Positions 1-64,000 of a stretch of DNA of 64,000 nucleotides are shown here, one piece after another. The position numbers and the translations under genes were made by a program. This stretch comes from Cyanobacteria bacterium P01_F01_bin.150 (GTDB taxonomy: Bacteria; Cyanobacteriota; Cyanobacteriia; CAKZMO01). The stretch lies in assembly GCA_039189765.1 (NCBI GenBank), contig JBCCYL010000026.1, positions 11,579 to 75,578 of the forward strand. The letters are read 5' to 3'. The first letter of the stretch is position 1. The number at the start of each line of letters is the position of its first letter. The notes beneath the pieces were generated by a model. The model was not told the DNA's origin. It searched no databases and saw only the letters and a program-made list of their open reading frames with translations.

Positions 1-464
1 AAGAGAAGCTCGGAGAAGAACTAGGCATATTGCATAAAGCATTATCAAGAATCCAAGGACCTGGTGAGCCTACTAGTTTTCCCCCAGCAGCTCGGATTGG
101 GGACATTGTTATACTTTTTAGACAGCAACCAACGCGTTTTTATATTACGGATACGGTCGCACTCTCCCAGGAAAGCCAAGAAGCCTTTTGGTCAGCTCAA
201 AAAACAGCTTTCGCTTTTATCTCATCGAACCAGGGTGATTATCATATTGTTACGCAAGATCAACGTATATACTATGTTGTTCTCCGAGAGGATTTCCCTT
301 TCTCTTCCGGCGCTAATGACATCATTAAAGCCTCGTATGAATATGACCAGAAGCCAAATCTTAAAGATTTAAACCGTAATTACTTAAAGTTAGCCAAAGT
401 TGAGGTTCATGGGGGGGCAAATGTCTGGATACTTAAAACGCGTGGGGAAATTAGCTTTGAATAA
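1..464 (+). CDS. 3' part of a hypothetical protein; probably starts upstream of the window
   Basis: Frame is open from the window edge to TAA at 464. ORF 30..464 begins at a TTG, so the true start is likely outside the window. Confidence 0.55.
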   Translation, partial: EKLGEELGILHKALSRIQGPGEPTSFPPAARIGDIVILFRQQPTRFYITDTVALSQESQEAFWSAQKTAFAFISSNQGDYHIVTQDQRIYYVVLREDFPFSSGANDIIKASYEYDQKPNLKDLNRNYLKLAKVEVHGGANVWILKTRGEISFE

Positions 465-632
465 GCTCACACACTTTGAATTTCCTCTATTTGGAAACCT
501 AAAATTTTAATCTGGATTAGGTTGTTCGTGTCAGTATTGCTATTCAATGGCATGTAACCTCACTTCTTCCAAATTAAATAGAAATTTTTAAGCTTTTCTG
601 TTTCAGATTTACTATGTAGACTTGTAGATATA

Positions 633-3113
633 ATGGTGTCAAGGTCAGTTGCTATCGATCCCTTGCAAGATTATTCTTTCAGCTATGTGATGCTGATACC
701 CAGCTGGGAAAAGCATCCTGAATCTCCGTTATTGCTTATTGTCCCTGATATCGCGTTAGCCTGGAAGACAGCTCCTCAGGACATCCTTGTTTGCGAAGGC
801 GTTACGCTAGATCGCATCCCCTTGACACGCTGGCGTCCTATCGATTGCACTGGCCCAAGCTAGTTTTGACGACTCCCGATGATCTGTTTCTGGCCGATTT
901 CTCCTTTATTCCCATGTCGCAGAGGCTATTCCAGGTGGTCTGATGCCCGAGAGGCCAAAACCCTTGATATGTGCAGGCGAACCTATTACGCCGCTGATTC
1001 CTCTCAAGCCCCTACTACTCAATTACTTTACGCCAGAAGAACTGATACAACGATTAACCTTTAGGCGTCTTCTCCCTCCAGAAGACGCCCAGGTTGAAGT
1101 TTCGCTGAGATTAACACTTTCCGGGCCAAATCACTTAGATAGTCCTAAAGATTATCACGTCACTAAAATTTATCCTCTGGAACAGAAAAATGTCCTAACA
1201 GCCATACCCGTCCTGGAAATTTGGCCTAACTTAAAGCTAAAGACTGGCGAACATACTATAGTCGCCACTTCGATTTAGGGGCAGGCAATCAAACGTTTCA
1301 GGTTCATTTTGAGGATGCCGCCGAAACAGTGCCCTTTAAAGATGATCAAGGTGCAAACTACTCGTTGATTCGATTGAGCGAATTTCCAACCAGCATTGAA
1401 TGTTGGCAGCAGGACAGCAAGCTTATCGGCCTGATTTTACTGAAACAGCCGCCAGACTATTTCCCCGATGCGGACTGGCGAGTGGGGATTGATTTTAATC
1501 CCTCGTTTACCAATATTGCCGTTGGCTGTGGAGGAAAAGTGGATCTTTTGGCGTTGGCACAAGATTTACACCTCAAGGTCACTAAGTCCCCGCTCAATAA
1601 GGGATTTCCCGCTTTGATCAAATATTTCCTCCCAGAGCGTTTTCTGCCAGCAGAGGAGCCTTTACCCTTGCACAGTATCCTGACTACCCGTGCAAGTCCG
1701 TGGGGAATAATAAAGTAGGAGAGCGACCTATTTTAGACGGACGGATCCTTCTCCCAAACTTACGGGATTTTACTCCACAGGAAGATTGGATTTATTGCAA
1801 TCTGGATTGCAATACAAATACTCTGAATGCCACTCGCTTATTTTTGAGAAATCTCATTTTGCTAATCTCAGCAAATGCTGTTAAGTAAAGGGCGAAAACG
1901 CTGATTTGGAAAATTTCCTATCCCACCCATCTCTCGCGCAACTCGCGCAATCTGCGCGTTAGGATTTGGAATGATCTACTTCAAGAATTGGCTATGATGA
2001 CCGGACTGAACTATCGTATTGCACATAATCCTGACTCCAGTCATTTTATGACCGAAAGCGTCGCCTTTGGTCAATATTGGCCTGTTCACGAAGAATTAGA
2101 ACTGGACTGTGCTGTTTGTTTGAATATGGGACCTCAAACCACAGATATTGGTATTTGGTGCCAGGAGCAACTGATTCACCAATGTTCAATCAATTTCACG
2201 GGTCGGGATTTATTTACAAACGTCCTGCGCCTCAAGCCTGCCTCTATTGCCCGGTATTTTGAACGCAATCCTAACGAGTGGCAGAACCTGAGTGGAGATG
2301 ATTTTTCCTGGAAATTAGCGGTCCTACTGCGCTGGGAGAGCCGGACTTGGCTTCGGAAAAAGCGGCCATCTCTCAAAGAAAATAAAGACTTCCAAGGACT
2401 GATTCGTATCATTGCTCTGGGCTTTAGTGGTCTTCACTACTATCTTGGGCTGGCCATGCAGTCATTAGCGACCCACGGGCTATACTCCAAAGACGATCTG
2501 CCCTCGATTTACCTGGGCGGCGGTGATATGGGGCGAGTGGGGTCCCCGCGTTTACACTGGCTCGACGAAGCAGGACAGTTTTATCCGCACACTGAAATCA
2601 ACTGGCTATTCAGTCACCTTTTGAGCAGTGCTGCTGGGCTACCCGTTACGCAAACGTATACGCACCTCAGCACTTCTCCACAACACGAAATTGCTTACGG
2701 GCTAATCTCCCCCAAGCCTCTCCTTAATCCGATTGCTCCCCATGACAGCCCACTATTTGTTGCAGGCGAAGCTTACCAGATTAACTTTACGCCCTGTGCC
2801 TGGAACCACCCTATCTTAACCCATAGAGCCTATTCGCCAATTTAGTATTCCTCAGGTCGATAATCTGGCCATTTTCCTGTATGAATTTCATCAGTGCTTG
2901 ACCAACCTTAAGCTTGATAGCGTTAAACCATTACCGGGCTACACGCCAAGCCCTGACCTATCAGCGAACCCAGAGCTATGGCAAAGCACCCAGGGCATCT
3001 TGGCACAGATGTTAAACGATCGCCATCTAACAGATAAGTCTGAAACCATAAAAATGAACCCGCCATTTATTTTGGCCCTGAAAGCATTGCTGACCCATCT
3101 AGGGAATCAATAG
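633..3113 (+). pseudogene. Fragmented gene for a large cyanobacterial protein with an actin/Hsp70-like ATPase fold
   Basis: Consecutive same-strand ORF pieces in changing frames (633-863, 943-1278, 1329-1718, 1700-1888, 1988-2845, 2898-3113). They carry degenerate phosphate-1 (WRVGIDFNPSFTNI), connect (TESVAF), phosphate-2 (CLNMGPQTTDIGIW) and adenosine (IYLGGG) motifs in the correct order. Confidence 0.7.
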
Positions 3114-3378
3114 GTCGACAATGAGCAGCCAAATTAAGCTACGCTGTCCATGCTCACGGCATAGAAGCTTTTGGGTTCAGCGAACTCTACCGTTCGATAG
3201 AGTTATGCTCAACATATACGGTCGCAAAGCCTGAGGCTTATGCTTGATCATAAACAGATTGGGTTTGGAACACGAAAAACGCTTTCCAAACCCAAGTTTT
3301 GTATTCACTATGCACGGAAAGCAGATCATATCTTCAAAGAAGAACGCGATCGCCACATTTATCACATGCTTTTAAGCA

Positions 3379-4545
<1,167 letters not shown>

Positions 4546-4937
4546 TTAGAAAATAATGCATGCAACAGGATGTAAATCAGGGAAGCTTAACAACTGCTAC
4601 AAGCCCTATTAAATAAGCATTCTAACTTTAATAAAGTTTAACTGAAGTGTTAATAGTTATTTATCTAGCATGGCATTTATTTGGTTACATTTTTTATCTT
4701 AGGTTAGCTTTTATTTTTATTTTGAAACTATTAATTGTCTTAGTGCTATCTGAAGCACATCTTTAAAGCGGCGATGGCCGATAAGACTGCATCCTATTTC
4801 AACGCTCAACATCCTAACCATTAAGTCTTTATTTAGGGGGACCAACTTAAGGAGAGAAATAGCGCGTCGCGCCCCATTTCTCTCCAATTTGTTTCGCCTG
4901 ACGTTGGAACTCTTTTTTAGTCTATTGGGCATCCTTA

Positions 4938-5036
4938 GGAATGAGGATTTAATTGCTTATCAATGCGTAGGGTGCCGTTAGCGATAGCGTAACGCACCGT
5001 TCCAGAAAGTTTGACACTTTAATAAATCCTCGTTCC
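4938..5036. mobile_element. MITE-like element (99 bp) carrying a GTAG-type REP hairpin
   Basis: TIR GGAATGAGGATTTA / TAAATCCTCGTTCC (13/14), TTA on both flanks; internal GTAGGGTGCCGTTAGCGATAGCGTAACGCACC at 4967-4998. Confidence 0.7.
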
Positions 5037-5064
5037 TTAGACTAGTCCCGCGTCAGCTTTATTT

Positions 5065-5097
5065 TGAGGGGAAAATCCCTGCGGGATTTTCCCCTCA
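5065..5097. repeat. Perfect 15-bp-stem hairpin inside a larger imperfect palindrome (about 5043-5119)
   Basis: TGAGGGGAAAATCCC-TGC-GGGATTTTCCCCTCA. Confidence 0.7.
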
Positions 5098-5299
5098 TTT
5101 ATTTTCCTGACAGAGTACTAATGAGCCAAAGGAGAAAAAATGCAGATTCCAAAATGGGTATGGTGTTGTTTAGGCGGCTTAGTTGGGATGGTCCCAATGA
5201 TGGGAGCTACGTTCTTAAACATGGATCAAGTGACATGTCAGAACCATGATTTTGCCGGAGACGTTGTAAAGACCATCGGTTCAGAGTGTAACCCTTGAG

Positions 5300-6826
5300 C
5301 TATCGCTGCCCTGTAAGGGTTGTCAACAATGGTGGCTCATCAAGTTCGTGCTTGGGCAATGCCCAAGCACGAACTTGATGAGCCATGATTTTCAAGAGTA
5401 TGCCCGGTGCCACTAGGTTATGAGGTTTATCCAACATATGATTGACCCGCGTCATTCGCTCATATACCTTTGCGTCCCGAGTAATAAGAGCCAACAATTG
5501 GGATTGATACCAATTGTTAAAGCGCTCCAACAAAGTATGGGGTTGATTACGGTTAATGTACTGCTGATCCATTTCCGTTGCCATTGACCAGGGAATTTCT
5601 TCCGCCTTGGCAAACTGTTGTTGAATGGTTTGACACCAATCCGAACGGAGCGCATCGGGTAACTGATGTAAAGCGTGATCTAAAATTTGGGCTTCGATCG
5701 CGGCCATTGTGATGCCTTGACCATACACCGGGTTAAAGGCACAGGCAGCATGACCCATCACCAAGAAATTGTCTGGGTACACGGCCAGCTTTTCGTAGGC
5801 TCGCAAACGGTTTTCATTACCGCGATACACGTAAATACCGCTCAACGGCTTAGCATCTTTAATCGCGTTGTAGATTTCAGGCGTTGGCAGACTGCGAGCG
5901 TACTCCAAATATTCTGCCTCATTGGTTGGTGGATAATCGGGAGCCGCCCCTCCCAATCCAACAATCCAGCGATCGCCCTCCACTGGAAATAAGATAGCCG
6001 CTCGCGTCTGATCCGGTAAACTGGGCCAAACAATTGCCGCTTTCCACTCCACCGACGGCTGGCTCGGGAGTTCATAGATGCGATGGGCGTAGCCAATACG
6101 GGCATCTAGAAACGTTTCATCAGGAGCTTCATAGCCCAAAGCCTGGAGCCATTGGGGAGCTTTTGAGGTTTTACCACTTGCATCGATCACCAAATTGGCC
6201 ATCAATGTTTGCTCACCATCTGCGGTCTTAACGTGAACTCCGCCGATTCCCTTTTGGTCTGGCATGCCCACAAGCGATGTCACTTTTGCCCCTTCTAGAA
6301 ACTGAATATTAGACTGCTGGCACAATCGTCGTCGAATAATCCAATCCAGCAATCCTCTTGTGGGCGAAATCGTGAGAATAGAGCTTGCGTCTTTCTTCGC
6401 CACACCATACTGACTAAAGAAGCAAATGTCTTGAGAATCGTTCAACAGAGGAGCACCGTGGGAGACTAATTCATCGGTCAAACCAGGAAATAACTCCTCC
6501 AGAATAAGCTGGCCTCGCTGAAGCAGCACATGGAGAAAACGAGACTGGGGTATCCCTTTACGAGGCGTTGGCTCCATTGGATAAACATCACGCTCGATAA
6601 CCGTCACCTGTTGATAATGCTTGGCTAGAATGTGACCGGCCAGTAGCCCCGTCATACTGCCACCAATCACAATGGCATGGCGGAAATATTCGGGAGAATG
6701 GGCAGAGACAACCTTACCGTTATTTACTGTATTTTGCTTGAATGGCATCCTGGCATAGAGTTGGGCAAACATCGAAGAGGCGGTCTTGGACTGTGAAGTC
6801 TTCGCTTGCAATGTCTTGAGTGGCAT
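5300..6826 (-). CDS. FAD-dependent monooxygenase/oxidoreductase (UbiH/epoxidase-like)
   Basis: AIVIGGSMTGL dinucleotide motif, VIDASG (DG motif) and G(H)AACAFNPVYGQG (GD-motif region). Confidence 0.85.
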   Translation of the reverse strand: MPLKTLQAKTSQSKTASSMFAQLYARMPFKQNTVNNGKVVSAHSPEYFRHAIVIGGSMTGLLAGHILAKHYQQVTVIERDVYPMEPTPRKGIPQSRFLHVLLQRGQLILEELFPGLTDELVSHGAPLLNDSQDICFFSQYGVAKKDASSILTISPTRGLLDWIIRRRLCQQSNIQFLEGAKVTSLVGMPDQKGIGGVHVKTADGEQTLMANLVIDASGKTSKAPQWLQALGYEAPDETFLDARIGYAHRIYELPSQPSVEWKAAIVWPSLPDQTRAAILFPVEGDRWIVGLGGAAPDYPPTNEAEYLEYARSLPTPEIYNAIKDAKPLSGIYVYRGNENRLRAYEKLAVYPDNFLVMGHAACAFNPVYGQGITMAAIEAQILDHALHQLPDALRSDWCQTIQQQFAKAEEIPWSMATEMDQQYINRNQPHTLLERFNNWYQSQLLALITRDAKVYERMTRVNHMLDKPHNLVAPGILLKIMAHQVRAWALPKHELDEPPLLTTLTGQR

Positions 6827-7052
6827 GGGGTATTCCTCGCAATGCGATTGGGGCTGGATTGCAGTCTGGGAGATGTGTAAAACGTAGCTTATTTAATTGT
6901 GGAGCGTTCATGTAGCGTTGAACCGCAATCCGCCGTTTTTATTCGCATCCATTATGTCAAGAGCAGTCCTAAATGCCACTACCCGATCGGGTGATGTTAG
7001 CCATAAAAAATGATAAATTTTTGCCGTAGACGCAGGGATAAACAGCAACGAT

Positions 7053-7757
7053 ATGAAGAGCGGACGGAGTCAGTGGCAAGTCAGAGGGACATTATTTATG
7101 GTGGGTGTCAGCTTAGGGTTCTGGATCGGCGCACCAGTGATGGCCTCCACCGCAACGGCTGAAAATTATCGCATTCAGGGGCTAACCTATCGCCAGCAAG
7201 GGCGATTTGATGAGGCGATCGCCGCCATGGAAGCAGCCGTTACCCTTGATCCAAACAATGTCTCTGGTCAAGTGCTCTTAGGCTGGACCCAACATCTAGC
7301 GGCCCAAGGGCCAGATGCCGCTACCACTCTCACCACCGCCATCCAAATTGATCCATTTCATGTTGAAGCGTCCAATGCTCTCGGTATTGTTCATTTGGTT
7401 CAGGGGAACTTATACTCGGCAATTGTGACCCATCTATGGGCATCCTATCTTCAGCCCAACAATGAAATTGCTTACTTTAATTTGAGTTTAGCGACTCAGC
7501 GCCTTGGCTATTACGAATGGGCCATTGAACTTGCGGCCCAGGCTGTTGAGCTGGAACCTTACAACCCTCATCCATTAATTGCGGAGGCGATCGCCCACTG
7601 GAGCATAGGCAATCGTGAAGAGGCGGAGGATAGATATGGAGAGGCGATCGCCCTCAGTCCTCGCTATCGGACCGCTCAGCTCCCCACTTACTTAAAGGCC
7701 GCTGCCTTTAGTCCTGACCAAATTCAAGTCGCACAACAAATTCTCGCGCGTCTGTAG
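7053..7757 (+). CDS. Exported TPR-repeat protein
   Basis: Signal-peptide-like N-terminus; TPR patterns (G..Y.QQG.FDEAIAA....V.LDP.N; A..LEP.N). Confidence 0.85.
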   Translation: MKSGRSQWQVRGTLFMVGVSLGFWIGAPVMASTATAENYRIQGLTYRQQGRFDEAIAAMEAAVTLDPNNVSGQVLLGWTQHLAAQGPDAATTLTTAIQIDPFHVEASNALGIVHLVQGNLYSAIVTHLWASYLQPNNEIAYFNLSLATQRLGYYEWAIELAAQAVELEPYNPHPLIAEAIAHWSIGNREEAEDRYGEAIALSPRYRTAQLPTYLKAAAFSPDQIQVAQQILARL

Positions 7758-7924
7758 TGATATCAATCACAATCATCACCGACGAAGAACACAGGGAGAA
7801 ATTTGGAATATTATCCGGATGGGCTGAATCTATTGATAGACAAACACACAGACACACAAAACAACGCCCCTTTCTGATATCCGTTTCTCATTCATGAGAC
7901 TTTTTTTCATAAACACACCCACGG

Positions 7925-7955
7925 TCCCAGGTCATTGATGACCTGGGATTTTTTT
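7925..7955 (+). terminator. Rho-independent terminator, possibly ending a small RNA
   Basis: TCCCAGGTCA-TTGA-TGACCTGGGA followed by T7. Confidence 0.85.
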
Positions 7956-8118
7956 AGTCTTGTTTTTCACCAATCTCCCAACATGCATTGGGTTCTGAGT
8001 GACCCATCCTCTCCCATCCACAACCCTCTCCAGAAAAATATAGGTTCTTCTCCGTAACTCCCAGTTAAGCCAATGTAGCTTGGAACGTCCCCTAATAATT
8101 AAATGCTAAGGGTGAATC

Positions 8119-8805
8119 ATGTCCCAGTCCATCGAAGCATTGCAAGATACGTGGCTAAAAAAAGATTATCGATATGGTGCCGCCGACCTTACGGACAGCC
8201 ATAAGGTTGCAGCAGCCAAGGGCAAGCGATATAAAGTCCTGTCCTATGACGAGCGAGACGGTAGAACTGAAATGGGTGGCCATTTCAAGATTGAGCTTGA
8301 TCATGGTGGTGGCACCTGGTACATTTTTGCCGAACACTGGCAGTTACCGTGGCAAGTATTTGTCAAAGAACCGCTTCAAACCGTTCCTGAGTGGAATGAA
8401 GTGGACTGGACCGACTGGAATGCAGCGGTCTCCAAATATTTCACCGTTGGTGAAGTAACTAATATGTCTCGCGAACGCATTCCCACTGCCACCGAGATCA
8501 AGAAGAATATTATTGCGATCGCCCGTCACATGGACGACATTCGCGAGTGGTGGAATGGTCCTCTGGCGGTTAACTCTTGGTATCGTCCCTGGCATGTTAA
8601 TGCTCGCATTGGCTCCCGTGCTCCTAACCATCCCAATGGCTATGGCATCGATTTTCGTCCCCTTGGCGGCTCGGTATGGGAATTGCAAAAACGATTCCAA
8701 AATGAGTGGTACAACACTGGGAAATGGAATGGTGGCTTTGGACTCGGAGCTAGCAAAGGATTTATCCACCTTGACCTCCGAAACAAGCGCATCTGGAACT
8801 ATTAG
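8119..8805 (+). CDS. Peptidase M15A-like (D-Ala-D-Ala carboxypeptidase family) Zn peptidase with an N-terminal accessory domain
   Basis: SKYFTVGEV, NSWYR...N, H-x6-D (HPNGYGID) and FIHLDLR. Confidence 0.85.
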   Translation: MSQSIEALQDTWLKKDYRYGAADLTDSHKVAAAKGKRYKVLSYDERDGRTEMGGHFKIELDHGGGTWYIFAEHWQLPWQVFVKEPLQTVPEWNEVDWTDWNAAVSKYFTVGEVTNMSRERIPTATEIKKNIIAIARHMDDIREWWNGPLAVNSWYRPWHVNARIGSRAPNHPNGYGIDFRPLGGSVWELQKRFQNEWYNTGKWNGGFGLGASKGFIHLDLRNKRIWNY

Positions 8806-9833
8806 CGATCGCTCGGCCGTCGTCGCTTTGAGTTAAGCTCCCGTTTGACCGCAATAGACCATTTGTCCACCATCGTCATCATCGCTGGCATCGTTGGTGC
8901 AGCCCGATCTGCCAGATCTAGCTCTCCAACCACATCATTAAACGTTCGTCCCTTCGTCATTCGATAGCCAATTTCCTCTACCTCTTCCCACGTTAAATCA
9001 CTATCTACAAACGCCTGGGTCATGGTAATCAACAAGTCTTGATACTGATTGCCCTCTTCCTTGGTCATCATTGTGTGAGGAATATCTAAGACCCGATCAA
9101 AGCGATGGTACCAACAGCTCGGTTGATACTTAAGTGCCTTTTCAAACAGGGCATAGTGGTCTCGATTGCCAACAGCTTTATCGCTTTCACTGGAAATCAT
9201 AAAGAAAGGCGCGGATGGACCCCTGCGCCCTTTTTTTAAGACATGTCTGCCAATTTGTAAGATGGCGCGGAGAGCGGGTAGGCTAAAGCCCAAATAGCTT
9301 GGCCCCATAGTGCGAGACCATGCAAAATAGCCGTCCATTTTCTCTACAAAAAGATCAATCACCTTATTGCTATTGCTGAGATAGGGCGCAAATAACACCG
9401 CCCGATCCACCATCTCTGGTTTTTCCACAGCCAACCAACTTGCTAATGTGCCACCGCCAGAAAGCCCACCCACGATGACGCGATCGCCCAGCAAATGGGC
9501 TAGCTGGAGCCAACGCAGCGCAAATCGCAGATAACTCTTGGCATCGGTTAACAAAGGCGGGGGATTATGCTTTCCCCACTCACCAGCCTGACCATGGCCT
9601 GGCATCAGCGGCACTAAAACATTATGGCCATGCTTAAATAGTGCCTCGGCCATCGGTGCAAATTGATAAGGTCCGGCCGTAAAGCCATGAAAGAAGAGGA
9701 ATACTTTTGAGGTCTGTTGGGGAGCAAAATAAAACCGTGAACGACAGTCATCATCAAAAAGCGGGAGGTTCGTTTCAGAGAGACGAATGTTTTCAGAGAG
9801 CGTTGCCGTAATCTTTGAATAATCCTCTGGCAT
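8802..9833 (-). CDS. Alpha/beta hydrolase (carboxylesterase-like)
   Basis: FFHGFT oxyanion motif, GLSGG nucleophile elbow, Asp (SESD) and His (IPH). Start placed at MPEDY; the ORF extends to 9860. Confidence 0.85.
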   Translation of the reverse strand: MPEDYSKITATLSENIRLSETNLPLFDDDCRSRFYFAPQQTSKVFLFFHGFTAGPYQFAPMAEALFKHGHNVLVPLMPGHGQAGEWGKHNPPPLLTDAKSYLRFALRWLQLAHLLGDRVIVGGLSGGGTLASWLAVEKPEMVDRAVLFAPYLSNSNKVIDLFVEKMDGYFAWSRTMGPSYLGFSLPALRAILQIGRHVLKKGRRGPSAPFFMISSESDKAVGNRDHYALFEKALKYQPSCWYHRFDRVLDIPHTMMTKEEGNQYQDLLITMTQAFVDSDLTWEEVEEIGYRMTKGRTFNDVVGELDLADRAAPTMPAMMTMVDKWSIAVKRELNSKRRRPSDR

Positions 9834-10173
9834 AAGCTTAGTGGATCGTTTGCAGTACAACCTGACGAGATATGCTGCAATTTTACGGCGTTATTATGTT
9901 TTTTGTCTTATGCCGAAATGTTGTGAAACAGATTCTGGGGTCTCAAGAGCTTTAGGCTTGAGCAACATGGGAATCAACTTAAGGTGGGAAATTCTGTTTT
10001 TTGGACATGGTGTACTTAGCGAGCTAGCGAGTTGATCCCCAAAATTGCTAAGGGATGAAACAAAGTTGTTTTTTCGTCGTCAGGAAAAAGAAAGGCAAGC
10101 ATAATTAAAAGTTAATTAAATTGATGTCTATACAAAGATATTGATTTGGTTCCCTGGTTAGGATTTCACCTTA

Positions 10174-10284
10174 GAGGGTGTCTGAAAATCCAAAGCTGAG
10201 AGCTAAAATATTGATTCTTTCGTTGAAGCCCAATGGACGAAACAGCACTTTTTTATGATGCGATGCCCCTTTTCAGACACCCTC
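10174..10284. mobile_element. MITE (111 bp) with IS5/IS1031-type ends
   Basis: Perfect 15-bp TIR GAGGGTGTCTGAAAA / TTTTCAGACACCCTC, flanked by a TTA duplication. Confidence 0.85.
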
Positions 10285-10403
10285 TTAATCGGATATGGGA
10301 TCATCGGTGGTCAAGGGACTGTCTGTCCCTATCGAATGCCCAACGTTGATGCTCATTCTCGGCTGTATCGGAGTCATTTATAAATCGTGATGACAGAACT
10401 ATC

Positions 10404-10970
10404 GTGAGGAGCCTTATATCCATGAAACGTTTTTTGAAGAGTTGCCAGAATCACGTTGGACAATTACAAGCCATAAGCTGTCTAAAGGTTCTTTCCCCTT
10501 TAGCCTTGATCTCATTAACCGCATTTATGCCTGAACCAATTCTCCCCACGGCTTGGGCAAGTACCAATATTCCTGAGACGATCGCATCTTTACAACAAGA
10601 GCAGCAGCGCTGGCTGGAGGTGGATTTATCCAAACAGCGCCTAATCGCTTGGGAAGGCAATACCCAGGTTTATGCGGTCGTTATTTCGGCTGGAACTGAA
10701 TTTGACCCTACTCTACCAGGATCGTTTACGATTCAGTCTAAGCATGAAAGCGCTCGCATGCGTGGAGAGGGCTATGATGGTTCAACCTATGATATTGCCG
10801 ATGTGCCTTTTACCATGTACTACGACGGTAATTATGCGATTCATGGGGCCTACTGGCATGAAAATTTTGGGACACCCGTAAGCCGAGGCTGCATTAATGT
10901 CGCCGTTAATCATGCCGAGTGGTTTTTCTCTTGGGCATCGGTGGGGACTCCCGTGGTCGTTCACTATTAA
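10404..10970 (+). CDS. L,D-transpeptidase (YkuD family)
   Basis: LEVDLSKQRL, YAIHGAYWH...SRGCIN catalytic His/Cys, GTPVVVH; the start may be at 10422. Confidence 0.9.
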   Translation: MRSLISMKRFLKSCQNHVGQLQAISCLKVLSPLALISLTAFMPEPILPTAWASTNIPETIASLQQEQQRWLEVDLSKQRLIAWEGNTQVYAVVISAGTEFDPTLPGSFTIQSKHESARMRGEGYDGSTYDIADVPFTMYYDGNYAIHGAYWHENFGTPVSRGCINVAVNHAEWFFSWASVGTPVVVHY

Positions 10971-10998
10971 CAATCCAATGCTATAGGTATGCTGCTGG

Positions 10999-11030
10999 CC
11001 CAGAGAGGTTGTAAAACCTCTCTGGGTTTT
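10999..11030 (+). terminator. Intrinsic terminator after the L,D-transpeptidase gene
   Basis: CCCAGAGAGGTT-GTAA-AACCTCTCTGGG-TTTT. Confidence 0.75.
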
Positions 11031-11053
11031 GAGCTAATTGCCAAAAACAAAAT

Positions 11054-11146
11054 TATACTCTGCACGGCTGAGTGCTGGACTTTTTATAAGGTGTGTCCTC
11101 CGCTGCGCGGGGGACACACCTCCAAATCTTAGCCGTTGGCAGTATA
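11054..11146. mobile_element. Degenerate MITE-like palindromic element
   Basis: Imperfect TIR TATACTCTGCACGGCTGAG / CTTAGCCGTTGGCAGTATA (14/19); internal hairpin AGGTGTGTCC...GGACACACCT. Confidence 0.5.
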
Positions 11147-11344
11147 CCGTGTTCTCTGGTAAAACGAGTGCAGGGAATATTGCATGAGAACAACTCCGAT
11201 GACAACAAGGTCATTAAGTCCGTCCTAAATTGCTGATGTACGTCTGGCATCTTCCAAGCTTTCAGGAGCAAAGCGTCGTGCCTTCTCCCGGTGTCACTAA
11301 AGCGATTACTAAATTCAGTAAGGCTAACCTTAAATACGGCTCCC

Positions 11345-12622
11345 ATGAAACAACCACCCGAAATTTGTGCATCCGACGATAGCTCCTTCGCTGCCTACAC
11401 CCTACGCAATCGCCTGCCCCATATCCTGCGTCAAATTATTGAGGACAGCGACTATGCTACCGGAGTCGTTTACCAACTGGAGAGCTTAAACACCGAGGTT
11501 TTGGAGGGCACCATTACACCTTTGGTTGAGACGGGCGATCGCACCTCAGCCATTTGGAGTCAGTGCCTCCAGCCTCATCTGGATAAAAGCTGGTTTGATG
11601 CCCCCTTCTTTTTTGCCGAAATGTATTTCTATCGCCGCATTATCGATATTGTTGGCTATCGCAATAGCGCTAATCCAGAGTCCTGCGACCCGTTTCTTGC
11701 CAAGAAAAGAAAAGGCTTTGCTGATGCTCAGTCCCGCACCCAGCAGTTAGCAGAATGGTTAGCAACTCTGTCAGAAAAGGACAATACGATGGAAGCTTTA
11801 CAGGAGCTGTTGCTAGCAAATCTTTGGTCCAACTGTGCTGACTTAAGCCAGTTGCCTGAGACGTTTAGACCAGGGCCGCAGGGAGGGCTTGAAAGCGCTG
11901 GGACAGCCCCCTCCCCAGCCCTCCCTTTGATAAGGGGAGAGAGCAAGACTGACCCATCCACATCCTCTAGAAACGTTGCGCAAGGTGGCAGTCGGCTGCT
12001 TATTGATTATGCAGCTGAGGTTGCCACATACTGTCACACATCGCAGCCTTTGCAGCGAGTCGATATTATTTTGGACAACACTGGTATTGAGCTGATTTCT
12101 GACTTGGCCCTGGCAGACTTTTTACTTCGTACGGGTTTAGCCCAGCGGGTTATTCTTCATGCTAAGGACTATCCCGTCTTTGTGTCCGATGCCACCTTGC
12201 ATGATATTCAGTTTACGATTCAACAGTTGATGGCCAGTGATATAACCGCCGTAGCCCAGTGGGGCCAGCGGCTATCAGAGTGGATGGCAGGCCAGGGCCT
12301 ATTGGTTCAACATCATTCCTTTTGGACACTGCCGCTTTACTTTGACGTCATGGTTGCCGACTTGCAGGCGGATATGAACGCTAGCGATCTGTGGATTGTT
12401 AAAGGGGACGCTAACTACCGGAGGCTTGTGGGCGATCGCCATTGGCCCCTTGATACCCCCATCGACTCCATTACCCAATACCTCACCGTCCCCTGCCTTG
12501 CCCTGCGCGTGCTCAAGTGTGAATTGCTGGTGGGGATGGATATGGCAACCCTTGAGAGCCTAGAGTTGGAAAACGACTGGATGACCAATGGCACCTACGG
12601 TGTTGTTCAGTTTATGCAGTGA
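11345..12622 (+). CDS. DUF89/ARMT1-family damage-control phosphatase with an in-frame repeat-derived insert
   Basis: AEMYFYRRI, DPFLAKK, LDNTGIELISD, KGDANYRRL and LRVLKCE motifs; start at MKQPP. Confidence 0.88.
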   Translation: MKQPPEICASDDSSFAAYTLRNRLPHILRQIIEDSDYATGVVYQLESLNTEVLEGTITPLVETGDRTSAIWSQCLQPHLDKSWFDAPFFFAEMYFYRRIIDIVGYRNSANPESCDPFLAKKRKGFADAQSRTQQLAEWLATLSEKDNTMEALQELLLANLWSNCADLSQLPETFRPGPQGGLESAGTAPSPALPLIRGESKTDPSTSSRNVAQGGSRLLIDYAAEVATYCHTSQPLQRVDIILDNTGIELISDLALADFLLRTGLAQRVILHAKDYPVFVSDATLHDIQFTIQQLMASDITAVAQWGQRLSEWMAGQGLLVQHHSFWTLPLYFDVMVADLQADMNASDLWIVKGDANYRRLVGDRHWPLDTPIDSITQYLTVPCLALRVLKCELLVGMDMATLESLELENDWMTNGTYGVVQFMQ

Positions 12623-12626
12623 CTTA

Positions 12627-12782
12627 GTACAGCCTCTCGAAAATATGCCAGCAGTTGAACTACCTCCTCTAACTCCCTTAAAAAGGGGGAGGACCGGAAC
12701 TTCCACCCTTGCTAAGAGGGGGAATTGAGGGGGGTGAGTTTCCGGTGATAAGAACCGATGAGTTACTTTCGAGAAACTGCAC
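12627..12782. mobile_element. MITE-like element (156 bp) carrying CCCTT...AAGGGGG repeat hairpins
   Basis: TIR GTACAGCCTCTCGAAA / TTTCGAGAAACTGCAC (13/16), TTA on both flanks. Confidence 0.7.
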
Positions 12783-12814
12783 TTAGCCTGTCTTAATTAA
12801 GCCGTATGTCCTAT

Positions 12815-13420
12815 TTACTTTCCTTGAAACGGTAGTGACAGAATGCCTAAAATTTTGCCAACATCTTTGACGTAATATTCATCCAAGTCAATCGCAACGG
12901 TTGAGTCCACCAATCGCAAAAACTTCCACAAAATGCCTGTTGTTACCGCCCCATAAATTGCCGGGATATCGTCTCCATTTTGTTGATTAAAACGCTGGGC
13001 TGCTACCATTTCTGCAATACACTGGGCAAGGCCTCCCTTGATATCTTCATTTTTGGCTTCCACTAGGGTGACAACGGGCGATCGCACTTCATACAGTCCT
13101 GCAGAGGCCGTCAAAATATAGTCACAGTAGCCCGATAGCCCAGCATCTTGGTCCACGGTAAACTCAGTACCGGAAAAAAATCCCACACAACCAGGGTATT
13201 GGCGTCGCACTTCAAGTAAAATAGGCGCTATCACCAACTCCGAACGCGCCTTCTCCGTATTCACGGCATTCGCAAGCGGCACATAATCGTCTAATGTCTT
13301 TTGCAACTGTTGATTGGGTGCAAGCGACGCAACATCTCGAAATAGATATTGATGTTCATCCGAGACTAAATTGAAGGTCGCGGTGACCTGATTGAGAGAG
13401 ACAAATTTGCTGTAGGGCAT
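12815..13420 (-). CDS. Conserved cyanobacterial protein with a PD-(D/E)xK restriction-endonuclease-like fold
   Basis: TEKARSELVIAPIL, GYCDYIL...LVEAK, GLAQCIAEM and YGAVTTG..WKF. Confidence 0.75.
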   Translation of the reverse strand: MPYSKFVSLNQVTATFNLVSDEHQYLFRDVASLAPNQQLQKTLDDYVPLANAVNTEKARSELVIAPILLEVRRQYPGCVGFFSGTEFTVDQDAGLSGYCDYILTASAGLYEVRSPVVTLVEAKNEDIKGGLAQCIAEMVAAQRFNQQNGDDIPAIYGAVTTGILWKFLRLVDSTVAIDLDEYYVKDVGKILGILSLPFQGK

Positions 13421-13532
13421 GGCTTGGGTATCCCTATGCGCTAAGAGATTTTCGAAAATGATTCGGGTACGCTACCAGTATCTTGAAAAGTAATAGAAGA
13501 CGTAATCAAGAATTAGGGAGGGCGCTGTACCC

Positions 13533-13835
13533 ATGGATTTAGATTTTACCCGCCTAGGAGTCCAAATTATAGTCGCAATCGCCTGTGCTGGAGTTGCCAA
13601 TACCCTTATTCCTCGCCGCATTCCCGGCAAGCTAGTGGGACTCGTTTTTATTGGCCTAGTGGGAGTGTGGCTGGGGGAATGGCTCATTGCCTACTTTGAC
13701 CAGGCGTACAATTTCACGCATCCAGCACTGCACTGGAATATCCAACAGGTTAAGCTTATTCCCGCAGTCTTAGGCTGCACGATCGTAATGTTTTTAATGA
13801 AGCTTTTCCTACAGTGGGGGCGATACGAACGCTAG
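13533..13835 (+). CDS. Small membrane protein (transglycosylase-associated GlsB/YeaQ-like)
   Basis: Three hydrophobic segments; IGLVGVWLG and IPAVLG patterns. Confidence 0.7.
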   Translation: MDLDFTRLGVQIIVAIACAGVANTLIPRRIPGKLVGLVFIGLVGVWLGEWLIAYFDQAYNFTHPALHWNIQQVKLIPAVLGCTIVMFLMKLFLQWGRYER

Positions 13836-13880
13836 GGCACGCTTAAAAAGTTGATGGCAGTCGCAGTTGGCAGCAGGCCG

Positions 13881-14393
13881 TCAGCCGCCAAGGGTATCTA
13901 CATAGCCCTGTATATTCTCCGGCTGACAATCGCGCAACAGACGATTAGCTCGGTTGGTAATATTAGGTGCGCCTTTAACCACAACAAGATACTTCCCTTC
14001 ATCTAGACGATTTCGATAGGGCAAATCGTCTCCGCTTTGGGAAATGGCAACGCCTCCACCCACAAAGAAACTGCCCATGGCTCCAGCAATCGCTCCAAAC
14101 AGCGCTCCCAACAAGTGATTTCCAAAGGAGCCAATTGCGGGCACCAGCATATACTGAGTCGATACATTAAATGCATAGCCGCTAACGGCACCAAACGGCA
14201 CCAGCCAAAACGACATCAACGTTGCCCGTTTCTTTCCTTTCTTAGCAGGATCTACAAAGCCAAATTCATCAGCGGTCTTGTAGCCCCGTCCCAAAATACT
14301 CATTTGTTCCAAAGGAATCCCTTCTTTTTCTAGCTCTGAGTAAGCAGCTTCCGCCGCAATGCGATCACTCAGTACAGCAATAACGTAGTTCAT
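13881..14393 (-). CDS. Conserved cyanobacterial membrane protein (general-stress/glycine-zipper type)
   Basis: MNYVIAVLSDRIAAEAAY start, Gly-rich TM hairpin and YRNRLDEGKYLVVV. Confidence 0.75.
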   Translation of the reverse strand: MNYVIAVLSDRIAAEAAYSELEKEGIPLEQMSILGRGYKTADEFGFVDPAKKGKKRATLMSFWLVPFGAVSGYAFNVSTQYMLVPAIGSFGNHLLGALFGAIAGAMGSFFVGGGVAISQSGDDLPYRNRLDEGKYLVVVKGAPNITNRANRLLRDCQPENIQGYVDTLGG

Positions 14394-14487
14394 AAGCCCC
14401 AAATGATAAAACGTGGTATGTTTTAGCAAGTCTTTAGTCCAAGCGTCATTAATTATAATCGTTTTAACCTAAAGCATTCTTGCGACT

Positions 14488-15954
14488 ATGACCCATTCTT
14501 CAGTCTTACCCCTGGCTTCCAAGTCCCAGATGGCGTTCCAAGTACCATTGCCGTTGATCCCCCCCTCAGATGCAGACGGCAGTGAGTTTATTGCCAAAGT
14601 TGACGCCTCTTTGCGTGAAATTTGCAGTCACGCCAATCACCTCGATGCAGATGCCACCGCACTGAAAGCAGCCTTTGGCCAATTGGGGCAGCGATCGCTC
14701 TTGGGGCTGAAAGGATCAAAAGCGTGGGGCGGCACAGAGCGATCGCCTCTCCTGTTCCATCAATTTCAAGAGACAATCGCACGATATTCTGGATCGCTGG
14801 CCTTCCTGCAAACTCAACATCAGAGCGCAGTGGCACTGCTAAGCCATTGTGAAAATCCAGACCTAAAAGAGCGCTATTTGAGAGACGCAATTCAGGGGAC
14901 TGCGGGGATTGGCGTAAGCATCTCCCAACTGCGTCGCCCTGGCACTCCGCTAGTGAAAGCCGTTGCCGTGGAGGGAGGATTTATAATCAATGGCCAGATC
15001 CCCTGGATCACCGGCTACGGATGTTTTCAGCATTTTATCCTGGGTGCAACCCTGCCGGAGGGCCAGATTGTATTTGGATTACTGCCTTTCCAATCCACCA
15101 CGCAGCCTCCAAACTCATCAAACTCCCCAAACTCCTTAAACTCCCCAAACTCCTTAAACTCCCCAAACTCCTCAAACTCCCCAAACTCCTCAAACTCCCC
15201 AAACTCCTCAAACTCCCCAAACTCCTCAAACTCCCCAAACTCCTCAAACTCCCCAAACTCCTCAAACTCTCCAAACTCCTTAAACTCCCCAAACTCCTTA
15301 AACTCTCCAAACTCCTCAAACTCTCCAAACTCCTTAAACTCCTTAAACTCTCCAAACTCCCCAAACTCCTTAAACTCCCCAAATAAATTATCCACAGGCG
15401 GTAGCCTTACATTAAACCCTCCCCTTGAACTTGCTGCCATGATGGCAACCAATACGGTGACGGCCACCCTGACAGATTTTATGCTGCCCACAGCCCAAGT
15501 TTTAGGGATAAAAGATGGCGATTGGATTCATAGGGGCGATCGCCGCAAAACCCTCAATCACAGCTTCTTTGCCCTAGGATGTGCCCGAGCCGGGCTAGAT
15601 ATATTAGAGCAAGCCGCTTCTCGGAGCAAAGCATCGGTCACTCTAAAATCAACTTGGACAGCATTAGACCGACAGCTTAGCCAATGTAGAACCCAGGTGT
15701 ACAAAGCCCAAGCTGACGTGCAAGCCATCACCGACGATGGTGGAGCCTTGGCTGTAAACCATCGCCTCCAGCTACGGGCAAAGACGATTGATCTAGCCGT
15801 ACGCTGTACCCATGCAGCGGTTATTGTTTCCAAAGGAGCCGCCAATACATTGGAGCATCCAGCCCAGAGAGTTTACCGTGAGGCCTTAGCCTTTAGCGTA
15901 TTTGGTCAGACCCCTGCGATTATGGATGCCAGCCTAGCGATGCTCTGTTCCTGA
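14488..15954 (+). CDS. Acyl-CoA dehydrogenase family protein with a 90-aa tandem-repeat insert
   Basis: FLQTQHQSA, INGQIPWITG, ALGCARAGL and HPAQRVYREA motifs. Confidence 0.85.
   Translation: MTHSSVLPLASKSQMAFQVPLPLIPPSDADGSEFIAKVDASLREICSHANHLDADATALKAAFGQLGQRSLLGLKGSKAWGGTERSPLLFHQFQETIARYSGSLAFLQTQHQSAVALLSHCENPDLKERYLRDAIQGTAGIGVSISQLRRPGTPLVKAVAVEGGFIINGQIPWITGYGCFQHFILGATLPEGQIVFGLLPFQSTTQPPNSSNSPNSLNSPNSLNSPNSSNSPNSSNSPNSSNSPNSSNSPNSSNSPNSSNSPNSLNSPNSLNSPNSSNSPNSLNSLNSPNSPNSLNSPNKLSTGGSLTLNPPLELAAMMATNTVTATLTDFMLPTAQVLGIKDGDWIHRGDRRKTLNHSFFALGCARAGLDILEQAASRSKASVTLKSTWTALDRQLSQCRTQVYKAQADVQAITDDGGALAVNHRLQLRAKTIDLAVRCTHAAVIVSKGAANTLEHPAQRVYREALAFSVFGQTPAIMDASLAMLCS
15112..15381 (+). 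repeat. 30 x 9-bp in-frame tandem repeat (AACTCHYYA) encoding Asn-Ser-(Pro/Ser/Leu)
   Basis: 270 bp of AACTCCCCA/AACTCCTCA/AACTCCTTA/AACTCTCCA units. Confidence 0.97.
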
Positions 15955-16009
15955 TTACGAGGCTCAATGCTAGATGGATGGCATGAGCACGACTGCTTTG
16001 AAACGCCCC

Positions 16010-16537
16010 CTAATTACAGTAGGTCTTATTGTCCATAAAATAGGTTGCACCAATGTCCCCTTCACAGGCCACATTTTTCACCGTGGGATCACTAGAAACA
16101 TCTAGCCATGTTTTGCCCATAAAGCCTCGAAGATCGGTAAGGGGCATGGCAATAGAAATGGCTAAGACATCGATGCGTTTCCCATCTTGGTCTGAATTGA
16201 TCGTTCCGCCTTGATGACTTCTGTAACGATAATGCTGCGTTTGAGTGGCGATACCCAAACCTAAATCCGTAAGATTATTGGCAAAATTTCCTTGTTCAGA
16301 ATAGTATGCCTGCTGAGCCTTTAACATTGCTCCTACATTAGTTTTTGCTTCCGCCTCCTTCGCACGGGCAGTGACATTTATAAACGTACTGCTGGAGATA
16401 GCGGCAAGAATACCCAACATTACAATCACTACCAGTAGTTCAATCAACGTTAAACCTTGGATAGAGTGCAATGTGTTCTTTCGGCCAACACGTGATGCGA
16501 CAAAATAAAGCGATCGCAATTTATAGAAAAATAACAT
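16010..16537 (-). CDS. Type IV pilin-like protein (prepilin N-methylation motif, cyanobacterial G/H family)
   Basis: QG|LTLIELLVVIVMLGILAAI with E5; AKEAEAK.NVG....QQAYY. Start codon uncertain. Confidence 0.88.
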   Translation of the reverse strand: MLFFYKLRSLYFVASRVGRKNTLHSIQGLTLIELLVVIVMLGILAAISSSTFINVTARAKEAEAKTNVGAMLKAQQAYYSEQGNFANNLTDLGLGIATQTQHYRYRSHQGGTINSDQDGKRIDVLAISIAMPLTDLRGFMGKTWLDVSSDPTVKNVACEGDIGATYFMDNKTYCN

Positions 16538-16968
16538 GGGCTTTGCAGAATGGTAGATGAAATACAAAGACAACATGCAAAGTCGGTATCACAATCATCA
16601 CAGAATCAAACAAGCCAGATGGTACTGGCTAAGCTTGAATTCAACATCAAATATCAATCAATGATGAAAAGACGTAAAAACAACAATAGGATATATGTGA
16701 ATATACTGATTTGCATACGTTCATTACACTCTAAGTTCAGGCCATTATAGGTATTTTTTATGTAAGGCATTGACAAGAACCTGTAAAATAAAATCATGAA
16801 AAAGAATTAAATACGTTTTTATACCTAAAGTCATTTGTATCACACTTTGCCCTAAATATTCGCCTTGGGACAAAAATTTTGCTTGAAATTAGAGAAAGAA
16901 TAGGTAGCCAAAACGAATTGTGGCTCACCTTATAGCTGTCTATCTGGGCCATGGTCTTAAAATAAAGT

Positions 16969-18033
16969 ATGAAACAGGGAGTCAAAAATATGTATCGTAC
17001 TCAAGCTAGGGACTTGCAAAGAAATAAGATGCCGGGAGTAGGATGGGCAAAGGAGAATAGAACGTGCCCATCGAAACGTTTAACTGATTGGCCCCCGTTC
17101 GTTCATAGTGAAGGATATTTCTCTGGCTGGAATCAACTACCTCTATTTTATCAATTGTGGTCTCCCAGTTGCTCTCCAAAAGGGATTGTGGCCCTAGTTC
17201 ACGGATTGGGCAGTCATAGTGGACTATTCGAAACTATTGTTCAAAGACTCATCCCTGAAGGATATATCTTGTATGGCTTAGATTTAAGAGGTCATGGGCG
17301 ATCGCCCGGTCAGCGGGGCTACATCAACTCGTGGGAAGAATTTCGAGGTGATTTAGATTGCTTTTTAAGTCACATTATCGATGCCCATTACTATCACAAC
17401 CCTAATACACCCACTAACAAGTGTGGAGCCGCAAAGCATGCCAAAGACCTGCACCAACATCCACGCTTGCCCCTATTCGTAGTTGGCCATAGTTTGGGTG
17501 GAGTCATTAGCCTTGACTATGCCATGCACAACCCCGAGAAGCTGACGGGTGTGGTCGCGATCGCCCCCGCCATTGGATGTGTGGGTGTCCCTCCGATAAA
17601 ACTCCAAATTAGTAAAATGCTGTCTCAAATCTGGCCAAGATTTACCCTCAGCACAGGATTAGACCATGGTGCCGCCTCTCGCGATCCTGCCATTATTACC
17701 CGATATCAAAATGATTCACTGCGTCACGCGAAAGGGACAGCGAGGCTGGCCACAGAGTTTATGACTACCACTCGATGGATTCATAACCATGCGTCTCGAC
17801 TAGCTTGCCCCCTGCTGATTTTGCATGGTGGCAAAGATAGAGTTGCATTACCGGAAGGAAGCGATCGCTTTTTCAACAACGTCCACTTTCCGGATAAAAC
17901 CCGTCACCTATACGAAGAGAGCTACCACGACCTCCACAATGACACTAACTCCCCCAAAGTCTTACAGGATTTAGTTCAGTGGCTCCAAGTCAAAGGAGCA
18001 GAGCTAACCTCTTCTGGGCCATTATCCGGCTAG
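16969..18033 (+). CDS. Lysophospholipase/monoacylglycerol lipase (alpha/beta hydrolase)
   Basis: LVHGLGSHSG, DLRGHGRS, GHSLGG, HGGKDRV and YHDLH motifs. Confidence 0.9.
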   Translation: MKQGVKNMYRTQARDLQRNKMPGVGWAKENRTCPSKRLTDWPPFVHSEGYFSGWNQLPLFYQLWSPSCSPKGIVALVHGLGSHSGLFETIVQRLIPEGYILYGLDLRGHGRSPGQRGYINSWEEFRGDLDCFLSHIIDAHYYHNPNTPTNKCGAAKHAKDLHQHPRLPLFVVGHSLGGVISLDYAMHNPEKLTGVVAIAPAIGCVGVPPIKLQISKMLSQIWPRFTLSTGLDHGAASRDPAIITRYQNDSLRHAKGTARLATEFMTTTRWIHNHASRLACPLLILHGGKDRVALPEGSDRFFNNVHFPDKTRHLYEESYHDLHNDTNSPKVLQDLVQWLQVKGAELTSSGPLSG

Positions 18034-18070
18034 AGATCAGCTATCAACTATATTTCAGCCCTCAACCAGA

Positions 18071-19585
18071 TTATTGAATGGGCAGTAGCACTTGGAATTC
18101 TGTTCCGCAGGGCTGATCATAGGGTATTTGAGGGAGCGTAGAAGAAGCTTCGAGAGAAGATGTCTCAGGCTTCAACACAGTGGGGGACACCGACGGCAAT
18201 GCATCAGGGGGAAGGGGCGATCGCACCAGCAACTTACCATCATGCTTTTCAGTAACGATACGGTGGCTAACGGCTAAACTCGTTTCCTTCCCGGTCGGTT
18301 GTTGTTGGGCAAAAGACTGATGAATTTGTTGATATTGAGCCTCCGATAGGCCGGGGCCATTGTCCGCAAATTGAATCGAGATCCAACGATGTTGACTATC
18401 CTCAAAATGCTGTGTCCATACTTGAGTCGTAATGCGAATACAGGGCTTGATAGCTGAGCCAGAATGGGATAAGGGGGGTTCTGGCTCAGCTATCTGCGTT
18501 TCAGCGATGGGCGAACGGACTGCATTTTGGCCCATTTGTTTCAGTAACGCTTGGACCGCATTACTAAGAATATTGGTAAAAACTTGGTTGAGCTGACCGA
18601 TATAGCAAACAACAGGCGGTAAGGCTCCGTAGTCTCGGGTCACCTTAATATCCCCTGAAAGCTGATTTTCCAGCAAGAAAACAATACTATCCAAACAACG
18701 ATGAATATTTGCAGGCTTGGGATAGACCTCATCAATGTAACAAAAGGTCTGTAGGTTGCTAGCGAGTACTTTCAGACGGTTGGCCCCCGACTGAATACTG
18801 GCGATCGCCTTGGGTAAATCATCCTGTAGATACTCTAGCTCCACTTCTTCCCGCACCGCGTTCAAATTAGGCGGTAAAGGATGCATCGCGGCTTCATAGG
18901 TCTCAATAAGCTGGAGTAAGTCCTTGGTGTAATCTGAGATATGACAAAGATTTCCCCAGATAAATCCCACCGGGTCTAAAATCTCATGGGCGACACCGTT
19001 GACCAGACGTCCCAGACTGGCCATTTTCTCCGTTTGAATCATCTGAATATGACTCCGCTCCAGCCTCAGACGAGTGTCCATCGACTTTACATGCCATGCC
19101 GCTTGTAACAAATCAGTCCCATCCAATAGGCGATGGGTTGTGACATCTATACGTACAACAATCGGCTCTATGCCCAGCTCTGCCCTCTGCTGTTGTGAAG
19201 CCAGAACGTGCTCTGCGGCTTCCAGCAGTAACGTATTACCAGCCAGTACCAAGGGCTTTACACGGGCCATCCGCAACAAAAATGCGATGGGCTGTTCAAA
19301 TAAATTGAGTCGGGGATTAATCAGCCATTCCAGGACCTGTTGACGACTAATCATCCCTCTAAATTGCCCTTGTTCTGTCACAATCATGCCGGGACAGTTT
19401 TGATACTGTTCCAGAAAAGGGGTAACTTCGCCAATAATGTGACCGATATCGACCTCAAAGTGATGTAGTGACAACGCGTCTAAGGTAGCGTCTAAAGGCC
19501 GTAACCGTTCATCCGCAACGCACACCATTGGGGCATTGAGTGGCGATCGCTCTGTGGACACTGAAGTAGACATTAAATCAGCCAT
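18071..19585 (-). CDS. Sensor histidine kinase with an N-terminal CBS-like region
   Basis: EKMASLGRLVNGVAHEI H-box, QLNQVFTNILSNA N-box, DNGPG G1; G2 box degenerate. Confidence 0.88.
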   Translation of the reverse strand: MADLMSTSVSTERSPLNAPMVCVADERLRPLDATLDALSLHHFEVDIGHIIGEVTPFLEQYQNCPGMIVTEQGQFRGMISRQQVLEWLINPRLNLFEQPIAFLLRMARVKPLVLAGNTLLLEAAEHVLASQQQRAELGIEPIVVRIDVTTHRLLDGTDLLQAAWHVKSMDTRLRLERSHIQMIQTEKMASLGRLVNGVAHEILDPVGFIWGNLCHISDYTKDLLQLIETYEAAMHPLPPNLNAVREEVELEYLQDDLPKAIASIQSGANRLKVLASNLQTFCYIDEVYPKPANIHRCLDSIVFLLENQLSGDIKVTRDYGALPPVVCYIGQLNQVFTNILSNAVQALLKQMGQNAVRSPIAETQIAEPEPPLSHSGSAIKPCIRITTQVWTQHFEDSQHRWISIQFADNGPGLSEAQYQQIHQSFAQQQPTGKETSLAVSHRIVTEKHDGKLLVRSPLPPDALPSVSPTVLKPETSSLEASSTLPQIPYDQPCGTEFQVLLPIQ

Positions 19586-19693
19586 GAGACGATAAAGAAT
19601 AGGGTAATCAGCCGAACCATATTGCCCACTGGACAGAAATTGATAGCTCTAGCTATCGCTACTTCCTTAGCATTCCCCAGGACACCAGTAGCC

Positions 19694-22441
19694 TTACAAT
19701 TCCATGGTAATTCGGAACGTCCCACTCAACGCTGAGAACGGATCGGTACTGAGCTGCCAGGATTGGAGCGATCGCCTCAAACCATCAATGACCGCCTGAT
19801 CGTCCATAGTAGACAATCGATCGTCCCATAACACTTGCATTACTCGTCCATTCCGCACCCGAACTTGCCATACCACCTCACCACTCTGGTCGCTAGCGGT
19901 CGAGAAATACGCTAAATGTTGATCCAGAGTCTCTTTCAACTCAGATTGTAGAGACGGAGTTAATGCGCCATCAATCTGGATAACCCGAATATCCTGGATA
20001 GAACGAGATGAATTATTAAGCTCATCCAGGGCTTCAGCCTCCTCCGACGACATAATCAATCCAGTCGCCGGAGCCGGAGCATTATGGGGCACATTAACGG
20101 CAGACGGAAGAGCAAGGGACTGAATATTTCCTCGCGTCGCTCCCGCAGCTCTTCGGGAACGGGGAGATGCGACAGGGGAAGGAGCAAACCGTCCCACTCC
20201 TCCAGGGGACGCATCGTCCAGCCCAAAGATGCCTTCATAGCTGACGCCTTCCGGCAACTCTACCGGGACTTCAACCGTGCGGCGAGTGCCATCGGGGTTC
20301 ACTCGGACTTCTTCACTGACGGCCACAAAAGCAGTGTATTGAGAAAGCAGTCGATAGGCTAAGGCCGTTTCGGTGATGCCCTCAACTCCTGAAACTGTTT
20401 CCCCACGATACATTTGATTCATCAAGTCCTTAATGCGCGATCGCCCCCATAGCTGCGCGATCGCCCCGGAACCATCCCCTTGGGTAAAATTCACTGGAAT
20501 GGTCTTTTCGTAGCGCTTACCTCCCACCATCGTCCCCGTCACCTTTAGGGTGCCACTGATGCCATCAGCTTTACGGCCAAAAATGACCAACGGCTGCTGG
20601 GTAAATAAATCGGGTGCCGCACCGGGATAAATTTCCGGCCCCTCGCCATTTCCGATCCATTCCACCTCAATATTGGTCAGGACAGGATTGTTAATCTGCT
20701 GGAAAAATTGCTCGGCAACGGGACCACTGGGTTCATCCTGACGAATCACCTGTGACGTTCCCCGCCCCACCTCTGCCAATCGGTCGATTAAAAATCGATT
20801 GACGCCGCTGCCAACGCCAAAGCTGTAGAGTCGATTGCCCGGTGCTAACTCCGCCTGTACTTCAGCAATAACCTCAGCCTCATTGCCAATATAGCCATCG
20901 GTGAGTAAGACAATGCTACGGAGGCGATCGGGCCGAGCTGCCGGAAAGTTGAGCACCTCTCGCATGCCGTTTAACAGCTCTGTGCCCCCATTGGCGTTGA
21001 GGCCATTGATATAATCAATGGCTCGTGAGCGATTTTGGGTCGTATTGGCCAACGGCTCATCAGAAAGCCGAGTAGTGGTGTTGGCAAAATCGATAATCGA
21101 AAAGGTATCGTCTGGGTTTAGGCCATTTACCATCCGCCGCATCAGTTCCTGAGACTTGGCGATCGGGTCACCGGATTGAGACCCCGAGGTATCCATTAGA
21201 AACACCACATCCTTGGGCACAATCTGCTCACGGTCATACTCCACCGCTGGCACCAAATACAGGGCAAAATGCCCCCCTTCCTCGGTTGTGTCGGTAAGCA
21301 AGGTAGTTTGGGTCTCGTCTCCACTAATTTGATATCGCAGAATCAGGTCTTTATTGGGAATCGTATCGTTAGGTGCTAGATTCACCTGAACTCCTCTCCT
21401 GCCCTCTCTTTCTACCTCACCCCTGCCCTCTCCTTGCAAAGGAGAGGGGGCCGGAGGTGGATCGGTCTCCCCATCAGTCTCCCCTCCTACCAAGGAGGAA
21501 TTAAGGGAGGTAATCTCCAGCTTATGGGAAGGTGATGCAATCGATTGGATTGGCATCCCCGCATCAAAATTAACGGCAACAGCGATATCATGGCCCGAAC
21601 GAGTACCAGGTTTCAACACCGGAGGCGTAATCCGAGAGCCATCGCTGACCTGGTCCGTATCACCATTTTCATTGGTTGGTACGCCAGGGATATAGCGAGG
21701 ACCCACCACCATAGGGAAAACAAACTCGTAGTTATTCCCCTCAAAAGTCAGACTTTCCGTGTAACGAATGGTCACCTCAATCTGTTCCCCTGGGCGAATA
21801 TTTGCCAGGGACTGGGTAAAAATATTTGCCCGCTCCTGCTCCAGTAAGCCTGCGGTACGGCCTGCTTGAACCGCCTGCTCATAAATTTCCTGGGCCTCCT
21901 CCCGTTTCTTAATATCGCCGCTAATGACGCGATCGCCCACGCGAATCTCCATATCGTCCACGGCGGCCTTATCCGGCAGTGGAAACACATAAACCGCTTC
22001 CAGCGACTCGTCAAAGGGATTCTCAAAGGTCTGGGTCACCTCTACTCGCGCCACATTCCCCTGAATAGTGGCATTCACATCCGTGTGTTTAAGAGGAAAT
22101 GCCTGAGTTGCATCGTCTAAACCATCGGTCTGCTGGGGTGACGAGAACAAAAGACCAGAGGTGACGGATTCCGTATCTGTTTCCGCATCGATAGAGGCTG
22201 AGGAGGATTGCTGCCCCAAGATGGTCTGTGTCAGACTCTCTGGAGCTGCCTGAGCTAATATTTTGGGGGCCTGCGTCCCTTGAACTAGCGTCTTTTGAGA
22301 CCGTGATTTTTGGGATAACTCATGCGGTTGGAATAACGACTGGGCCTGACTTTGGGAAAACAATGAACCTAAAACAACGATCGCCGCGCCAATCGTCGCC
22401 GTTCCTAAAAAGATGGTTCCTGTCGTCAATCGCTCACGCAT
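19694..22441 (-). CDS. Exported VIT + vWA domain protein
   Basis: Signal peptide; VIT (VTQTFENP...EAVYVFPLP), MIDAS DTSGS and LLTDG; LSQYTAFVAV. Confidence 0.9.
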   Translation of the reverse strand: MRERLTTGTIFLGTATIGAAIVVLGSLFSQSQAQSLFQPHELSQKSRSQKTLVQGTQAPKILAQAAPESLTQTILGQQSSSASIDAETDTESVTSGLLFSSPQQTDGLDDATQAFPLKHTDVNATIQGNVARVEVTQTFENPFDESLEAVYVFPLPDKAAVDDMEIRVGDRVISGDIKKREEAQEIYEQAVQAGRTAGLLEQERANIFTQSLANIRPGEQIEVTIRYTESLTFEGNNYEFVFPMVVGPRYIPGVPTNENGDTDQVSDGSRITPPVLKPGTRSGHDIAVAVNFDAGMPIQSIASPSHKLEITSLNSSLVGGETDGETDPPPAPSPLQGEGRGEVEREGRRGVQVNLAPNDTIPNKDLILRYQISGDETQTTLLTDTTEEGGHFALYLVPAVEYDREQIVPKDVVFLMDTSGSQSGDPIAKSQELMRRMVNGLNPDDTFSIIDFANTTTRLSDEPLANTTQNRSRAIDYINGLNANGGTELLNGMREVLNFPAARPDRLRSIVLLTDGYIGNEAEVIAEVQAELAPGNRLYSFGVGSGVNRFLIDRLAEVGRGTSQVIRQDEPSGPVAEQFFQQINNPVLTNIEVEWIGNGEGPEIYPGAAPDLFTQQPLVIFGRKADGISGTLKVTGTMVGGKRYEKTIPVNFTQGDGSGAIAQLWGRSRIKDLMNQMYRGETVSGVEGITETALAYRLLSQYTAFVAVSEEVRVNPDGTRRTVEVPVELPEGVSYEGIFGLDDASPGGVGRFAPSPVASPRSRRAAGATRGNIQSLALPSAVNVPHNAPAPATGLIMSSEEAEALDELNNSSRSIQDIRVIQIDGALTPSLQSELKETLDQHLAYFSTASDQSGEVVWQVRVRNGRVMQVLWDDRLSTMDDQAVIDGLRRSLQSWQLSTDPFSALSGTFRITMEL

Positions 22442-22665
22442 GGCAGCAGAGTCTCCCTATGTCATGGATATGGTGTGGATTTGATTTTCCACCTTAATGG
22501 GGTTGGCCATCCTTATATAGGCTTCACCATGCCACTTCCTTGGTCCGGATCTAGCGGGAGTTACGAAAACTGAAACAGATTAGAGCACGGTGACTTTTAT
22601 CCCAAAACGGGACATTGGGGCGAGGAACGCTCCAATATCCCGTCAAATCTTTTCCAGCTTAAGCT

Positions 22666-23799
22666 TTAGGCCGATATCCGCCCCAAAATTTTAGAAAATG
22701 CCCCCGTTGCATTCCAGGTATAATCCGCCATGTCGTCCGGCCATGGAAAGTTCTCCGCCATTGCTTCAGCCGCAGTGACCGCCTCAAAGGAGCCTTGCCT
22801 CAGCGCATGGTAAAGCCCTACAAAATCACCAATAGGCAGATTATTTTTGACAAAACTTTGGCGCAGCAGCTCGATGGTGTACATCATATTGTGCGCCTCA
22901 AAGTTCCCTGGTTCAAAAATGGATTCAAATACTAGAAACTGGATATCGTTGCGTTTCGCCCTTGAAATAAGGTCCGGGCCCATTCCCTTCGTCGTCGTCA
23001 GGGGGTCTCCTGAACACACAACCACCCGACTATCATCGACCTGACGTGGCTGGACATTATCTGGGTTGATACCAACAGTACAGGCGAGAGGATCACCATC
23101 AATAAAAATCATGATGTACTTTGGCCCCTTGACCCAGATCCGATAGCCGTTGCCAAAGGTCACCACGTTAATAAACTGATTCGATAGCTCTTCCCAGCGC
23201 TGTTCCCAGTACTGATACTCCTTGGCATTCCAGCGGGATGCATGGCCAAGGATAAACCGTCTCCTAGCGGCCTGTAATCCTCGCCCTAAAAGGATAGTGC
23301 CATGGCTATCGGTGGCAAAATTAATCACTTGACGGTGGTTAATGCCATATAAAATCAGCCGTGCACAATTGCCAATGACCGGACTTCCCGAAAGATCCAG
23401 CCGATGCACCGTTGCTTCTATCCAATCCATTAAAGGATTTACCTTGGTCAAAATTGGGTTGCGCTTGATATAGGAGCCATTGTTCAAATTGGCAATACCT
23501 GTCAGTAACCGCTCAGCATAGCGGCGGCTGCGTTTTGAAGAGGTCGCCTCAGTTTGGCCCAAACCAGGGATAAAGATAGTGAATAAGTTCCGATTATCGC
23601 TTGGCGGATAGTACGTAATATGGCTTTCAATAAACCCTAATGGGTTTGGATTAACCATTACCCGATCGTCAAAGTCAAACACCTGCTGGGTCTTAGGATT
23701 CTGAAACTGACCATCAAAGGTTTTATCCGGAAACAAAGCTTCTAGAGGCCGACGCCACCATACAGACTGAATAGCTTGTTCAGATTCTCGGCTATACAT
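22666..23799 (-). CDS. Hypothetical protein, possibly alpha/beta-hydrolase-like
   Basis: 377-aa ORF; FIPG, TDSHG, VVTFG, DGDP and FEAH resemble a hydrolase core. Confidence 0.6.
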   Translation of the reverse strand: MYSRESEQAIQSVWWRRPLEALFPDKTFDGQFQNPKTQQVFDFDDRVMVNPNPLGFIESHITYYPPSDNRNLFTIFIPGLGQTEATSSKRSRRYAERLLTGIANLNNGSYIKRNPILTKVNPLMDWIEATVHRLDLSGSPVIGNCARLILYGINHRQVINFATDSHGTILLGRGLQAARRRFILGHASRWNAKEYQYWEQRWEELSNQFINVVTFGNGYRIWVKGPKYIMIFIDGDPLACTVGINPDNVQPRQVDDSRVVVCSGDPLTTTKGMGPDLISRAKRNDIQFLVFESIFEPGNFEAHNMMYTIELLRQSFVKNNLPIGDFVGLYHALRQGSFEAVTAAEAMAENFPWPDDMADYTWNATGAFSKILGRISA

Positions 23800-23856
23800 A
23801 ACTTATCGGCCTAGTAGATGTCGCGGTGTGCTTGGAAGCACTCTATCATTCTTTGC

Positions 23857-24909
23857 CTAATCCATAAAAATGGCGTCGATAATCGGCTCCGCACCGTAAC
23901 GAATCACGTCAGTACAGGGCAAGTCCGTTTCTTTCTGGGCTTTTTTGATCGCGGCACGGGCCTTTTTGTCGGTTAGATGATGGGTATTCAGAGCGATCGC
24001 CATCACCTTTGGCCCCCCCGCCTTATCCTGAAATGTCCCCCCAGCAGCAGCCACCGTCTCATAGACTTGAATCGCATCCTTTAGCGACGGCAGATAAAAA
24101 TCAGGACAGTTATGAATGGTGTCCTGTCCAGCTCGATGCACCAGCACTAAATGGGTGGGCTGGCTTCCCCGCAGCAGGGGTAACGTTGCCGTAGACCCTG
24201 GGTGCATCAGAGACCCCTGCCCTTCCACATACACCACATCCTGATCGGTGCCATGGGTCAAAAGCTGCTTTTCCACAGCCCCCGCCGCAAAATCAATCCG
24301 CACCGCATCCAGAGCAACCCCATCGTAGCCGAGCATCAGTCCCGTCTGCCCCGTCGCAATAAACGTTGAGCGATAGCCCTTTTCTTGACTGACCCGATAC
24401 AGTTCAAGACAGGCGGACATCTTGCCCACGGCCATATCGGTGCCCACGGCCAATACCCGCCGACAGGGCAGCGAACGGGCCAGTCCGGCGCCAATCCCCA
24501 GTCCTGATGGCTCCTGGCGAACATCCCAGATCCACTGATTGGGGCCAAGGGAGCCTAGCCCTCGATCATCCGCCATCGGGGTGTGCAATCCATTCACCAC
24601 AGATAGACCAGAGGCGATCGCGATTCGAATTTCATCCAGCCACGGCTCCGGCAATATGCCCCCTGACGGGGCAATGCCAATGGCCAATACATCCGGATCA
24701 TAGGCTAAAGATTCCGAGACGGACCCAACAATCGGTACGTCCCGATCAATGCCGGTCAATGATTTGATGCTTTTTCCGACAGAGTCCTCATCCACCACTG
24801 CCACAATTGGATTCTTGCCATAGCGCAAGAGGGATAGTCCAGTTTTACCTTTTGTCCCCTTTAATCCATCATGGAGCAAAATAGCTATGCGGTGGTGCGA
24901 TCGCAACAT
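23857..24909 (-). CDS. DUF1611 family P-loop protein
   Basis: GKTG...LRY, VGTDMAVGKMS, ATGQTG and VEGQGSL.HP motifs. Confidence 0.9.
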   Translation of the reverse strand: MLRSHHRIAILLHDGLKGTKGKTGLSLLRYGKNPIVAVVDEDSVGKSIKSLTGIDRDVPIVGSVSESLAYDPDVLAIGIAPSGGILPEPWLDEIRIAIASGLSVVNGLHTPMADDRGLGSLGPNQWIWDVRQEPSGLGIGAGLARSLPCRRVLAVGTDMAVGKMSACLELYRVSQEKGYRSTFIATGQTGLMLGYDGVALDAVRIDFAAGAVEKQLLTHGTDQDVVYVEGQGSLMHPGSTATLPLLRGSQPTHLVLVHRAGQDTIHNCPDFYLPSLKDAIQVYETVAAAGGTFQDKAGGPKVMAIALNTHHLTDKKARAAIKKAQKETDLPCTDVIRYGAEPIIDAIFMD

Positions 24910-25224
24910 AATCAGACCTTCTGGTTATCTCGTCTATGTACGTATATCTGGGTTTCGATGTTAGCCGAAATGAAATTATGTGGAATTGTAGCGCTTTGCG
25001 TCCCGATTCCACGACTAAAGCAGATACTCATATGTACGTACATATCATCCTAACGACCCATATGTCCCTATGATCCATAAGGCATGAAAAGTAATGGAAA
25101 TGGGGCTAAGACTCCAAATCGAGAAGAACCTAAAAAAAATCATTAATTTTTCCAACACTTATGTTAGGATAGTTGGGCTTGAGAAATACGACTCAAAAGA
25201 GTGTGTTCGCAGGTGGTGTTACGA

Positions 25225-25298
25225 GGCTTGGTAGCTCAGTTGGTTAGAGCAGGGGACTCATAAGCCCAAGGTCGGGAGTTCAAATCTCCCCCGAGCCA
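25225..25298 (+). tRNA. trnM: tRNA with CAT anticodon, most likely elongator tRNA-Met; CCA not encoded
   Basis: Acceptor stem GGCTTGG/CCGAGCC, D-arm GCTCAGTTGGTTAGAGC, anticodon loop CTCATAA, T-loop TTCAAAT. Confidence 0.93.
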
Positions 25299-25644
25299 TA
25301 TTTATGACCTAGTTCCAAGCTAGTTTGTGTGAGGTTGTAAAGTCAGTGGTCGTCTCCCATTGAGCGACAAAGCAATCAGACAATTGCGCAACCAATTGTC
25401 GTGGGAACAGGATTGAATCAATCTTGAGATTCAAATCTGGAGCAACCAAGGACTGGGTAAGAGCCTCTGGAGATTGGGACAGGACAAAACAGGTGATGGT
25501 TCAGACAGCCAAATCTAATCTAGGATAAATCGTAACTGTCACACTTCAATTGTTACAATTGCAGTCGGGTTAAATGGGAGGGGAGAGCAGGTGGGGGGAG
25601 ATCGCCCAGTAATCACGCCAATGATGTCAGCATCTAGAAACACC

Positions 25645-27072
25645 CTAGTGCCGTTCCAGGCTAACCCTTTGATGGGGGGCCTTACCAAGGCGAGCCAAAG
25701 CTGCACATTGATAGATTTTGACCACTAGCTGCACGGTCAAAGCTTGGCGTAGTAGGTCTGCATCCGACTTGGTTCCCTGTAAAAAATCAAGGAACAGCCG
25801 TTCCCTGGACGCCTCATTATGGCTAAAAGAGGTATCCATCTGCGCGATCGCCTGGTTATGTTGATTGCCAATTTCTATTTTCTCAAACGCCTCGCCTCCC
25901 ACCAGATCACTGTTCCGAAAAAACAGAATATCAAAATGATTAAGATGGCCTTCTCCGTAGTCTAAAGAACTATGCTCCCTGATCTGATGAGACTGATAGG
26001 AGTGAACCTGGACATTTAACAGAGTTGAAACCTTAATATTGACGCGTTCATGGCGAATGCGACCATTGCCTTTGTAAATATCTGCGGGCAAGCTTGGGGA
26101 CGCTCGTCTAGAAAACGAGTTCTGCTGTAGATTTAGGTAGGTTGTCGTCAAAACCGCATCCTTTTGCCTAAACTGCGCCAAAACGAATAGATCCATTTCT
26201 CCATAGTGCTTCAGCGCTTCAATCCGTTCGGACGAAAAGTGTTGAGAAAGATCCTGCTGAAAAAATCTTTCATAGTGGTGAGGCTGTAGCTGAGCCATAA
26301 AATCAGAGGGCTGAAAACTCTGTACAAATACATCCAGTTCATCCGCCGCCTGCTTGCTTTCAGCTTGGCTAAGGTCCATTAGCCAAGCCAGCATATCAAC
26401 AAAATGATAACCAGAATGCATCAGCTTGCCAGTGCCGTATTTGTAAGGATGATTTTCACGCTCCCACTCATTGGGCATCACCCACATGCCATCCGCATGG
26501 GCAATATCAATGTAGGAAATGGGGACTTGAAACTCCCGTAAAAAGTCCTTCAAATAACGATAGATATGAACATAGCCTTGATGGGCACGACGTTGGACCT
26601 GAACAACAACATTTGAGGTTGAATGACGATAAAGTTCGATTAGCTCTGCAAATTCTTGCTCTATTTCCTGTAGTTCAACTAACGGATTATTCGTTAAATC
26701 TGGATATAGAATGGGTTTATCGACTAAGACATCAATATTATGGGCGATCGCCCACTTTAGATAGGCCTTGTGACTTTTAGGATGGCTAGAAATAATGATT
26801 CCATCCAAACCACATGTTGCCTCAATGCCTGTAAGAAATCGGGCAATATTATCATCTAGAAAATCTTGAGACGCACAGCTAGTCTCAACAAAGAATAGCT
26901 TTTGAGGCTGAATCGTTTGTTCATTTAAAAATTTGTAGACATTATCTTTTTCACTCCGTAACTCAACCAAACAGATAAAATTTATTTTTTGCTGGAGACC
27001 ATATTTCTCTAAAAAGGGATAGTAAATACGTTTTGCATGGGGACCTAACCCAATCAGACCAATATTTTTCAT
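25645..27072 (-). CDS. Gfo/Idh/MocA family NAD(P)-dependent oxidoreductase, long form
   Basis: IGLIGLG Rossmann motif, DVLVDKP, QRR and GKLMHSGYHFVD. Confidence 0.85.
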   Translation of the reverse strand: MKNIGLIGLGPHAKRIYYPFLEKYGLQQKINFICLVELRSEKDNVYKFLNEQTIQPQKLFFVETSCASQDFLDDNIARFLTGIEATCGLDGIIISSHPKSHKAYLKWAIAHNIDVLVDKPILYPDLTNNPLVELQEIEQEFAELIELYRHSTSNVVVQVQRRAHQGYVHIYRYLKDFLREFQVPISYIDIAHADGMWVMPNEWERENHPYKYGTGKLMHSGYHFVDMLAWLMDLSQAESKQAADELDVFVQSFQPSDFMAQLQPHHYERFFQQDLSQHFSSERIEALKHYGEMDLFVLAQFRQKDAVLTTTYLNLQQNSFSRRASPSLPADIYKGNGRIRHERVNIKVSTLLNVQVHSYQSHQIREHSSLDYGEGHLNHFDILFFRNSDLVGGEAFEKIEIGNQHNQAIAQMDTSFSHNEASRERLFLDFLQGTKSDADLLRQALTVQLVVKIYQCAALARLGKAPHQRVSLERH

Positions 27073-27091
27073 AGGATTTTACGCGGACATT

Positions 27092-27505
27092 TTAACCGAC
27101 CTCATCAGCGGTTTGACCATCGTGCCAAGGACGATGCACAATGCTGATACCAAAGCATTTCATACTCTGCACAAAACAAGTTCTGGTATTATCGTTCCAA
27201 TTTTCATTACAGCGACCGCTCCACTCTGATGTTGCCAATTGGCCTGCATCAGTTCTGCCAAAGCGTCCACCAACCATTCTCGGCGATTGACTATGGGGCA
27301 GGCGTTCTAAAGCCTCAACTAAAATAGGATGGCTTTCAAAGTCAAGGGCAAGAGCAAGCTTAACGTTTGCACAATCAAACACAAAATCTAGAGGCTGTAA
27401 AAAGTCCATAGATATTAGCTGCTGCAAATTTTGCTGCTTAATGTCGGTTGGAGCGACTAAGTCAATGACCAGTATACTTACACTATCTTCCGGGGAGTTT
27501 TCCAC
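27092..27505 (-). CDS. Stand-alone protein resembling the Ntox43 polymorphic toxin (predicted RNase) domain
   Basis: GTG start with AGGGG upstream; pattern DFVFD...SH..L...VGG.F.R...G...T.E.SG...NW....R..F......G....H.PW, recognised from memory of the family. Confidence 0.6.
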   Translation of the reverse strand: MENSPEDSVSILVIDLVAPTDIKQQNLQQLISMDFLQPLDFVFDCANVKLALALDFESHPILVEALERLPHSQSPRMVGGRFGRTDAGQLATSEWSGRCNENWNDNTRTCFVQSMKCFGISIVHRPWHDGQTADEVG

Positions 27506-27787
27506 GTTACCCCTGCATTGTCTAAATCTGTGTTGTCTATCCTAAGATAGCATGACATTCCTTGAAGATGAACACCATAATTCCTCATATTTTAATCAAT
27601 AAATACTCTCTAAAGGGCATCCGCTTTAGATGGCTATCCTAATGCAATAGAATTTATCATTCATTCTGTGGATAGAATCATGATTAAATACCATAAAACC
27701 TCTATTTTTTATTTTTAATATCGATCAAAAACATTTTTTGCGCTATTTATTAATAATGCGACGTTTGAAAATTTGGCATAAGCTTCC

Positions 27788-29101
27788 ATGAGACCTAATA
27801 CTTTATTTGGTGATTTTACTCAGAAAGAATCATCTAGCTCCCTTACAATTGGGAATGAGATAGATGATTCTAAACTAGTTAAAAGTTTGGAGTTTAAGGA
27901 TCATCGAGACTTGATTTCCAGCTATATTTATTCCCTTTTACGCACGTTAGAGTTTGAGGCCTGCTGGCTGATTTCTTGCCAAAACAGTGACTTTAAAGTG
28001 CTCTTAGGTAAAAAAATGGGGTTTGATGCCAGATGGCTTGCCGAGCTTCATAGTCGCATGCATGAAAAGCTTTGCCTGAACTATGTTCCAACCGTTAGTG
28101 CAGCCTACGCTCAAAACTTTGACTCCCATACACAGTTAGTGGAGGAAGGAGCGATCGCCAGCTTCCTGTATGCCTTGTCCCATGACCTGTACAAGCACCT
28201 GGATCAGTATCTTGCGACAACGGATGCGATCGCAGATGAACCCACCTATCTCACCCTTAAAATGCTGCGGATAGAGATGGAGCCTCACCTCATCAAACTA
28301 AAACAGTGGAGAGATCAAGACATTGAACTGCATTCGCTGGCGTCTGTGCCAGAGATGCCCCAGTGGACACCCTATTCAGCCGAGGCTGCAATTCCTCCTA
28401 TTCCTGAGTTTCCTGGCAGATCGGCCAATTTGCAATTTAACCCAAAATCTATCGTTAACCACAAGTCCTACGCTGATTTGGTCGCCGACATAGAGAAGCT
28501 ACGACGGTTTAGCCACTACGTCTATGTGGACGTAGAAATTGCCGCCATGGAAGTATGTGCTAAAAACATTGCGGCTTATCGTGCGATGCCCCTCGACTTT
28601 AAGCTGGATATGGCACGTCAAATTTGGGATGAAGCCCGCCATGCTATTGTTATGCGGCAGCTTCTGGAAAATCTTGGGGCCAGCGAAGGGGATTACACCT
28701 ACAGTGCTAAGGTCTGGAAAAAGTGCGAAAAGGGGACCTGTTTAGCAGAACGGTTAGCCATTGAACAGGGATTTCAAGAGGGCAATGCGCTGGAGTCTAA
28801 TTTTCTGTTGACCGAAAGCTTTAAACAAGCCAATCATTTGCAAATGACCTCACGCATGGACTACATAAATGCCGATGAAGCCATCCACGCTAAAATTGGC
28901 AACTTTTGGATGAACTATCTGCTGGACGGGAGTTACGAGGCTTACCAAGCAACAATGGAAAAAGCGGCTGAGCTAATGAATATTACCTTGTCGTCCAATG
29001 TCGCCATCGAACGCTCTGCTAGGAAAATCGCTGGATTCCCGGATCAGTTTGTCGATCTATTGGCCGAGAATAATGAAGTCTATGGTTATCGCAAATCCTG
29101 A
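27788..29101 (+). CDS. Ferritin-like di-iron protein (DUF455-like) with an additional N-terminal helical domain
   Basis: Di-iron ligand set VEIAAME...WDEARH...QEG.ALE...ADEAIH. Confidence 0.8.
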   Translation: MRPNTLFGDFTQKESSSSLTIGNEIDDSKLVKSLEFKDHRDLISSYIYSLLRTLEFEACWLISCQNSDFKVLLGKKMGFDARWLAELHSRMHEKLCLNYVPTVSAAYAQNFDSHTQLVEEGAIASFLYALSHDLYKHLDQYLATTDAIADEPTYLTLKMLRIEMEPHLIKLKQWRDQDIELHSLASVPEMPQWTPYSAEAAIPPIPEFPGRSANLQFNPKSIVNHKSYADLVADIEKLRRFSHYVYVDVEIAAMEVCAKNIAAYRAMPLDFKLDMARQIWDEARHAIVMRQLLENLGASEGDYTYSAKVWKKCEKGTCLAERLAIEQGFQEGNALESNFLLTESFKQANHLQMTSRMDYINADEAIHAKIGNFWMNYLLDGSYEAYQATMEKAAELMNITLSSNVAIERSARKIAGFPDQFVDLLAENNEVYGYRKS

Positions 29102-29121
29102 GCCGATCTGAGCCTCTACCA

Positions 29122-29148
29122 AATTGTGTCGGCTTCGCCGACACAATT
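29122..29148. terminator. Perfect hairpin between convergent genes (bidirectional terminator or REP)
   Basis: AATTGTGTCGGC-TTC-GCCGACACAATT. Confidence 0.65.
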
Positions 29149-29194
29149 CGTTCAAAATGCAAAAAACACATCGTGTTTCTCAGGAGTAAAACCA

Positions 29195-30463
29195 TTAACT
29201 TTGCAGCACTGTTTTAGAGGCAATGCGCGTTTTCTTGCGATCGCTCTCTGACAGCTCCTGTCCCGACTGTAGCTGAGTAGCTGAATGCTGCAACACCGTC
29301 GCCGCGTTCTTGTCCCCCATCTGGATTGCAGTTTTGGCCGCATGCTGGAGCATCGTCGCCGCGCCAGTGCGATCGCCCGACTGTAGTTTTGTTTCAGCAA
29401 TTTGAGTCTGACGATATTTTGCCAGGGCTAATACATGGTGCTGGACCTGATCATTAGGCTGGGGCTTGATATCGGCTTTTACATTGACGGTTACTGAAAC
29501 CGTATCTGAAAATAAATCCTGCTCGCTGCTGTTGGGATTTTCATAGCGCACTTGAAGCTGGGCAATCGGCGATTCACCCTCCGCCATCTGCCCCACGTAC
29601 AGATTCACCAACACCACCCGAGGCGCATCCACCATCAAATCCCCCAAGCGGACAATATGTTGTCCGGCCTCATCAATGACGGGTAGCTCAATCGTATCTG
29701 GCATTACCTGAGCCACGGGCTTAAGTTCTGCCAGCCGCACCTTTGGAGACAGGGTCATCAAAAGATAAGCATTGGTCAGCGCCACCGACTGGATCCGCTC
29801 AAACAATCGACCAAATTCCCCCATCGCATCCTCAGGACGCTCAATATACGACAGTGCGCCACCGCCCGCATCGGCAATTTTCTCCAGCACATCCTGATTC
29901 CAATTGGAGCCGAACCCAAGGGTGTTTAGCGTCAGATTATAGCTTGCTGCCAGCTCCGCCAACTTCAGACAGCGATCATTGTCGCCGTGCTCATTTTCGC
30001 CATCGGTTAATACAAACGCTTGGGAAATAGTCTCTTCTTTACCTTTTGCCAGCTCTGACACCCCCAACCGCATGCCTTCATCAATGGCGGTACCACCGCT
30101 GGCTTTTAAGGCGTTGATCTTGTGTTTAATGGCCCCGGGATTATCCAAACGCTGATTGGGCACCAAAATTTTAGCCTCATGATCAAACGCAATGATGGAA
30201 ATGCGATGGCGCAACGCCTCCCCATCAGGAGTATCGCCCTCCGACAGCCGATCAATTAAGCCAATCGCGGCCTGTTTGACCCGCTCCAGCGGTTTACCTT
30301 TCATCGAGCCGCTATGGTCCAAAATTAAGCAAAGATTGAGGGGCGCAGAAGATCCGACACTCGCGGACACTGCCGACACAGAGACTGCCAACTGTCGCTG
30401 ACTATTAGCCTGACTGACATCAATTTGGGCATCATTAAGTTTGGCATCTAATCCCACCTGCAT
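29195..30463 (-). CDS. vWA domain protein (conserved cyanobacterial YfbK-like)
   Basis: PLNLCLILDHSGSM MIDAS, GGTAIDEG, LTDGENEHG and KKTRIASKT. Confidence 0.92.
   Translation of the reverse strand: MQVGLDAKLNDAQIDVSQANSQRQLAVSVSAVSASVGSSAPLNLCLILDHSGSMKGKPLERVKQAAIGLIDRLSEGDTPDGEALRHRISIIAFDHEAKILVPNQRLDNPGAIKHKINALKASGGTAIDEGMRLGVSELAKGKEETISQAFVLTDGENEHGDNDRCLKLAELAASYNLTLNTLGFGSNWNQDVLEKIADAGGGALSYIERPEDAMGEFGRLFERIQSVALTNAYLLMTLSPKVRLAELKPVAQVMPDTIELPVIDEAGQHIVRLGDLMVDAPRVVLVNLYVGQMAEGESPIAQLQVRYENPNSSEQDLFSDTVSVTVNVKADIKPQPNDQVQHHVLALAKYRQTQIAETKLQSGDRTGAATMLQHAAKTAIQMGDKNAATVLQHSATQLQSGQELSESDRKKTRIASKTVLQS
30203..30237. repeat. 27-bp SDR5-like mini-element inserted into a HIP1 site, in frame in the vWA gene
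   Basis: Minus strand GCG-[ATACTCCTGATGGGGAGGCGTTGCGCC]-ATCGC; removing the insert restores GCGATCGC and GDRISIIAF. Confidence 0.8.
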
Positions 30464-30645
30464 GCTGTATTCTCCTCGTTGTTAGTGTGCTGTTACTAAT
30501 GCGTTCTGGTTGATTTGTCGATGCAGCCACAACCTAAGTCGTACGTATAGATGTAGATATTGTGCGCGTGTCTATCATAGCGATTCTTACAGCGGTAGGA
30601 TAAGAGGGATATGAGATTTAATCAAGGGACTCTTTAAGATAGTTT

Positions 30646-31485
30646 ATGGCCAAGACAATGGTACAAACTGCACAGACCCCAGCCAAAACCTTCAAAAAAC
30701 TCCAGGCTCGATTACGAGGGTTAGTAGGACGGGCGATCTACGACTTTTCTATGATTGAAGAGGGCGATCGCGTCATGGTTTGCCTATCCGGCGGGAAGGA
30801 CTCATATACCCTTTTAGATATTCTCTTAGCGATTCAAAAAAGTGCTCCTATTCACTTCGACATCCTGGCAATGAATCTAGACCAGAAGCAGCCTGGATTC
30901 CCCTCACAGGTGCTTCCCGAGTATCTGGATACGGTTGGTGTGCCCTATCGCATTGTTGAGCAGGATACCTACAGCACAGTAACCCGTGTCATTCCAGAAG
31001 GAAAAACCATGTGCAGTCTTTGTTCTCGGCTTCGTAGAGGTTTGATTTATCGAGTGGCCCAAGAAGAAGGTATTTCTAAAATTGCCCTGGGGCATCATCG
31101 AGACGACATTGTAGAAACCTTATTTCTCAATATGTTTCATGGTGGTGGCATGAAAGCAATGCCTCCAAAGTTATTGAGCAATGACGGCCAAAACATAGTG
31201 ATTCGACCGTTGTCTTACTGCCCTGAAGCGGATATCCAACGATACTCTGATTTACGCCAGTTTCCGATTATTCCGTGCAACCTTTGTGGGTCTCAGGACA
31301 ACCTCCAACGGGCACACATTAAGCAACTTCTACAGCAGTGGGAAGCGGAGCACCCCGGTCGCATCGATCGTATTTTTCATAGCCTGCAGAATGTCGTTCC
31401 ATCACATTTAGCAGATACTGATTTATTCGACTTTAGCCAACTCCACAAATCGGGACGCTCATCACACCAGCAGAAAACGATATAA
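30646..31485 (+). CDS. ttcA: tRNA 2-thiocytidine(32) synthetase TtcA
   Basis: SGGKDS PP-loop, [21 protein letters not shown] and PCNLCGSQ. Confidence 0.95.
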
Positions 31486-32239
31486 ATACACAACCAAGAC
31501 CAAGATTGCCTGCTGAATCTTCTAATTTTTATATTTAACTCAAAGCTTAATTAAGATTCGAATAACTTCTGATGAGAATCGGCATTATACTGTCCCAACA
31601 TATTATTCTAAATCTCGTGTAGGGTGTATTTACGGATAAGGGACAAAACGAATCCTTCCTAGATGATTGCTAAAGGCTTCTACTGTGGCGGTATGAAGCT
31701 AACGAGCTACGGGCCATATTGGTTCTTGCGCTCAAAGTTGTTAGCGATAATGGTATCTTTGAACTTTGCTTATAGAAAGTTACATGCAGGTTACATTAGA
31801 TGCGGTGCTAGAAATGGTAAGGACATCCGAAACCTATCTTTATCCTATCCGATGCAGTTTCTTCCCGAAATAAACTTATTTCGTGAGAGAATAAAGGAAA
31901 TAGTCCATTAATTTTTAACATCTTGGGCACACTGTAGAGAGTTGTTTTCCAAGTCTAATGTTTATGTATAAGGCCTTTATTTGGACATCTAAACTAGGCT
32001 TTATTCAATTATTGATCAAATATCCTTATTTTAATGATTTTATAACGAACATCAAATCTAATTCATGGTGGCCCCAAGTCATTTTTGATGATGTCAGTGC
32101 TATATGGCAGAGTGTTTAGACATCTCTTTCATATCTTAGTATGCAACAATTTTCTATTCTCTATATGTATGTTGTTTTTGACATCATCTTATCGACATAT
32201 TTATTGCTAACAGAATTATTATGGAGACCGCGTAAATAA

Positions 32240-33310
32240 ATGGAAACTCTACTCAAAGTTGAAGCAGAAGCCTTTCAGAATATTGATGCTGATTATAGAC
32301 CAGAACTAATTGGTGATACAGGCGCTACGGTCCTTAGTTTGGTTCACCTTCGGCCCAGAGATACGTCTCCGAACGTGACGGCTGGGGCGACCACTCCCTT
32401 TGCATTTGAAGATGGAAAATACAATATTCTTCTTGCCTATTTTGATGAAGAAGATGGAGCTGGAACCTACGAGATTAACGTTGCGGGAAGGAGTGTTAGT
32501 CAATTTCAAACTCTTACTTCTCTTACCAACCCAGCCGTATCTGGGAACATTGCAAACAAAGATAATCGCCAAGAAGTAGAGGTCGCTCTAGGCATTAACA
32601 TTTATACTCAAGATGAAATTGAAGTCATCTACACCACTGATCAAGGTGAAAGCCGCTCTTTTGACTTTATTCAGTTTGAACGAATAGGAGATGCCCCCGC
32701 AAGAGAGCTAGCAACGCCTATTAATCCACCTATAAATGGCTTTGGCTCCGATGAAAAGATAATCCTTGATAATGAAGATAATGTCTTTCGGGGCACTAGC
32801 AGAGACGAAACCGTTCGTGCTCGTAAAGGAAACGACCAAGTTACGCTACTCGGTGGAGACGACCGGGCCTTTGGAGGCAAAGGCAATGATACGCTGAATG
32901 GCCGAGGAGGCCGGGATATCCTATTTGGAGAAGAAGGTAGAGATGTCTTAATTGGAGGTGGCAGGAGTGATGTTCTTATCGGTGGACCAGGAAGAGATAC
33001 ATTAATAGGCAATACAGGGCGCGATCGGTTCGTATTTACGAGCCTAGATCATGGTCGCGATGTGATTCAAGACTTTAATGTCAATAAAGATCGTATTGAT
33101 TTGCGTGAGATTTTATCTGGGGTTGAATTTACCACTAGCAGCCCCTTTGATAAGTTTCTTGAATTTGTTAGAGTAACGCAGGTGGGTTCCAGTACCAGAC
33201 TCAGTATCGACAGAGACGGTGTGGTCGGAGACGCAGGCTTTAAAGCCATCGCGATTTTGAGAGGGGTGGATGCTACAACCGTCGATTCAGACAGCTTTTT
33301 GATTGACTGA
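32240..33310 (+). CDS. RTX-type calcium-binding secreted protein with a C-terminal T1SS target domain
   Basis: GGxGxDxLx nonapeptide repeats; DVIQDFNVNKDRIDL...SIDRDG...AILRGV C-terminus. Confidence 0.88.
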   Translation: METLLKVEAEAFQNIDADYRPELIGDTGATVLSLVHLRPRDTSPNVTAGATTPFAFEDGKYNILLAYFDEEDGAGTYEINVAGRSVSQFQTLTSLTNPAVSGNIANKDNRQEVEVALGINIYTQDEIEVIYTTDQGESRSFDFIQFERIGDAPARELATPINPPINGFGSDEKIILDNEDNVFRGTSRDETVRARKGNDQVTLLGGDDRAFGGKGNDTLNGRGGRDILFGEEGRDVLIGGGRSDVLIGGPGRDTLIGNTGRDRFVFTSLDHGRDVIQDFNVNKDRIDLREILSGVEFTTSSPFDKFLEFVRVTQVGSSTRLSIDRDGVVGDAGFKAIAILRGVDATTVDSDSFLID

Positions 33311-33365
33311 TAATCTTTTCCAAAAGAAATTTTAAGGATTCCAACGGAAGACGGAACAAGTATAT

Positions 33366-33470
33366 GAAAAATTGGGGTGCGACGCGCCCCGATTTTTCAC
33401 CTTAAGTTGAGAGCCAACTTTAAACGGGACATTGGGGTAGCTTTATGCAACCGCTCCAATGGCCCGTTTT
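33366..33470. repeat. Two adjacent dispersed REP-like hairpins
   Basis: GAAAAATTGGGGTGCGACGCGCCCCGATTTTTCACCTTAAGTTG resembles inverted 4843-4885 and part of 63858-63880. AAACGGGACATTGGGG...CGCTCCAAT..CCCGT matches 22605-22643. Confidence 0.7.
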
Positions 33471-33879
33471 CTTTAAGGTGGGATAAAGGCAAAAAGTGAC
33501 TCAGTATCTCCTAAATTCTTCTCCGCTAATTTTTACAGCTTTGTGGGCATATTTATTCATGCCAAGCTGACAGCTCAATGTATAGCCATGGTCACATTAG
33601 TTAAGCCGTTTTCGTGCGAGCGCAGAACACCTCCACAAAAACGACTCTGACCTAATGGCAGTACCTACGGTCATAAAAATGCATAGCCTTACCAATGGGA
33701 GATTTATATAAAAGTAAATGAGGGACAAATAGCCCTTATTAGTTCATCGGTTCATCGGTAAAATCGAGCGTTGCATTTAGAGAGGCAACCAGACCATAAT
33801 CTATCGGAGGAATGGTCATAAACTAAGGTGATCAAGAATAACGCAAATGTGGTAGCTAACCATACTGGATACTGAGGGG

Positions 33880-36360
33880 ATGACCAAGACTGAGTCAAAA
33901 TTTCGCTTAAGAGTGCAGCAGGTGGAACGGACCTGCTTGTTTGAACTTTCTTGGGGGAATGGACAGCAAATTTCTGCTCAAGTTGCCTTGCCTGATGGCC
34001 TAATGCAGCAATATCGTCTATGGAAACAGGCGTACCTCGATTTTTACCAGTACGCGCCCCAATTTTCCAATTCCAAAAGGTCTGTTCGATTGAGCGCTCA
34101 TGTCGAAGCCCAGCATCCCAACGCCTCAACGTCTCAACGTCCCGACCTCCTGCGAGGGCGAACGCTCAGTCAAGGAGAAATATCCGTGCCATCGCCAAAC
34201 TGGCATACTCAGCTCGTACAAGCCGAGGCAACGTTATTATCCGAATTCCAGCAGTGGCTACGACAGCGTGAACTATTTGATATTCGTTCCGCGATCGCCC
34301 AATCCCTAACGGATACTTCACTTCCTAAGGATTTAACGTCTCATCGTCCCAATGGTCCAACATCCACCACTGTTTTTCTTATTTGTACCCCTTTAGATTT
34401 AGCTCGATTCCCCTGGGAGAGTTGGGAATTGGGGACCGAATTTGGTGTAGCAAAACGTATTGCCATCGTGCGATCGCCTGCCAACATCCATTTTGAGGCC
34501 CATACTCAACCGCCGCGACGACGTCGGCCCAGAATCCTAGCTATTTTAGGAGACGAAACGGGGCTGGATTTCCAAGCCGATCGCAAAGCAGTCCAATCCT
34601 GCGAGAAGGTCGCAGACATTCAATTTGTAGGATGGCAACCAGGGCAATCGATCACCGAGTTGAAAACCCATATTTGCCAGACCATTGCCGAACCAGAAGG
34701 GTGGGACGTACTTTTTTTTGCGGGACACAGCAACGAAACTCAAATTACTGGCGGGGAGCTGGCGATTGCCCCCGGAGCATCCTTTTTAATTCGAGAAATT
34801 ACGCCCTATCTCATCACTGCCCGTCAACAGGGACTACAGGTGGCCATTTTTAACTCCTGTAGTGGTCTCAATATTGCTGAATCTTTGGTGAATTTAGGGT
34901 TTAGCCAGGTGGTGGTGATGCGAGAACCAATCCATAATCGAGTGGCCCAAGCGTTTCTTACTCGTTTTCTACAAAGCCTTGCATCCCACGAAGATGTGCA
35001 AGACTCCCTGCTGGCTGCGACCCAATATCTTCAGGCTAGTGCCAGCCTGACCTATCCTTCAGCCTATTTAATCCCGACGCTCTTTCGTCATTACCAATCC
35101 ACCTTGTTTCGAATTGAGCCTTCAGGGGTGATGTCACAGCTACGCAAATGGCTGCCTATCCGCTATGAGGCAATCGCCCTTACCCTACTTGCGGCAATTA
35201 GTTGGCCACTATCCGTCCAAAACCAGCTAGTTGAACAAAGGACATTAGTGCAAGCTCAATATCGACAGCTAACACAGCGAGCCAATACGATCGAACCTCC
35301 ACCGGTTGCCCTAGTTCGCATTGATAACGAATCTCTGCAAAGGAGGGGGATTAGTGCTCCAAAACCGATCAGTCAAGTTTATTTGGCCGATATTATTAAG
35401 CAGCTCACCCCCTATGGCCCGGAAGTGATTGGCATTGATTATATTTTAGACCGCCCCAACGTTCAGGAAGCCCCCCAGCTAGCCATGGCTATAGAGGAGG
35501 CGATCGCTAAAGGAACGGCCTTTGTATTTGCCAGCTATCGAGAAGATGGTAAATGGGTAAAAGCTTCCCCTGATATTGCGCCTGAAATCGCCGGACAAAG
35601 CATCGCTGGCGATATATCGGGCTGGACATTACGAATGAGTTTGCCCCGTTGGGTTGACGATGGACCACGCCCCCTGAGCTATGAATCAGTTCGCCTAAAA
35701 GTGCCTAATCTGCTTAATTATGGCCGCACCCAGAGGGGGATTTTGACATTTTTGTCCTACAGGTTCAAGCAACGTTGGCTTGACCCACTCATTGACTACT
35801 CCCTGCCTCCCCATCAGGTGTATGAAGAGGTACCGGCGTGGACCCTGTTTGACGGCCAAGTGCGGCCTCAACTTGGCGATTTAGACCAGCAGGTAGTGCT
35901 ACTAGTTCCTGGAGGTTATGCAGAAGCAGGGATTAAAGATGGTGAAGACAACAGACCTCCCACCCTTGCCATGCGCTATTGGTACGAACAACGGAACCCC
36001 ATTGATGGTCGGCAGCGAAATCTAACCGGAGGAGAAATCCACGCCTATCGACTACATCATTTTATGACCCAACGCTTGGTTATCCCAATTCCTGATCTTT
36101 GGCTGCTATTACTGGCCTCACTGTTAGGAAAGGCGATCGCACTTCAGTGGCAGAAGCCGCACAATCATAGCGGAAATCATAATCCTTGGCATTGGGTTGG
36201 CATCGGCATTGGTGGTAGCTTTGTCTACGGAATAATCAGTTTAGAACTCTATTTATCATCCACTGCCATTCTGCTGCCCATTAGCGTCCCTCTACTGGCC
36301 CTTTGGCTGTACATTGCTCCCATGGCCTTTTCATCCGATTTACGACGAGCTAATCGCTAA
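33880..36360 (+). CDS. CHAT (caspase-like) protease fused to a CHASE2 extracellular sensor and TM helices
   Basis: FPWESWE, FFAGHS (His) and IFNSC (Cys); TM near aa 430; CHASE2 motifs (VRID..SL, IGIDYILD, GGEIHAY); three C-terminal TMs. Confidence 0.9.
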   Translation: MTKTESKFRLRVQQVERTCLFELSWGNGQQISAQVALPDGLMQQYRLWKQAYLDFYQYAPQFSNSKRSVRLSAHVEAQHPNASTSQRPDLLRGRTLSQGEISVPSPNWHTQLVQAEATLLSEFQQWLRQRELFDIRSAIAQSLTDTSLPKDLTSHRPNGPTSTTVFLICTPLDLARFPWESWELGTEFGVAKRIAIVRSPANIHFEAHTQPPRRRRPRILAILGDETGLDFQADRKAVQSCEKVADIQFVGWQPGQSITELKTHICQTIAEPEGWDVLFFAGHSNETQITGGELAIAPGASFLIREITPYLITARQQGLQVAIFNSCSGLNIAESLVNLGFSQVVVMREPIHNRVAQAFLTRFLQSLASHEDVQDSLLAATQYLQASASLTYPSAYLIPTLFRHYQSTLFRIEPSGVMSQLRKWLPIRYEAIALTLLAAISWPLSVQNQLVEQRTLVQAQYRQLTQRANTIEPPPVALVRIDNESLQRRGISAPKPISQVYLADIIKQLTPYGPEVIGIDYILDRPNVQEAPQLAMAIEEAIAKGTAFVFASYREDGKWVKASPDIAPEIAGQSIAGDISGWTLRMSLPRWVDDGPRPLSYESVRLKVPNLLNYGRTQRGILTFLSYRFKQRWLDPLIDYSLPPHQVYEEVPAWTLFDGQVRPQLGDLDQQVVLLVPGGYAEAGIKDGEDNRPPTLAMRYWYEQRNPIDGRQRNLTGGEIHAYRLHHFMTQRLVIPIPDLWLLLLASLLGKAIALQWQKPHNHSGNHNPWHWVGIGIGGSFVYGIISLELYLSSTAILLPISVPLLALWLYIAPMAFSSDLRRANR

Positions 36361-36385
36361 TCCGTTTCCCCTTCAAGGAGATCCT

Positions 36386-37279
36386 ATGCCTCATTGCCAA
36401 TCCACTCCCTTACAGCCCACGTCCGCTCTGCCCCATCGCCAACATGCCCACTTACGATTTATGCGCCGCTACACTGGCCTCTTTTTCAGCCTGGCGTGCG
36501 GAGCTTCAGCCATTGTAGCGCCAATGCCAATCGCAGCTATCGCAGCGTCAGCACCAACGCCAGCGCCAGATCTGCATGCATTTTGGGATACGATAATCCA
36601 ATCCAATCCTCCTGAAGAGTTAGACCGTGACGGGTCCCGAGCGTTTCGCAATCTTTGGAACAGCATTTTCGAGACGGAACCCCCAGACGATCCTCAACAG
36701 AGTGGATCACGGGGCGACTATTTTTGTTTAGCAGAGCCGGGTAGTCATGATGGAATGGCGTGGAGTGATCGCCCCACCCTTACCTGGCAGGGAGACACGA
36801 GGGCAATTAGCATCTATTCTTCAGAGAATCCGCTTATCGCCCTTTGGACCCATGAGCTTTCAGAAGATGACCAGCTAACTTGGGTCGATGGCTCAAAGGC
36901 AAATGGTGAAGACAAACCGATTTATCGGGTGACATACGACGGAGAAGAGCATCTAAAACCAGGTGAAACGTATATTTGGAAAATCCAACAGGCATTGGCT
37001 GATATTCCTGTTCACATCACTCTGATGCCCAGCAGCAATCAGCAGCAGATCAGAATTGAGCTGGAAGCGCTGGAGATGACATTAGCCGTTGAGGAATTGG
37101 ATGGAGATGCGATCGCCCTACGAAAAGCAGACTTTTTTGCAAGTCACCATCTCTGGAATGACTTCTGGTACTATCTTGGCCTTATAGAATCTCCTTCAGG
37201 AGAACTGTCCAACCTTATGGAAGGGGCGATTGGAACCTGGTGCCCAGCTTATGATCCCAGTTCTCTTGAACGAGTATAG
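36386..37279 (+). CDS. DUF928-like exported protein
   Basis: AAGGAG RBS; GSRG..C, WSDRPT..W, L.PGETY.W and A..FA...LW.D; follows the CHASE2 gene. Confidence 0.75.
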   Translation: MPHCQSTPLQPTSALPHRQHAHLRFMRRYTGLFFSLACGASAIVAPMPIAAIAASAPTPAPDLHAFWDTIIQSNPPEELDRDGSRAFRNLWNSIFETEPPDDPQQSGSRGDYFCLAEPGSHDGMAWSDRPTLTWQGDTRAISIYSSENPLIALWTHELSEDDQLTWVDGSKANGEDKPIYRVTYDGEEHLKPGETYIWKIQQALADIPVHITLMPSSNQQQIRIELEALEMTLAVEELDGDAIALRKADFFASHHLWNDFWYYLGLIESPSGELSNLMEGAIGTWCPAYDPSSLERV

Positions 37280-38055
37280 GCTGCTCGAACGGCCTGGATC
37301 ATTGACGCTCGAACCCCCGCTAGCTCCATCTGCTCAATGCCGACAATGGTCGTTCCACCAGGACTCGTTACTCGGTCTTTAAGCTCAGCGGGATGAACGC
37401 CAGACTGAAGCAAATCTGCTGTTCCCCGTAAAGTTTGCAGCGTTAACTGGGTCGCGATCGCCCTTGGCAATCCCGCTAATACCCCACCATCAATCATCGC
37501 CTCAGCAATTAAAGCCAGGAAACCAGGACCGGAACCCGATACCCCCGTCACAGCATCCATCATGGATTCTGGCACTTCAACCACCTGCCCAACCGCCTCA
37601 AATAGTTGTCGGGCAACTGTCATGTGCTCAGGAGTAGCATGCTGGCCCGGCGCAATGGCAGTGATCCCTTCTCCAACCACCGCAGGAGTGTTAGGCATTG
37701 CTCTAACAACAGGGATATCCAAAAATGCAGCTTCTAGTCCAGCTAGCGATGTCCCTGCCAAAATAGAAATAATCACCTGATTAGAAGGCTTCTGAGAAGC
37801 TAAAACTGAACGAAGCCCATCAACAACTCGTTGAAAAATTTGAGGTTTTACAGCCAGAAGCACAACATTAGCCGCTTCTAAAACCACACCATTATCGCCA
37901 GTCGTATGTACCCCATACTTCTGACTCAGCTCTGCTTGGCGTTGAGGCAGGGGATCACTTACAGTAATTGCGCTGGCAGGATAAATTTTTTTATCAACAA
38001 GACGGGATAATAAGGCTTCCCCCATTACCCCGCCTCCAATCAAACCTAATTTCAC
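37249..38055 (-). CDS. proC: Pyrroline-5-carboxylate reductase
   Basis: IGGGVMG, LAVKPQ, RAMPNTP, SGSGP and VTSPGGTT. Confidence 0.97.
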   Translation of the reverse strand: MKLGLIGGGVMGEALLSRLVDKKIYPASAITVSDPLPQRQAELSQKYGVHTTGDNGVVLEAANVVLLAVKPQIFQRVVDGLRSVLASQKPSNQVIISILAGTSLAGLEAAFLDIPVVRAMPNTPAVVGEGITAIAPGQHATPEHMTVARQLFEAVGQVVEVPESMMDAVTGVSGSGPGFLALIAEAMIDGGVLAGLPRAIATQLTLQTLRGTADLLQSGVHPAELKDRVTSPGGTTIVGIEQMELAGVRASMIQAVRAAYTRSRELGS

Positions 38056-38189
38056 ACCACGACCTTATCGATAACAACAAAAGCATAGACCCAAAGTTAC
38101 CAGAACCACTAAAGAACCTCAGATTCAAAACTAGGCACGTAAGCCCAAAGGTCTTAAGTAAATTAGCAAAGCCAGGCATAACAAATAAA

Positions 38190-38774
38190 CTAGGCCATGC
38201 GGACTTGCGGTTCAACTTCCCATGCTGGAGCGGGAGACGATTGACGAATTTGCTCTTGGGGATGGCGCATAACAGGTGCTTCATTCATCACACCAATGGG
38301 AGTGCTGACCTGAACACAGTTAGGCGTAAATAAGAAGATGCTCTCACCAATTCGCTCTTGATGACCATCAATGGCATAAGTACCACCAGCCACAAAGTCA
38401 ACTGAACGCTGGGCTTGGTCGGGATCCATCATTGTTAGATTCAAGACCACTGACTTCCGCTCACGTAGGGCACGGATGACGTTTGGCATCTCTTCAAAAG
38501 ATTGAGGCTCCATCACCACAACTTCAGACATGCCATTTAATGCTCCAGGCATACCAATAACATTGCTCAGGGGTGCATTGGTGGTCTCTGTCGCCATGGG
38601 TGTTCTCCTGCTTAATCGGCGCTGAGGCGGCTCTTCCTCTTGAATTGCTCTGCCATTTTCTTCCTGGTAGAGATTTTGATACTCATCTCCATCCATTTCG
38701 TCATACTCGTACTCGTATTCAGCGGGGTCATTTAGACCAACAAAGTCCTTCAACTTTCCAAAAATATTGCTCAC
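38190..38774 (-). CDS. sepF: Cell division protein SepF
   Basis: EPQSFEEM...KSVVLNL...[27 protein letters not shown]. Confidence 0.97.
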
Positions 38775-39504
38775 TATTCGTACTCCATCACTACCGAATA
38801 TACAAGTTCGAAGACACTATCGTCATAACTGAAACCCTGAAAACCCTAGAATCTCTGAATAATCTAACAGCAAACACGCTACTTTAATATACCTAAACGC
38901 TACCCTGACAAATATTTTTCACTATTCAGTAACTATGTATTAAAAAACAGACTGGCGATAGAACTAACTAAACCGTAAAGGTCTCAGGGGAAGATACACG
39001 ACTTTGGAGAATACTATACCCCATGTTTTTGTAAGTGGATAAACTGCATTAATTTGATACAAAAGACTCTAAAAAGGTTTGGTCCATTCTGAACTCAATT
39101 ACTTCTAAAGAATTTATTAAGACTTTCCGATAACCGTAATTCTGGCATTCCAGAGATATTTTACTCTTTTTCAGATAGTGCAAAATTACTTCTGAACTAC
39201 TTAGCATTTGAGTCAAGAACCCTTTATCCACGGCTAGTCTGCCCATGATAAGCGTTGCTGGGCTATCCCCTATTGCATTGTTTTTACATAGGTTAAGAAC
39301 ATGGCAATCTTATATGCCATTAGAAGAATGAGACGTTTAGAGAACTTCAATTTGCTCCGTAATTTCAGCCTATCTTTTAAGGCAATGTTGGGGTGACGCG
39401 GGACTTCCCAACAAAACTATTGAATCAATCCTGGCTTAAGTTATAAGCCGTAATTTCGTTAAAAATATTCCAAGATAAGAGCGATCTAATTTTTTCGGGA
39501 TCAC

Positions 39505-40218
39505 TCAAGGACTTCTGTCTCCAAAGATAGTTCGTCCAATTCTCACCATCGTTGCTCCAGCCTGAATAGCTAAGGGATAGTCTCCAGACATGCCCATAGA
39601 TAGTTGGCGCATGGAGATATTTGGGAAGGCTTGAGCCTGGATTTTTGTTGCTAATGTTTGCGCTTGGGTAAAGATCTCTAAAATAGCTGCATCTGATTGT
39701 CCCAGGGGAGGAATCGTCATTAAGCCATCAATATCTAAATGGGAAAGATTGGCCAAAGTGGGTAAATCATTAGCCAAATCTGTAATGTCCCAGCCTGATT
39801 TATTTTTATCAGGCACCATTTTGACCTGAAGACAAAGTTTGGGTACAGGACTCATTTGTCCGGCTTCCCTTGCTTGACCCAGTAATTGATTAAGTCGTTT
39901 GGCTAACTTCAGACTATGAACAGAATGAATCCAGTGAAAACGTTCTAATGCTTTGGCGGCTTTATTGCTCTGTAAATGGCCGATAAAATGCCAAGTGATA
40001 TCGCTCAAATCTTCTAGCTGTTCCTGCTTGAGAATTGCTTCTTGAATTCGACTTTCCCCAAAATGTCTTAGACCTAATGCATAAGCTGCTCGGATCGCTT
40101 CAGAAGACTGCTTCTTGCTAATAGCAATCAGGGTTACGTCATCGGGGATGGTTGGTCGTATGGAGGTTAACCGATGGTCAATTTCACTTATTAACGAGTG
40201 ACGAGTGCCAGAATCCAT
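39505..40218 (-). CDS. pipY: PLP homeostasis protein PipY (YggS family)
   Basis: LIAISK, FGESRIQE, WHFIGHLQSNK, LSMGMSGD and VRIGR.IFG. Confidence 0.95.
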   Translation of the reverse strand: MDSGTRHSLISEIDHRLTSIRPTIPDDVTLIAISKKQSSEAIRAAYALGLRHFGESRIQEAILKQEQLEDLSDITWHFIGHLQSNKAAKALERFHWIHSVHSLKLAKRLNQLLGQAREAGQMSPVPKLCLQVKMVPDKNKSGWDITDLANDLPTLANLSHLDIDGLMTIPPLGQSDAAILEIFTQAQTLATKIQAQAFPNISMRQLSMGMSGDYPLAIQAGATMVRIGRTIFGDRSP

Positions 40219-40296
40219 AAGGGGTAGAGCGAAAAAGAAAAAATAGAGTTTAGCAGAGCAGCGTTACAGTCCACGGTATGGTCCACAGTTGCGGCA

Positions 40297-40569
40297 TCAC
40301 TGAAACGTTTGCTTATGGGTTGACTGTAAAGCATGGTAAGCCTCTTGGTGCCCCATCCGTCTTAACGTTCGTAATCGCTGCTCCACGAGAGAACGAGCAT
40401 CGGTTCTGCCAACGGGAGAAAAAAGCAAACGCCCACCCTGTTGCTGTTGAACAATAAAGAAGAGACGTTGGGCGTAGAGTGTAGCAAAGAGTTCGGAGCG
40501 TTCTTCTAGTAAGCAGACTCTATACAATAAACCAAAGTTTGGATGGTTGAGATATATTTCGCTACTCAT
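40297..40569 (-). CDS. pipX: PII-interacting protein PipX
   Basis: E.YLNHP.FGLLYRVC...LFATLYAQRLFF; directly upstream of pipY. Confidence 0.95.
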   Translation of the reverse strand: MSSEIYLNHPNFGLLYRVCLLEERSELFATLYAQRLFFIVQQQQGGRLLFSPVGRTDARSLVEQRLRTLRRMGHQEAYHALQSTHKQTFQ

Positions 40570-40768
40570 GTATGTGGAAGGATAAGAAGATGGGGTGTTT
40601 CGGGTCTTTTAAAATAACAAGCCATGATGCTTGGGTATCACATGAAGCCAGGTAATGATTGACAGACTAACCACATATAGAACTATTTGGGAGTGCTTTT
40701 ACAAATGTAAGGCAATCGCTATGGCTGTAGTTAAAGATACCCTGTTGCAGATCAATAATACAGGAGAT

Positions 40769-42388
40769 TTAGAATTTCGCTTCAGACACGAAATTATTGG
40801 CAAGAGTCAGGGCGTTGAGTTGGGCTTTAGACTTATTAAGGGATTCAATCCATTCATGGGTGGGCTGGCTATCGGCAACAATTCCTGCACCCACTTGGCC
40901 CCAGATAAGCCGAGGCGAACAGGGTGAAGTAGGGTTAGGCTGAGATTCACACAGCAAGGTGCGAATCAAAATATTCAGGTCTAACATCCCCCTTTGATCC
41001 AAATAGCCACAGGATCCATAAAAAAGGCTACGACGAACGGGTTCCAATTCTTCAATAATTTCCATACAGCGCACCTTAGGGCATCCGGTAATCGTACCGC
41101 CAGGAAAGAGCGATCGCACCACATCAACAACCGTTTGGCCGGGAGCGAGAGTGCCGACAACATTACTGACTAAATGCATCACATGACTATAGCTTTCGAT
41201 GGTCAGCAGTTCGTCCACTTGAACGCTGCCCCATTGGCAAACGCGTCCTAAGTCATTACGCTCCAGATCCACCAACATAATGTGTTCAGCATTTTCTTTA
41301 CGATTATCTGTTAGTTCCTGCTCATAGGCTAAGTCTTGCTCAAGTGTACTACCTCGTGGACGGGTTCCTGCTATTGGGCGAGTTTCGACAATGCGATCGC
41401 GGACCTTAACTAACCGCTCGGGGGAACAGCTAACCACATCGCCCCAGGGGGTATGCCAATAGCTAGAAAAAGGAGAGGGATTAACCTGCTGTAGGGATCG
41501 ATAAATGAGCCAACTAGGAGCCGCCGTTGTCGTCGAAAATCTTAGGGATAAATTAGTCTGAAAGATATCACCGGCCTGAATGTAGGCTTTGGCTTTCCGG
41601 ACGGCTTCTTCGTAGTCCTGTTGGTTGGAAAGGAAGTTGAGGGTAGTCGAGGTGGGGAGTTGGGGAGGTGGGGAGGTGGGGAGTTGGGGGGGGAGGATGC
41701 TGGTGAGGTGATGGCTGAGGGTGTCGAGGTCGGAGGGGTTGGTGGCTGCTAGCCAGAGAGTTTGATCGAGGTGATCGAGAATGACAAACGTTTCGGGTTC
41801 ATACCAGAAGGAAACAGGAAACGGGAGGGGATCGGCGTTTTGTTCTGGTAGAGTTTCAATTTCCCAGGCGACATCATAGCCTAACCAACCTAGCCAGCCT
41901 CCGTGAAAGGGAAGATGGGGAGGTGGGGAGGTGGGGAGCAAGGAGGCAGGGGAGCGGGGGAGCGGGGGAGCGGGGGAGCGGGCAAGCAGAATTTGGAGGG
42001 TGGAGAGGTGGGTGCCTGGTTTTGGAGTCCAGTGTTGGGATTGATTATTGAGGATGCGGGGTGCTCCGGCGCAGATTGAGTAGCGGGGTGTTGGGCGTTG
42101 GGCGTTGGGGCGTTGGGCGTTGGGGCGTTGGGCGTTGGGGCGTTGGAGAAGGGAGGCATTGGAGTCAGGGGATGAGGGACTTTCGAGGAGGGTAGCGATC
42201 GCGCTTTTCGGCATGCTTGTCTCAGGCTCAATGTATAGCGCCTGAAAGATTTCAGCTCCAGTGCGATGGTTGAGGGGGAGCGATCGCCAATGCCAAGGCT
42301 GTAGTGGACAGTCCGCAGAAGGGCTGTCTCCACTTCCTGGAGGTAGCCGTGAATCATGGGTCTCAGAATTCAATACGTTTTGCTCCAT
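40769..42388 (-). CDS. pabB: Aminodeoxychorismate synthase/anthranilate synthase component I family protein with repeat-derived inserts
   Basis: SCSPERL, PIAGTRPRG, AEHIMLVDLERNDLG, FPGGTITGCPK and GAGIVADS; start at MEQNV (ORF extends to 42463). Confidence 0.85.
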   Translation of the reverse strand: MEQNVLNSETHDSRLPPGSGDSPSADCPLQPWHWRSLPLNHRTGAEIFQALYIEPETSMPKSAIATLLESPSSPDSNASLLQRPNAQRPNAQRPNAQRPTPRYSICAGAPRILNNQSQHWTPKPGTHLSTLQILLARSPAPPLPRSPASLLPTSPPPHLPFHGGWLGWLGYDVAWEIETLPEQNADPLPFPVSFWYEPETFVILDHLDQTLWLAATNPSDLDTLSHHLTSILPPQLPTSPPPQLPTSTTLNFLSNQQDYEEAVRKAKAYIQAGDIFQTNLSLRFSTTTAAPSWLIYRSLQQVNPSPFSSYWHTPWGDVVSCSPERLVKVRDRIVETRPIAGTRPRGSTLEQDLAYEQELTDNRKENAEHIMLVDLERNDLGRVCQWGSVQVDELLTIESYSHVMHLVSNVVGTLAPGQTVVDVVRSLFPGGTITGCPKVRCMEIIEELEPVRRSLFYGSCGYLDQRGMLDLNILIRTLLCESQPNPTSPCSPRLIWGQVGAGIVADSQPTHEWIESLNKSKAQLNALTLANNFVSEAKF

Positions 42389-42580
42389 GATCTTTGATTC
42401 TCTCCCCAAACTACTGAATACTGAAATCCTTATTGGATGCTGAAATTCGCCTTTGATGCCCACTATCGCCTCAATACAAGATCACAAAGCCTCAAATTTT
42501 CACCCGTAAGGTAAGCGATCGTAAATCTTGGCAGAGTAGAGTAAACAATGCCACCCCATTGGGAATTAGAGGCTACTCCC

Positions 42581-42637
42581 CAACTCTAAAACGCCTTAAC
42601 TCTAAAACGCCTCAACTCTAAAACGCCTCAACTCTAA
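42581..42637. repeat. 16-bp tandem repeat, about 3.5 copies
   Basis: (C/T)AACTCTAAAACGCCT repeated. Confidence 0.9.
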
Positions 42638-42668
42638 GGCGATTTTGCGAAAGCAATCTACCAACGGC

Positions 42669-42699
42669 GATGGGTTACACTGTCGCTAACCCATCCTAC
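42669..42699 (-). repeat. GTAG-type REP hairpin
   Basis: Minus strand GTAGGATGGGTTAGCGACAGTGTAACCCATC; same architecture as 4967-4998. Confidence 0.7.
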
Positions 42700-42745
42700 A
42701 AGCTGCTCCCTTGCCCCCTTGCTCCTCGGCTCCCCTGCCCAAACC

Positions 42746-43714
42746 CTATCCCCACAAAAAACGAGCAGTCACAAACATGATCAGGCCCAGAATCACCAGC
42801 AAATCTCCTTTTCCAAGCTTAAACTGATGCCACTGTACATAATGGGTATCAGGACTAGTAAAGCCTCTGACCTGCATCGCACTGGCGATTTGTTCAGCAC
42901 GCATCAGTAAATTTTGCAGTAGCCGCTCCGCTACGGTCAGCCAAATCTGGAGAGTGCCTCGAACGCCCAGTTTTTTCCAGTTAATCGCACGAGTACTCAC
43001 TGCCCGAATTAGGTTTTGGACTTCTTCTAAAACCAAGGGAATAAACCGCAGAGACAAGGTGAGGGTCAAAACAATCTCAGTGATGGGTATTCCCATTTTC
43101 CGCAAGGGCGAAAGCCAGAAATTCATCCCAGCTGTAATTTCTTCCGGAGCCGTGGTTAACAAATATAAGTTGCTGCTGTATAGCAATGTAAACGTTAAGG
43201 TGGACAGTCGAACCGCCAGATCTAGGGAACGGCGAGTAATCCGAAAAATTCCTTTGTCAAACAAGACATATCGATAATTTGTAGGCTGGGGCAGCGTGGG
43301 GAAAAAGCCCTGTTGATCTGAAGGAGACCCTTGGGATTGATTTGGTGCGTCGTTTGTGAGAGGGCTATCAGTTGCGGAAGGGGTGGGCAGCGATCCCCAC
43401 TCTTGTGGCGGTAGTCGGGGTTGATGGGAGGCATTAATCCCGTCAGGCAAAAAGACAGTGACCCCAAATAGCAGCAGTGAAAAGGCTAATAGGAGGCCAA
43501 TTTGCCGCTTCCAAATGCGAATTGGAATGCGAGCGCTAATCGTTAGAATCAGCAGAAAAACAACAATACCTAAACGCCATTGGGGATTGGCTGCAATGGG
43601 TGTCAGCAAAAATCCGAGTAGCCAAACAAACTTGATCCGGGAATCCAGCCGATGGAGCCAGGTTAGAGGTTGTTCAATGTAGAGACCAATGGGAAGCGAT
43701 CGCAGTAAATCCAT
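42746..43714 (-). CDS. ecfT: ECF transporter transmembrane T component (CbiQ/EcfT)
   Basis: WLHRLDSRIK, TTAPEEI, LSLRFIPLVLEE and AMQVRGF. Confidence 0.92.
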   Translation of the reverse strand: MDLLRSLPIGLYIEQPLTWLHRLDSRIKFVWLLGFLLTPIAANPQWRLGIVVFLLILTISARIPIRIWKRQIGLLLAFSLLLFGVTVFLPDGINASHQPRLPPQEWGSLPTPSATDSPLTNDAPNQSQGSPSDQQGFFPTLPQPTNYRYVLFDKGIFRITRRSLDLAVRLSTLTFTLLYSSNLYLLTTAPEEITAGMNFWLSPLRKMGIPITEIVLTLTLSLRFIPLVLEEVQNLIRAVSTRAINWKKLGVRGTLQIWLTVAERLLQNLLMRAEQIASAMQVRGFTSPDTHYVQWHQFKLGKGDLLVILGLIMFVTARFLWG

Positions 43715-43730
43715 GTAGCGTCTTCACTCC

Positions 43731-45098
43731 CTACACTTTAGTCGCTCGATTCTTGCTGGCCCGTTCAATATCTCGCATTTTCTTACCGCGCCAGAGCAGG
43801 CGAATCGGAGTTCCAGCAAAGCCAAGCTGATCGCGAAATTGACGTTCAATGTAGCGACGATAGCTGTCTCCAAAAAGCTTGGGATCGTTGACGAACAAGG
43901 CAACGGTGGGGGGTTGGCTAGACACTTGGGTACCGTAGTAGATGCGGCCTTGGCGACCTTGGCGGGTGGTGGGAGGGCTGTGCCAGCCAGTGGCTTCTTC
44001 CAAGACTTCGTTGATCACCGATGTGGTCACTCTGCGCTTGTGCCCAGCAGCGGCGGCATTAACTTGGTCTAAAATCTTGGGTACGCGTTGTCCGGTTAAC
44101 GCGCTGACATAAATGCTTTCGGCCCAGTCTAGGAAGTATAGACGCGATCGCAGCTCCTTATCGTAATCGTAAATAGTCGCTGAGTCTTTCTCAATTAGAT
44201 CCCACTTATTGACAACAATCACGCAGGCTCGCCCCTCATCTTCAATCCGACCCGCCAGCTTTTGATCCTGGTCCGTGACACCATCCACCGCATCGACCAC
44301 CAAAAGCACCACATCAGCCCGTCGAATGGCCTTAAAGCTACGGTTAATGCTGAAAAATTCAGGACCATATCGGACATTTTTCTTTCGCCGTATCCCCGCT
44401 GTATCGACAAGCCGATAACGCTGATCGTCTCGTTCGACAATCATGTCGATGGAGTCACGGGTTGTACCAGAGATCGGGCTAACAATCGCCCGTTTTTCTC
44501 CCACAAAGGTATTGAGCATACTAGATTTGCCCACGTTTGGACGACCTACGATGGCCACGCGGATTTCATTTAATTCTTCCAACTGATCTGTTGGTGGCAA
44601 GTGGGTAATCAGTTCGTCAAGCAACTCCCCAGTTCCATTGCCATGAATGCTGGAAATCGGGAACGGTTCCCCCAGCCCCAGCCCCCAGAATTGAGCGGCT
44701 TGAATTAATCCTTGTTCGGGGGATTCGCACTTATTGACTGCCAGTACGACAGGCACAGACTGCTGGCGTAAAAGATGGGCGATAGTCTCATCCGCCGCCG
44801 TCGGCCCTTCTTGGCCATCTACCACCAATATAGCTGCACTAGCCTCTGAGAGCGCCAGCATTGCTTGCTCTCGAATCATCGGCAAAAACTCGGTATCATC
44901 ATCAAACACTAGCCCACCAGTATCCACCACTCGAAAATCGCGATTGAGCCAAAACGCTTCTTTGTAAGTGCGATCGCGCGTAACGCCTGGTTCATCATGC
45001 ACAATGGCATCCCGAGCCCCCGCCATTCGATTAACAAACGTGGATTTGCCCACATTGGGCCGACCAATAATAGCAACGATGGGAAGTGCGAGTGACAT
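43731..45098 (-). CDS. der: Ribosome biogenesis GTPase Der (EngA)
   Basis: Two GRPNVGKS G1 boxes, DTGG/DTAG, NKCE/NKWD and a KH-like C-terminus. Confidence 0.98.
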
Positions 45099-45412
45099 AG
45101 AAAAAGTGGTATGAGTGATTGCCTAGTTTGATAGATACTAATTAGAGCAGAGGTGTCCCCAGATGAAGCTTTAGTTAGGTTATGGCCACATATCGATTTT
45201 GAACCAATCGAACCCACTGAAGTAACAGATAGATCCAAAATGCCCAGTTGTCTATCTTAGCGCTCTCTGAAGATTTCAACGCAACAAAGATCAAAACCCC
45301 CCATTGAAACTCAACACGTCAGGGAGCCTATTTTGTCCTACGAAACCTCAGAACAGCTTGTACTCAAGGATATTCACAAACGTTTTGCGCCTAAATTATG
45401 GGCATTTTTACG

Positions 45413-45796
45413 TCACCGTTGTTCTACGGTAGAAGGTACGTCCGTAAGACCAAAATGTTGCATAAGCATAGCAATGCCAAAGAGGGAGATGCCTCCAATG
45501 ATCACGCCTATCACAATAAGAACAATATAAACTTTGAGAGCTGATCGACGGGCCTTATCAAATCGTTCACCTTGATCTTCAAACACTGGAATTAACTCTG
45601 GTGGCTCTTGGGACTGCCTAGTCAAGCTTGAACGATTGCCTGCCTCTAAACCATCTCCCCCCTTCCCGTATCCATACGAAGAGCCTGTTTTGGAAAACCC
45701 ATTGCGATTTAGACCGTTGGTTGATTTGCCATTGCCATTTTGTGGAAGTGACTGATCATCTGGGGAAAAAGGGTCCATAGGCCTCCATACGTTCAA
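45413..45796 (-). CDS. Small single-pass membrane hypothetical protein
   Basis: Disordered N-terminus, one TM (VYIVLIVIGVIIGG) and FGLTD.P. Confidence 0.6.
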   Translation of the reverse strand: MNVWRPMDPFSPDDQSLPQNGNGKSTNGLNRNGFSKTGSSYGYGKGGDGLEAGNRSSLTRQSQEPPELIPVFEDQGERFDKARRSALKVYIVLIVIGVIIGGISLFGIAMLMQHFGLTDVPSTVEQR

Positions 45797-46284
45797 CGTA
45801 ATAATTTAGCTAAGGCAACATTCAGTGCCAAATACTTTTACTGTTCTAATGGATCTCTGCCACTCTTTTACTAAAAATGCAATAAGAACTGTTTCTTGCG
45901 GCTCCTTCTTGCAGCTCCTTCAGATATCTATACATTGTATGAGAAAGAAACTCAATATGGGAAAAATAAAGGCTTACTTGCCCATTTTTAGGCCAAAATA
46001 TGCATATTGCTTCCCGAAATAAACAATCATTGAGGGGTATAATTTTTCCTTGCGTTTATTGATACCTTAAGATGTGCTACTTTTGGGCAAAATAGCATCA
46101 ACATATTAGATGCGACTAAGGGGCTAGCCCTATACTCTTTCCTCCTGCACCGCTTGACAAAAGTGGATAACCTTAGAGATACAAGCCATCTTTGACTGAA
46201 GAGAGGCAGAAATAGCCTTAGTTATCGTTTGATAAAAGCGTAGGTATTGCGCGTCAACTGAACCCGAAACCAGAGATTAAAGAC

Positions 46285-47274
46285 ATGGAAGTTGTCGAAT
46301 TAAAGTTTTTGCTGGCTCTACTAGGTCATCCCCCTGATTATCACACTGCTTTATCAGAATTACGTCCCACGGAAAGTCGCTCTGATCGGAATCGAGCCTG
46401 TCGCCAGTTGCGCGATCGCAACTTAATTGGCTGTTCTGAGGAAATCATGCAGTTCAAAACCTCCCCATCGGGTAAAGCCCTATTGACGCTATCTGAACAA
46501 TCTTCAGTGCTCGGTGATTCTGAGTCTTCAAGCACCGGTAAAGCGAAAACGTCGGCCAAGGGCAAAGCGAAGGCAAAGACAAAGGGAACAAAGACGAAAG
46601 GAAAAGCAATTAAAGGGACATCAAAGACGAAGGCAAAGGCCAGTAGTGAGGTCTTACCGATCACCAAAGACGAGATTAAGCTTCTGAAGGCGGGATTAAA
46701 AGGTCTCATTACCCCCGGAAAAGCAATGAAAGGGACGCCACCCCAAAAACGTCAGGAGTTATTGCAGGAGCTAGATACGCGAGGTCTGATCCAGGCAGAA
46801 ACCCAGATCAAGAATGTGTGGCTAACCCCCCAAGGACGGGAATTTCTGATTAGCGATTGTCACCCCGACGGCAACCATACGGTGAGCTTTAACTTTTTGA
46901 GAAACTGTATGGATTTTTTCCGGGGGGAATTAAAGCGATCGCCTGCACCGAATGGCAAAACGACGGCTGCAATCCCTAATGATTTGTGCTGGGATAAATC
47001 GCAAAAGCCAGGTGCTGAGGATGTTTTAGATCTAATTCAAGCATTAGATCAGGCATTAGAGACTCACAATTATCTGCCACTGTTTCACCTCCGCTATGCC
47101 GTGCAGCCTCCCCTTGTTGCCGATGAATTGGATCAGATCCTGTATCAGCTTCAACGAGAGGACAAAATTGAGTTAAGCTCTCTGCAAGACGCGATCGCCT
47201 ACACTGCTGACCAGCTCAGTTCAGGTATTCCCCAGGATATTGGTGGTCCTTTATTTTTTGTTTCCCTATGCTGA
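46285..47274 (+). CDS. rcaD: RcaD-like DNA-binding protein
   Basis: ELKFLL.LLG N-terminus and NYLPLFHLR..VQPPL...ELDQ.LY.LQR.DKIELSSLQ...GIPQDIGGPLFF C-terminus resemble cyanobacterial RcaD; followed by an ATPase. Confidence 0.7.
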   Translation: MEVVELKFLLALLGHPPDYHTALSELRPTESRSDRNRACRQLRDRNLIGCSEEIMQFKTSPSGKALLTLSEQSSVLGDSESSSTGKAKTSAKGKAKAKTKGTKTKGKAIKGTSKTKAKASSEVLPITKDEIKLLKAGLKGLITPGKAMKGTPPQKRQELLQELDTRGLIQAETQIKNVWLTPQGREFLISDCHPDGNHTVSFNFLRNCMDFFRGELKRSPAPNGKTTAAIPNDLCWDKSQKPGAEDVLDLIQALDQALETHNYLPLFHLRYAVQPPLVADELDQILYQLQREDKIELSSLQDAIAYTADQLSSGIPQDIGGPLFFVSLC

Positions 47275-47323
47275 AGTCCTCTCTCCGCCGTTGTCCTTGC
47301 CCTGCTCTCCCTGCTTGTGACCT

Positions 47324-49489
47324 ATGAACTCTATTGACCAACTTGTTTGCCAAGCAATTAATCCCTTTGACCCGGCAACCTTCAAGCCGGGTAACTTTTG
47401 GTATGAGCAGCCTGATTTAGAATTGGAAGTCGATTCTATTCATCAAGACGCGGTCGATCAGGCCAGTGAAATGGTGACCCAGGTTGTGGCAGACCACCAA
47501 ACCCGTACGTTGCTATTAATGGGAGACTCTGGCTCCGGTAAGTCTTACTTGTTGGGACGGATAAAACGGCAGCTAAACGACCAGGCATCTTTTGTCTATA
47601 TTGATCCATTTCCAGACAGTCAGGCCATTTGGCGACACATCTTACGGTACACCGTTGATGGATTAATTCAAGCACCCATCGTAAGTGGGGAAGCCGCTTC
47701 AACTAAAGCTAAATCCAAATCTAAATCGAGGAAAAAACCGCAGTCCCAGCTGCTCCGCTGGTTGAAGCAGCTAGCAGTGCTTGACTCAAAAGATGTGGGT
47801 AAATGGGGCAAAATTAAGCGTCAGCGAGTCATTCAAAAGCTGAAGGATGCCTATCCCACTGGCATTTACAACCCCAGTGAATTTTTTGGAGCACTGTATG
47901 ATCTCCTAGATCCCAGTCGCTATACCACCGCCTGTGAGTGGCTGCGGGGGGATGACATAGATCAAGAAAGTCTCGAAACGTTGCAGGTGAAGGAGGCGAT
48001 CGTCACCGAAGATGCAGCTCAAAAAATCCTTGCCAACTTTGGTCGCATTGCCGCCGATACCCAGCCGATTATTTTGTGCTTTGACCAGCTCGACAACATT
48101 GCTCGCAATGCGGAAGGACAGATAGATTTACAATCTCTATTTGGCGTTAACTCTACTATTCACAATCAAGGGCTAAAGAATTTTCTGGTCATTATCAGCA
48201 TCATTACCAGCACGTGGCGGCAGCAATCCCAGCTCATACAGACGGCTGATCGCGCTCGCATTGACCAAACCGTCTCCCTACGTCGGATTTCCCTTGACCA
48301 GGCAGAAGCCCTGTGGGCCTATCGTCTTGCCCCGCTCCATGCGGAAGCGGATCCGGCACCAGAATCGGCGATCGCACCCTTTAGCCGCAGGGCTTTAGAC
48401 CGTAAATTTCCCGGCGGAAAAACCCATCCCCGCAATGTATTGGAGCTAGGCCGTCGCCAGTTCCAAGCCGTAAAAACAGGGGTAGCTGATAAGCTTGGTT
48501 TGGATGGAACGGGTGTCCCTTCTGAGGCCAAGACACCTTCGACAGGGACTCAATCCTCAGGACCGATGCTGGCACAGAGCAAAGAGGATCGAGTGGCGGC
48601 CTTTCGGCTACTATGGCGGAAAGAATTGGCCCAAACCCAAGAGAGAATTACCCGCCTGCGTCAGCTTGCAGCTCCTGATCTAATTCTGATGCTACAGGAA
48701 ATGCTGGAGGTCATCAAGATTGAGGATGTGCGATCGCGCCTTATCCCCAGCCAGACCTACACAAGCCATTCCCTCAGCTATAAGGCTCGCCCCACCGATA
48801 ATCTCCCCTCCCACGCTCGGATTGGGGTAGTGTGGAACGATGATCCCAATATGACAACCTTTTACCATGTGATGAATGCCTGTTGGCGAGTCACATCCAT
48901 TGGCCTTTGCCATACCCTGTACCTGATTCGTTCATCCCATACTGGAAAACGAGGCCGCAAGAGTAATGCCTTGTTTAATGAGATTTTTGATGGCAAGCCC
49001 CATCAACGCATTCGCGTCGATCTGCTATCGGTCCAGTATTTGGCAACCTACCATCGCTTGGTCAATGCAGCCCATGGCCAGGAACTGATGGTGGCAGGGG
49101 CCATCATTGGCCTGGAGGGGCTAGAGTCATTGATGCGGAAAGCCCGAATTCCTCGCAACTGTCGATTACTACAGGATTTAGGCTTAGTGTGGGGACGTGA
49201 GCGACGTTCACACAGCGCTTCGGAGGACGCATCCAGTCAAGAGGATGAGCCAAATCCTGTACGCCTTAGTAAGGAATTGGAACCCATCAAAGAGTTTCTC
49301 CTGGATTTGATTAAAACTCACCGGATTTTAGGCGTTTCCACCCTAATTGATACAGCAGCAATGGAGTTTCCCCAAGTGCCGCCGGACCAGTGGCAGAAGT
49401 TGGTGACTGATTTGTGTAAAGGGAAACAGGTTAAGCTACTGGACCCAAAGGCAAAATTGGATGCTCAACTTATTGCCTTTTCTGACTAG
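47324..49489 (+). CDS. P-loop ATPase (RcaG-like partner of RcaD)
   Basis: Walker A GDSGSGKS, Walker B IILCFDQLD; 49 bp downstream of the rcaD-like gene. Confidence 0.85.
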   Translation: MNSIDQLVCQAINPFDPATFKPGNFWYEQPDLELEVDSIHQDAVDQASEMVTQVVADHQTRTLLLMGDSGSGKSYLLGRIKRQLNDQASFVYIDPFPDSQAIWRHILRYTVDGLIQAPIVSGEAASTKAKSKSKSRKKPQSQLLRWLKQLAVLDSKDVGKWGKIKRQRVIQKLKDAYPTGIYNPSEFFGALYDLLDPSRYTTACEWLRGDDIDQESLETLQVKEAIVTEDAAQKILANFGRIAADTQPIILCFDQLDNIARNAEGQIDLQSLFGVNSTIHNQGLKNFLVIISIITSTWRQQSQLIQTADRARIDQTVSLRRISLDQAEALWAYRLAPLHAEADPAPESAIAPFSRRALDRKFPGGKTHPRNVLELGRRQFQAVKTGVADKLGLDGTGVPSEAKTPSTGTQSSGPMLAQSKEDRVAAFRLLWRKELAQTQERITRLRQLAAPDLILMLQEMLEVIKIEDVRSRLIPSQTYTSHSLSYKARPTDNLPSHARIGVVWNDDPNMTTFYHVMNACWRVTSIGLCHTLYLIRSSHTGKRGRKSNALFNEIFDGKPHQRIRVDLLSVQYLATYHRLVNAAHGQELMVAGAIIGLEGLESLMRKARIPRNCRLLQDLGLVWGRERRSHSASEDASSQEDEPNPVRLSKELEPIKEFLLDLIKTHRILGVSTLIDTAAMEFPQVPPDQWQKLVTDLCKGKQVKLLDPKAKLDAQLIAFSD

Positions 49490-49611
49490 CCATGAAAAAA
49501 CTCCAGGATACTGGCCAGACAGGAAATCTAAGTTCCCATGTGGCCTAAATCCTAGAGTGCTCATCACGTTCATCTATGGAGTTAAATTAAATTAGTTGTT
49601 GGGGTTCATTG

Positions 49612-50183
49612 TTATTGAACCACTGGTGACTGCACGATAAAGTTGCTGCTTGTCAAAGTATCTGCATCGACCCCCTTCAACACTGCCAGCGTTTTAGGAC
49701 GGGTATCACCGTCTAAACCATCGACGTCGATACCGATCTTAGTGCCACGCTTTGATTGCCCTAGAACGATGTCACCAGAGCTTCGAAAATAGCGCCTTCA
49801 CTGCCTGCCGTATCGGTAAGGTTAGCAAAGTCGTCAAGCACATACCCCACTTGCTGAAGCAACGCAGCCACAAGCTGATCGGGCAGAGCATCTGCTAAAA
49901 ATTCCTCCGCTAAATAAACGGTGTTGGCTTCCGCCACATAAACGGCAGTTCCTCCATCTAAGACCTCAGCTGCTACTAATTCCAATGGAATGAGCGCGGT
50001 TAAACCTTCAAGGCCTAGGGTACTGATTATTTTCTGTACAGTTTCTAGGTTTAGCTGGTCACCAAAAACATCAGCTAACAGCACTGTGGCGTCTGTTTGT
50101 GAGAAAAATGTGCTAAGAATTGTTGCTGCCTGTACCAGAGCATTATCGAGTTTTGTGGCAAGATCGGGCGTTGCAGTAGGCAT
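49612..50183 (-). pseudogene. Internally deleted T1SS-secreted/RTX gene (N-terminus joined out of frame to the C-terminal secretion domain)
   Basis: ORF 50183-49761 has an N-terminal segment typical of large secreted proteins. A second frame from about 49775 to TAA at 49612 reads DIVLGQSKRGTKIGIDVDG...LAVLKGVDADTLTSSNFIV, like the C-terminus of 32240..33310. Confidence 0.75.
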
Positions 50184-50735
50184 AGGTTAAACCTCTTAAA
50201 GATGTTGTCATGTGTGAGTAGAGTGCGCTTGCTCTCTGTAGTTAATATGACATCTTCAATAGAGGATGAGTATCTATAAAACCTGATATATAGTTGATAA
50301 TCTAAACTTAATAAGTGAAATTACATAACTATTTCATATGTACATTCTTGTATTTAACATCACACTAATAGCAACTCTATCCAAATCATGTAAGCACTGC
50401 ATGCCCGCATTACTCGTCAAGGTTGTTTCGCCTTGAAACGCAACGCCATCGAACTGATTAGCCATCAATTTCCATCCTGTCCGGGACAATTCAGCTAAAT
50501 TACATTGAGAGTTGAAAATAACGGTAACCATTTAATGCTCTGGAGGCTAGAATGAGCGAGAAATCTTGCTCTAGAGAGGAACCTCGACCTTAATCTAGCG
50601 ATCATGCGACCAGAATAACAATTAGCGTAGGGTTTGAAGATTCCCCATCATTGCGAGATCGGGCACTGGAGGAAGACATGCTATGTCCAATATGTTTTCA
50701 ATCCAAGAGCACTGAGTCGTTATTGATTTTCTATT

Positions 50736-51371
50736 ATGAATGAATTAAATCTATCAAAGGTTGTCAGTGAAAGCTGGAGGTTATTCTCTGAAAACCTCGT
50801 AGTTATTTTGTCCGTCTTTATTGTTTACATCATCGTAAGCATTCTCACATCTTTCTTGACTGCAGCCGTGCCTGAAGATGCGGTTGGTCTGGTTGTAATT
50901 GTCAACGTAATAGATTTCATGATCTCCTCTTTCCTGACGGCTGGCCTCTATAGATTTGGGCTAAATATCATACAAGGAAGAGATGCTGCTGTAGGAGATT
51001 TATTTTCGCAATCGGCTAGCACAACGCTAAAACTGATTGGATTGTCTATCCTCGTTGGATTACTCGTCTTAGTTGGGTTTATCCTACTGATCGTACCTGG
51101 AATTATCCTAGCCCTGAAATACTCCATGGTCTTCCAGGTTTTAATCGATGAGCGAGTTGGTCCACTGGAGGCGATGGATAAAAGTTCTCAGCTAACCTCT
51201 GGCCATAAACTCCAGTTATTCTTGCTTGGATTTATTAACCTGGGCATTATCATACTCGGAGCACTATGTTTTGGCATTGGCCTTCTGGTTGCACTTCCCG
51301 TCACGTGGCTGACAACATTCGTTGCCTATAAGATGCTCAATCCAGCCATCACAGATATGCAGCCTGTATAA
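50736..51371 (+). CDS. DUF975-like integral membrane protein
   Basis: Several TMs; GFILLIVPGIILALKYS and EAMDKS..LTSGHK.QLF. Confidence 0.8.
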   Translation: MNELNLSKVVSESWRLFSENLVVILSVFIVYIIVSILTSFLTAAVPEDAVGLVVIVNVIDFMISSFLTAGLYRFGLNIIQGRDAAVGDLFSQSASTTLKLIGLSILVGLLVLVGFILLIVPGIILALKYSMVFQVLIDERVGPLEAMDKSSQLTSGHKLQLFLLGFINLGIIILGALCFGIGLLVALPVTWLTTFVAYKMLNPAITDMQPV

Positions 51372-51481
51372 CTTATGTTGGTGATTGGACATCTAATCAG
51401 CGGCAGCCCTCTCTTAAATCCCATGATTCACAGATGAACGTGTTTAAGCCCAATAGGCCATTAGGGCATCAAGCTCAATCA

Positions 51482-52846
51482 TCAATCATCAAAAGAAAAG
51501 GGAGCAAGAGCGATCGGGTGTCCAGAGCCATTATCAATGACTACCCAAAAGCATTCTTGGCGATCGCCCACCACCTGGGCATATAAATAGCCATCGGAGC
51601 TTGTCGCCGATAGTTGACGATCGGCTAAGCATTGAGATTGATCGTACACGGTCAATCTCATTCCCATTGGAGCAGGCGTTCCTGGAGTAGTGCCTAAAAT
51701 AAGCAATAGGACCCATTCATTTTTATCTAATGGCCAGATGATGGCATATAGACGCAGGGTCAGTTCGTTTTGAACGATATCTTTGTAAGCACCTTGTGCG
51801 TGAGGGGAGATAGCAATTCCATCCGCATTGAGAGATGCAACAACAGTTTCAAAGTTATCGACGAGAGACGCTGATCGCAAACCTCTAAACCCCAGGGATA
51901 AAGACGGCATTAATACCCATTCCAGATCTTGGGCAATCTGCCCTAGTTGATTTTGCAACCATTGCCCAGCATTAACGATTGATGGAGCCAGGGGCTGTGC
52001 AGCTATTGATTCAATGTTTTGAGCACTGGACTGATACTTATCTTCAAACACGGGCCGTAGGGGCAATGGCTCTCGCCCCATCTGTAGCTGATAGAGCCAG
52101 TTTTGCTGCTCCACACATTGCAAAATAATGGCCGCCTCTTGCCAGGATAATACGTCTTCCAAGGGAAACTCAGGGTCCCGTAGCCGAGGCCAGAGTTGGT
52201 TCAGCCTTTGGGATAGGATGGCGATCGCATTAGTTTCTACACCTACGGCTTGGGGCAGCGGCACACTATTGGGGTCTAATCGTTCCAGAATCAGCAACAA
52301 CGAATCAACATCCGTTGTAAATGTTGCTTTAGCAATGTCGTAGGTCCATGATGTGGGGTTACGCTCAATAATCTGAGACATTAACTGAGAATGGGTGCCG
52401 TATCCTACCACTTGCACCTGCTGGTGCTCCTCAAGAACATCTACAAGAATATAAATCTGAGCCGCATAGTCTGACAGGTCCAGTACAGCACGGGGAATGG
52501 AAAGAATCGGATCGTCCAAGCATCCAAGCGCTAGTAAACACACCTTCATATTGTTGACCGATAGCTGGCAAACTGACTCAACAAGAGAAGCGATCGCAGG
52601 CTGATAGAGTGAGCAAGTCTCAGCATGGAGGGGAAAACGGGGCGATCGCGATCGCAACCATTGCTTAAATCCTGACAATGCCAGGGCATGGCGATAAATT
52701 TGCCATTGGCGGTCCGGTTTTGAGATTGCTTGGGATACTTGAACCGCATTTTCAATATCTGCGTTGCTGAGAGTAACGGTATCAAGCGGGAGGACAGTCC
52801 AATCCTGGCGGTCACTGGGGCCAGGATTACTAGGTGAAAACATCAT
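51482..52846 (-). CDS. DUF1822 family protein
   Basis: QWQIYRHALAL.GF.QWL, YILVDVLEE...V.VVGY, VNAGQWLQ and a C-terminal beta domain (YAQVVGD..E.F.V). Confidence 0.8.
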   Translation of the reverse strand: MMFSPSNPGPSDRQDWTVLPLDTVTLSNADIENAVQVSQAISKPDRQWQIYRHALALSGFKQWLRSRSPRFPLHAETCSLYQPAIASLVESVCQLSVNNMKVCLLALGCLDDPILSIPRAVLDLSDYAAQIYILVDVLEEHQQVQVVGYGTHSQLMSQIIERNPTSWTYDIAKATFTTDVDSLLLILERLDPNSVPLPQAVGVETNAIAILSQRLNQLWPRLRDPEFPLEDVLSWQEAAIILQCVEQQNWLYQLQMGREPLPLRPVFEDKYQSSAQNIESIAAQPLAPSIVNAGQWLQNQLGQIAQDLEWVLMPSLSLGFRGLRSASLVDNFETVVASLNADGIAISPHAQGAYKDIVQNELTLRLYAIIWPLDKNEWVLLLILGTTPGTPAPMGMRLTVYDQSQCLADRQLSATSSDGYLYAQVVGDRQECFWVVIDNGSGHPIALAPFSFDD

Positions 52847-52944
52847 AGGTTTAGCCCGAAGAAACGGGGTCGAAAAAAGGTTGTAGAAACGGAAGGACTA
52901 ACAGAAGACGCAATCAGAATAAGAAAAACAGGCAGAGCATTACA

Positions 52945-54357
52945 TTAAGCCGTACTTATAGACTTCAGGTAATCGCATAGGCGACGGGCAAATAAACTTT
53001 TTAGGGGATGGTGGCGGGTTCCACTAGTTTCGTCCACGGCTTCTTGGATAACAGCATTTACCTGCTCTTCCAAGGCTGAATCCATCTGCTGTAGTTGAGC
53101 AATATCTACATAAGAAGACGCTAACTTTTCTACTGAGGCGCATAACTTTGCCAACACAGCTCGTCGTACATCAGCTCGTATCTCCTTTAGTTTGAGTAAT
53201 CGAGTGACTTGGTATTGAGCCTTTAACTTTAGCGGTTTGGCAATCTCGCCCATCGACATGCCGCAGCAGTGAAACAAGTGCAGTCCTTGGACGAACTGAT
53301 CGGCGTTGCCTTTTTTGCTTTTTTGAAGCTGAGAGATGCGATCGCCCACAACTTCAGCGATGGCCTGATCTAAACAAATTTTGAGCTGGACACGATACTG
53401 GGCTAAAAAAGTATCAGCAGCATCTTCGTCCGGTGGTAGTTCTGCTGTTTTGTCCCCTACACTTACCTGCCCTTCTGGTGTATTCAACGATACGTTATCT
53501 GTCCTGCCCCCTCTGGCATAAATACGATATTGGCGTAAATAGTCAGCGAGCTGCCTCAAGGATTTCATAACATTTACGGGATTATTTAAAGTATTTGACT
53601 GGTACACCAACGACGCAGAGGCCCGCGACAATGTTTTTCGTTCCATAAACGCCACCATCCGTTGGAGTTGATCGGTGGATGGGGGAGAGCATAGGCGACC
53701 CTGGCGTTTTTTCAGTTTGAGGCGATCGCTTCGATAGACCTGATGATAAGCCGTTAACAAATAGGCATTGGTTTCTATTTCCATCTGACTTAGGGTATGA
53801 AATTCAGTCAAGATCCGCCGAAGCTGTTGCCCAGATGTATCATTCAAAATAGCCCAATCACTGACCCGATAGACCCCCTGCTCCAGCAAAAACTGATTGA
53901 GATCAGAATGCTGTTTAACCCGCTGAGTCACCCAATGACCTAAGCCAGCGCGCTCTAGATCAATAGTATTTAGAATATCCGTTGCCAATGAGACATTGGG
54001 GGTTTGGGTGGATGATTTGCGATAAAAACGACCGTCATCACTGAGAACATAAGGAAGTAAATCGAGCTGGGTAAACCCATGATTATGGCCAAACTGGTCG
54101 GCAAGCTGGGCACAAGCCTGATCGATCTGATAGGAAATAAAACATCGTAGACATATCTCAGCAAGTAGGGACTCTGGCGCTGATTGTGTCTGCATTTGCT
54201 TCCATAACGTCCATTGGACATCACGATTAGGCAAATCCGTCAGGCCATTGCCAAAAATCTGACCCAGAAAATCAGCGGCCTCTGTTACCTGTCGGCGTTG
54301 GCGTTGTCCTCCCATATTCAAAGTAATCATTTGGCTATAGTGTGATACAACTGCCAT
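52945..54357 (-). CDS. Large sigma-70-like/HetZ-like putative transcription factor
   Basis: CLRCFISYQI, region-2-like IDLERAGLGHWV and C-terminal HTH GMSMGEIA..L.L.AQYQVTRLL; directly upstream of DUF1822. Confidence 0.65.
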   Translation of the reverse strand: MAVVSHYSQMITLNMGGQRQRRQVTEAADFLGQIFGNGLTDLPNRDVQWTLWKQMQTQSAPESLLAEICLRCFISYQIDQACAQLADQFGHNHGFTQLDLLPYVLSDDGRFYRKSSTQTPNVSLATDILNTIDLERAGLGHWVTQRVKQHSDLNQFLLEQGVYRVSDWAILNDTSGQQLRRILTEFHTLSQMEIETNAYLLTAYHQVYRSDRLKLKKRQGRLCSPPSTDQLQRMVAFMERKTLSRASASLVYQSNTLNNPVNVMKSLRQLADYLRQYRIYARGGRTDNVSLNTPEGQVSVGDKTAELPPDEDAADTFLAQYRVQLKICLDQAIAEVVGDRISQLQKSKKGNADQFVQGLHLFHCCGMSMGEIAKPLKLKAQYQVTRLLKLKEIRADVRRAVLAKLCASVEKLASSYVDIAQLQQMDSALEEQVNAVIQEAVDETSGTRHHPLKSLFARRLCDYLKSISTA

Positions 54358-54824
54358 GAAAATTCACAACTATCCTCATTGGTTCAACACAGGGATTGAC
54401 TCGAAACTACAATGCCGATTTGTTATGGCGACCTAGCACGAGGCTTTAACCCAGCCATAAGATTATCAGCATAGTTTGTGGCTTCAAATCAGTTTGCCCT
54501 TGAAAGCAAGAAACATGGAACACAAAACGCTCTGGTTTCCCATCGACTAACTGCTCGGCCCTCAAAACTTCTTAAATATGGAGGTCTGTGAGGTATGCAT
54601 TCTCAAACCAGTGAAATGTAAACTTTTTTAAATAATCCATTTAATCTGTGCTCTGCTGTCGATAACTCATTGTGTGCGTTCTTAATAACGTGTCGGCAAT
54701 CCGAAGTAATCGGAAACACCTTGCCCCTATCTAAAAACACCGCACACGCTCCCTATACAGTCCGCTATCGACTCGTCTTGGTCGGGTTGTCCATGTTGAA
54801 CTGTCCTTTCACTAGCTGTCTTCT

Positions 54825-55583
54825 ATGTGTACTGAAGCAAGTCGTCCCCATGACTCTGACCATCCCCTTATCCATCGCCTGTGGCAGGCGTTCCAAAATC
54901 ATGACGCACTGACAACACTGCTATCTGAACCTGAAACCCTGCGCACCATTATGAACACGGTGGAAATTCGACGCTGGCTATTTGAAGAGATTCAGCGCCA
55001 GTCCAACGGCTGCGATCCCTGTGCGACCCAGGCTAGTCAAAATCTGATTCGCATGATGGAAGCATCCAAAATGATTCGAGGTAGGGGCTATATTGCCGAG
55101 GACATATATGCCGAAGCATATTCGCGAACATGTGAGTGGTTATTAAAAAAGCTTCCGACCTATGACCCTGAAAAAGCCAGCTTTGTCCACTGGTTCAATA
55201 AGAAATTAGCGTGGACGATTCATGATGGGTTTCGAGAACGAGCAGAACGTCTGAAAAGAGAAGTATCAAGGGACGCTTCTGCTAAAGACCCTGAATTGCC
55301 CACGCAGCAAAACAATTACTCGTGGCAAGAAATCGTCAAAGAATGGATCGACCGTGTGGAAAGAAACAAACCAGACCTTCGTCGCTGTCGAATGCAAGAC
55401 CCCTATTCCTACATCAATGGCTATGACTTATTACTTCAAATTCTACAGTCCATGCTCACAGAAAAGTTCTCAATTGACCAGGTCGATTGGGACGCCCTTG
55501 CCCAATCACAAAATATTGCCCCCGCCTCCCTTAAACGCTTTTGTCAAACTCGCTGTTTTCGGATATTTAAGACTCTGCCCTAA
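54825..55583 (+). CDS. Divergent ECF-type sigma-70-like factor
   Basis: Region-2-like DIYAEAYSRTCEWL.KKL.TYDPEKASFVHWFN; C-terminal HTH WDALAQSQNIAPASLKRF. Confidence 0.75.
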   Translation: MCTEASRPHDSDHPLIHRLWQAFQNHDALTTLLSEPETLRTIMNTVEIRRWLFEEIQRQSNGCDPCATQASQNLIRMMEASKMIRGRGYIAEDIYAEAYSRTCEWLLKKLPTYDPEKASFVHWFNKKLAWTIHDGFRERAERLKREVSRDASAKDPELPTQQNNYSWQEIVKEWIDRVERNKPDLRRCRMQDPYSYINGYDLLLQILQSMLTEKFSIDQVDWDALAQSQNIAPASLKRFCQTRCFRIFKTLP

Positions 55584-55613
55584 ACATAAAAGCAATTGAA
55601 ACTACACCCAACA

Positions 55614-55743
55614 CCCAACTCTTTAACTCCCCAACTCTTTAACTCCCCAACTCTTTAACTCCCCAACTCTTTAACTCCCCAACTCTTTAACTCCCCAACT
55701 CTTTAACTCTCCAACTCTCCAACTCCCCAACTCTTTAACTCTC
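55614..55743. repeat. Intergenic tandem repeat (8-bp subunits AACTCTTT/AACTCCCC, 16-bp period)
   Basis: CCAACTCTTTAACTCC repeated, ending about 10 bp before the ATG at 55754. Confidence 0.95.
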
Positions 55744-55753
55744 ACCTAAACCT

Positions 55754-57010
55754 ATGCTTGACACTACCGAATCTCCACTACCCATTACTCTGCCAATTAG
55801 CGCCAGCGATCGCCACCAAGCCACCACCTTTGCGAACCAGCAACCCAATGCGACCAAAGCCGAACAGGTCTATCGCAATACCTTAGCCGTACTGGCCACT
55901 CAGAAATACCTCCAGCTTTTGGGCATTGAGACTAGCCTTGAAGATAGTCATAGCTGGAATCCGCTGCATCAGGTATTAAGCAATGTCGCCGATTTAGTGA
56001 TTCTTATTTTTCCTGATGTGCCTAAATATCTGGACTGTCGGCCAGTGGAAAAAGGCGATCGCACCTGCACTATCCCTGAATCGGTCTGGAGGCCAAACCC
56101 AAACCATCCAGAGCCAGATGATATAAAAGTTCCCCATTTAATGGGCCATGTGCTGGTGCAGTTAGATGAACCTTATCAGGTTGCCGAGATCCTGGGTTTT
56201 AAAAAACCTGTTTCTACTAAGGACTTTTCGTTAAAACAGCTTCAACCACTGCCCGATTTGATCGACGAGTTTTTAGAACCTGAACCCGTCTTTGATCACA
56301 GCTCTATATCCGTTCCTTTGCATAGGTGGCTAGACAGCAGAATTACAGAAGGATGGCAACAAATAACCCAGGAATTAAAAAAACAATGGTCACTATTTCA
56401 ATACGACATGCTGGTAACTGCGATGGAAATGCGAGGGGGGGGACCAGAAGACACAATGGTACCTGCGATGAGAATGCGATCGGTTAAAACTCCCACCCCT
56501 ATTCCTGAACGGATCAGACAACGAATTGAAGCACTATATTCCCAAGAGTTTGGTCCTTCTGGAGAGGCTGTAGATCACGACGGCCAAAGTAATCAAACGG
56601 ATGCTTTACTCCAGATTATGCAAACGACCCAAAGTGATGAGACTCGTTGGCAAGCGGCAGAACTGTTATGGTCAGTTGAGCCCCAGCATCCCCAAAGTCC
56701 AGTAATCACTCTTAAAGATCTGGGGATTTATTTAAATAAGCAAACGGTCGCCCTAATAGTCGGTCTGTTACCCAAAGAGGATGGATCATTTTTGATTCTG
56801 ACACGGGCTTGTCCTATGGCTGAGGCCAAAGCGTTGCCCTCTGGTCTAACCCTAACAGGATGGGACGAAAATAACGACCCGTTTTTTAGCGTGGAGGCAC
56901 GACAGCGTGACCAGTATGTTCAATTTAAATTTACGGCGGAGAGGGGCGATCGCTTTAGCCTAAAAGTAACGCTCGACGGTCACCAATTTACCGAATCCTT
57001 TATGGTTTAG
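55754..57010 (+). CDS. DUF1822 family protein
   Basis: FANQQP...KAEQVY.NTLAVLA...YL..LGI.T.L..S.SWNP, LDCRPV, L.RWL....EGWQ and EARQRDQYVQ.KF....GDRFS. Confidence 0.9.
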   Translation: MLDTTESPLPITLPISASDRHQATTFANQQPNATKAEQVYRNTLAVLATQKYLQLLGIETSLEDSHSWNPLHQVLSNVADLVILIFPDVPKYLDCRPVEKGDRTCTIPESVWRPNPNHPEPDDIKVPHLMGHVLVQLDEPYQVAEILGFKKPVSTKDFSLKQLQPLPDLIDEFLEPEPVFDHSSISVPLHRWLDSRITEGWQQITQELKKQWSLFQYDMLVTAMEMRGGGPEDTMVPAMRMRSVKTPTPIPERIRQRIEALYSQEFGPSGEAVDHDGQSNQTDALLQIMQTTQSDETRWQAAELLWSVEPQHPQSPVITLKDLGIYLNKQTVALIVGLLPKEDGSFLILTRACPMAEAKALPSGLTLTGWDENNDPFFSVEARQRDQYVQFKFTAERGDRFSLKVTLDGHQFTESFMV

Positions 57011-57015
57011 CGACT

Positions 57016-57071
57016 ATAACGGCTTCAAATTAGCCATTTTTAAGTTCTGTGACGGCCTCAGTATCGCCCAG
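57016..57071 (+). pseudogene. 56-bp remnant of a CHAT catalytic-Cys coding segment
   Basis: 50/56 identical to 58209-58264; reads NGFKLAIFKFCDGLSIAQ, then Q and a stop. Confidence 0.8.
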
Positions 57072-57274
57072 CAGTAGTTTATCTTCATCCAAATTCCTTA
57101 GTGGCTCCAGCGATGATTTTAATCGTGTTTGTTTTGACGACTCTATGACCAAGCGTTGGCATTTTTCCGCCTTGCATTCCCTAGGTAATCATGCGATCTA
57201 TTTAGTAAGCTGTCTGCCCCAGTTCAATGACAAGTTCAATAATCTTTGATATTTGATAGCATTTCCCACCCCCC

Positions 57275-60097
57275 ATGATCTCTTCTTCGTCATCTACGTC
57301 CCCTTCTGAAAACATTACCGTTGTCCTAGAGATTTATAGCGGTAGCTTTGCCGATGGATTCGGAGTAACGCTCCAAATTTTAGACAATGGTCAAATCATT
57401 CATCACTATGATAAGAGCGCTCGATTAACCCTTCCACCTGCCCCTAAAATTCCAGGCTTATTTGAGCAATGGCACGACATGAACCGGGCTGGGGATACCC
57501 TTGTGCGGAAAATGTCTTCAGAAAAGACGCAGGATCTGCCGCGACAGATGACCCCAGAATATATTCAGCATCTTCAGGAACAGCACATACCAGAAGACTC
57601 GATTCGGGGTATCAAGCCTGTTGGGGAGCAAGTGACCCATGTTAATGCCAAAGTCTGGCGACAACTGGCCGATAATCTAGAGACTAGCTGCAAGCAATGG
57701 TTTGAGGATCAAGCCTTTGACTACTTGAGCCTGAAAATTCAACATCCGGTTGAAGTGCGGCAAGATAGTTCAGTACCGATTATTATCAATCCTCAAACGG
57801 AAGATCCCACCCAAAATTACATTCTGAAGAATCTACCGTGGCATGACTGGTGGAGTCTGTTTAAAGAACTAAAGCATTCAGAGTTTGCTCTCTTTGGAAA
57901 GTTTCGGAGGCGTACGTCTCATCTTGAAGCCCCAATCAGAATCCTTGCTATTTTTGGCAACCACAGCCAGCTTAACCTAGGCCAGGATAAAGAAGCATTA
58001 TCACGCCTAGAAGCCCGAGGAGCTAAAATCAAACCCTTGCTGGAACCGGGTGAAACGGAGCTAAAGCGAACGTTAGCGGACGGACAATGGAATATTCTTT
58101 TCTTCGCTGGTCATAGCAGCAGTGAAGGGGATAGTGGAATGATTCAGATTAATAGATCTACCACTCTATCCCTGGCAGAACTAAGTCCTTCCTTCCTGCG
58201 CGCAGTCGATAACGGTTTAAAGTTAGCCATTTTTAATTCCTGCGACGGCCTCAGTATCGCCCAGTTTTTGGCTGATAAAGCAGCAATTCCCACAAGTATT
58301 GTGATGCGTCAACCCTTGCCTGATCAGATTGCGGGGCAGTTTTTACTGGATTTTCTGACCCAATTTTCCCAAGGCACTCCTCTGTATCGTTCTGTTCGCC
58401 TAGCTCGTGAAAAGTTGCCCTCCCAGCATGACTTTCCAGCAGTCGATTGGTTGCCAACGGTGTGTGCCAATCCCAATCAACCGGAATTTATTTGGCCCTC
58501 CGAATCAATAGTTCCGCCCCCCCCAGACCCACCGTCCTCTCCTCCAAAGTCCAGGTGGCATAAGAAAAAAACAATTCTCGTGTTGCTCTTTTTGCTCGGC
58601 TTAGCGATGGTGTTATGGATTGGCAAAATCGTTAGCCCTCCAGCAGGCGAAACTGATATTGTTCTGGAGCCCCTCATCAGCCAAGGAGAAAACATTGTTG
58701 AAGACACTAGAATTAGTTTATCCGATCCCTATCTTTCCCTAAAGAACCAGGGTATTGAAGCGTTTATCAAGGGGGATTACGATACAGCCTATCAGAACTT
58801 CCGCAGTCTACGGCAGCAGGCGAAGCGAGATAAGGATTCGGTAAGTAAAGCGATCGCCACCCCTGCCCTTGCCGCTCTCCAGGACTACGAAAGCCTAATC
58901 TATAGCAACAATTCCCTTGTCCTGAAGCATCAGCAAGAAAATCCCGGCCTGCCAGTGTACAACATTGCCATTGCCGCACCGTTTAACTTTGAGGCAGGGA
59001 TTTCTATCGCCTATGGCGTAGCCCATGCCCAAGATGTCTTCGTTAATCGGCAGAAGCTAAATCTACTGGTGACTTTGGCCAATGACAGCAATAATGAAGA
59101 CCAAGCCCAGGCAGTTGCCGAAGCCCTAAGTAATGACGGCAAGATGCTTGCCGCCGTTGGGCACTATACATCGGCTAACTCCTGTGCTGCCCTGCAAAAG
59201 TACGACCCACAGAATTTAGTGCTGATGTCTCCCACCAGCACTACGGTCAATTTGGCCTCTCGGATTGAATGTGGCGGCAATAAAAATGGGGTCTTTTTCC
59301 GCACCGTCTCCACTACCAGAGTTGAAGCTGAGACGTTGGTGAACTATCTAATTAAAGATTTGGCGATCGCCCAGCCCAAGATCGCCATGTTTTATAATCC
59401 CAATGAACTCTTTAGCCGCAATGTGGCAGAACAGTTCCAACAGGTGGTGCAAGCCTTCGGTGGCAAGGTAACGTCCTATGATCTATCCGATCCAAAATTC
59501 AAAACCAATCAGCTACCCACCGAGGCCCGAGGTGCTGATGCCTTAGTGATTTTGCCCGATGGCGGTACCAACAATACCAACGCCTTTGATAAGGGCATCG
59601 ACGTGCTAAAGCTAAACGCGGGGGAAAAGCCTGTTTTGGCAGGAAATGTGTTTTACCTTAAAGAGGTGCTGGATCAGGTCGATGCCGAGGCAGTGGTGGA
59701 TCGCATGTTTATCGCAGTCGATTGGCATCCCAAACAGTGTGGTGCTGAGGAGTTTAGTCAGCAAACCCGTGAATATTGGGGCGGCGACCTCAACCGCCGC
59801 ACGGCCTTGGCCTACGAAGCGGTACAAGCGATCGCCCAAGCGATTACTCAATCCACCAAAGGAGAGGTCGATCCCACGACCGCTGTCACCCGTCAACGAA
59901 TCCGTCAAAAGCTGGCGGAAACTGGGATTCAAAAAAATACGGCGGCGGAGAGTGCCACGATGGAGGATACGTTAATTAGCTTTGATGCCTTGGGCGATCG
60001 CAATGAAATTACCACCCGCCAAATTGTCACCGTTGCTGAGAGTAACGATCAGCTCCGCTTTGAACTCGTTAACCAGGGGGACTGCCAGCCAGAATAA
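57275..60097 (+). CDS. CHAT protease - TM - periplasmic binding protein (LivJ/ANF-receptor-like) receptor, copy 1
   Basis: LPWHDW, FFAGHS and IFNSCDG; KKK then TM ILVLLFLLGLAMVLWIG; AAVGHYTS, MSPTST, FFRTV and RTALAYEAV. Confidence 0.9.
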   Translation: MISSSSSTSPSENITVVLEIYSGSFADGFGVTLQILDNGQIIHHYDKSARLTLPPAPKIPGLFEQWHDMNRAGDTLVRKMSSEKTQDLPRQMTPEYIQHLQEQHIPEDSIRGIKPVGEQVTHVNAKVWRQLADNLETSCKQWFEDQAFDYLSLKIQHPVEVRQDSSVPIIINPQTEDPTQNYILKNLPWHDWWSLFKELKHSEFALFGKFRRRTSHLEAPIRILAIFGNHSQLNLGQDKEALSRLEARGAKIKPLLEPGETELKRTLADGQWNILFFAGHSSSEGDSGMIQINRSTTLSLAELSPSFLRAVDNGLKLAIFNSCDGLSIAQFLADKAAIPTSIVMRQPLPDQIAGQFLLDFLTQFSQGTPLYRSVRLAREKLPSQHDFPAVDWLPTVCANPNQPEFIWPSESIVPPPPDPPSSPPKSRWHKKKTILVLLFLLGLAMVLWIGKIVSPPAGETDIVLEPLISQGENIVEDTRISLSDPYLSLKNQGIEAFIKGDYDTAYQNFRSLRQQAKRDKDSVSKAIATPALAALQDYESLIYSNNSLVLKHQQENPGLPVYNIAIAAPFNFEAGISIAYGVAHAQDVFVNRQKLNLLVTLANDSNNEDQAQAVAEALSNDGKMLAAVGHYTSANSCAALQKYDPQNLVLMSPTSTTVNLASRIECGGNKNGVFFRTVSTTRVEAETLVNYLIKDLAIAQPKIAMFYNPNELFSRNVAEQFQQVVQAFGGKVTSYDLSDPKFKTNQLPTEARGADALVILPDGGTNNTNAFDKGIDVLKLNAGEKPVLAGNVFYLKEVLDQVDAEAVVDRMFIAVDWHPKQCGAEEFSQQTREYWGGDLNRRTALAYEAVQAIAQAITQSTKGEVDPTTAVTRQRIRQKLAETGIQKNTAAESATMEDTLISFDALGDRNEITTRQIVTVAESNDQLRFELVNQGDCQPE

Positions 60098-60170
60098 ATA
60101 CAGATTTAACTACAGCGTCAACGTTTTGATGATTTAATCCTAATGATTCAATCCCCATGATTTAATCCCT

Positions 60171-62963
60171 ATGATCCAATCTCCAGCATCCACTCCCGGT
60201 CTCTCAGTCGCTCCCTTTGAAAACATCACCGTTGTTCTTCGGATTAACAGCGGCAGCTTTGCCGCTGGGTTTGAAGTGACGCTGCAAATTTTGGATAACG
60301 GTCAGATTATTCAAGAAGACGATCGCTTTCTGGAGCTGCCTGCGGAACCCACTATTCCCAAACTCTACGCCCAGTGGCAGAGCTTATCCCAGGAACAGAG
60401 TATGGACTTTCAGCGAGCCATTGACCGGGGCATCAAGCCCGTGGCGGTGCAGGTCACCAACGTTGAGGACTGGAGTCAATTAACCGATCAGCTAGCCCAT
60501 CAGTGTCGTCAGTGGTTTAAGAGCGCATCGTTTGTTAATTTGAGCGCTCGCATCCGGGCCAACCGCAAGGTTCATATGGACGGCTCAATTCCCATTATTA
60601 TTCGCTCCCAAACCGGAATCTTAGAACAGGATCAAATATTGTCTCAGCTACCTTGGCACCTGTGGTGGGATCTATTTTCCAATCTCCCAAATGCGGAATT
60701 TGCCATGTTTAGCGGCTTTCGAGAAAAATCACCCGCGCTGCAATTTCCCATCCGGATATTAGCTATTTTTGGTAGCCCCAGCGGCAATCTTAATTTTACC
60801 CAGGAAGTTCGAGCGCTGGAGCTATTAAAGCAGCGGGGGGCCAGCCTTAAGCAGTTAGTAGAACCCACCATTGACGCCCTATCGGACAGACTGTTTGAAC
60901 AGCCATGGGATATTTTATTTTTTGCGGGCCATAGTTCCTGCCACGGCGAAAGTGGCACCATTCAGCTTAATGAACAAACCAATTTACGCCTGGATGAACT
61001 GCGTCAGGGTCTTCGCTATGCCGTGAACCAGGGGCTACGACTAGCGATTTTTAACTCCTGCGACGGGGTAAAGTTGGCTAATTTTCTGGCAAACGAGGTC
61101 AATATTCCCTCGTCCATTGTGATGCGACAGCCAGTACCAGACCAAATTGCCGGTAAATTCCTGCTGGACTTTCTCCAGGAGTTTTCCAAAGGCACTCCTC
61201 TCTATCGCTCCGTACGCCTTGCCCGTGGACGACTTGAGGGACTCCAGCGCAATTTCCCAGGGGCGTCATGGTTACCCACGATATTTGTAAATCCCAATCA
61301 GCCAGAGCTAATATGGCCTTCAGCCACTGAGGATGTTGCACTGATTGAAAGTGGTGCTGCATCAACGGCCTTTGGGCAAGCTCAAAAAGAGCCGCAGCCT
61401 CCAAAGCGTGGGGGGCAGAAGAAGGCGATCGCCCTTCCTATCCTGATCGGTCTGGGACTGGTTGGATTGGTGACGGCTTTACTGATGGGCAGAGCTTTTC
61501 GTCGTCCACCAGAGAAACCCCTGACGGTTGAGGTTGATAGCTTTATCAGTCAGGGAGAAAATAGCCTAGAAGATACCAGAATTGCCCTAGCTCCCTCCTA
61601 TTTAGGGATGAAGCAACGGGGAATTGATGCGTTTAGAGCGGGGGACTACGCCACTGCCTTTCTACTCTTTGACGAGCTAAGGAATCAGGCTAAACAGGAG
61701 AAAAATGCTGCCGACCCCAGTATTGCGAAACCCGCCCTAGCTGCTCTCCAAGACTATGAGAGCCTAATCTATCGCAACAATGCCCTAATTCTGAGGCAGA
61801 AACAGCAGAACCCAGATCTGCCAACCTATAACGTTGCCGTAGCGGCCCCCCTTAATTTTGACGCTGGAACCGGCCTTGCCTATGGGGTCGCCCAAGCCCA
61901 GGACGTATTTGTCAATCAACAGGGCCTCAATCTTTTGGTGACCCTGGCCAATGATGGCAATCAGGAAGTCCGCACCCAGGCGATCGCCCAGGACCTTGCC
62001 TCAACCGACGATATTTTGGCCGTTGTCGGACACTACACCTCCCCCAATTCCTGTGTGGCCCTCCAGTCATACTCCCCCCAAAGGCTAGTGATGATGTCCC
62101 CCACCAGCACCGCCATTGCCCTCCAGTCCGATCCCACCTGCGGCGATATCAATAACGTCTTTTTCCGGACGGTATCCAGCACCCGGTTTGAAGCCCAAAC
62201 GTTAGTTAATTATTTAATTGATGATTTGGCGATCGCCCAGCCTAATTTAGCGGTCTTTTATAACTACAACGAACTGTTTAGCCGCAATTTAGCCGAACAG
62301 TTTCAAGAGGTGGTCCGGGCTTTTGAAGGCAGCGTCACGACCTATGATCTCTCCGACCCTGAATTTAAGCCCAACCGTCTGCCCACGGTGGCAGAGTCTG
62401 CGGATGCGTTGGTTATTCTGCCAGATGGTGGCACTAATGATACCGCAGCCTTCGACCAAGCCATCAATATCCTCAAGCTAAACCAGGGTGAAAAACCTGT
62501 ACTGGGGTCCAACACTTTCTATCTCCAGACCGTCCTAAACCAAGTTGAGGCAGATGCCCTGGTCGATCGGCTATTTATGGCAGATGACTGGCATCCCCAA
62601 CAGTGTGGCGCTGAGCAGTTTAGCCAGCAAACCCGTGAATACTGGGGCGGGGACCTCAACCGGCGGACGGCCCTGGCCTATGACGCGGTGCAGGCGATTG
62701 CCCAAGCCATTACCCTGGCAGCGGAGGAGAATGGAACCCCAACCAAGACTGTTACCCGCCAGCAGGTTCGGCAAAAGTTAGCGGAAACCGGTATTCGCCC
62801 AGAGACCGCAGCGAGAAGCGCCACCAGTGCGGATATGATCATTAGCTTTGATGAGAATGGCGATCGCAAAGAGATTACCACCCGCCAAATTGTTACCGTT
62901 GCAGAGAGTAATAATCAGCTCCGCTTTGAATTAGTTGATCAGGGCGATTGTCCATCCCCATAG
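60171..62963 (+). CDS. CHAT protease - TM - periplasmic binding protein receptor, copy 2 (tandem paralog)
   Basis: LPWHLW, FFAGHS and IFNSCDG; TM AIALPILIGLGLVGLVTALLMG; AVVGHYTS, MSPTST, FFRTV and RTALAYDAV. Confidence 0.9.
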   Translation: MIQSPASTPGLSVAPFENITVVLRINSGSFAAGFEVTLQILDNGQIIQEDDRFLELPAEPTIPKLYAQWQSLSQEQSMDFQRAIDRGIKPVAVQVTNVEDWSQLTDQLAHQCRQWFKSASFVNLSARIRANRKVHMDGSIPIIIRSQTGILEQDQILSQLPWHLWWDLFSNLPNAEFAMFSGFREKSPALQFPIRILAIFGSPSGNLNFTQEVRALELLKQRGASLKQLVEPTIDALSDRLFEQPWDILFFAGHSSCHGESGTIQLNEQTNLRLDELRQGLRYAVNQGLRLAIFNSCDGVKLANFLANEVNIPSSIVMRQPVPDQIAGKFLLDFLQEFSKGTPLYRSVRLARGRLEGLQRNFPGASWLPTIFVNPNQPELIWPSATEDVALIESGAASTAFGQAQKEPQPPKRGGQKKAIALPILIGLGLVGLVTALLMGRAFRRPPEKPLTVEVDSFISQGENSLEDTRIALAPSYLGMKQRGIDAFRAGDYATAFLLFDELRNQAKQEKNAADPSIAKPALAALQDYESLIYRNNALILRQKQQNPDLPTYNVAVAAPLNFDAGTGLAYGVAQAQDVFVNQQGLNLLVTLANDGNQEVRTQAIAQDLASTDDILAVVGHYTSPNSCVALQSYSPQRLVMMSPTSTAIALQSDPTCGDINNVFFRTVSSTRFEAQTLVNYLIDDLAIAQPNLAVFYNYNELFSRNLAEQFQEVVRAFEGSVTTYDLSDPEFKPNRLPTVAESADALVILPDGGTNDTAAFDQAINILKLNQGEKPVLGSNTFYLQTVLNQVEADALVDRLFMADDWHPQQCGAEQFSQQTREYWGGDLNRRTALAYDAVQAIAQAITLAAEENGTPTKTVTRQQVRQKLAETGIRPETAARSATSADMIISFDENGDRKEITTRQIVTVAESNNQLRFELVDQGDCPSP

Positions 62964-63044
62964 AAGATATCAAAAAGCATGTCCCTCAAATGTGGCATAT
63001 ATGGGATTTGCGATGCTTCCAGAACTGAAGACAAAACGAAGAAT

Positions 63045-63324
63045 CTATTCGTCGTCATCTTGACGCTGTTCCATCAGCAGACCCAGAATATTGCGGTTTT
63101 CTGCCTGAAGCCCTCGGATATACACACCGTTTTCTTTAATCCAGCGACTATTTTCTTCGATCTGTTGACCGAGTGTAGCCAATAGATCTACGTACTTCAA
63201 CCATAGACTCTTTGATATCACGGCTGTTTTGTTCAATTTGGCACTGATGTTGCTGAATCCCCAGCATCATTATTTCTGCAAGGGCTTCAATGCGGTCCAG
63301 GCGGCTGGAAGTAGAGTCAGTCAT
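63045..63324 (-). pseudogene. Frameshifted small cyanobacterial coiled-coil protein gene
   Basis: MTDSTSSRLDRIEALAE...VRRSI continues in another frame as ATLGQQIEENSR...IRGLQAENRNIL; one extra base near 63180. Confidence 0.65.
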
Positions 63325-63408
63325 GAACTTTTGCGCTGAGATAGTACTCAAAATTATATCAAATAGAGAACAAATGACCTGCTTATGAGATGAGATGATT
63401 AGAGACGC

Positions 63409-63528
63409 GATCGCTATGTCATTGATTTTCGAATGCAAACCGAGGTGGGCGCTTCAATGGTGAGGAGTGCTTGGATTATCAGAACTGGAGAGCTATATCC
63501 ACGGTTGACCAGTGTTTATCCAATTTAG
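63409..63528 (+). pseudogene. 3' remnant of a DUF6883-like putative toxin gene
   Basis: Reads DRYVIDFRMQTEVGASMVRSAWIIRTGELYPRLTSVYPI*; in-frame TAG at 63400; directly upstream of DUF4926. Confidence 0.65.
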
Positions 63529-63549
63529 CAGACTGATCGAACTGTAAGT

Positions 63550-63816
63550 ATGCCAGAGGAGAATGTCATGAATTCAATCTATCTACACGATGTTGTTGCC
63601 TTAATGGAAGATACAATTGCCCAACGATTTCCTGTTGGCGGCAAAATTTTACTGCGGCGGGGACAGGTAGGTACGGTGATTGAAGAACTTGCAGCAGGGG
63701 AAGCGTTTGAGGTGGAATTTGCTGAGGCAGATGGACAAGTTTATGCCATGCTTGCCGTCAAAGCTGAGAATCTTATGCGTTTGCATTATGCACCAACAGA
63801 GCTAGCAGCAGGCTAG
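63550..63816 (+). CDS. DUF4926 domain protein
   Basis: LHDVVAL.ED...LRRGQVGTVIE...AFEVEF....GQ.YAML; the start may be at 63568. Confidence 0.85.
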   Translation: MPEENVMNSIYLHDVVALMEDTIAQRFPVGGKILLRRGQVGTVIEELAAGEAFEVEFAEADGQVYAMLAVKAENLMRLHYAPTELAAG

Positions 63817-64000
63817 GCAAATGTAGCAATATAAGCAGATGGACATAATTAATTTAATGAAAATCGGGGTGTGCGCCCCTTCGCTCAGCTTCAGAACAAG
63901 CTCACCTCTATTTACACAAGATTAGTGAAGTTGTTGATGATTGAGCCGAGGCCATGGGTTCACGGCACTCCCGAGGTCTTGATTGTCGCACCGGTAAATG

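Follow-up and report, generated by a model that had tools for sequence, protein, structure and literature searches.

Two gene sets that face away from each other in the genome of Cyanobacteria bacterium P01_F01_bin.150 raise the question of whether a membrane-bound protease could pass an extracytoplasmic signal directly to a private sigma factor. They lie in a stretch of 64,000 nucleotides, the whole of which is referred to here as the window. A sequence-only reading had described two back-to-back cassettes, each with a sigma-like gene followed by a DUF1822 gene. Our analysis confirmed this observation and partly supported the interpretation placed on it. We are highly confident that the region contains two members of a cyanobacterial “receptor-caspase/private sigma factor/DUF1822” signalling module. 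Six genes were judged to be real, encoding two DUF1822 proteins, two tandem CHAT-transmembrane (TM)-Peripla_BP_6 receptors, and two divergent sigma-70-family-like proteins. The leftward pair spans 51482-54357 and the rightward cassette spans 54825-62963:

51482..52846, minus strand: DUF1822 protein of 454 aa, pairing with the 470-aa sigma-like protein (PF08852, 1.1e-42)
52945..54357, minus strand: long, divergent sigma-70-family-like protein of 470 aa (P0001), opening the leftward pair
54358..54824, no strand: divergent intergenic region of 467 bp that separates the two sigma-like genes and presumably holds both promoters
54825..55583, plus strand: divergent, putative ECF-like sigma factor of 252 aa (P0002), opening the rightward cassette
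55754..57010, plus strand: soluble DUF1822 protein of 418 aa, pairing with the 252-aa sigma-like protein (PF08852, 1.7e-57)
57275..60097, plus strand: receptor 1 of 940 aa, with a predicted cytoplasmic N-terminal constant module and CHAT domain, a TM helix at residues 430-457, and a periplasmic Peripla_BP_6 (LivJ-type) domain
60171..62963, plus strand: receptor 2 of 930 aa, a tandem paralogue of receptor 1

A consensus scan for promoters in 54358..54824 gave nothing above chance.

Only homologues, comparison of profiles, and predicted folds allowed the 252-aa and 470-aa proteins to be placed in the sigma-70 family. P0001 has more than 600 cyanobacterial homologues, every one of them labelled “hypothetical.” Comparison of its profile with a TIGR02937-positive paralogue gave an hhalign probability of 90.7%, and its predicted fold matches sigmaS, sigmaA, and sigma32. 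For the 252-aa protein, the best matches of the predicted fold were sigmaE, SigW, and AlgU. One cassette sigma factor of the host genome matches HetZ_rel_2 (7e-6) and, below the cut-off, the NCBIfam model of the type III-E CRISPR sigma factor (1.9e-7).

The 418-aa DUF1822 protein consists of a conserved N-terminal part (residues 16-205), a variable, gap-rich linker (211-255), and a conserved C-terminal part (286-418). The 454-aa protein is 34 to 38% identical to the DUF1822 proteins encoded after P0001 orthologues in other genomes. Like the sigma-like proteins, the DUF1822 proteins are soluble. Pfam searches of both at E<=0.01 returned DUF1822 only, with no anti-sigma domain (ASD or zf-HC2), and no hydrophobic segment that could form a TM anchor was found; we therefore rejected their classification as class I or zinc anti-sigma factors. 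At 350 to 450 aa, DUF1822 proteins also far exceed the usual size of cytoplasmic anti-sigma domains, which counts against an anti-sigma role.

The architecture that the sequence-only reading had assigned to the two receptors was borne out. CHAT (PF12770; 2.9e-7 and 3e-10) lies N-terminal of a single TM helix that is preceded by basic residues and followed by Peripla_BP_6, an arrangement that predicts a cytoplasmic CHAT domain and a periplasmic LivJ-type solute-binding domain. The His-Cys dyad is intact, and the motifs LFFAGHS and FNSC are invariant across 17 aligned receptors. In all 17, CHAT is preceded by a conserved stretch of about 200 residues (the first 215), a module that is also present in paralogues that carry CHASE2 as the sensor instead. 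The two receptors are 58% identical overall, 70% in the PBP part, and 45% in the first 215 residues. Because they are sisters in a tree (support, 96/91), their duplication is taken to be recent.

Are these genes linked elsewhere? The co-occurrence of sigma, DUF1822, and CHAT genes that the sequence-only reading had proposed to check proved to be conserved. The host genome has 20 DUF1822 genes, and 18 of their loci lie outside the window. The order DUF1822, CHAT plus CHASE2, DUF928 is found at 15 of these 18 loci, and a sigma-like ORF is directly upstream of DUF1822 at 16; the exceptions are L025, where a contig end cuts it, and L032, which has none. The rightward cassette, with a LivJ-type sensor and without DUF928, is a rarer form of the module. 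Desmonostoc vinosum retains this three-gene cassette (sigma, 37% identical; receptor, 48%) with a single receptor and the ECF-like pair only; the receptor is doubled in the host genome. Across 17 in-genome pairs, sigma-like proteins and their DUF1822 partners diverge together: the Spearman correlation between their similarity matrices was 0.765, a value reached in 0 of 2,000 permutations.

The leftward pair has no CHAT gene beside it, and the layout suggested by the sequence-only reading, with both cassettes as one unit under the two LivJ-type receptors, did not hold up. At P0001-type loci in other genomes, DUF1822 comes next in 15 of 15 cases, followed in 13 by a CHAT receptor, which carries CHASE2 in all 12 instances where the receptor is uncut. 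Within the window, two further features bear on this point:

33880..36360, plus strand: CHAT-CHASE2 receptor of 826 aa, flanked by neither a sigma nor a DUF1822 gene (Pfam: CHASE2, 3.9e-14; CHAT, 1.4e-7)
36314..37279, plus strand: ORF of 321 aa overlapping the CHAT-CHASE2 gene at its end; a weak candidate for a highly diverged DUF928-like partner

Compared with receptors encoded behind P0001-type sigma and DUF1822 genes elsewhere, the CHAT-CHASE2 receptor shows 54.5% identity over 352 aa and 40 to 46% over about 850 aa. Its identity to six other receptor types of the host genome is 25 to 31%, and to the receptor of the L038 cassette 37%. It nests inside a 100/100 clade of P0001-type receptors. 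By orthology, as judged from sequence, it is the predicted receptor of the leftward pair. The 321-aa ORF had no match in a Pfam search; BLAST paired it weakly (1.5e-5) with the DUF928-like gene in the L038 cassette. Since its own receptor type sits about 15 kb away, we regard the leftward cassette as split.

Alternatively, the leftward pair might also be run by the LivJ-type receptors, one receptor per pair, and the distant CHAT-CHASE2 protein would not be its receptor. Two receptors and two pairs are indeed arranged around one presumed divergent promoter region, and the receptors differ most in the N-terminal module and least in the sensor, as expected if their ligands were similar and their cytoplasmic partners different. 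However, the single receptor of the Desmonostoc cassette, the receptors that P0001-type loci elsewhere have of their own, the orthologue of that receptor type in the window, and the recent origin of the tandem duplicates all argue against this explanation, which we consider quite improbable. The split cassette suggests that a receptor and its sigma/DUF1822 pair need not adjoin, which matters for gene censuses that consider only neighbours.

How might such a receptor control its sigma factor? In the mechanism that we infer, at every step, DUF1822 would keep the cognate sigma factor in check in the cytoplasm. Binding of a small periplasmic ligand to the sensor domain would switch on the CHAT protease through the single TM helix, probably by a shift in the oligomeric state of the receptor. 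CHAT would cleave DUF1822, most likely within the variable inter-domain linker, and the released sigma factor would take RNA polymerase to a private regulon. The host genome would contain about 20 such channels. The conserved linkage, the co-divergence of sigma and DUF1822, the placement of each part in the compartment where it would be needed, the invariant dyad, and the gap-rich DUF1822 linker support this mechanism, as do the precedents discussed below, namely the HetF pathway, the weak sigma-70 matches of HetZ-family proteins, and the sigma output proposed by Kaur et al.; the sigma/DUF1822 pairs that lack a CHAT neighbour, namely L030, L100, and the leftward one, count against it. Taken as a whole, we give it somewhat less than an even chance. 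It is plausible; that DUF1822 is an anti-sigma factor cleaved by CHAT is put forward on pure inference.

The constant N-terminal module suggests a different course of events. As modelled by Kaur et al. (2021), the ligand-activated CHAT domain would cut its own receptor and free this module, and DUF1822 would be an adaptor that connects the fragment to the sigma factor rather than a substrate. This model was put forward for exactly the EACC2-caspase/ECF sigma/DUF1822 neighbourhood (PMC8195603), and it fits the presence of the module in every aligned receptor. Self-cleavage in trans within a dimer has also been proposed for the CHAT-bearing anti-sigma factor DdvA (PMC11506125). Autoproteolysis explains the tight co-divergence of DUF1822 and sigma no better than direct binding does, and we think it unlikely.

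The sigma-like proteins themselves could be the substrate. CHAT would then trim an inhibitory N-terminal extension, and DUF1822 would be a scaffold or chaperone that presents the sigma factor to the receptor. In both sigma-like proteins of the window, additional residues precede the region 2-like domain; in the 252-aa protein they number about 45, with structural matches beginning near residues 37 to 47. Several paralogues (L027, L029, and L037) have N-terminal extensions of 150 to 250 residues. Extension length varies greatly, however, the shortest sigma-like paralogues (216 aa) have none, and such processing has no precedent among CHAT proteases, making this explanation improbable.

The number of paralogues per genome and the rapid swapping of sensors (CHASE2 and PBP) are typical of conflict systems, and Kaur et al. 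group EACC2-caspase proteins with the immunity and apoptosis-like systems found in multicellular bacteria (PMC8195603). On this view, a danger signal would turn CHAT into an effector that breaks down a wide range of cellular proteins, as has been suggested for bacterial caspase systems, and sigma and DUF1822 would regulate only the expression of the system. We consider this very unlikely: extracytoplasmic sensors of small molecules or solutes (CHASE2 and Peripla_BP_6) are better suited to monitoring the environment than to recognising invaders, the presence of about 20 dedicated sigma factors points to transcriptional outputs, and there were no other defence genes beside the cassettes scanned with Pfam.

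Cleavage of DUF1822, if it occurs, would make the module a large cyanobacterial family of receptor-proteases that couple an outside signal directly to sigma activity, without kinases or a site-1/site-2 cascade. In its fullest form, which we hold to be doubtful, this would be a kinase-free, one-step transmembrane pathway in which a periplasmic solute, resembling an amino acid in the case of the LivJ-type forms, triggers cutting of DUF1822 in its variable linker to free a private sigma factor, DUF1822 being an anti-sigma factor whose fold defines a new class. With some 20 insulated channels per genome, filamentous cyanobacteria would then have a major signalling system that ranks with the two-component and classical ECF systems, and the developmental HetF-PatU3-HetZ pathway would be either a specialised analogue of it or something derived from it very distantly. 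Of all members, the LivJ-type variant perhaps offers the easiest entry: it has only three gene types and a Nostocales orthologue in Desmonostoc, and its solute-binding domain belongs to a family whose members can be produced in isolation for ligand screening.

Comparison with known systems places the locus among several regulated by proteolysis. The sequence-only reading knew of no characterisation of the pathway, which holds for experiment, as we found no experimental study of the EACC2-caspase/ECF sigma/DUF1822 module in the literature, but not for computation: these neighbourhoods were catalogued by Kaur, Iyer, Burroughs, and Aravind (eLife 2021; PMC8195603). The gene set and order in that work, the constant N-terminal module joined to a caspase/CHAT domain, the variable C-terminal region, which in some members may lie outside the cell beyond a TM segment, the ECF-type sigma and DUF1822 neighbours, and the proposed course from sensing through activation of the caspase to output by an ECF sigma factor are the same as here. 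The constant module of the published system is an alpha+beta domain (EACC2), for which the conserved stretch ahead of CHAT in the 17 aligned receptors is a candidate counterpart; DUF1822 is described there as a TPR protein, and receptor autoproteolysis rather than DUF1822 cleavage is invoked. At our locus we found the CHAT domain with its intact dyad, a variable sensor behind the TM helix, and the DUF1822 and sigma-like neighbours. The tandem receptor duplication, the PBP-type cassettes without DUF928, and the split second cassette are what our analysis adds.

Analogies with HetF, PatU3, and HetZ and with the Csx29 protease had also been drawn, and they are sound. In Anabaena sp. PCC 7120, HetF, a CHAT-TM-periplasmic domain protease, cuts PatU3 after Arg117, and sequestration of HetZ is the role proposed for PatU3 (Xing et al., PNAS 2022; PMC9457339). 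There, as proposed for the locus, a membrane CHAT protease cuts a soluble inhibitor of a transcription regulator. In contrast to the cassettes, hetF does not adjoin hetZ-patU, and the periplasmic part of HetF is TPR, not a solute-binding domain. The receptors were rejected as HetF equivalogs, scoring 24 and 13.8 bits with NF045509 (cut-off, 1200), with a match (E, 1e-5) confined to the catalytic region. Profiles of PatU (28 sequences), whose gene is the undivided counterpart of the one for the HetF substrate PatU3, and DUF1822 (56 sequences) showed no detectable homology with hhalign (probability, 0.1%), nor did those of the P0001 family and HetZ (0.13%); the precedent is therefore one of analogy, not membership. 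The Atlas feature score of DUF1822 to a “putative PatU” cluster is just 0.77. The host genome has a separate HetZ-PatU pair (L046), and its HetZ-family proteins have weak sigma-70 matches (TIGR02937, 6e-7 and 3e-4); the cassette sigma factor that matches HetZ_rel_2 is a paralogue of the sigma-like proteins compared here.

In the type III-E CRISPR craspase, reported by Strecker et al. in 2022, the TPR-CHAT protease Csx29 reportedly acts on Csx30, which is said to be linked to a sigma factor. A CHAT protease that cuts a partner tied to an ECF-type sigma factor is what we propose for our locus too. Craspase is cytoplasmic and is activated by target RNA via Cas7-11, whereas the input at the locus is a transmembrane sensor. 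Membership was rejected on this architecture and on the result of Pfam searches, which found no TPR family in either receptor.

In classical ECF pairs such as RseA-sigmaE and RsiW-SigW, a private sigma gene lies beside that of a single-pass anti-sigma factor, which undergoes regulated proteolysis after an extracytoplasmic signal. The locus likewise places a putative private sigma factor beside a presumed inhibitor, and the predicted fold of the 252-aa protein is closest to those of this class. However, DUF1822 has neither an anti-sigma domain nor a TM segment, and the protease is caspase-like and fused to the sensor rather than part of a site-1/site-2 cascade. A CHAT protein that controls a cognate ECF sigma factor is known in Myxococcus xanthus, where signal-induced CHAT proteolysis has been proposed for the single-pass protein DdvA and its partner DdvS (Sci Adv 2024; PMC11506125). 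DdvA carries a periplasmic TPR-CHAT region and a cytoplasmic zinc anti-sigma domain in the same chain, with intramembrane proteolysis by RseP downstream. The topology at our locus is the reverse, with a predicted cytoplasmic CHAT domain, a periplasmic sensor, and a separate, soluble DUF1822 protein as the putative holder of the sigma factor.

Six genes occupy positions 51482 to 62963 of the window, arranged as a leftward pair and a rightward cassette on opposite strands:

52945-54357, minus strand: 470-aa sigma-like protein (P0001), first gene of the leftward pair
51482-52846, minus strand: 454-aa DUF1822 protein (PF08852 at 1.1e-42)
54825-55583, plus strand: 252-aa sigma-like protein (P0002), beginning 467 bp from the minus-strand genes
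55754-57010, plus strand: 418-aa DUF1822 protein (PF08852 at 1.7e-57)
57275-60097, plus strand: receptor 1, 940 aa, CHAT and Peripla_BP_6
60171-62963, plus strand: receptor 2, 930 aa, CHAT and Peripla_BP_6

The PF08852 matches bear out the sequence-only reading that a DUF1822 gene directly follows each sigma-like gene. Its description of the receptors, as CHAT proteases with an intact dyad on the cytoplasmic side of one transmembrane helix and a LivJ-type sensor beyond it, also held. Domain searches matched CHAT and Peripla_BP_6 in each protein, and the catalytic His (in "LFFAGHS") and Cys (in "FNSC") are invariant in 17 such receptors of this genome. Each receptor has a single hydrophobic helix (residues 430-457 and 417-443, respectively) with a K/R/H-rich stretch just before it, which indicates that the N-terminal protease is cytoplasmic and the binding domain periplasmic. 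The two copies are 58% identical overall, with the sensor most similar (70%) and the first 215 residues least (45%). No hydrophobic segment was found in the DUF1822 or sigma-like proteins. The 418-aa DUF1822 protein is conserved at residues 16-205 and 286-418, and the linker at 211-255 is gap-rich and poorly conserved. BLAST showed no significant similarity between the two DUF1822 proteins of the region. A consensus promoter and terminator scan of 51000-64000 was uninformative because it returned fewer promoter-like sites than shuffled sequence did (10 versus 17.1), and no ECF-type promoter motif was found in that interval. No RNA run is among the sequencing runs listed as containing this DNA; the single such run is a marine metagenome, which may be its source.

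None of the libraries searched directly identified the 252-aa or the 470-aa protein as a sigma factor, and a PDB sequence search with both family profiles gave no sigma match at E<=10. The two proteins showed no significant BLAST similarity to each other; compared profile to profile, their families aligned at a probability of only 47%, over a 29-column region 2-like motif. The proposal that both are sigma-70-like nevertheless gained support by indirect routes. An exhaustive profile search yielded 218 representative homologues of the 252-aa protein, and 15 of 69 aligned homologues matched Pfam Sigma70_r2 (best, 1.7e-7). Its AlphaFold model (pLDDT 90) was compared by VIA-align. All but three of the top 41 rows were sigma factors or initiation complexes of RNA polymerase; the three were two integrative models and an RNA-guided transcription complex. 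The family of the 470-aa protein has more than 600 cyanobacterial members, named "hypothetical proteins." Its profile aligned with a paralogous cassette protein at 90.7% probability (E 1.3e-6); the alignment, 223 columns long, starts at the "FDP" motif of region 2 and reaches the helix-turn-helix of region 4. This paralogue scores 108 bits with NCBIfam TIGR02937, above the cutoff of 42.9.

The 10.6-Mb genome carries 20 DUF1822 genes, and 18 of these loci lie outside the window. The order DUF1822, CHAT-CHASE2 receptor, DUF928 is found at 15 of the 18, and a sigma-like ORF lies directly upstream of DUF1822 at 16; of the other two, one ends at a contig end and one has no upstream sigma-like ORF. 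The co-occurrence analysis proposed at the outset thus recovered sigma/DUF1822/CHAT linkage at other loci of this genome, and the linkage recurs in other genomes. The proteins upstream of DUF1822 form three linked groups: ECF-size proteins, which the 252-aa protein joins weakly; TIGR02937-positive proteins of about 400 aa; and proteins of 460-496 aa, including the 470-aa protein. Across 17 pairs, sigma-like and DUF1822 similarities correlate (Spearman 0.765; 0 of 2,000 permutations as high), so the pairs duplicate and diverge together. As a sequence pattern, this co-divergence fits a cognate partnership, and duplication of whole cassettes alone would give the same result.

Several loci of this genome vary the arrangement. 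At L032:2061-13941 (contig C86), DUF1822, CHAT-CHASE2, and DUF928 follow one another with no upstream sigma-like ORF of at least 110 aa; the upstream genes encode a subtilase with RTX repeats and, beyond it, a TPR-CHAT protein, each of 940 aa. At L035:5625-9758 (C61), a sigma-like/DUF1822 pair precedes a 140-aa ORF and a Peptidase_C14 (orthocaspase)-GUN4 protein, with no CHAT-CHASE2 gene; this pair may have another caspase-type partner. Within the genome, the leftward pair has its closest paralogue at L039:2773-10235 (C34), where a sigma-like protein of 460 aa and a weak DUF1822 protein of 450 aa are followed by a soluble TPR-CHAT protein of 1,445 aa, which carries a PPC domain and replaces the membrane receptor; a gene for a collagen-repeat protein lies close by. 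Searches of the ESM Atlas with the 418-aa DUF1822 protein likened its N-terminal part (about residues 6-187) to small tailed-phage proteins and to the N-terminal part of Melainabacteria TonB_2-domain proteins, and its C-terminal part (313-418) to a CarboxypepD_reg-like beta-sandwich; TRADD-like_N occurs in 96% of members of one DUF1822 cluster. A description of DUF1822 as simply a TPR protein does not agree with these likenesses.

No protease gene follows the leftward pair, because the next gene encodes a DUF975 membrane protein on the opposite strand. Of 151 genomes sampled from the class, 35 carry sigma-like proteins of the P0001 type. At 15 loci from other genomes, DUF1822 comes next every time, and 13 of the 15 then have a CHAT receptor, with CHASE2 seen in the 12 that no contig end truncates; of the two loci without a receptor, one ends with the contig and one has none. 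Pfam searches confirmed these arrangements. The window itself contains a candidate for the missing component:

33880-36360, strand opposite to the leftward pair: CHAT-CHASE2 gene with no sigma or DUF1822 gene adjoining, otherwise unexplained
36314-37279, with the CHAT-CHASE2 gene: possible, very divergent DUF928-like gene

The encoded receptor shares 54.5% identity (352 aa) with the receptor fragment from the closest P0001-type locus, 40-46% (about 850 aa) with eight other receptors from such loci, and 35-36% with two more. Against receptors of its own genome, identity is 25-31% for six other types and 37% for that of L038. In a tree, it falls within the 100/100 clade formed by the receptors of P0001-type loci. 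Judged by this orthology, the leftward cassette is split, and its own receptor is the CHAT-CHASE2 protein at 33880-36360, about 15 kb from the sigma/DUF1822 pair on the other strand. The view, suggested by the earlier layout, that both cassettes form one unit served by the LivJ-type receptors is therefore improbable. Other genes of the window encode a 915-aa VIT and VWA protein (19694-22441), a 422-aa VWA protein (29195-30463), a 356-aa RTX/serralysin-C protein just upstream of the lone CHAT-CHASE2 gene (32240-33310), and a 329-aa protein without a Pfam match followed by a 721-aa AAA_16/NACHT-like ATPase (46285-49489).

The rightward cassette has a LivJ-type sensor instead of CHASE2. Its ortholog in Desmonostoc vinosum runs from a sigma-like gene (37% identical) through DUF1822 to one CHAT-TM-Peripla_BP_6 receptor (48% identical), and a search of the genome contigs with receptor 1 returned one relative. 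No DUF928 gene was found between the rightward cassette and the contig end or in the D. vinosum locus. Since DUF928 follows 15 of 15 CHASE2 receptors adjoining a DUF1822 gene and none of three receptors with the LivJ-type (PBP) sensor, we infer that, on the periplasmic side, DUF928 works together with CHASE2. A 31-row tree of the cytoplasmic module groups the three PBP receptors in a clade supported at 100/100, within the same major 100/100 clade as CHASE2 receptors; the tree gives no branch order inside the major clade and hence no direction for any exchange between the two sensors. Receptors 1 and 2 are sisters (support, 96/91), which places their duplication after the split from Desmonostoc. 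Two related genomes carry two cassettes head to tail (L097:3484-10380 and L098:3575-10380), in the order long sigma, DUF1822, CHAT-CHASE2, ECF-size sigma, DUF1822, so that the second pair occupies the usual place of DUF928. In L098, a separate 470-aa ORF also matches the PBP-domain HMM (3e-48), and the edge of the locus carries a CHAT fragment.

The sequences show gene linkage, sigma/DUF1822 co-divergence, an intact dyad, a bipartite DUF1822, and a topology in which the protease, DUF1822, and the sigma factor share one compartment. From these we infer each functional step of a tentatively favored model: DUF1822 would bind its own sigma factor and keep it silent, ligand binding would switch on CHAT, and CHAT would cut DUF1822, freeing the sigma factor. 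The protease might instead process a pro-sigma factor, which we consider improbable, and a role for CHAT as a conflict or death effector seems slightly less probable again.

The pathway was at first not known to be characterized. However, Kaur, Iyer, Burroughs, and Aravind (eLife 2021, PMC8195603), in their passage on this neighborhood, describe the same genes and propose that a stimulus induces autopeptidase activation with a sigma-factor output. Autoproteolysis of the receptor, the nearest reading to that proposal, appears unlikely to us, though it is the strongest rival to cleavage of DUF1822. Searches of a literature library with few subscription-journal papers found no experiments on the module. 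The module is real and well conserved, and computational work has catalogued it already. This window contributes a member with a LivJ-type sensor and two receptor copies, together with a second cassette that is split. The module is attractive as a target for experiments and does not represent a novel type of system.

Among experimental precedents the best is HetF, which shares the CHAT-TM-periplasmic layout of these receptors and cleaves PatU3 after Arg117, PatU3 being proposed to sequester HetZ (PMC9457339). It serves by analogy only, because a PatU profile (28 sequences from 31 of 121 genomes) showed no profile-level link to DUF1822. HetZ-family proteins have weak sequence links to sigma-70 models and to the cassette sigmas; a profile comparison of the 470-aa protein with HetZ gave no signal. 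This genome encodes HetZ (L046:4152-6564, 647 bits), translationally coupled to an unsplit 362-aa PatU, a HetZ-related protein (L047:4983-6419), and HetZ-related protein 2 (L045:4989-6143); among the three scanned, HetZ and HetZ_rel_2 gave weak TIGR02937 sigma-70 matches. In the DdvA-DdvS system, as described in PMC11506125, a CHAT domain likewise controls an ECF sigma factor, with a topology the reverse of that of the receptors here.
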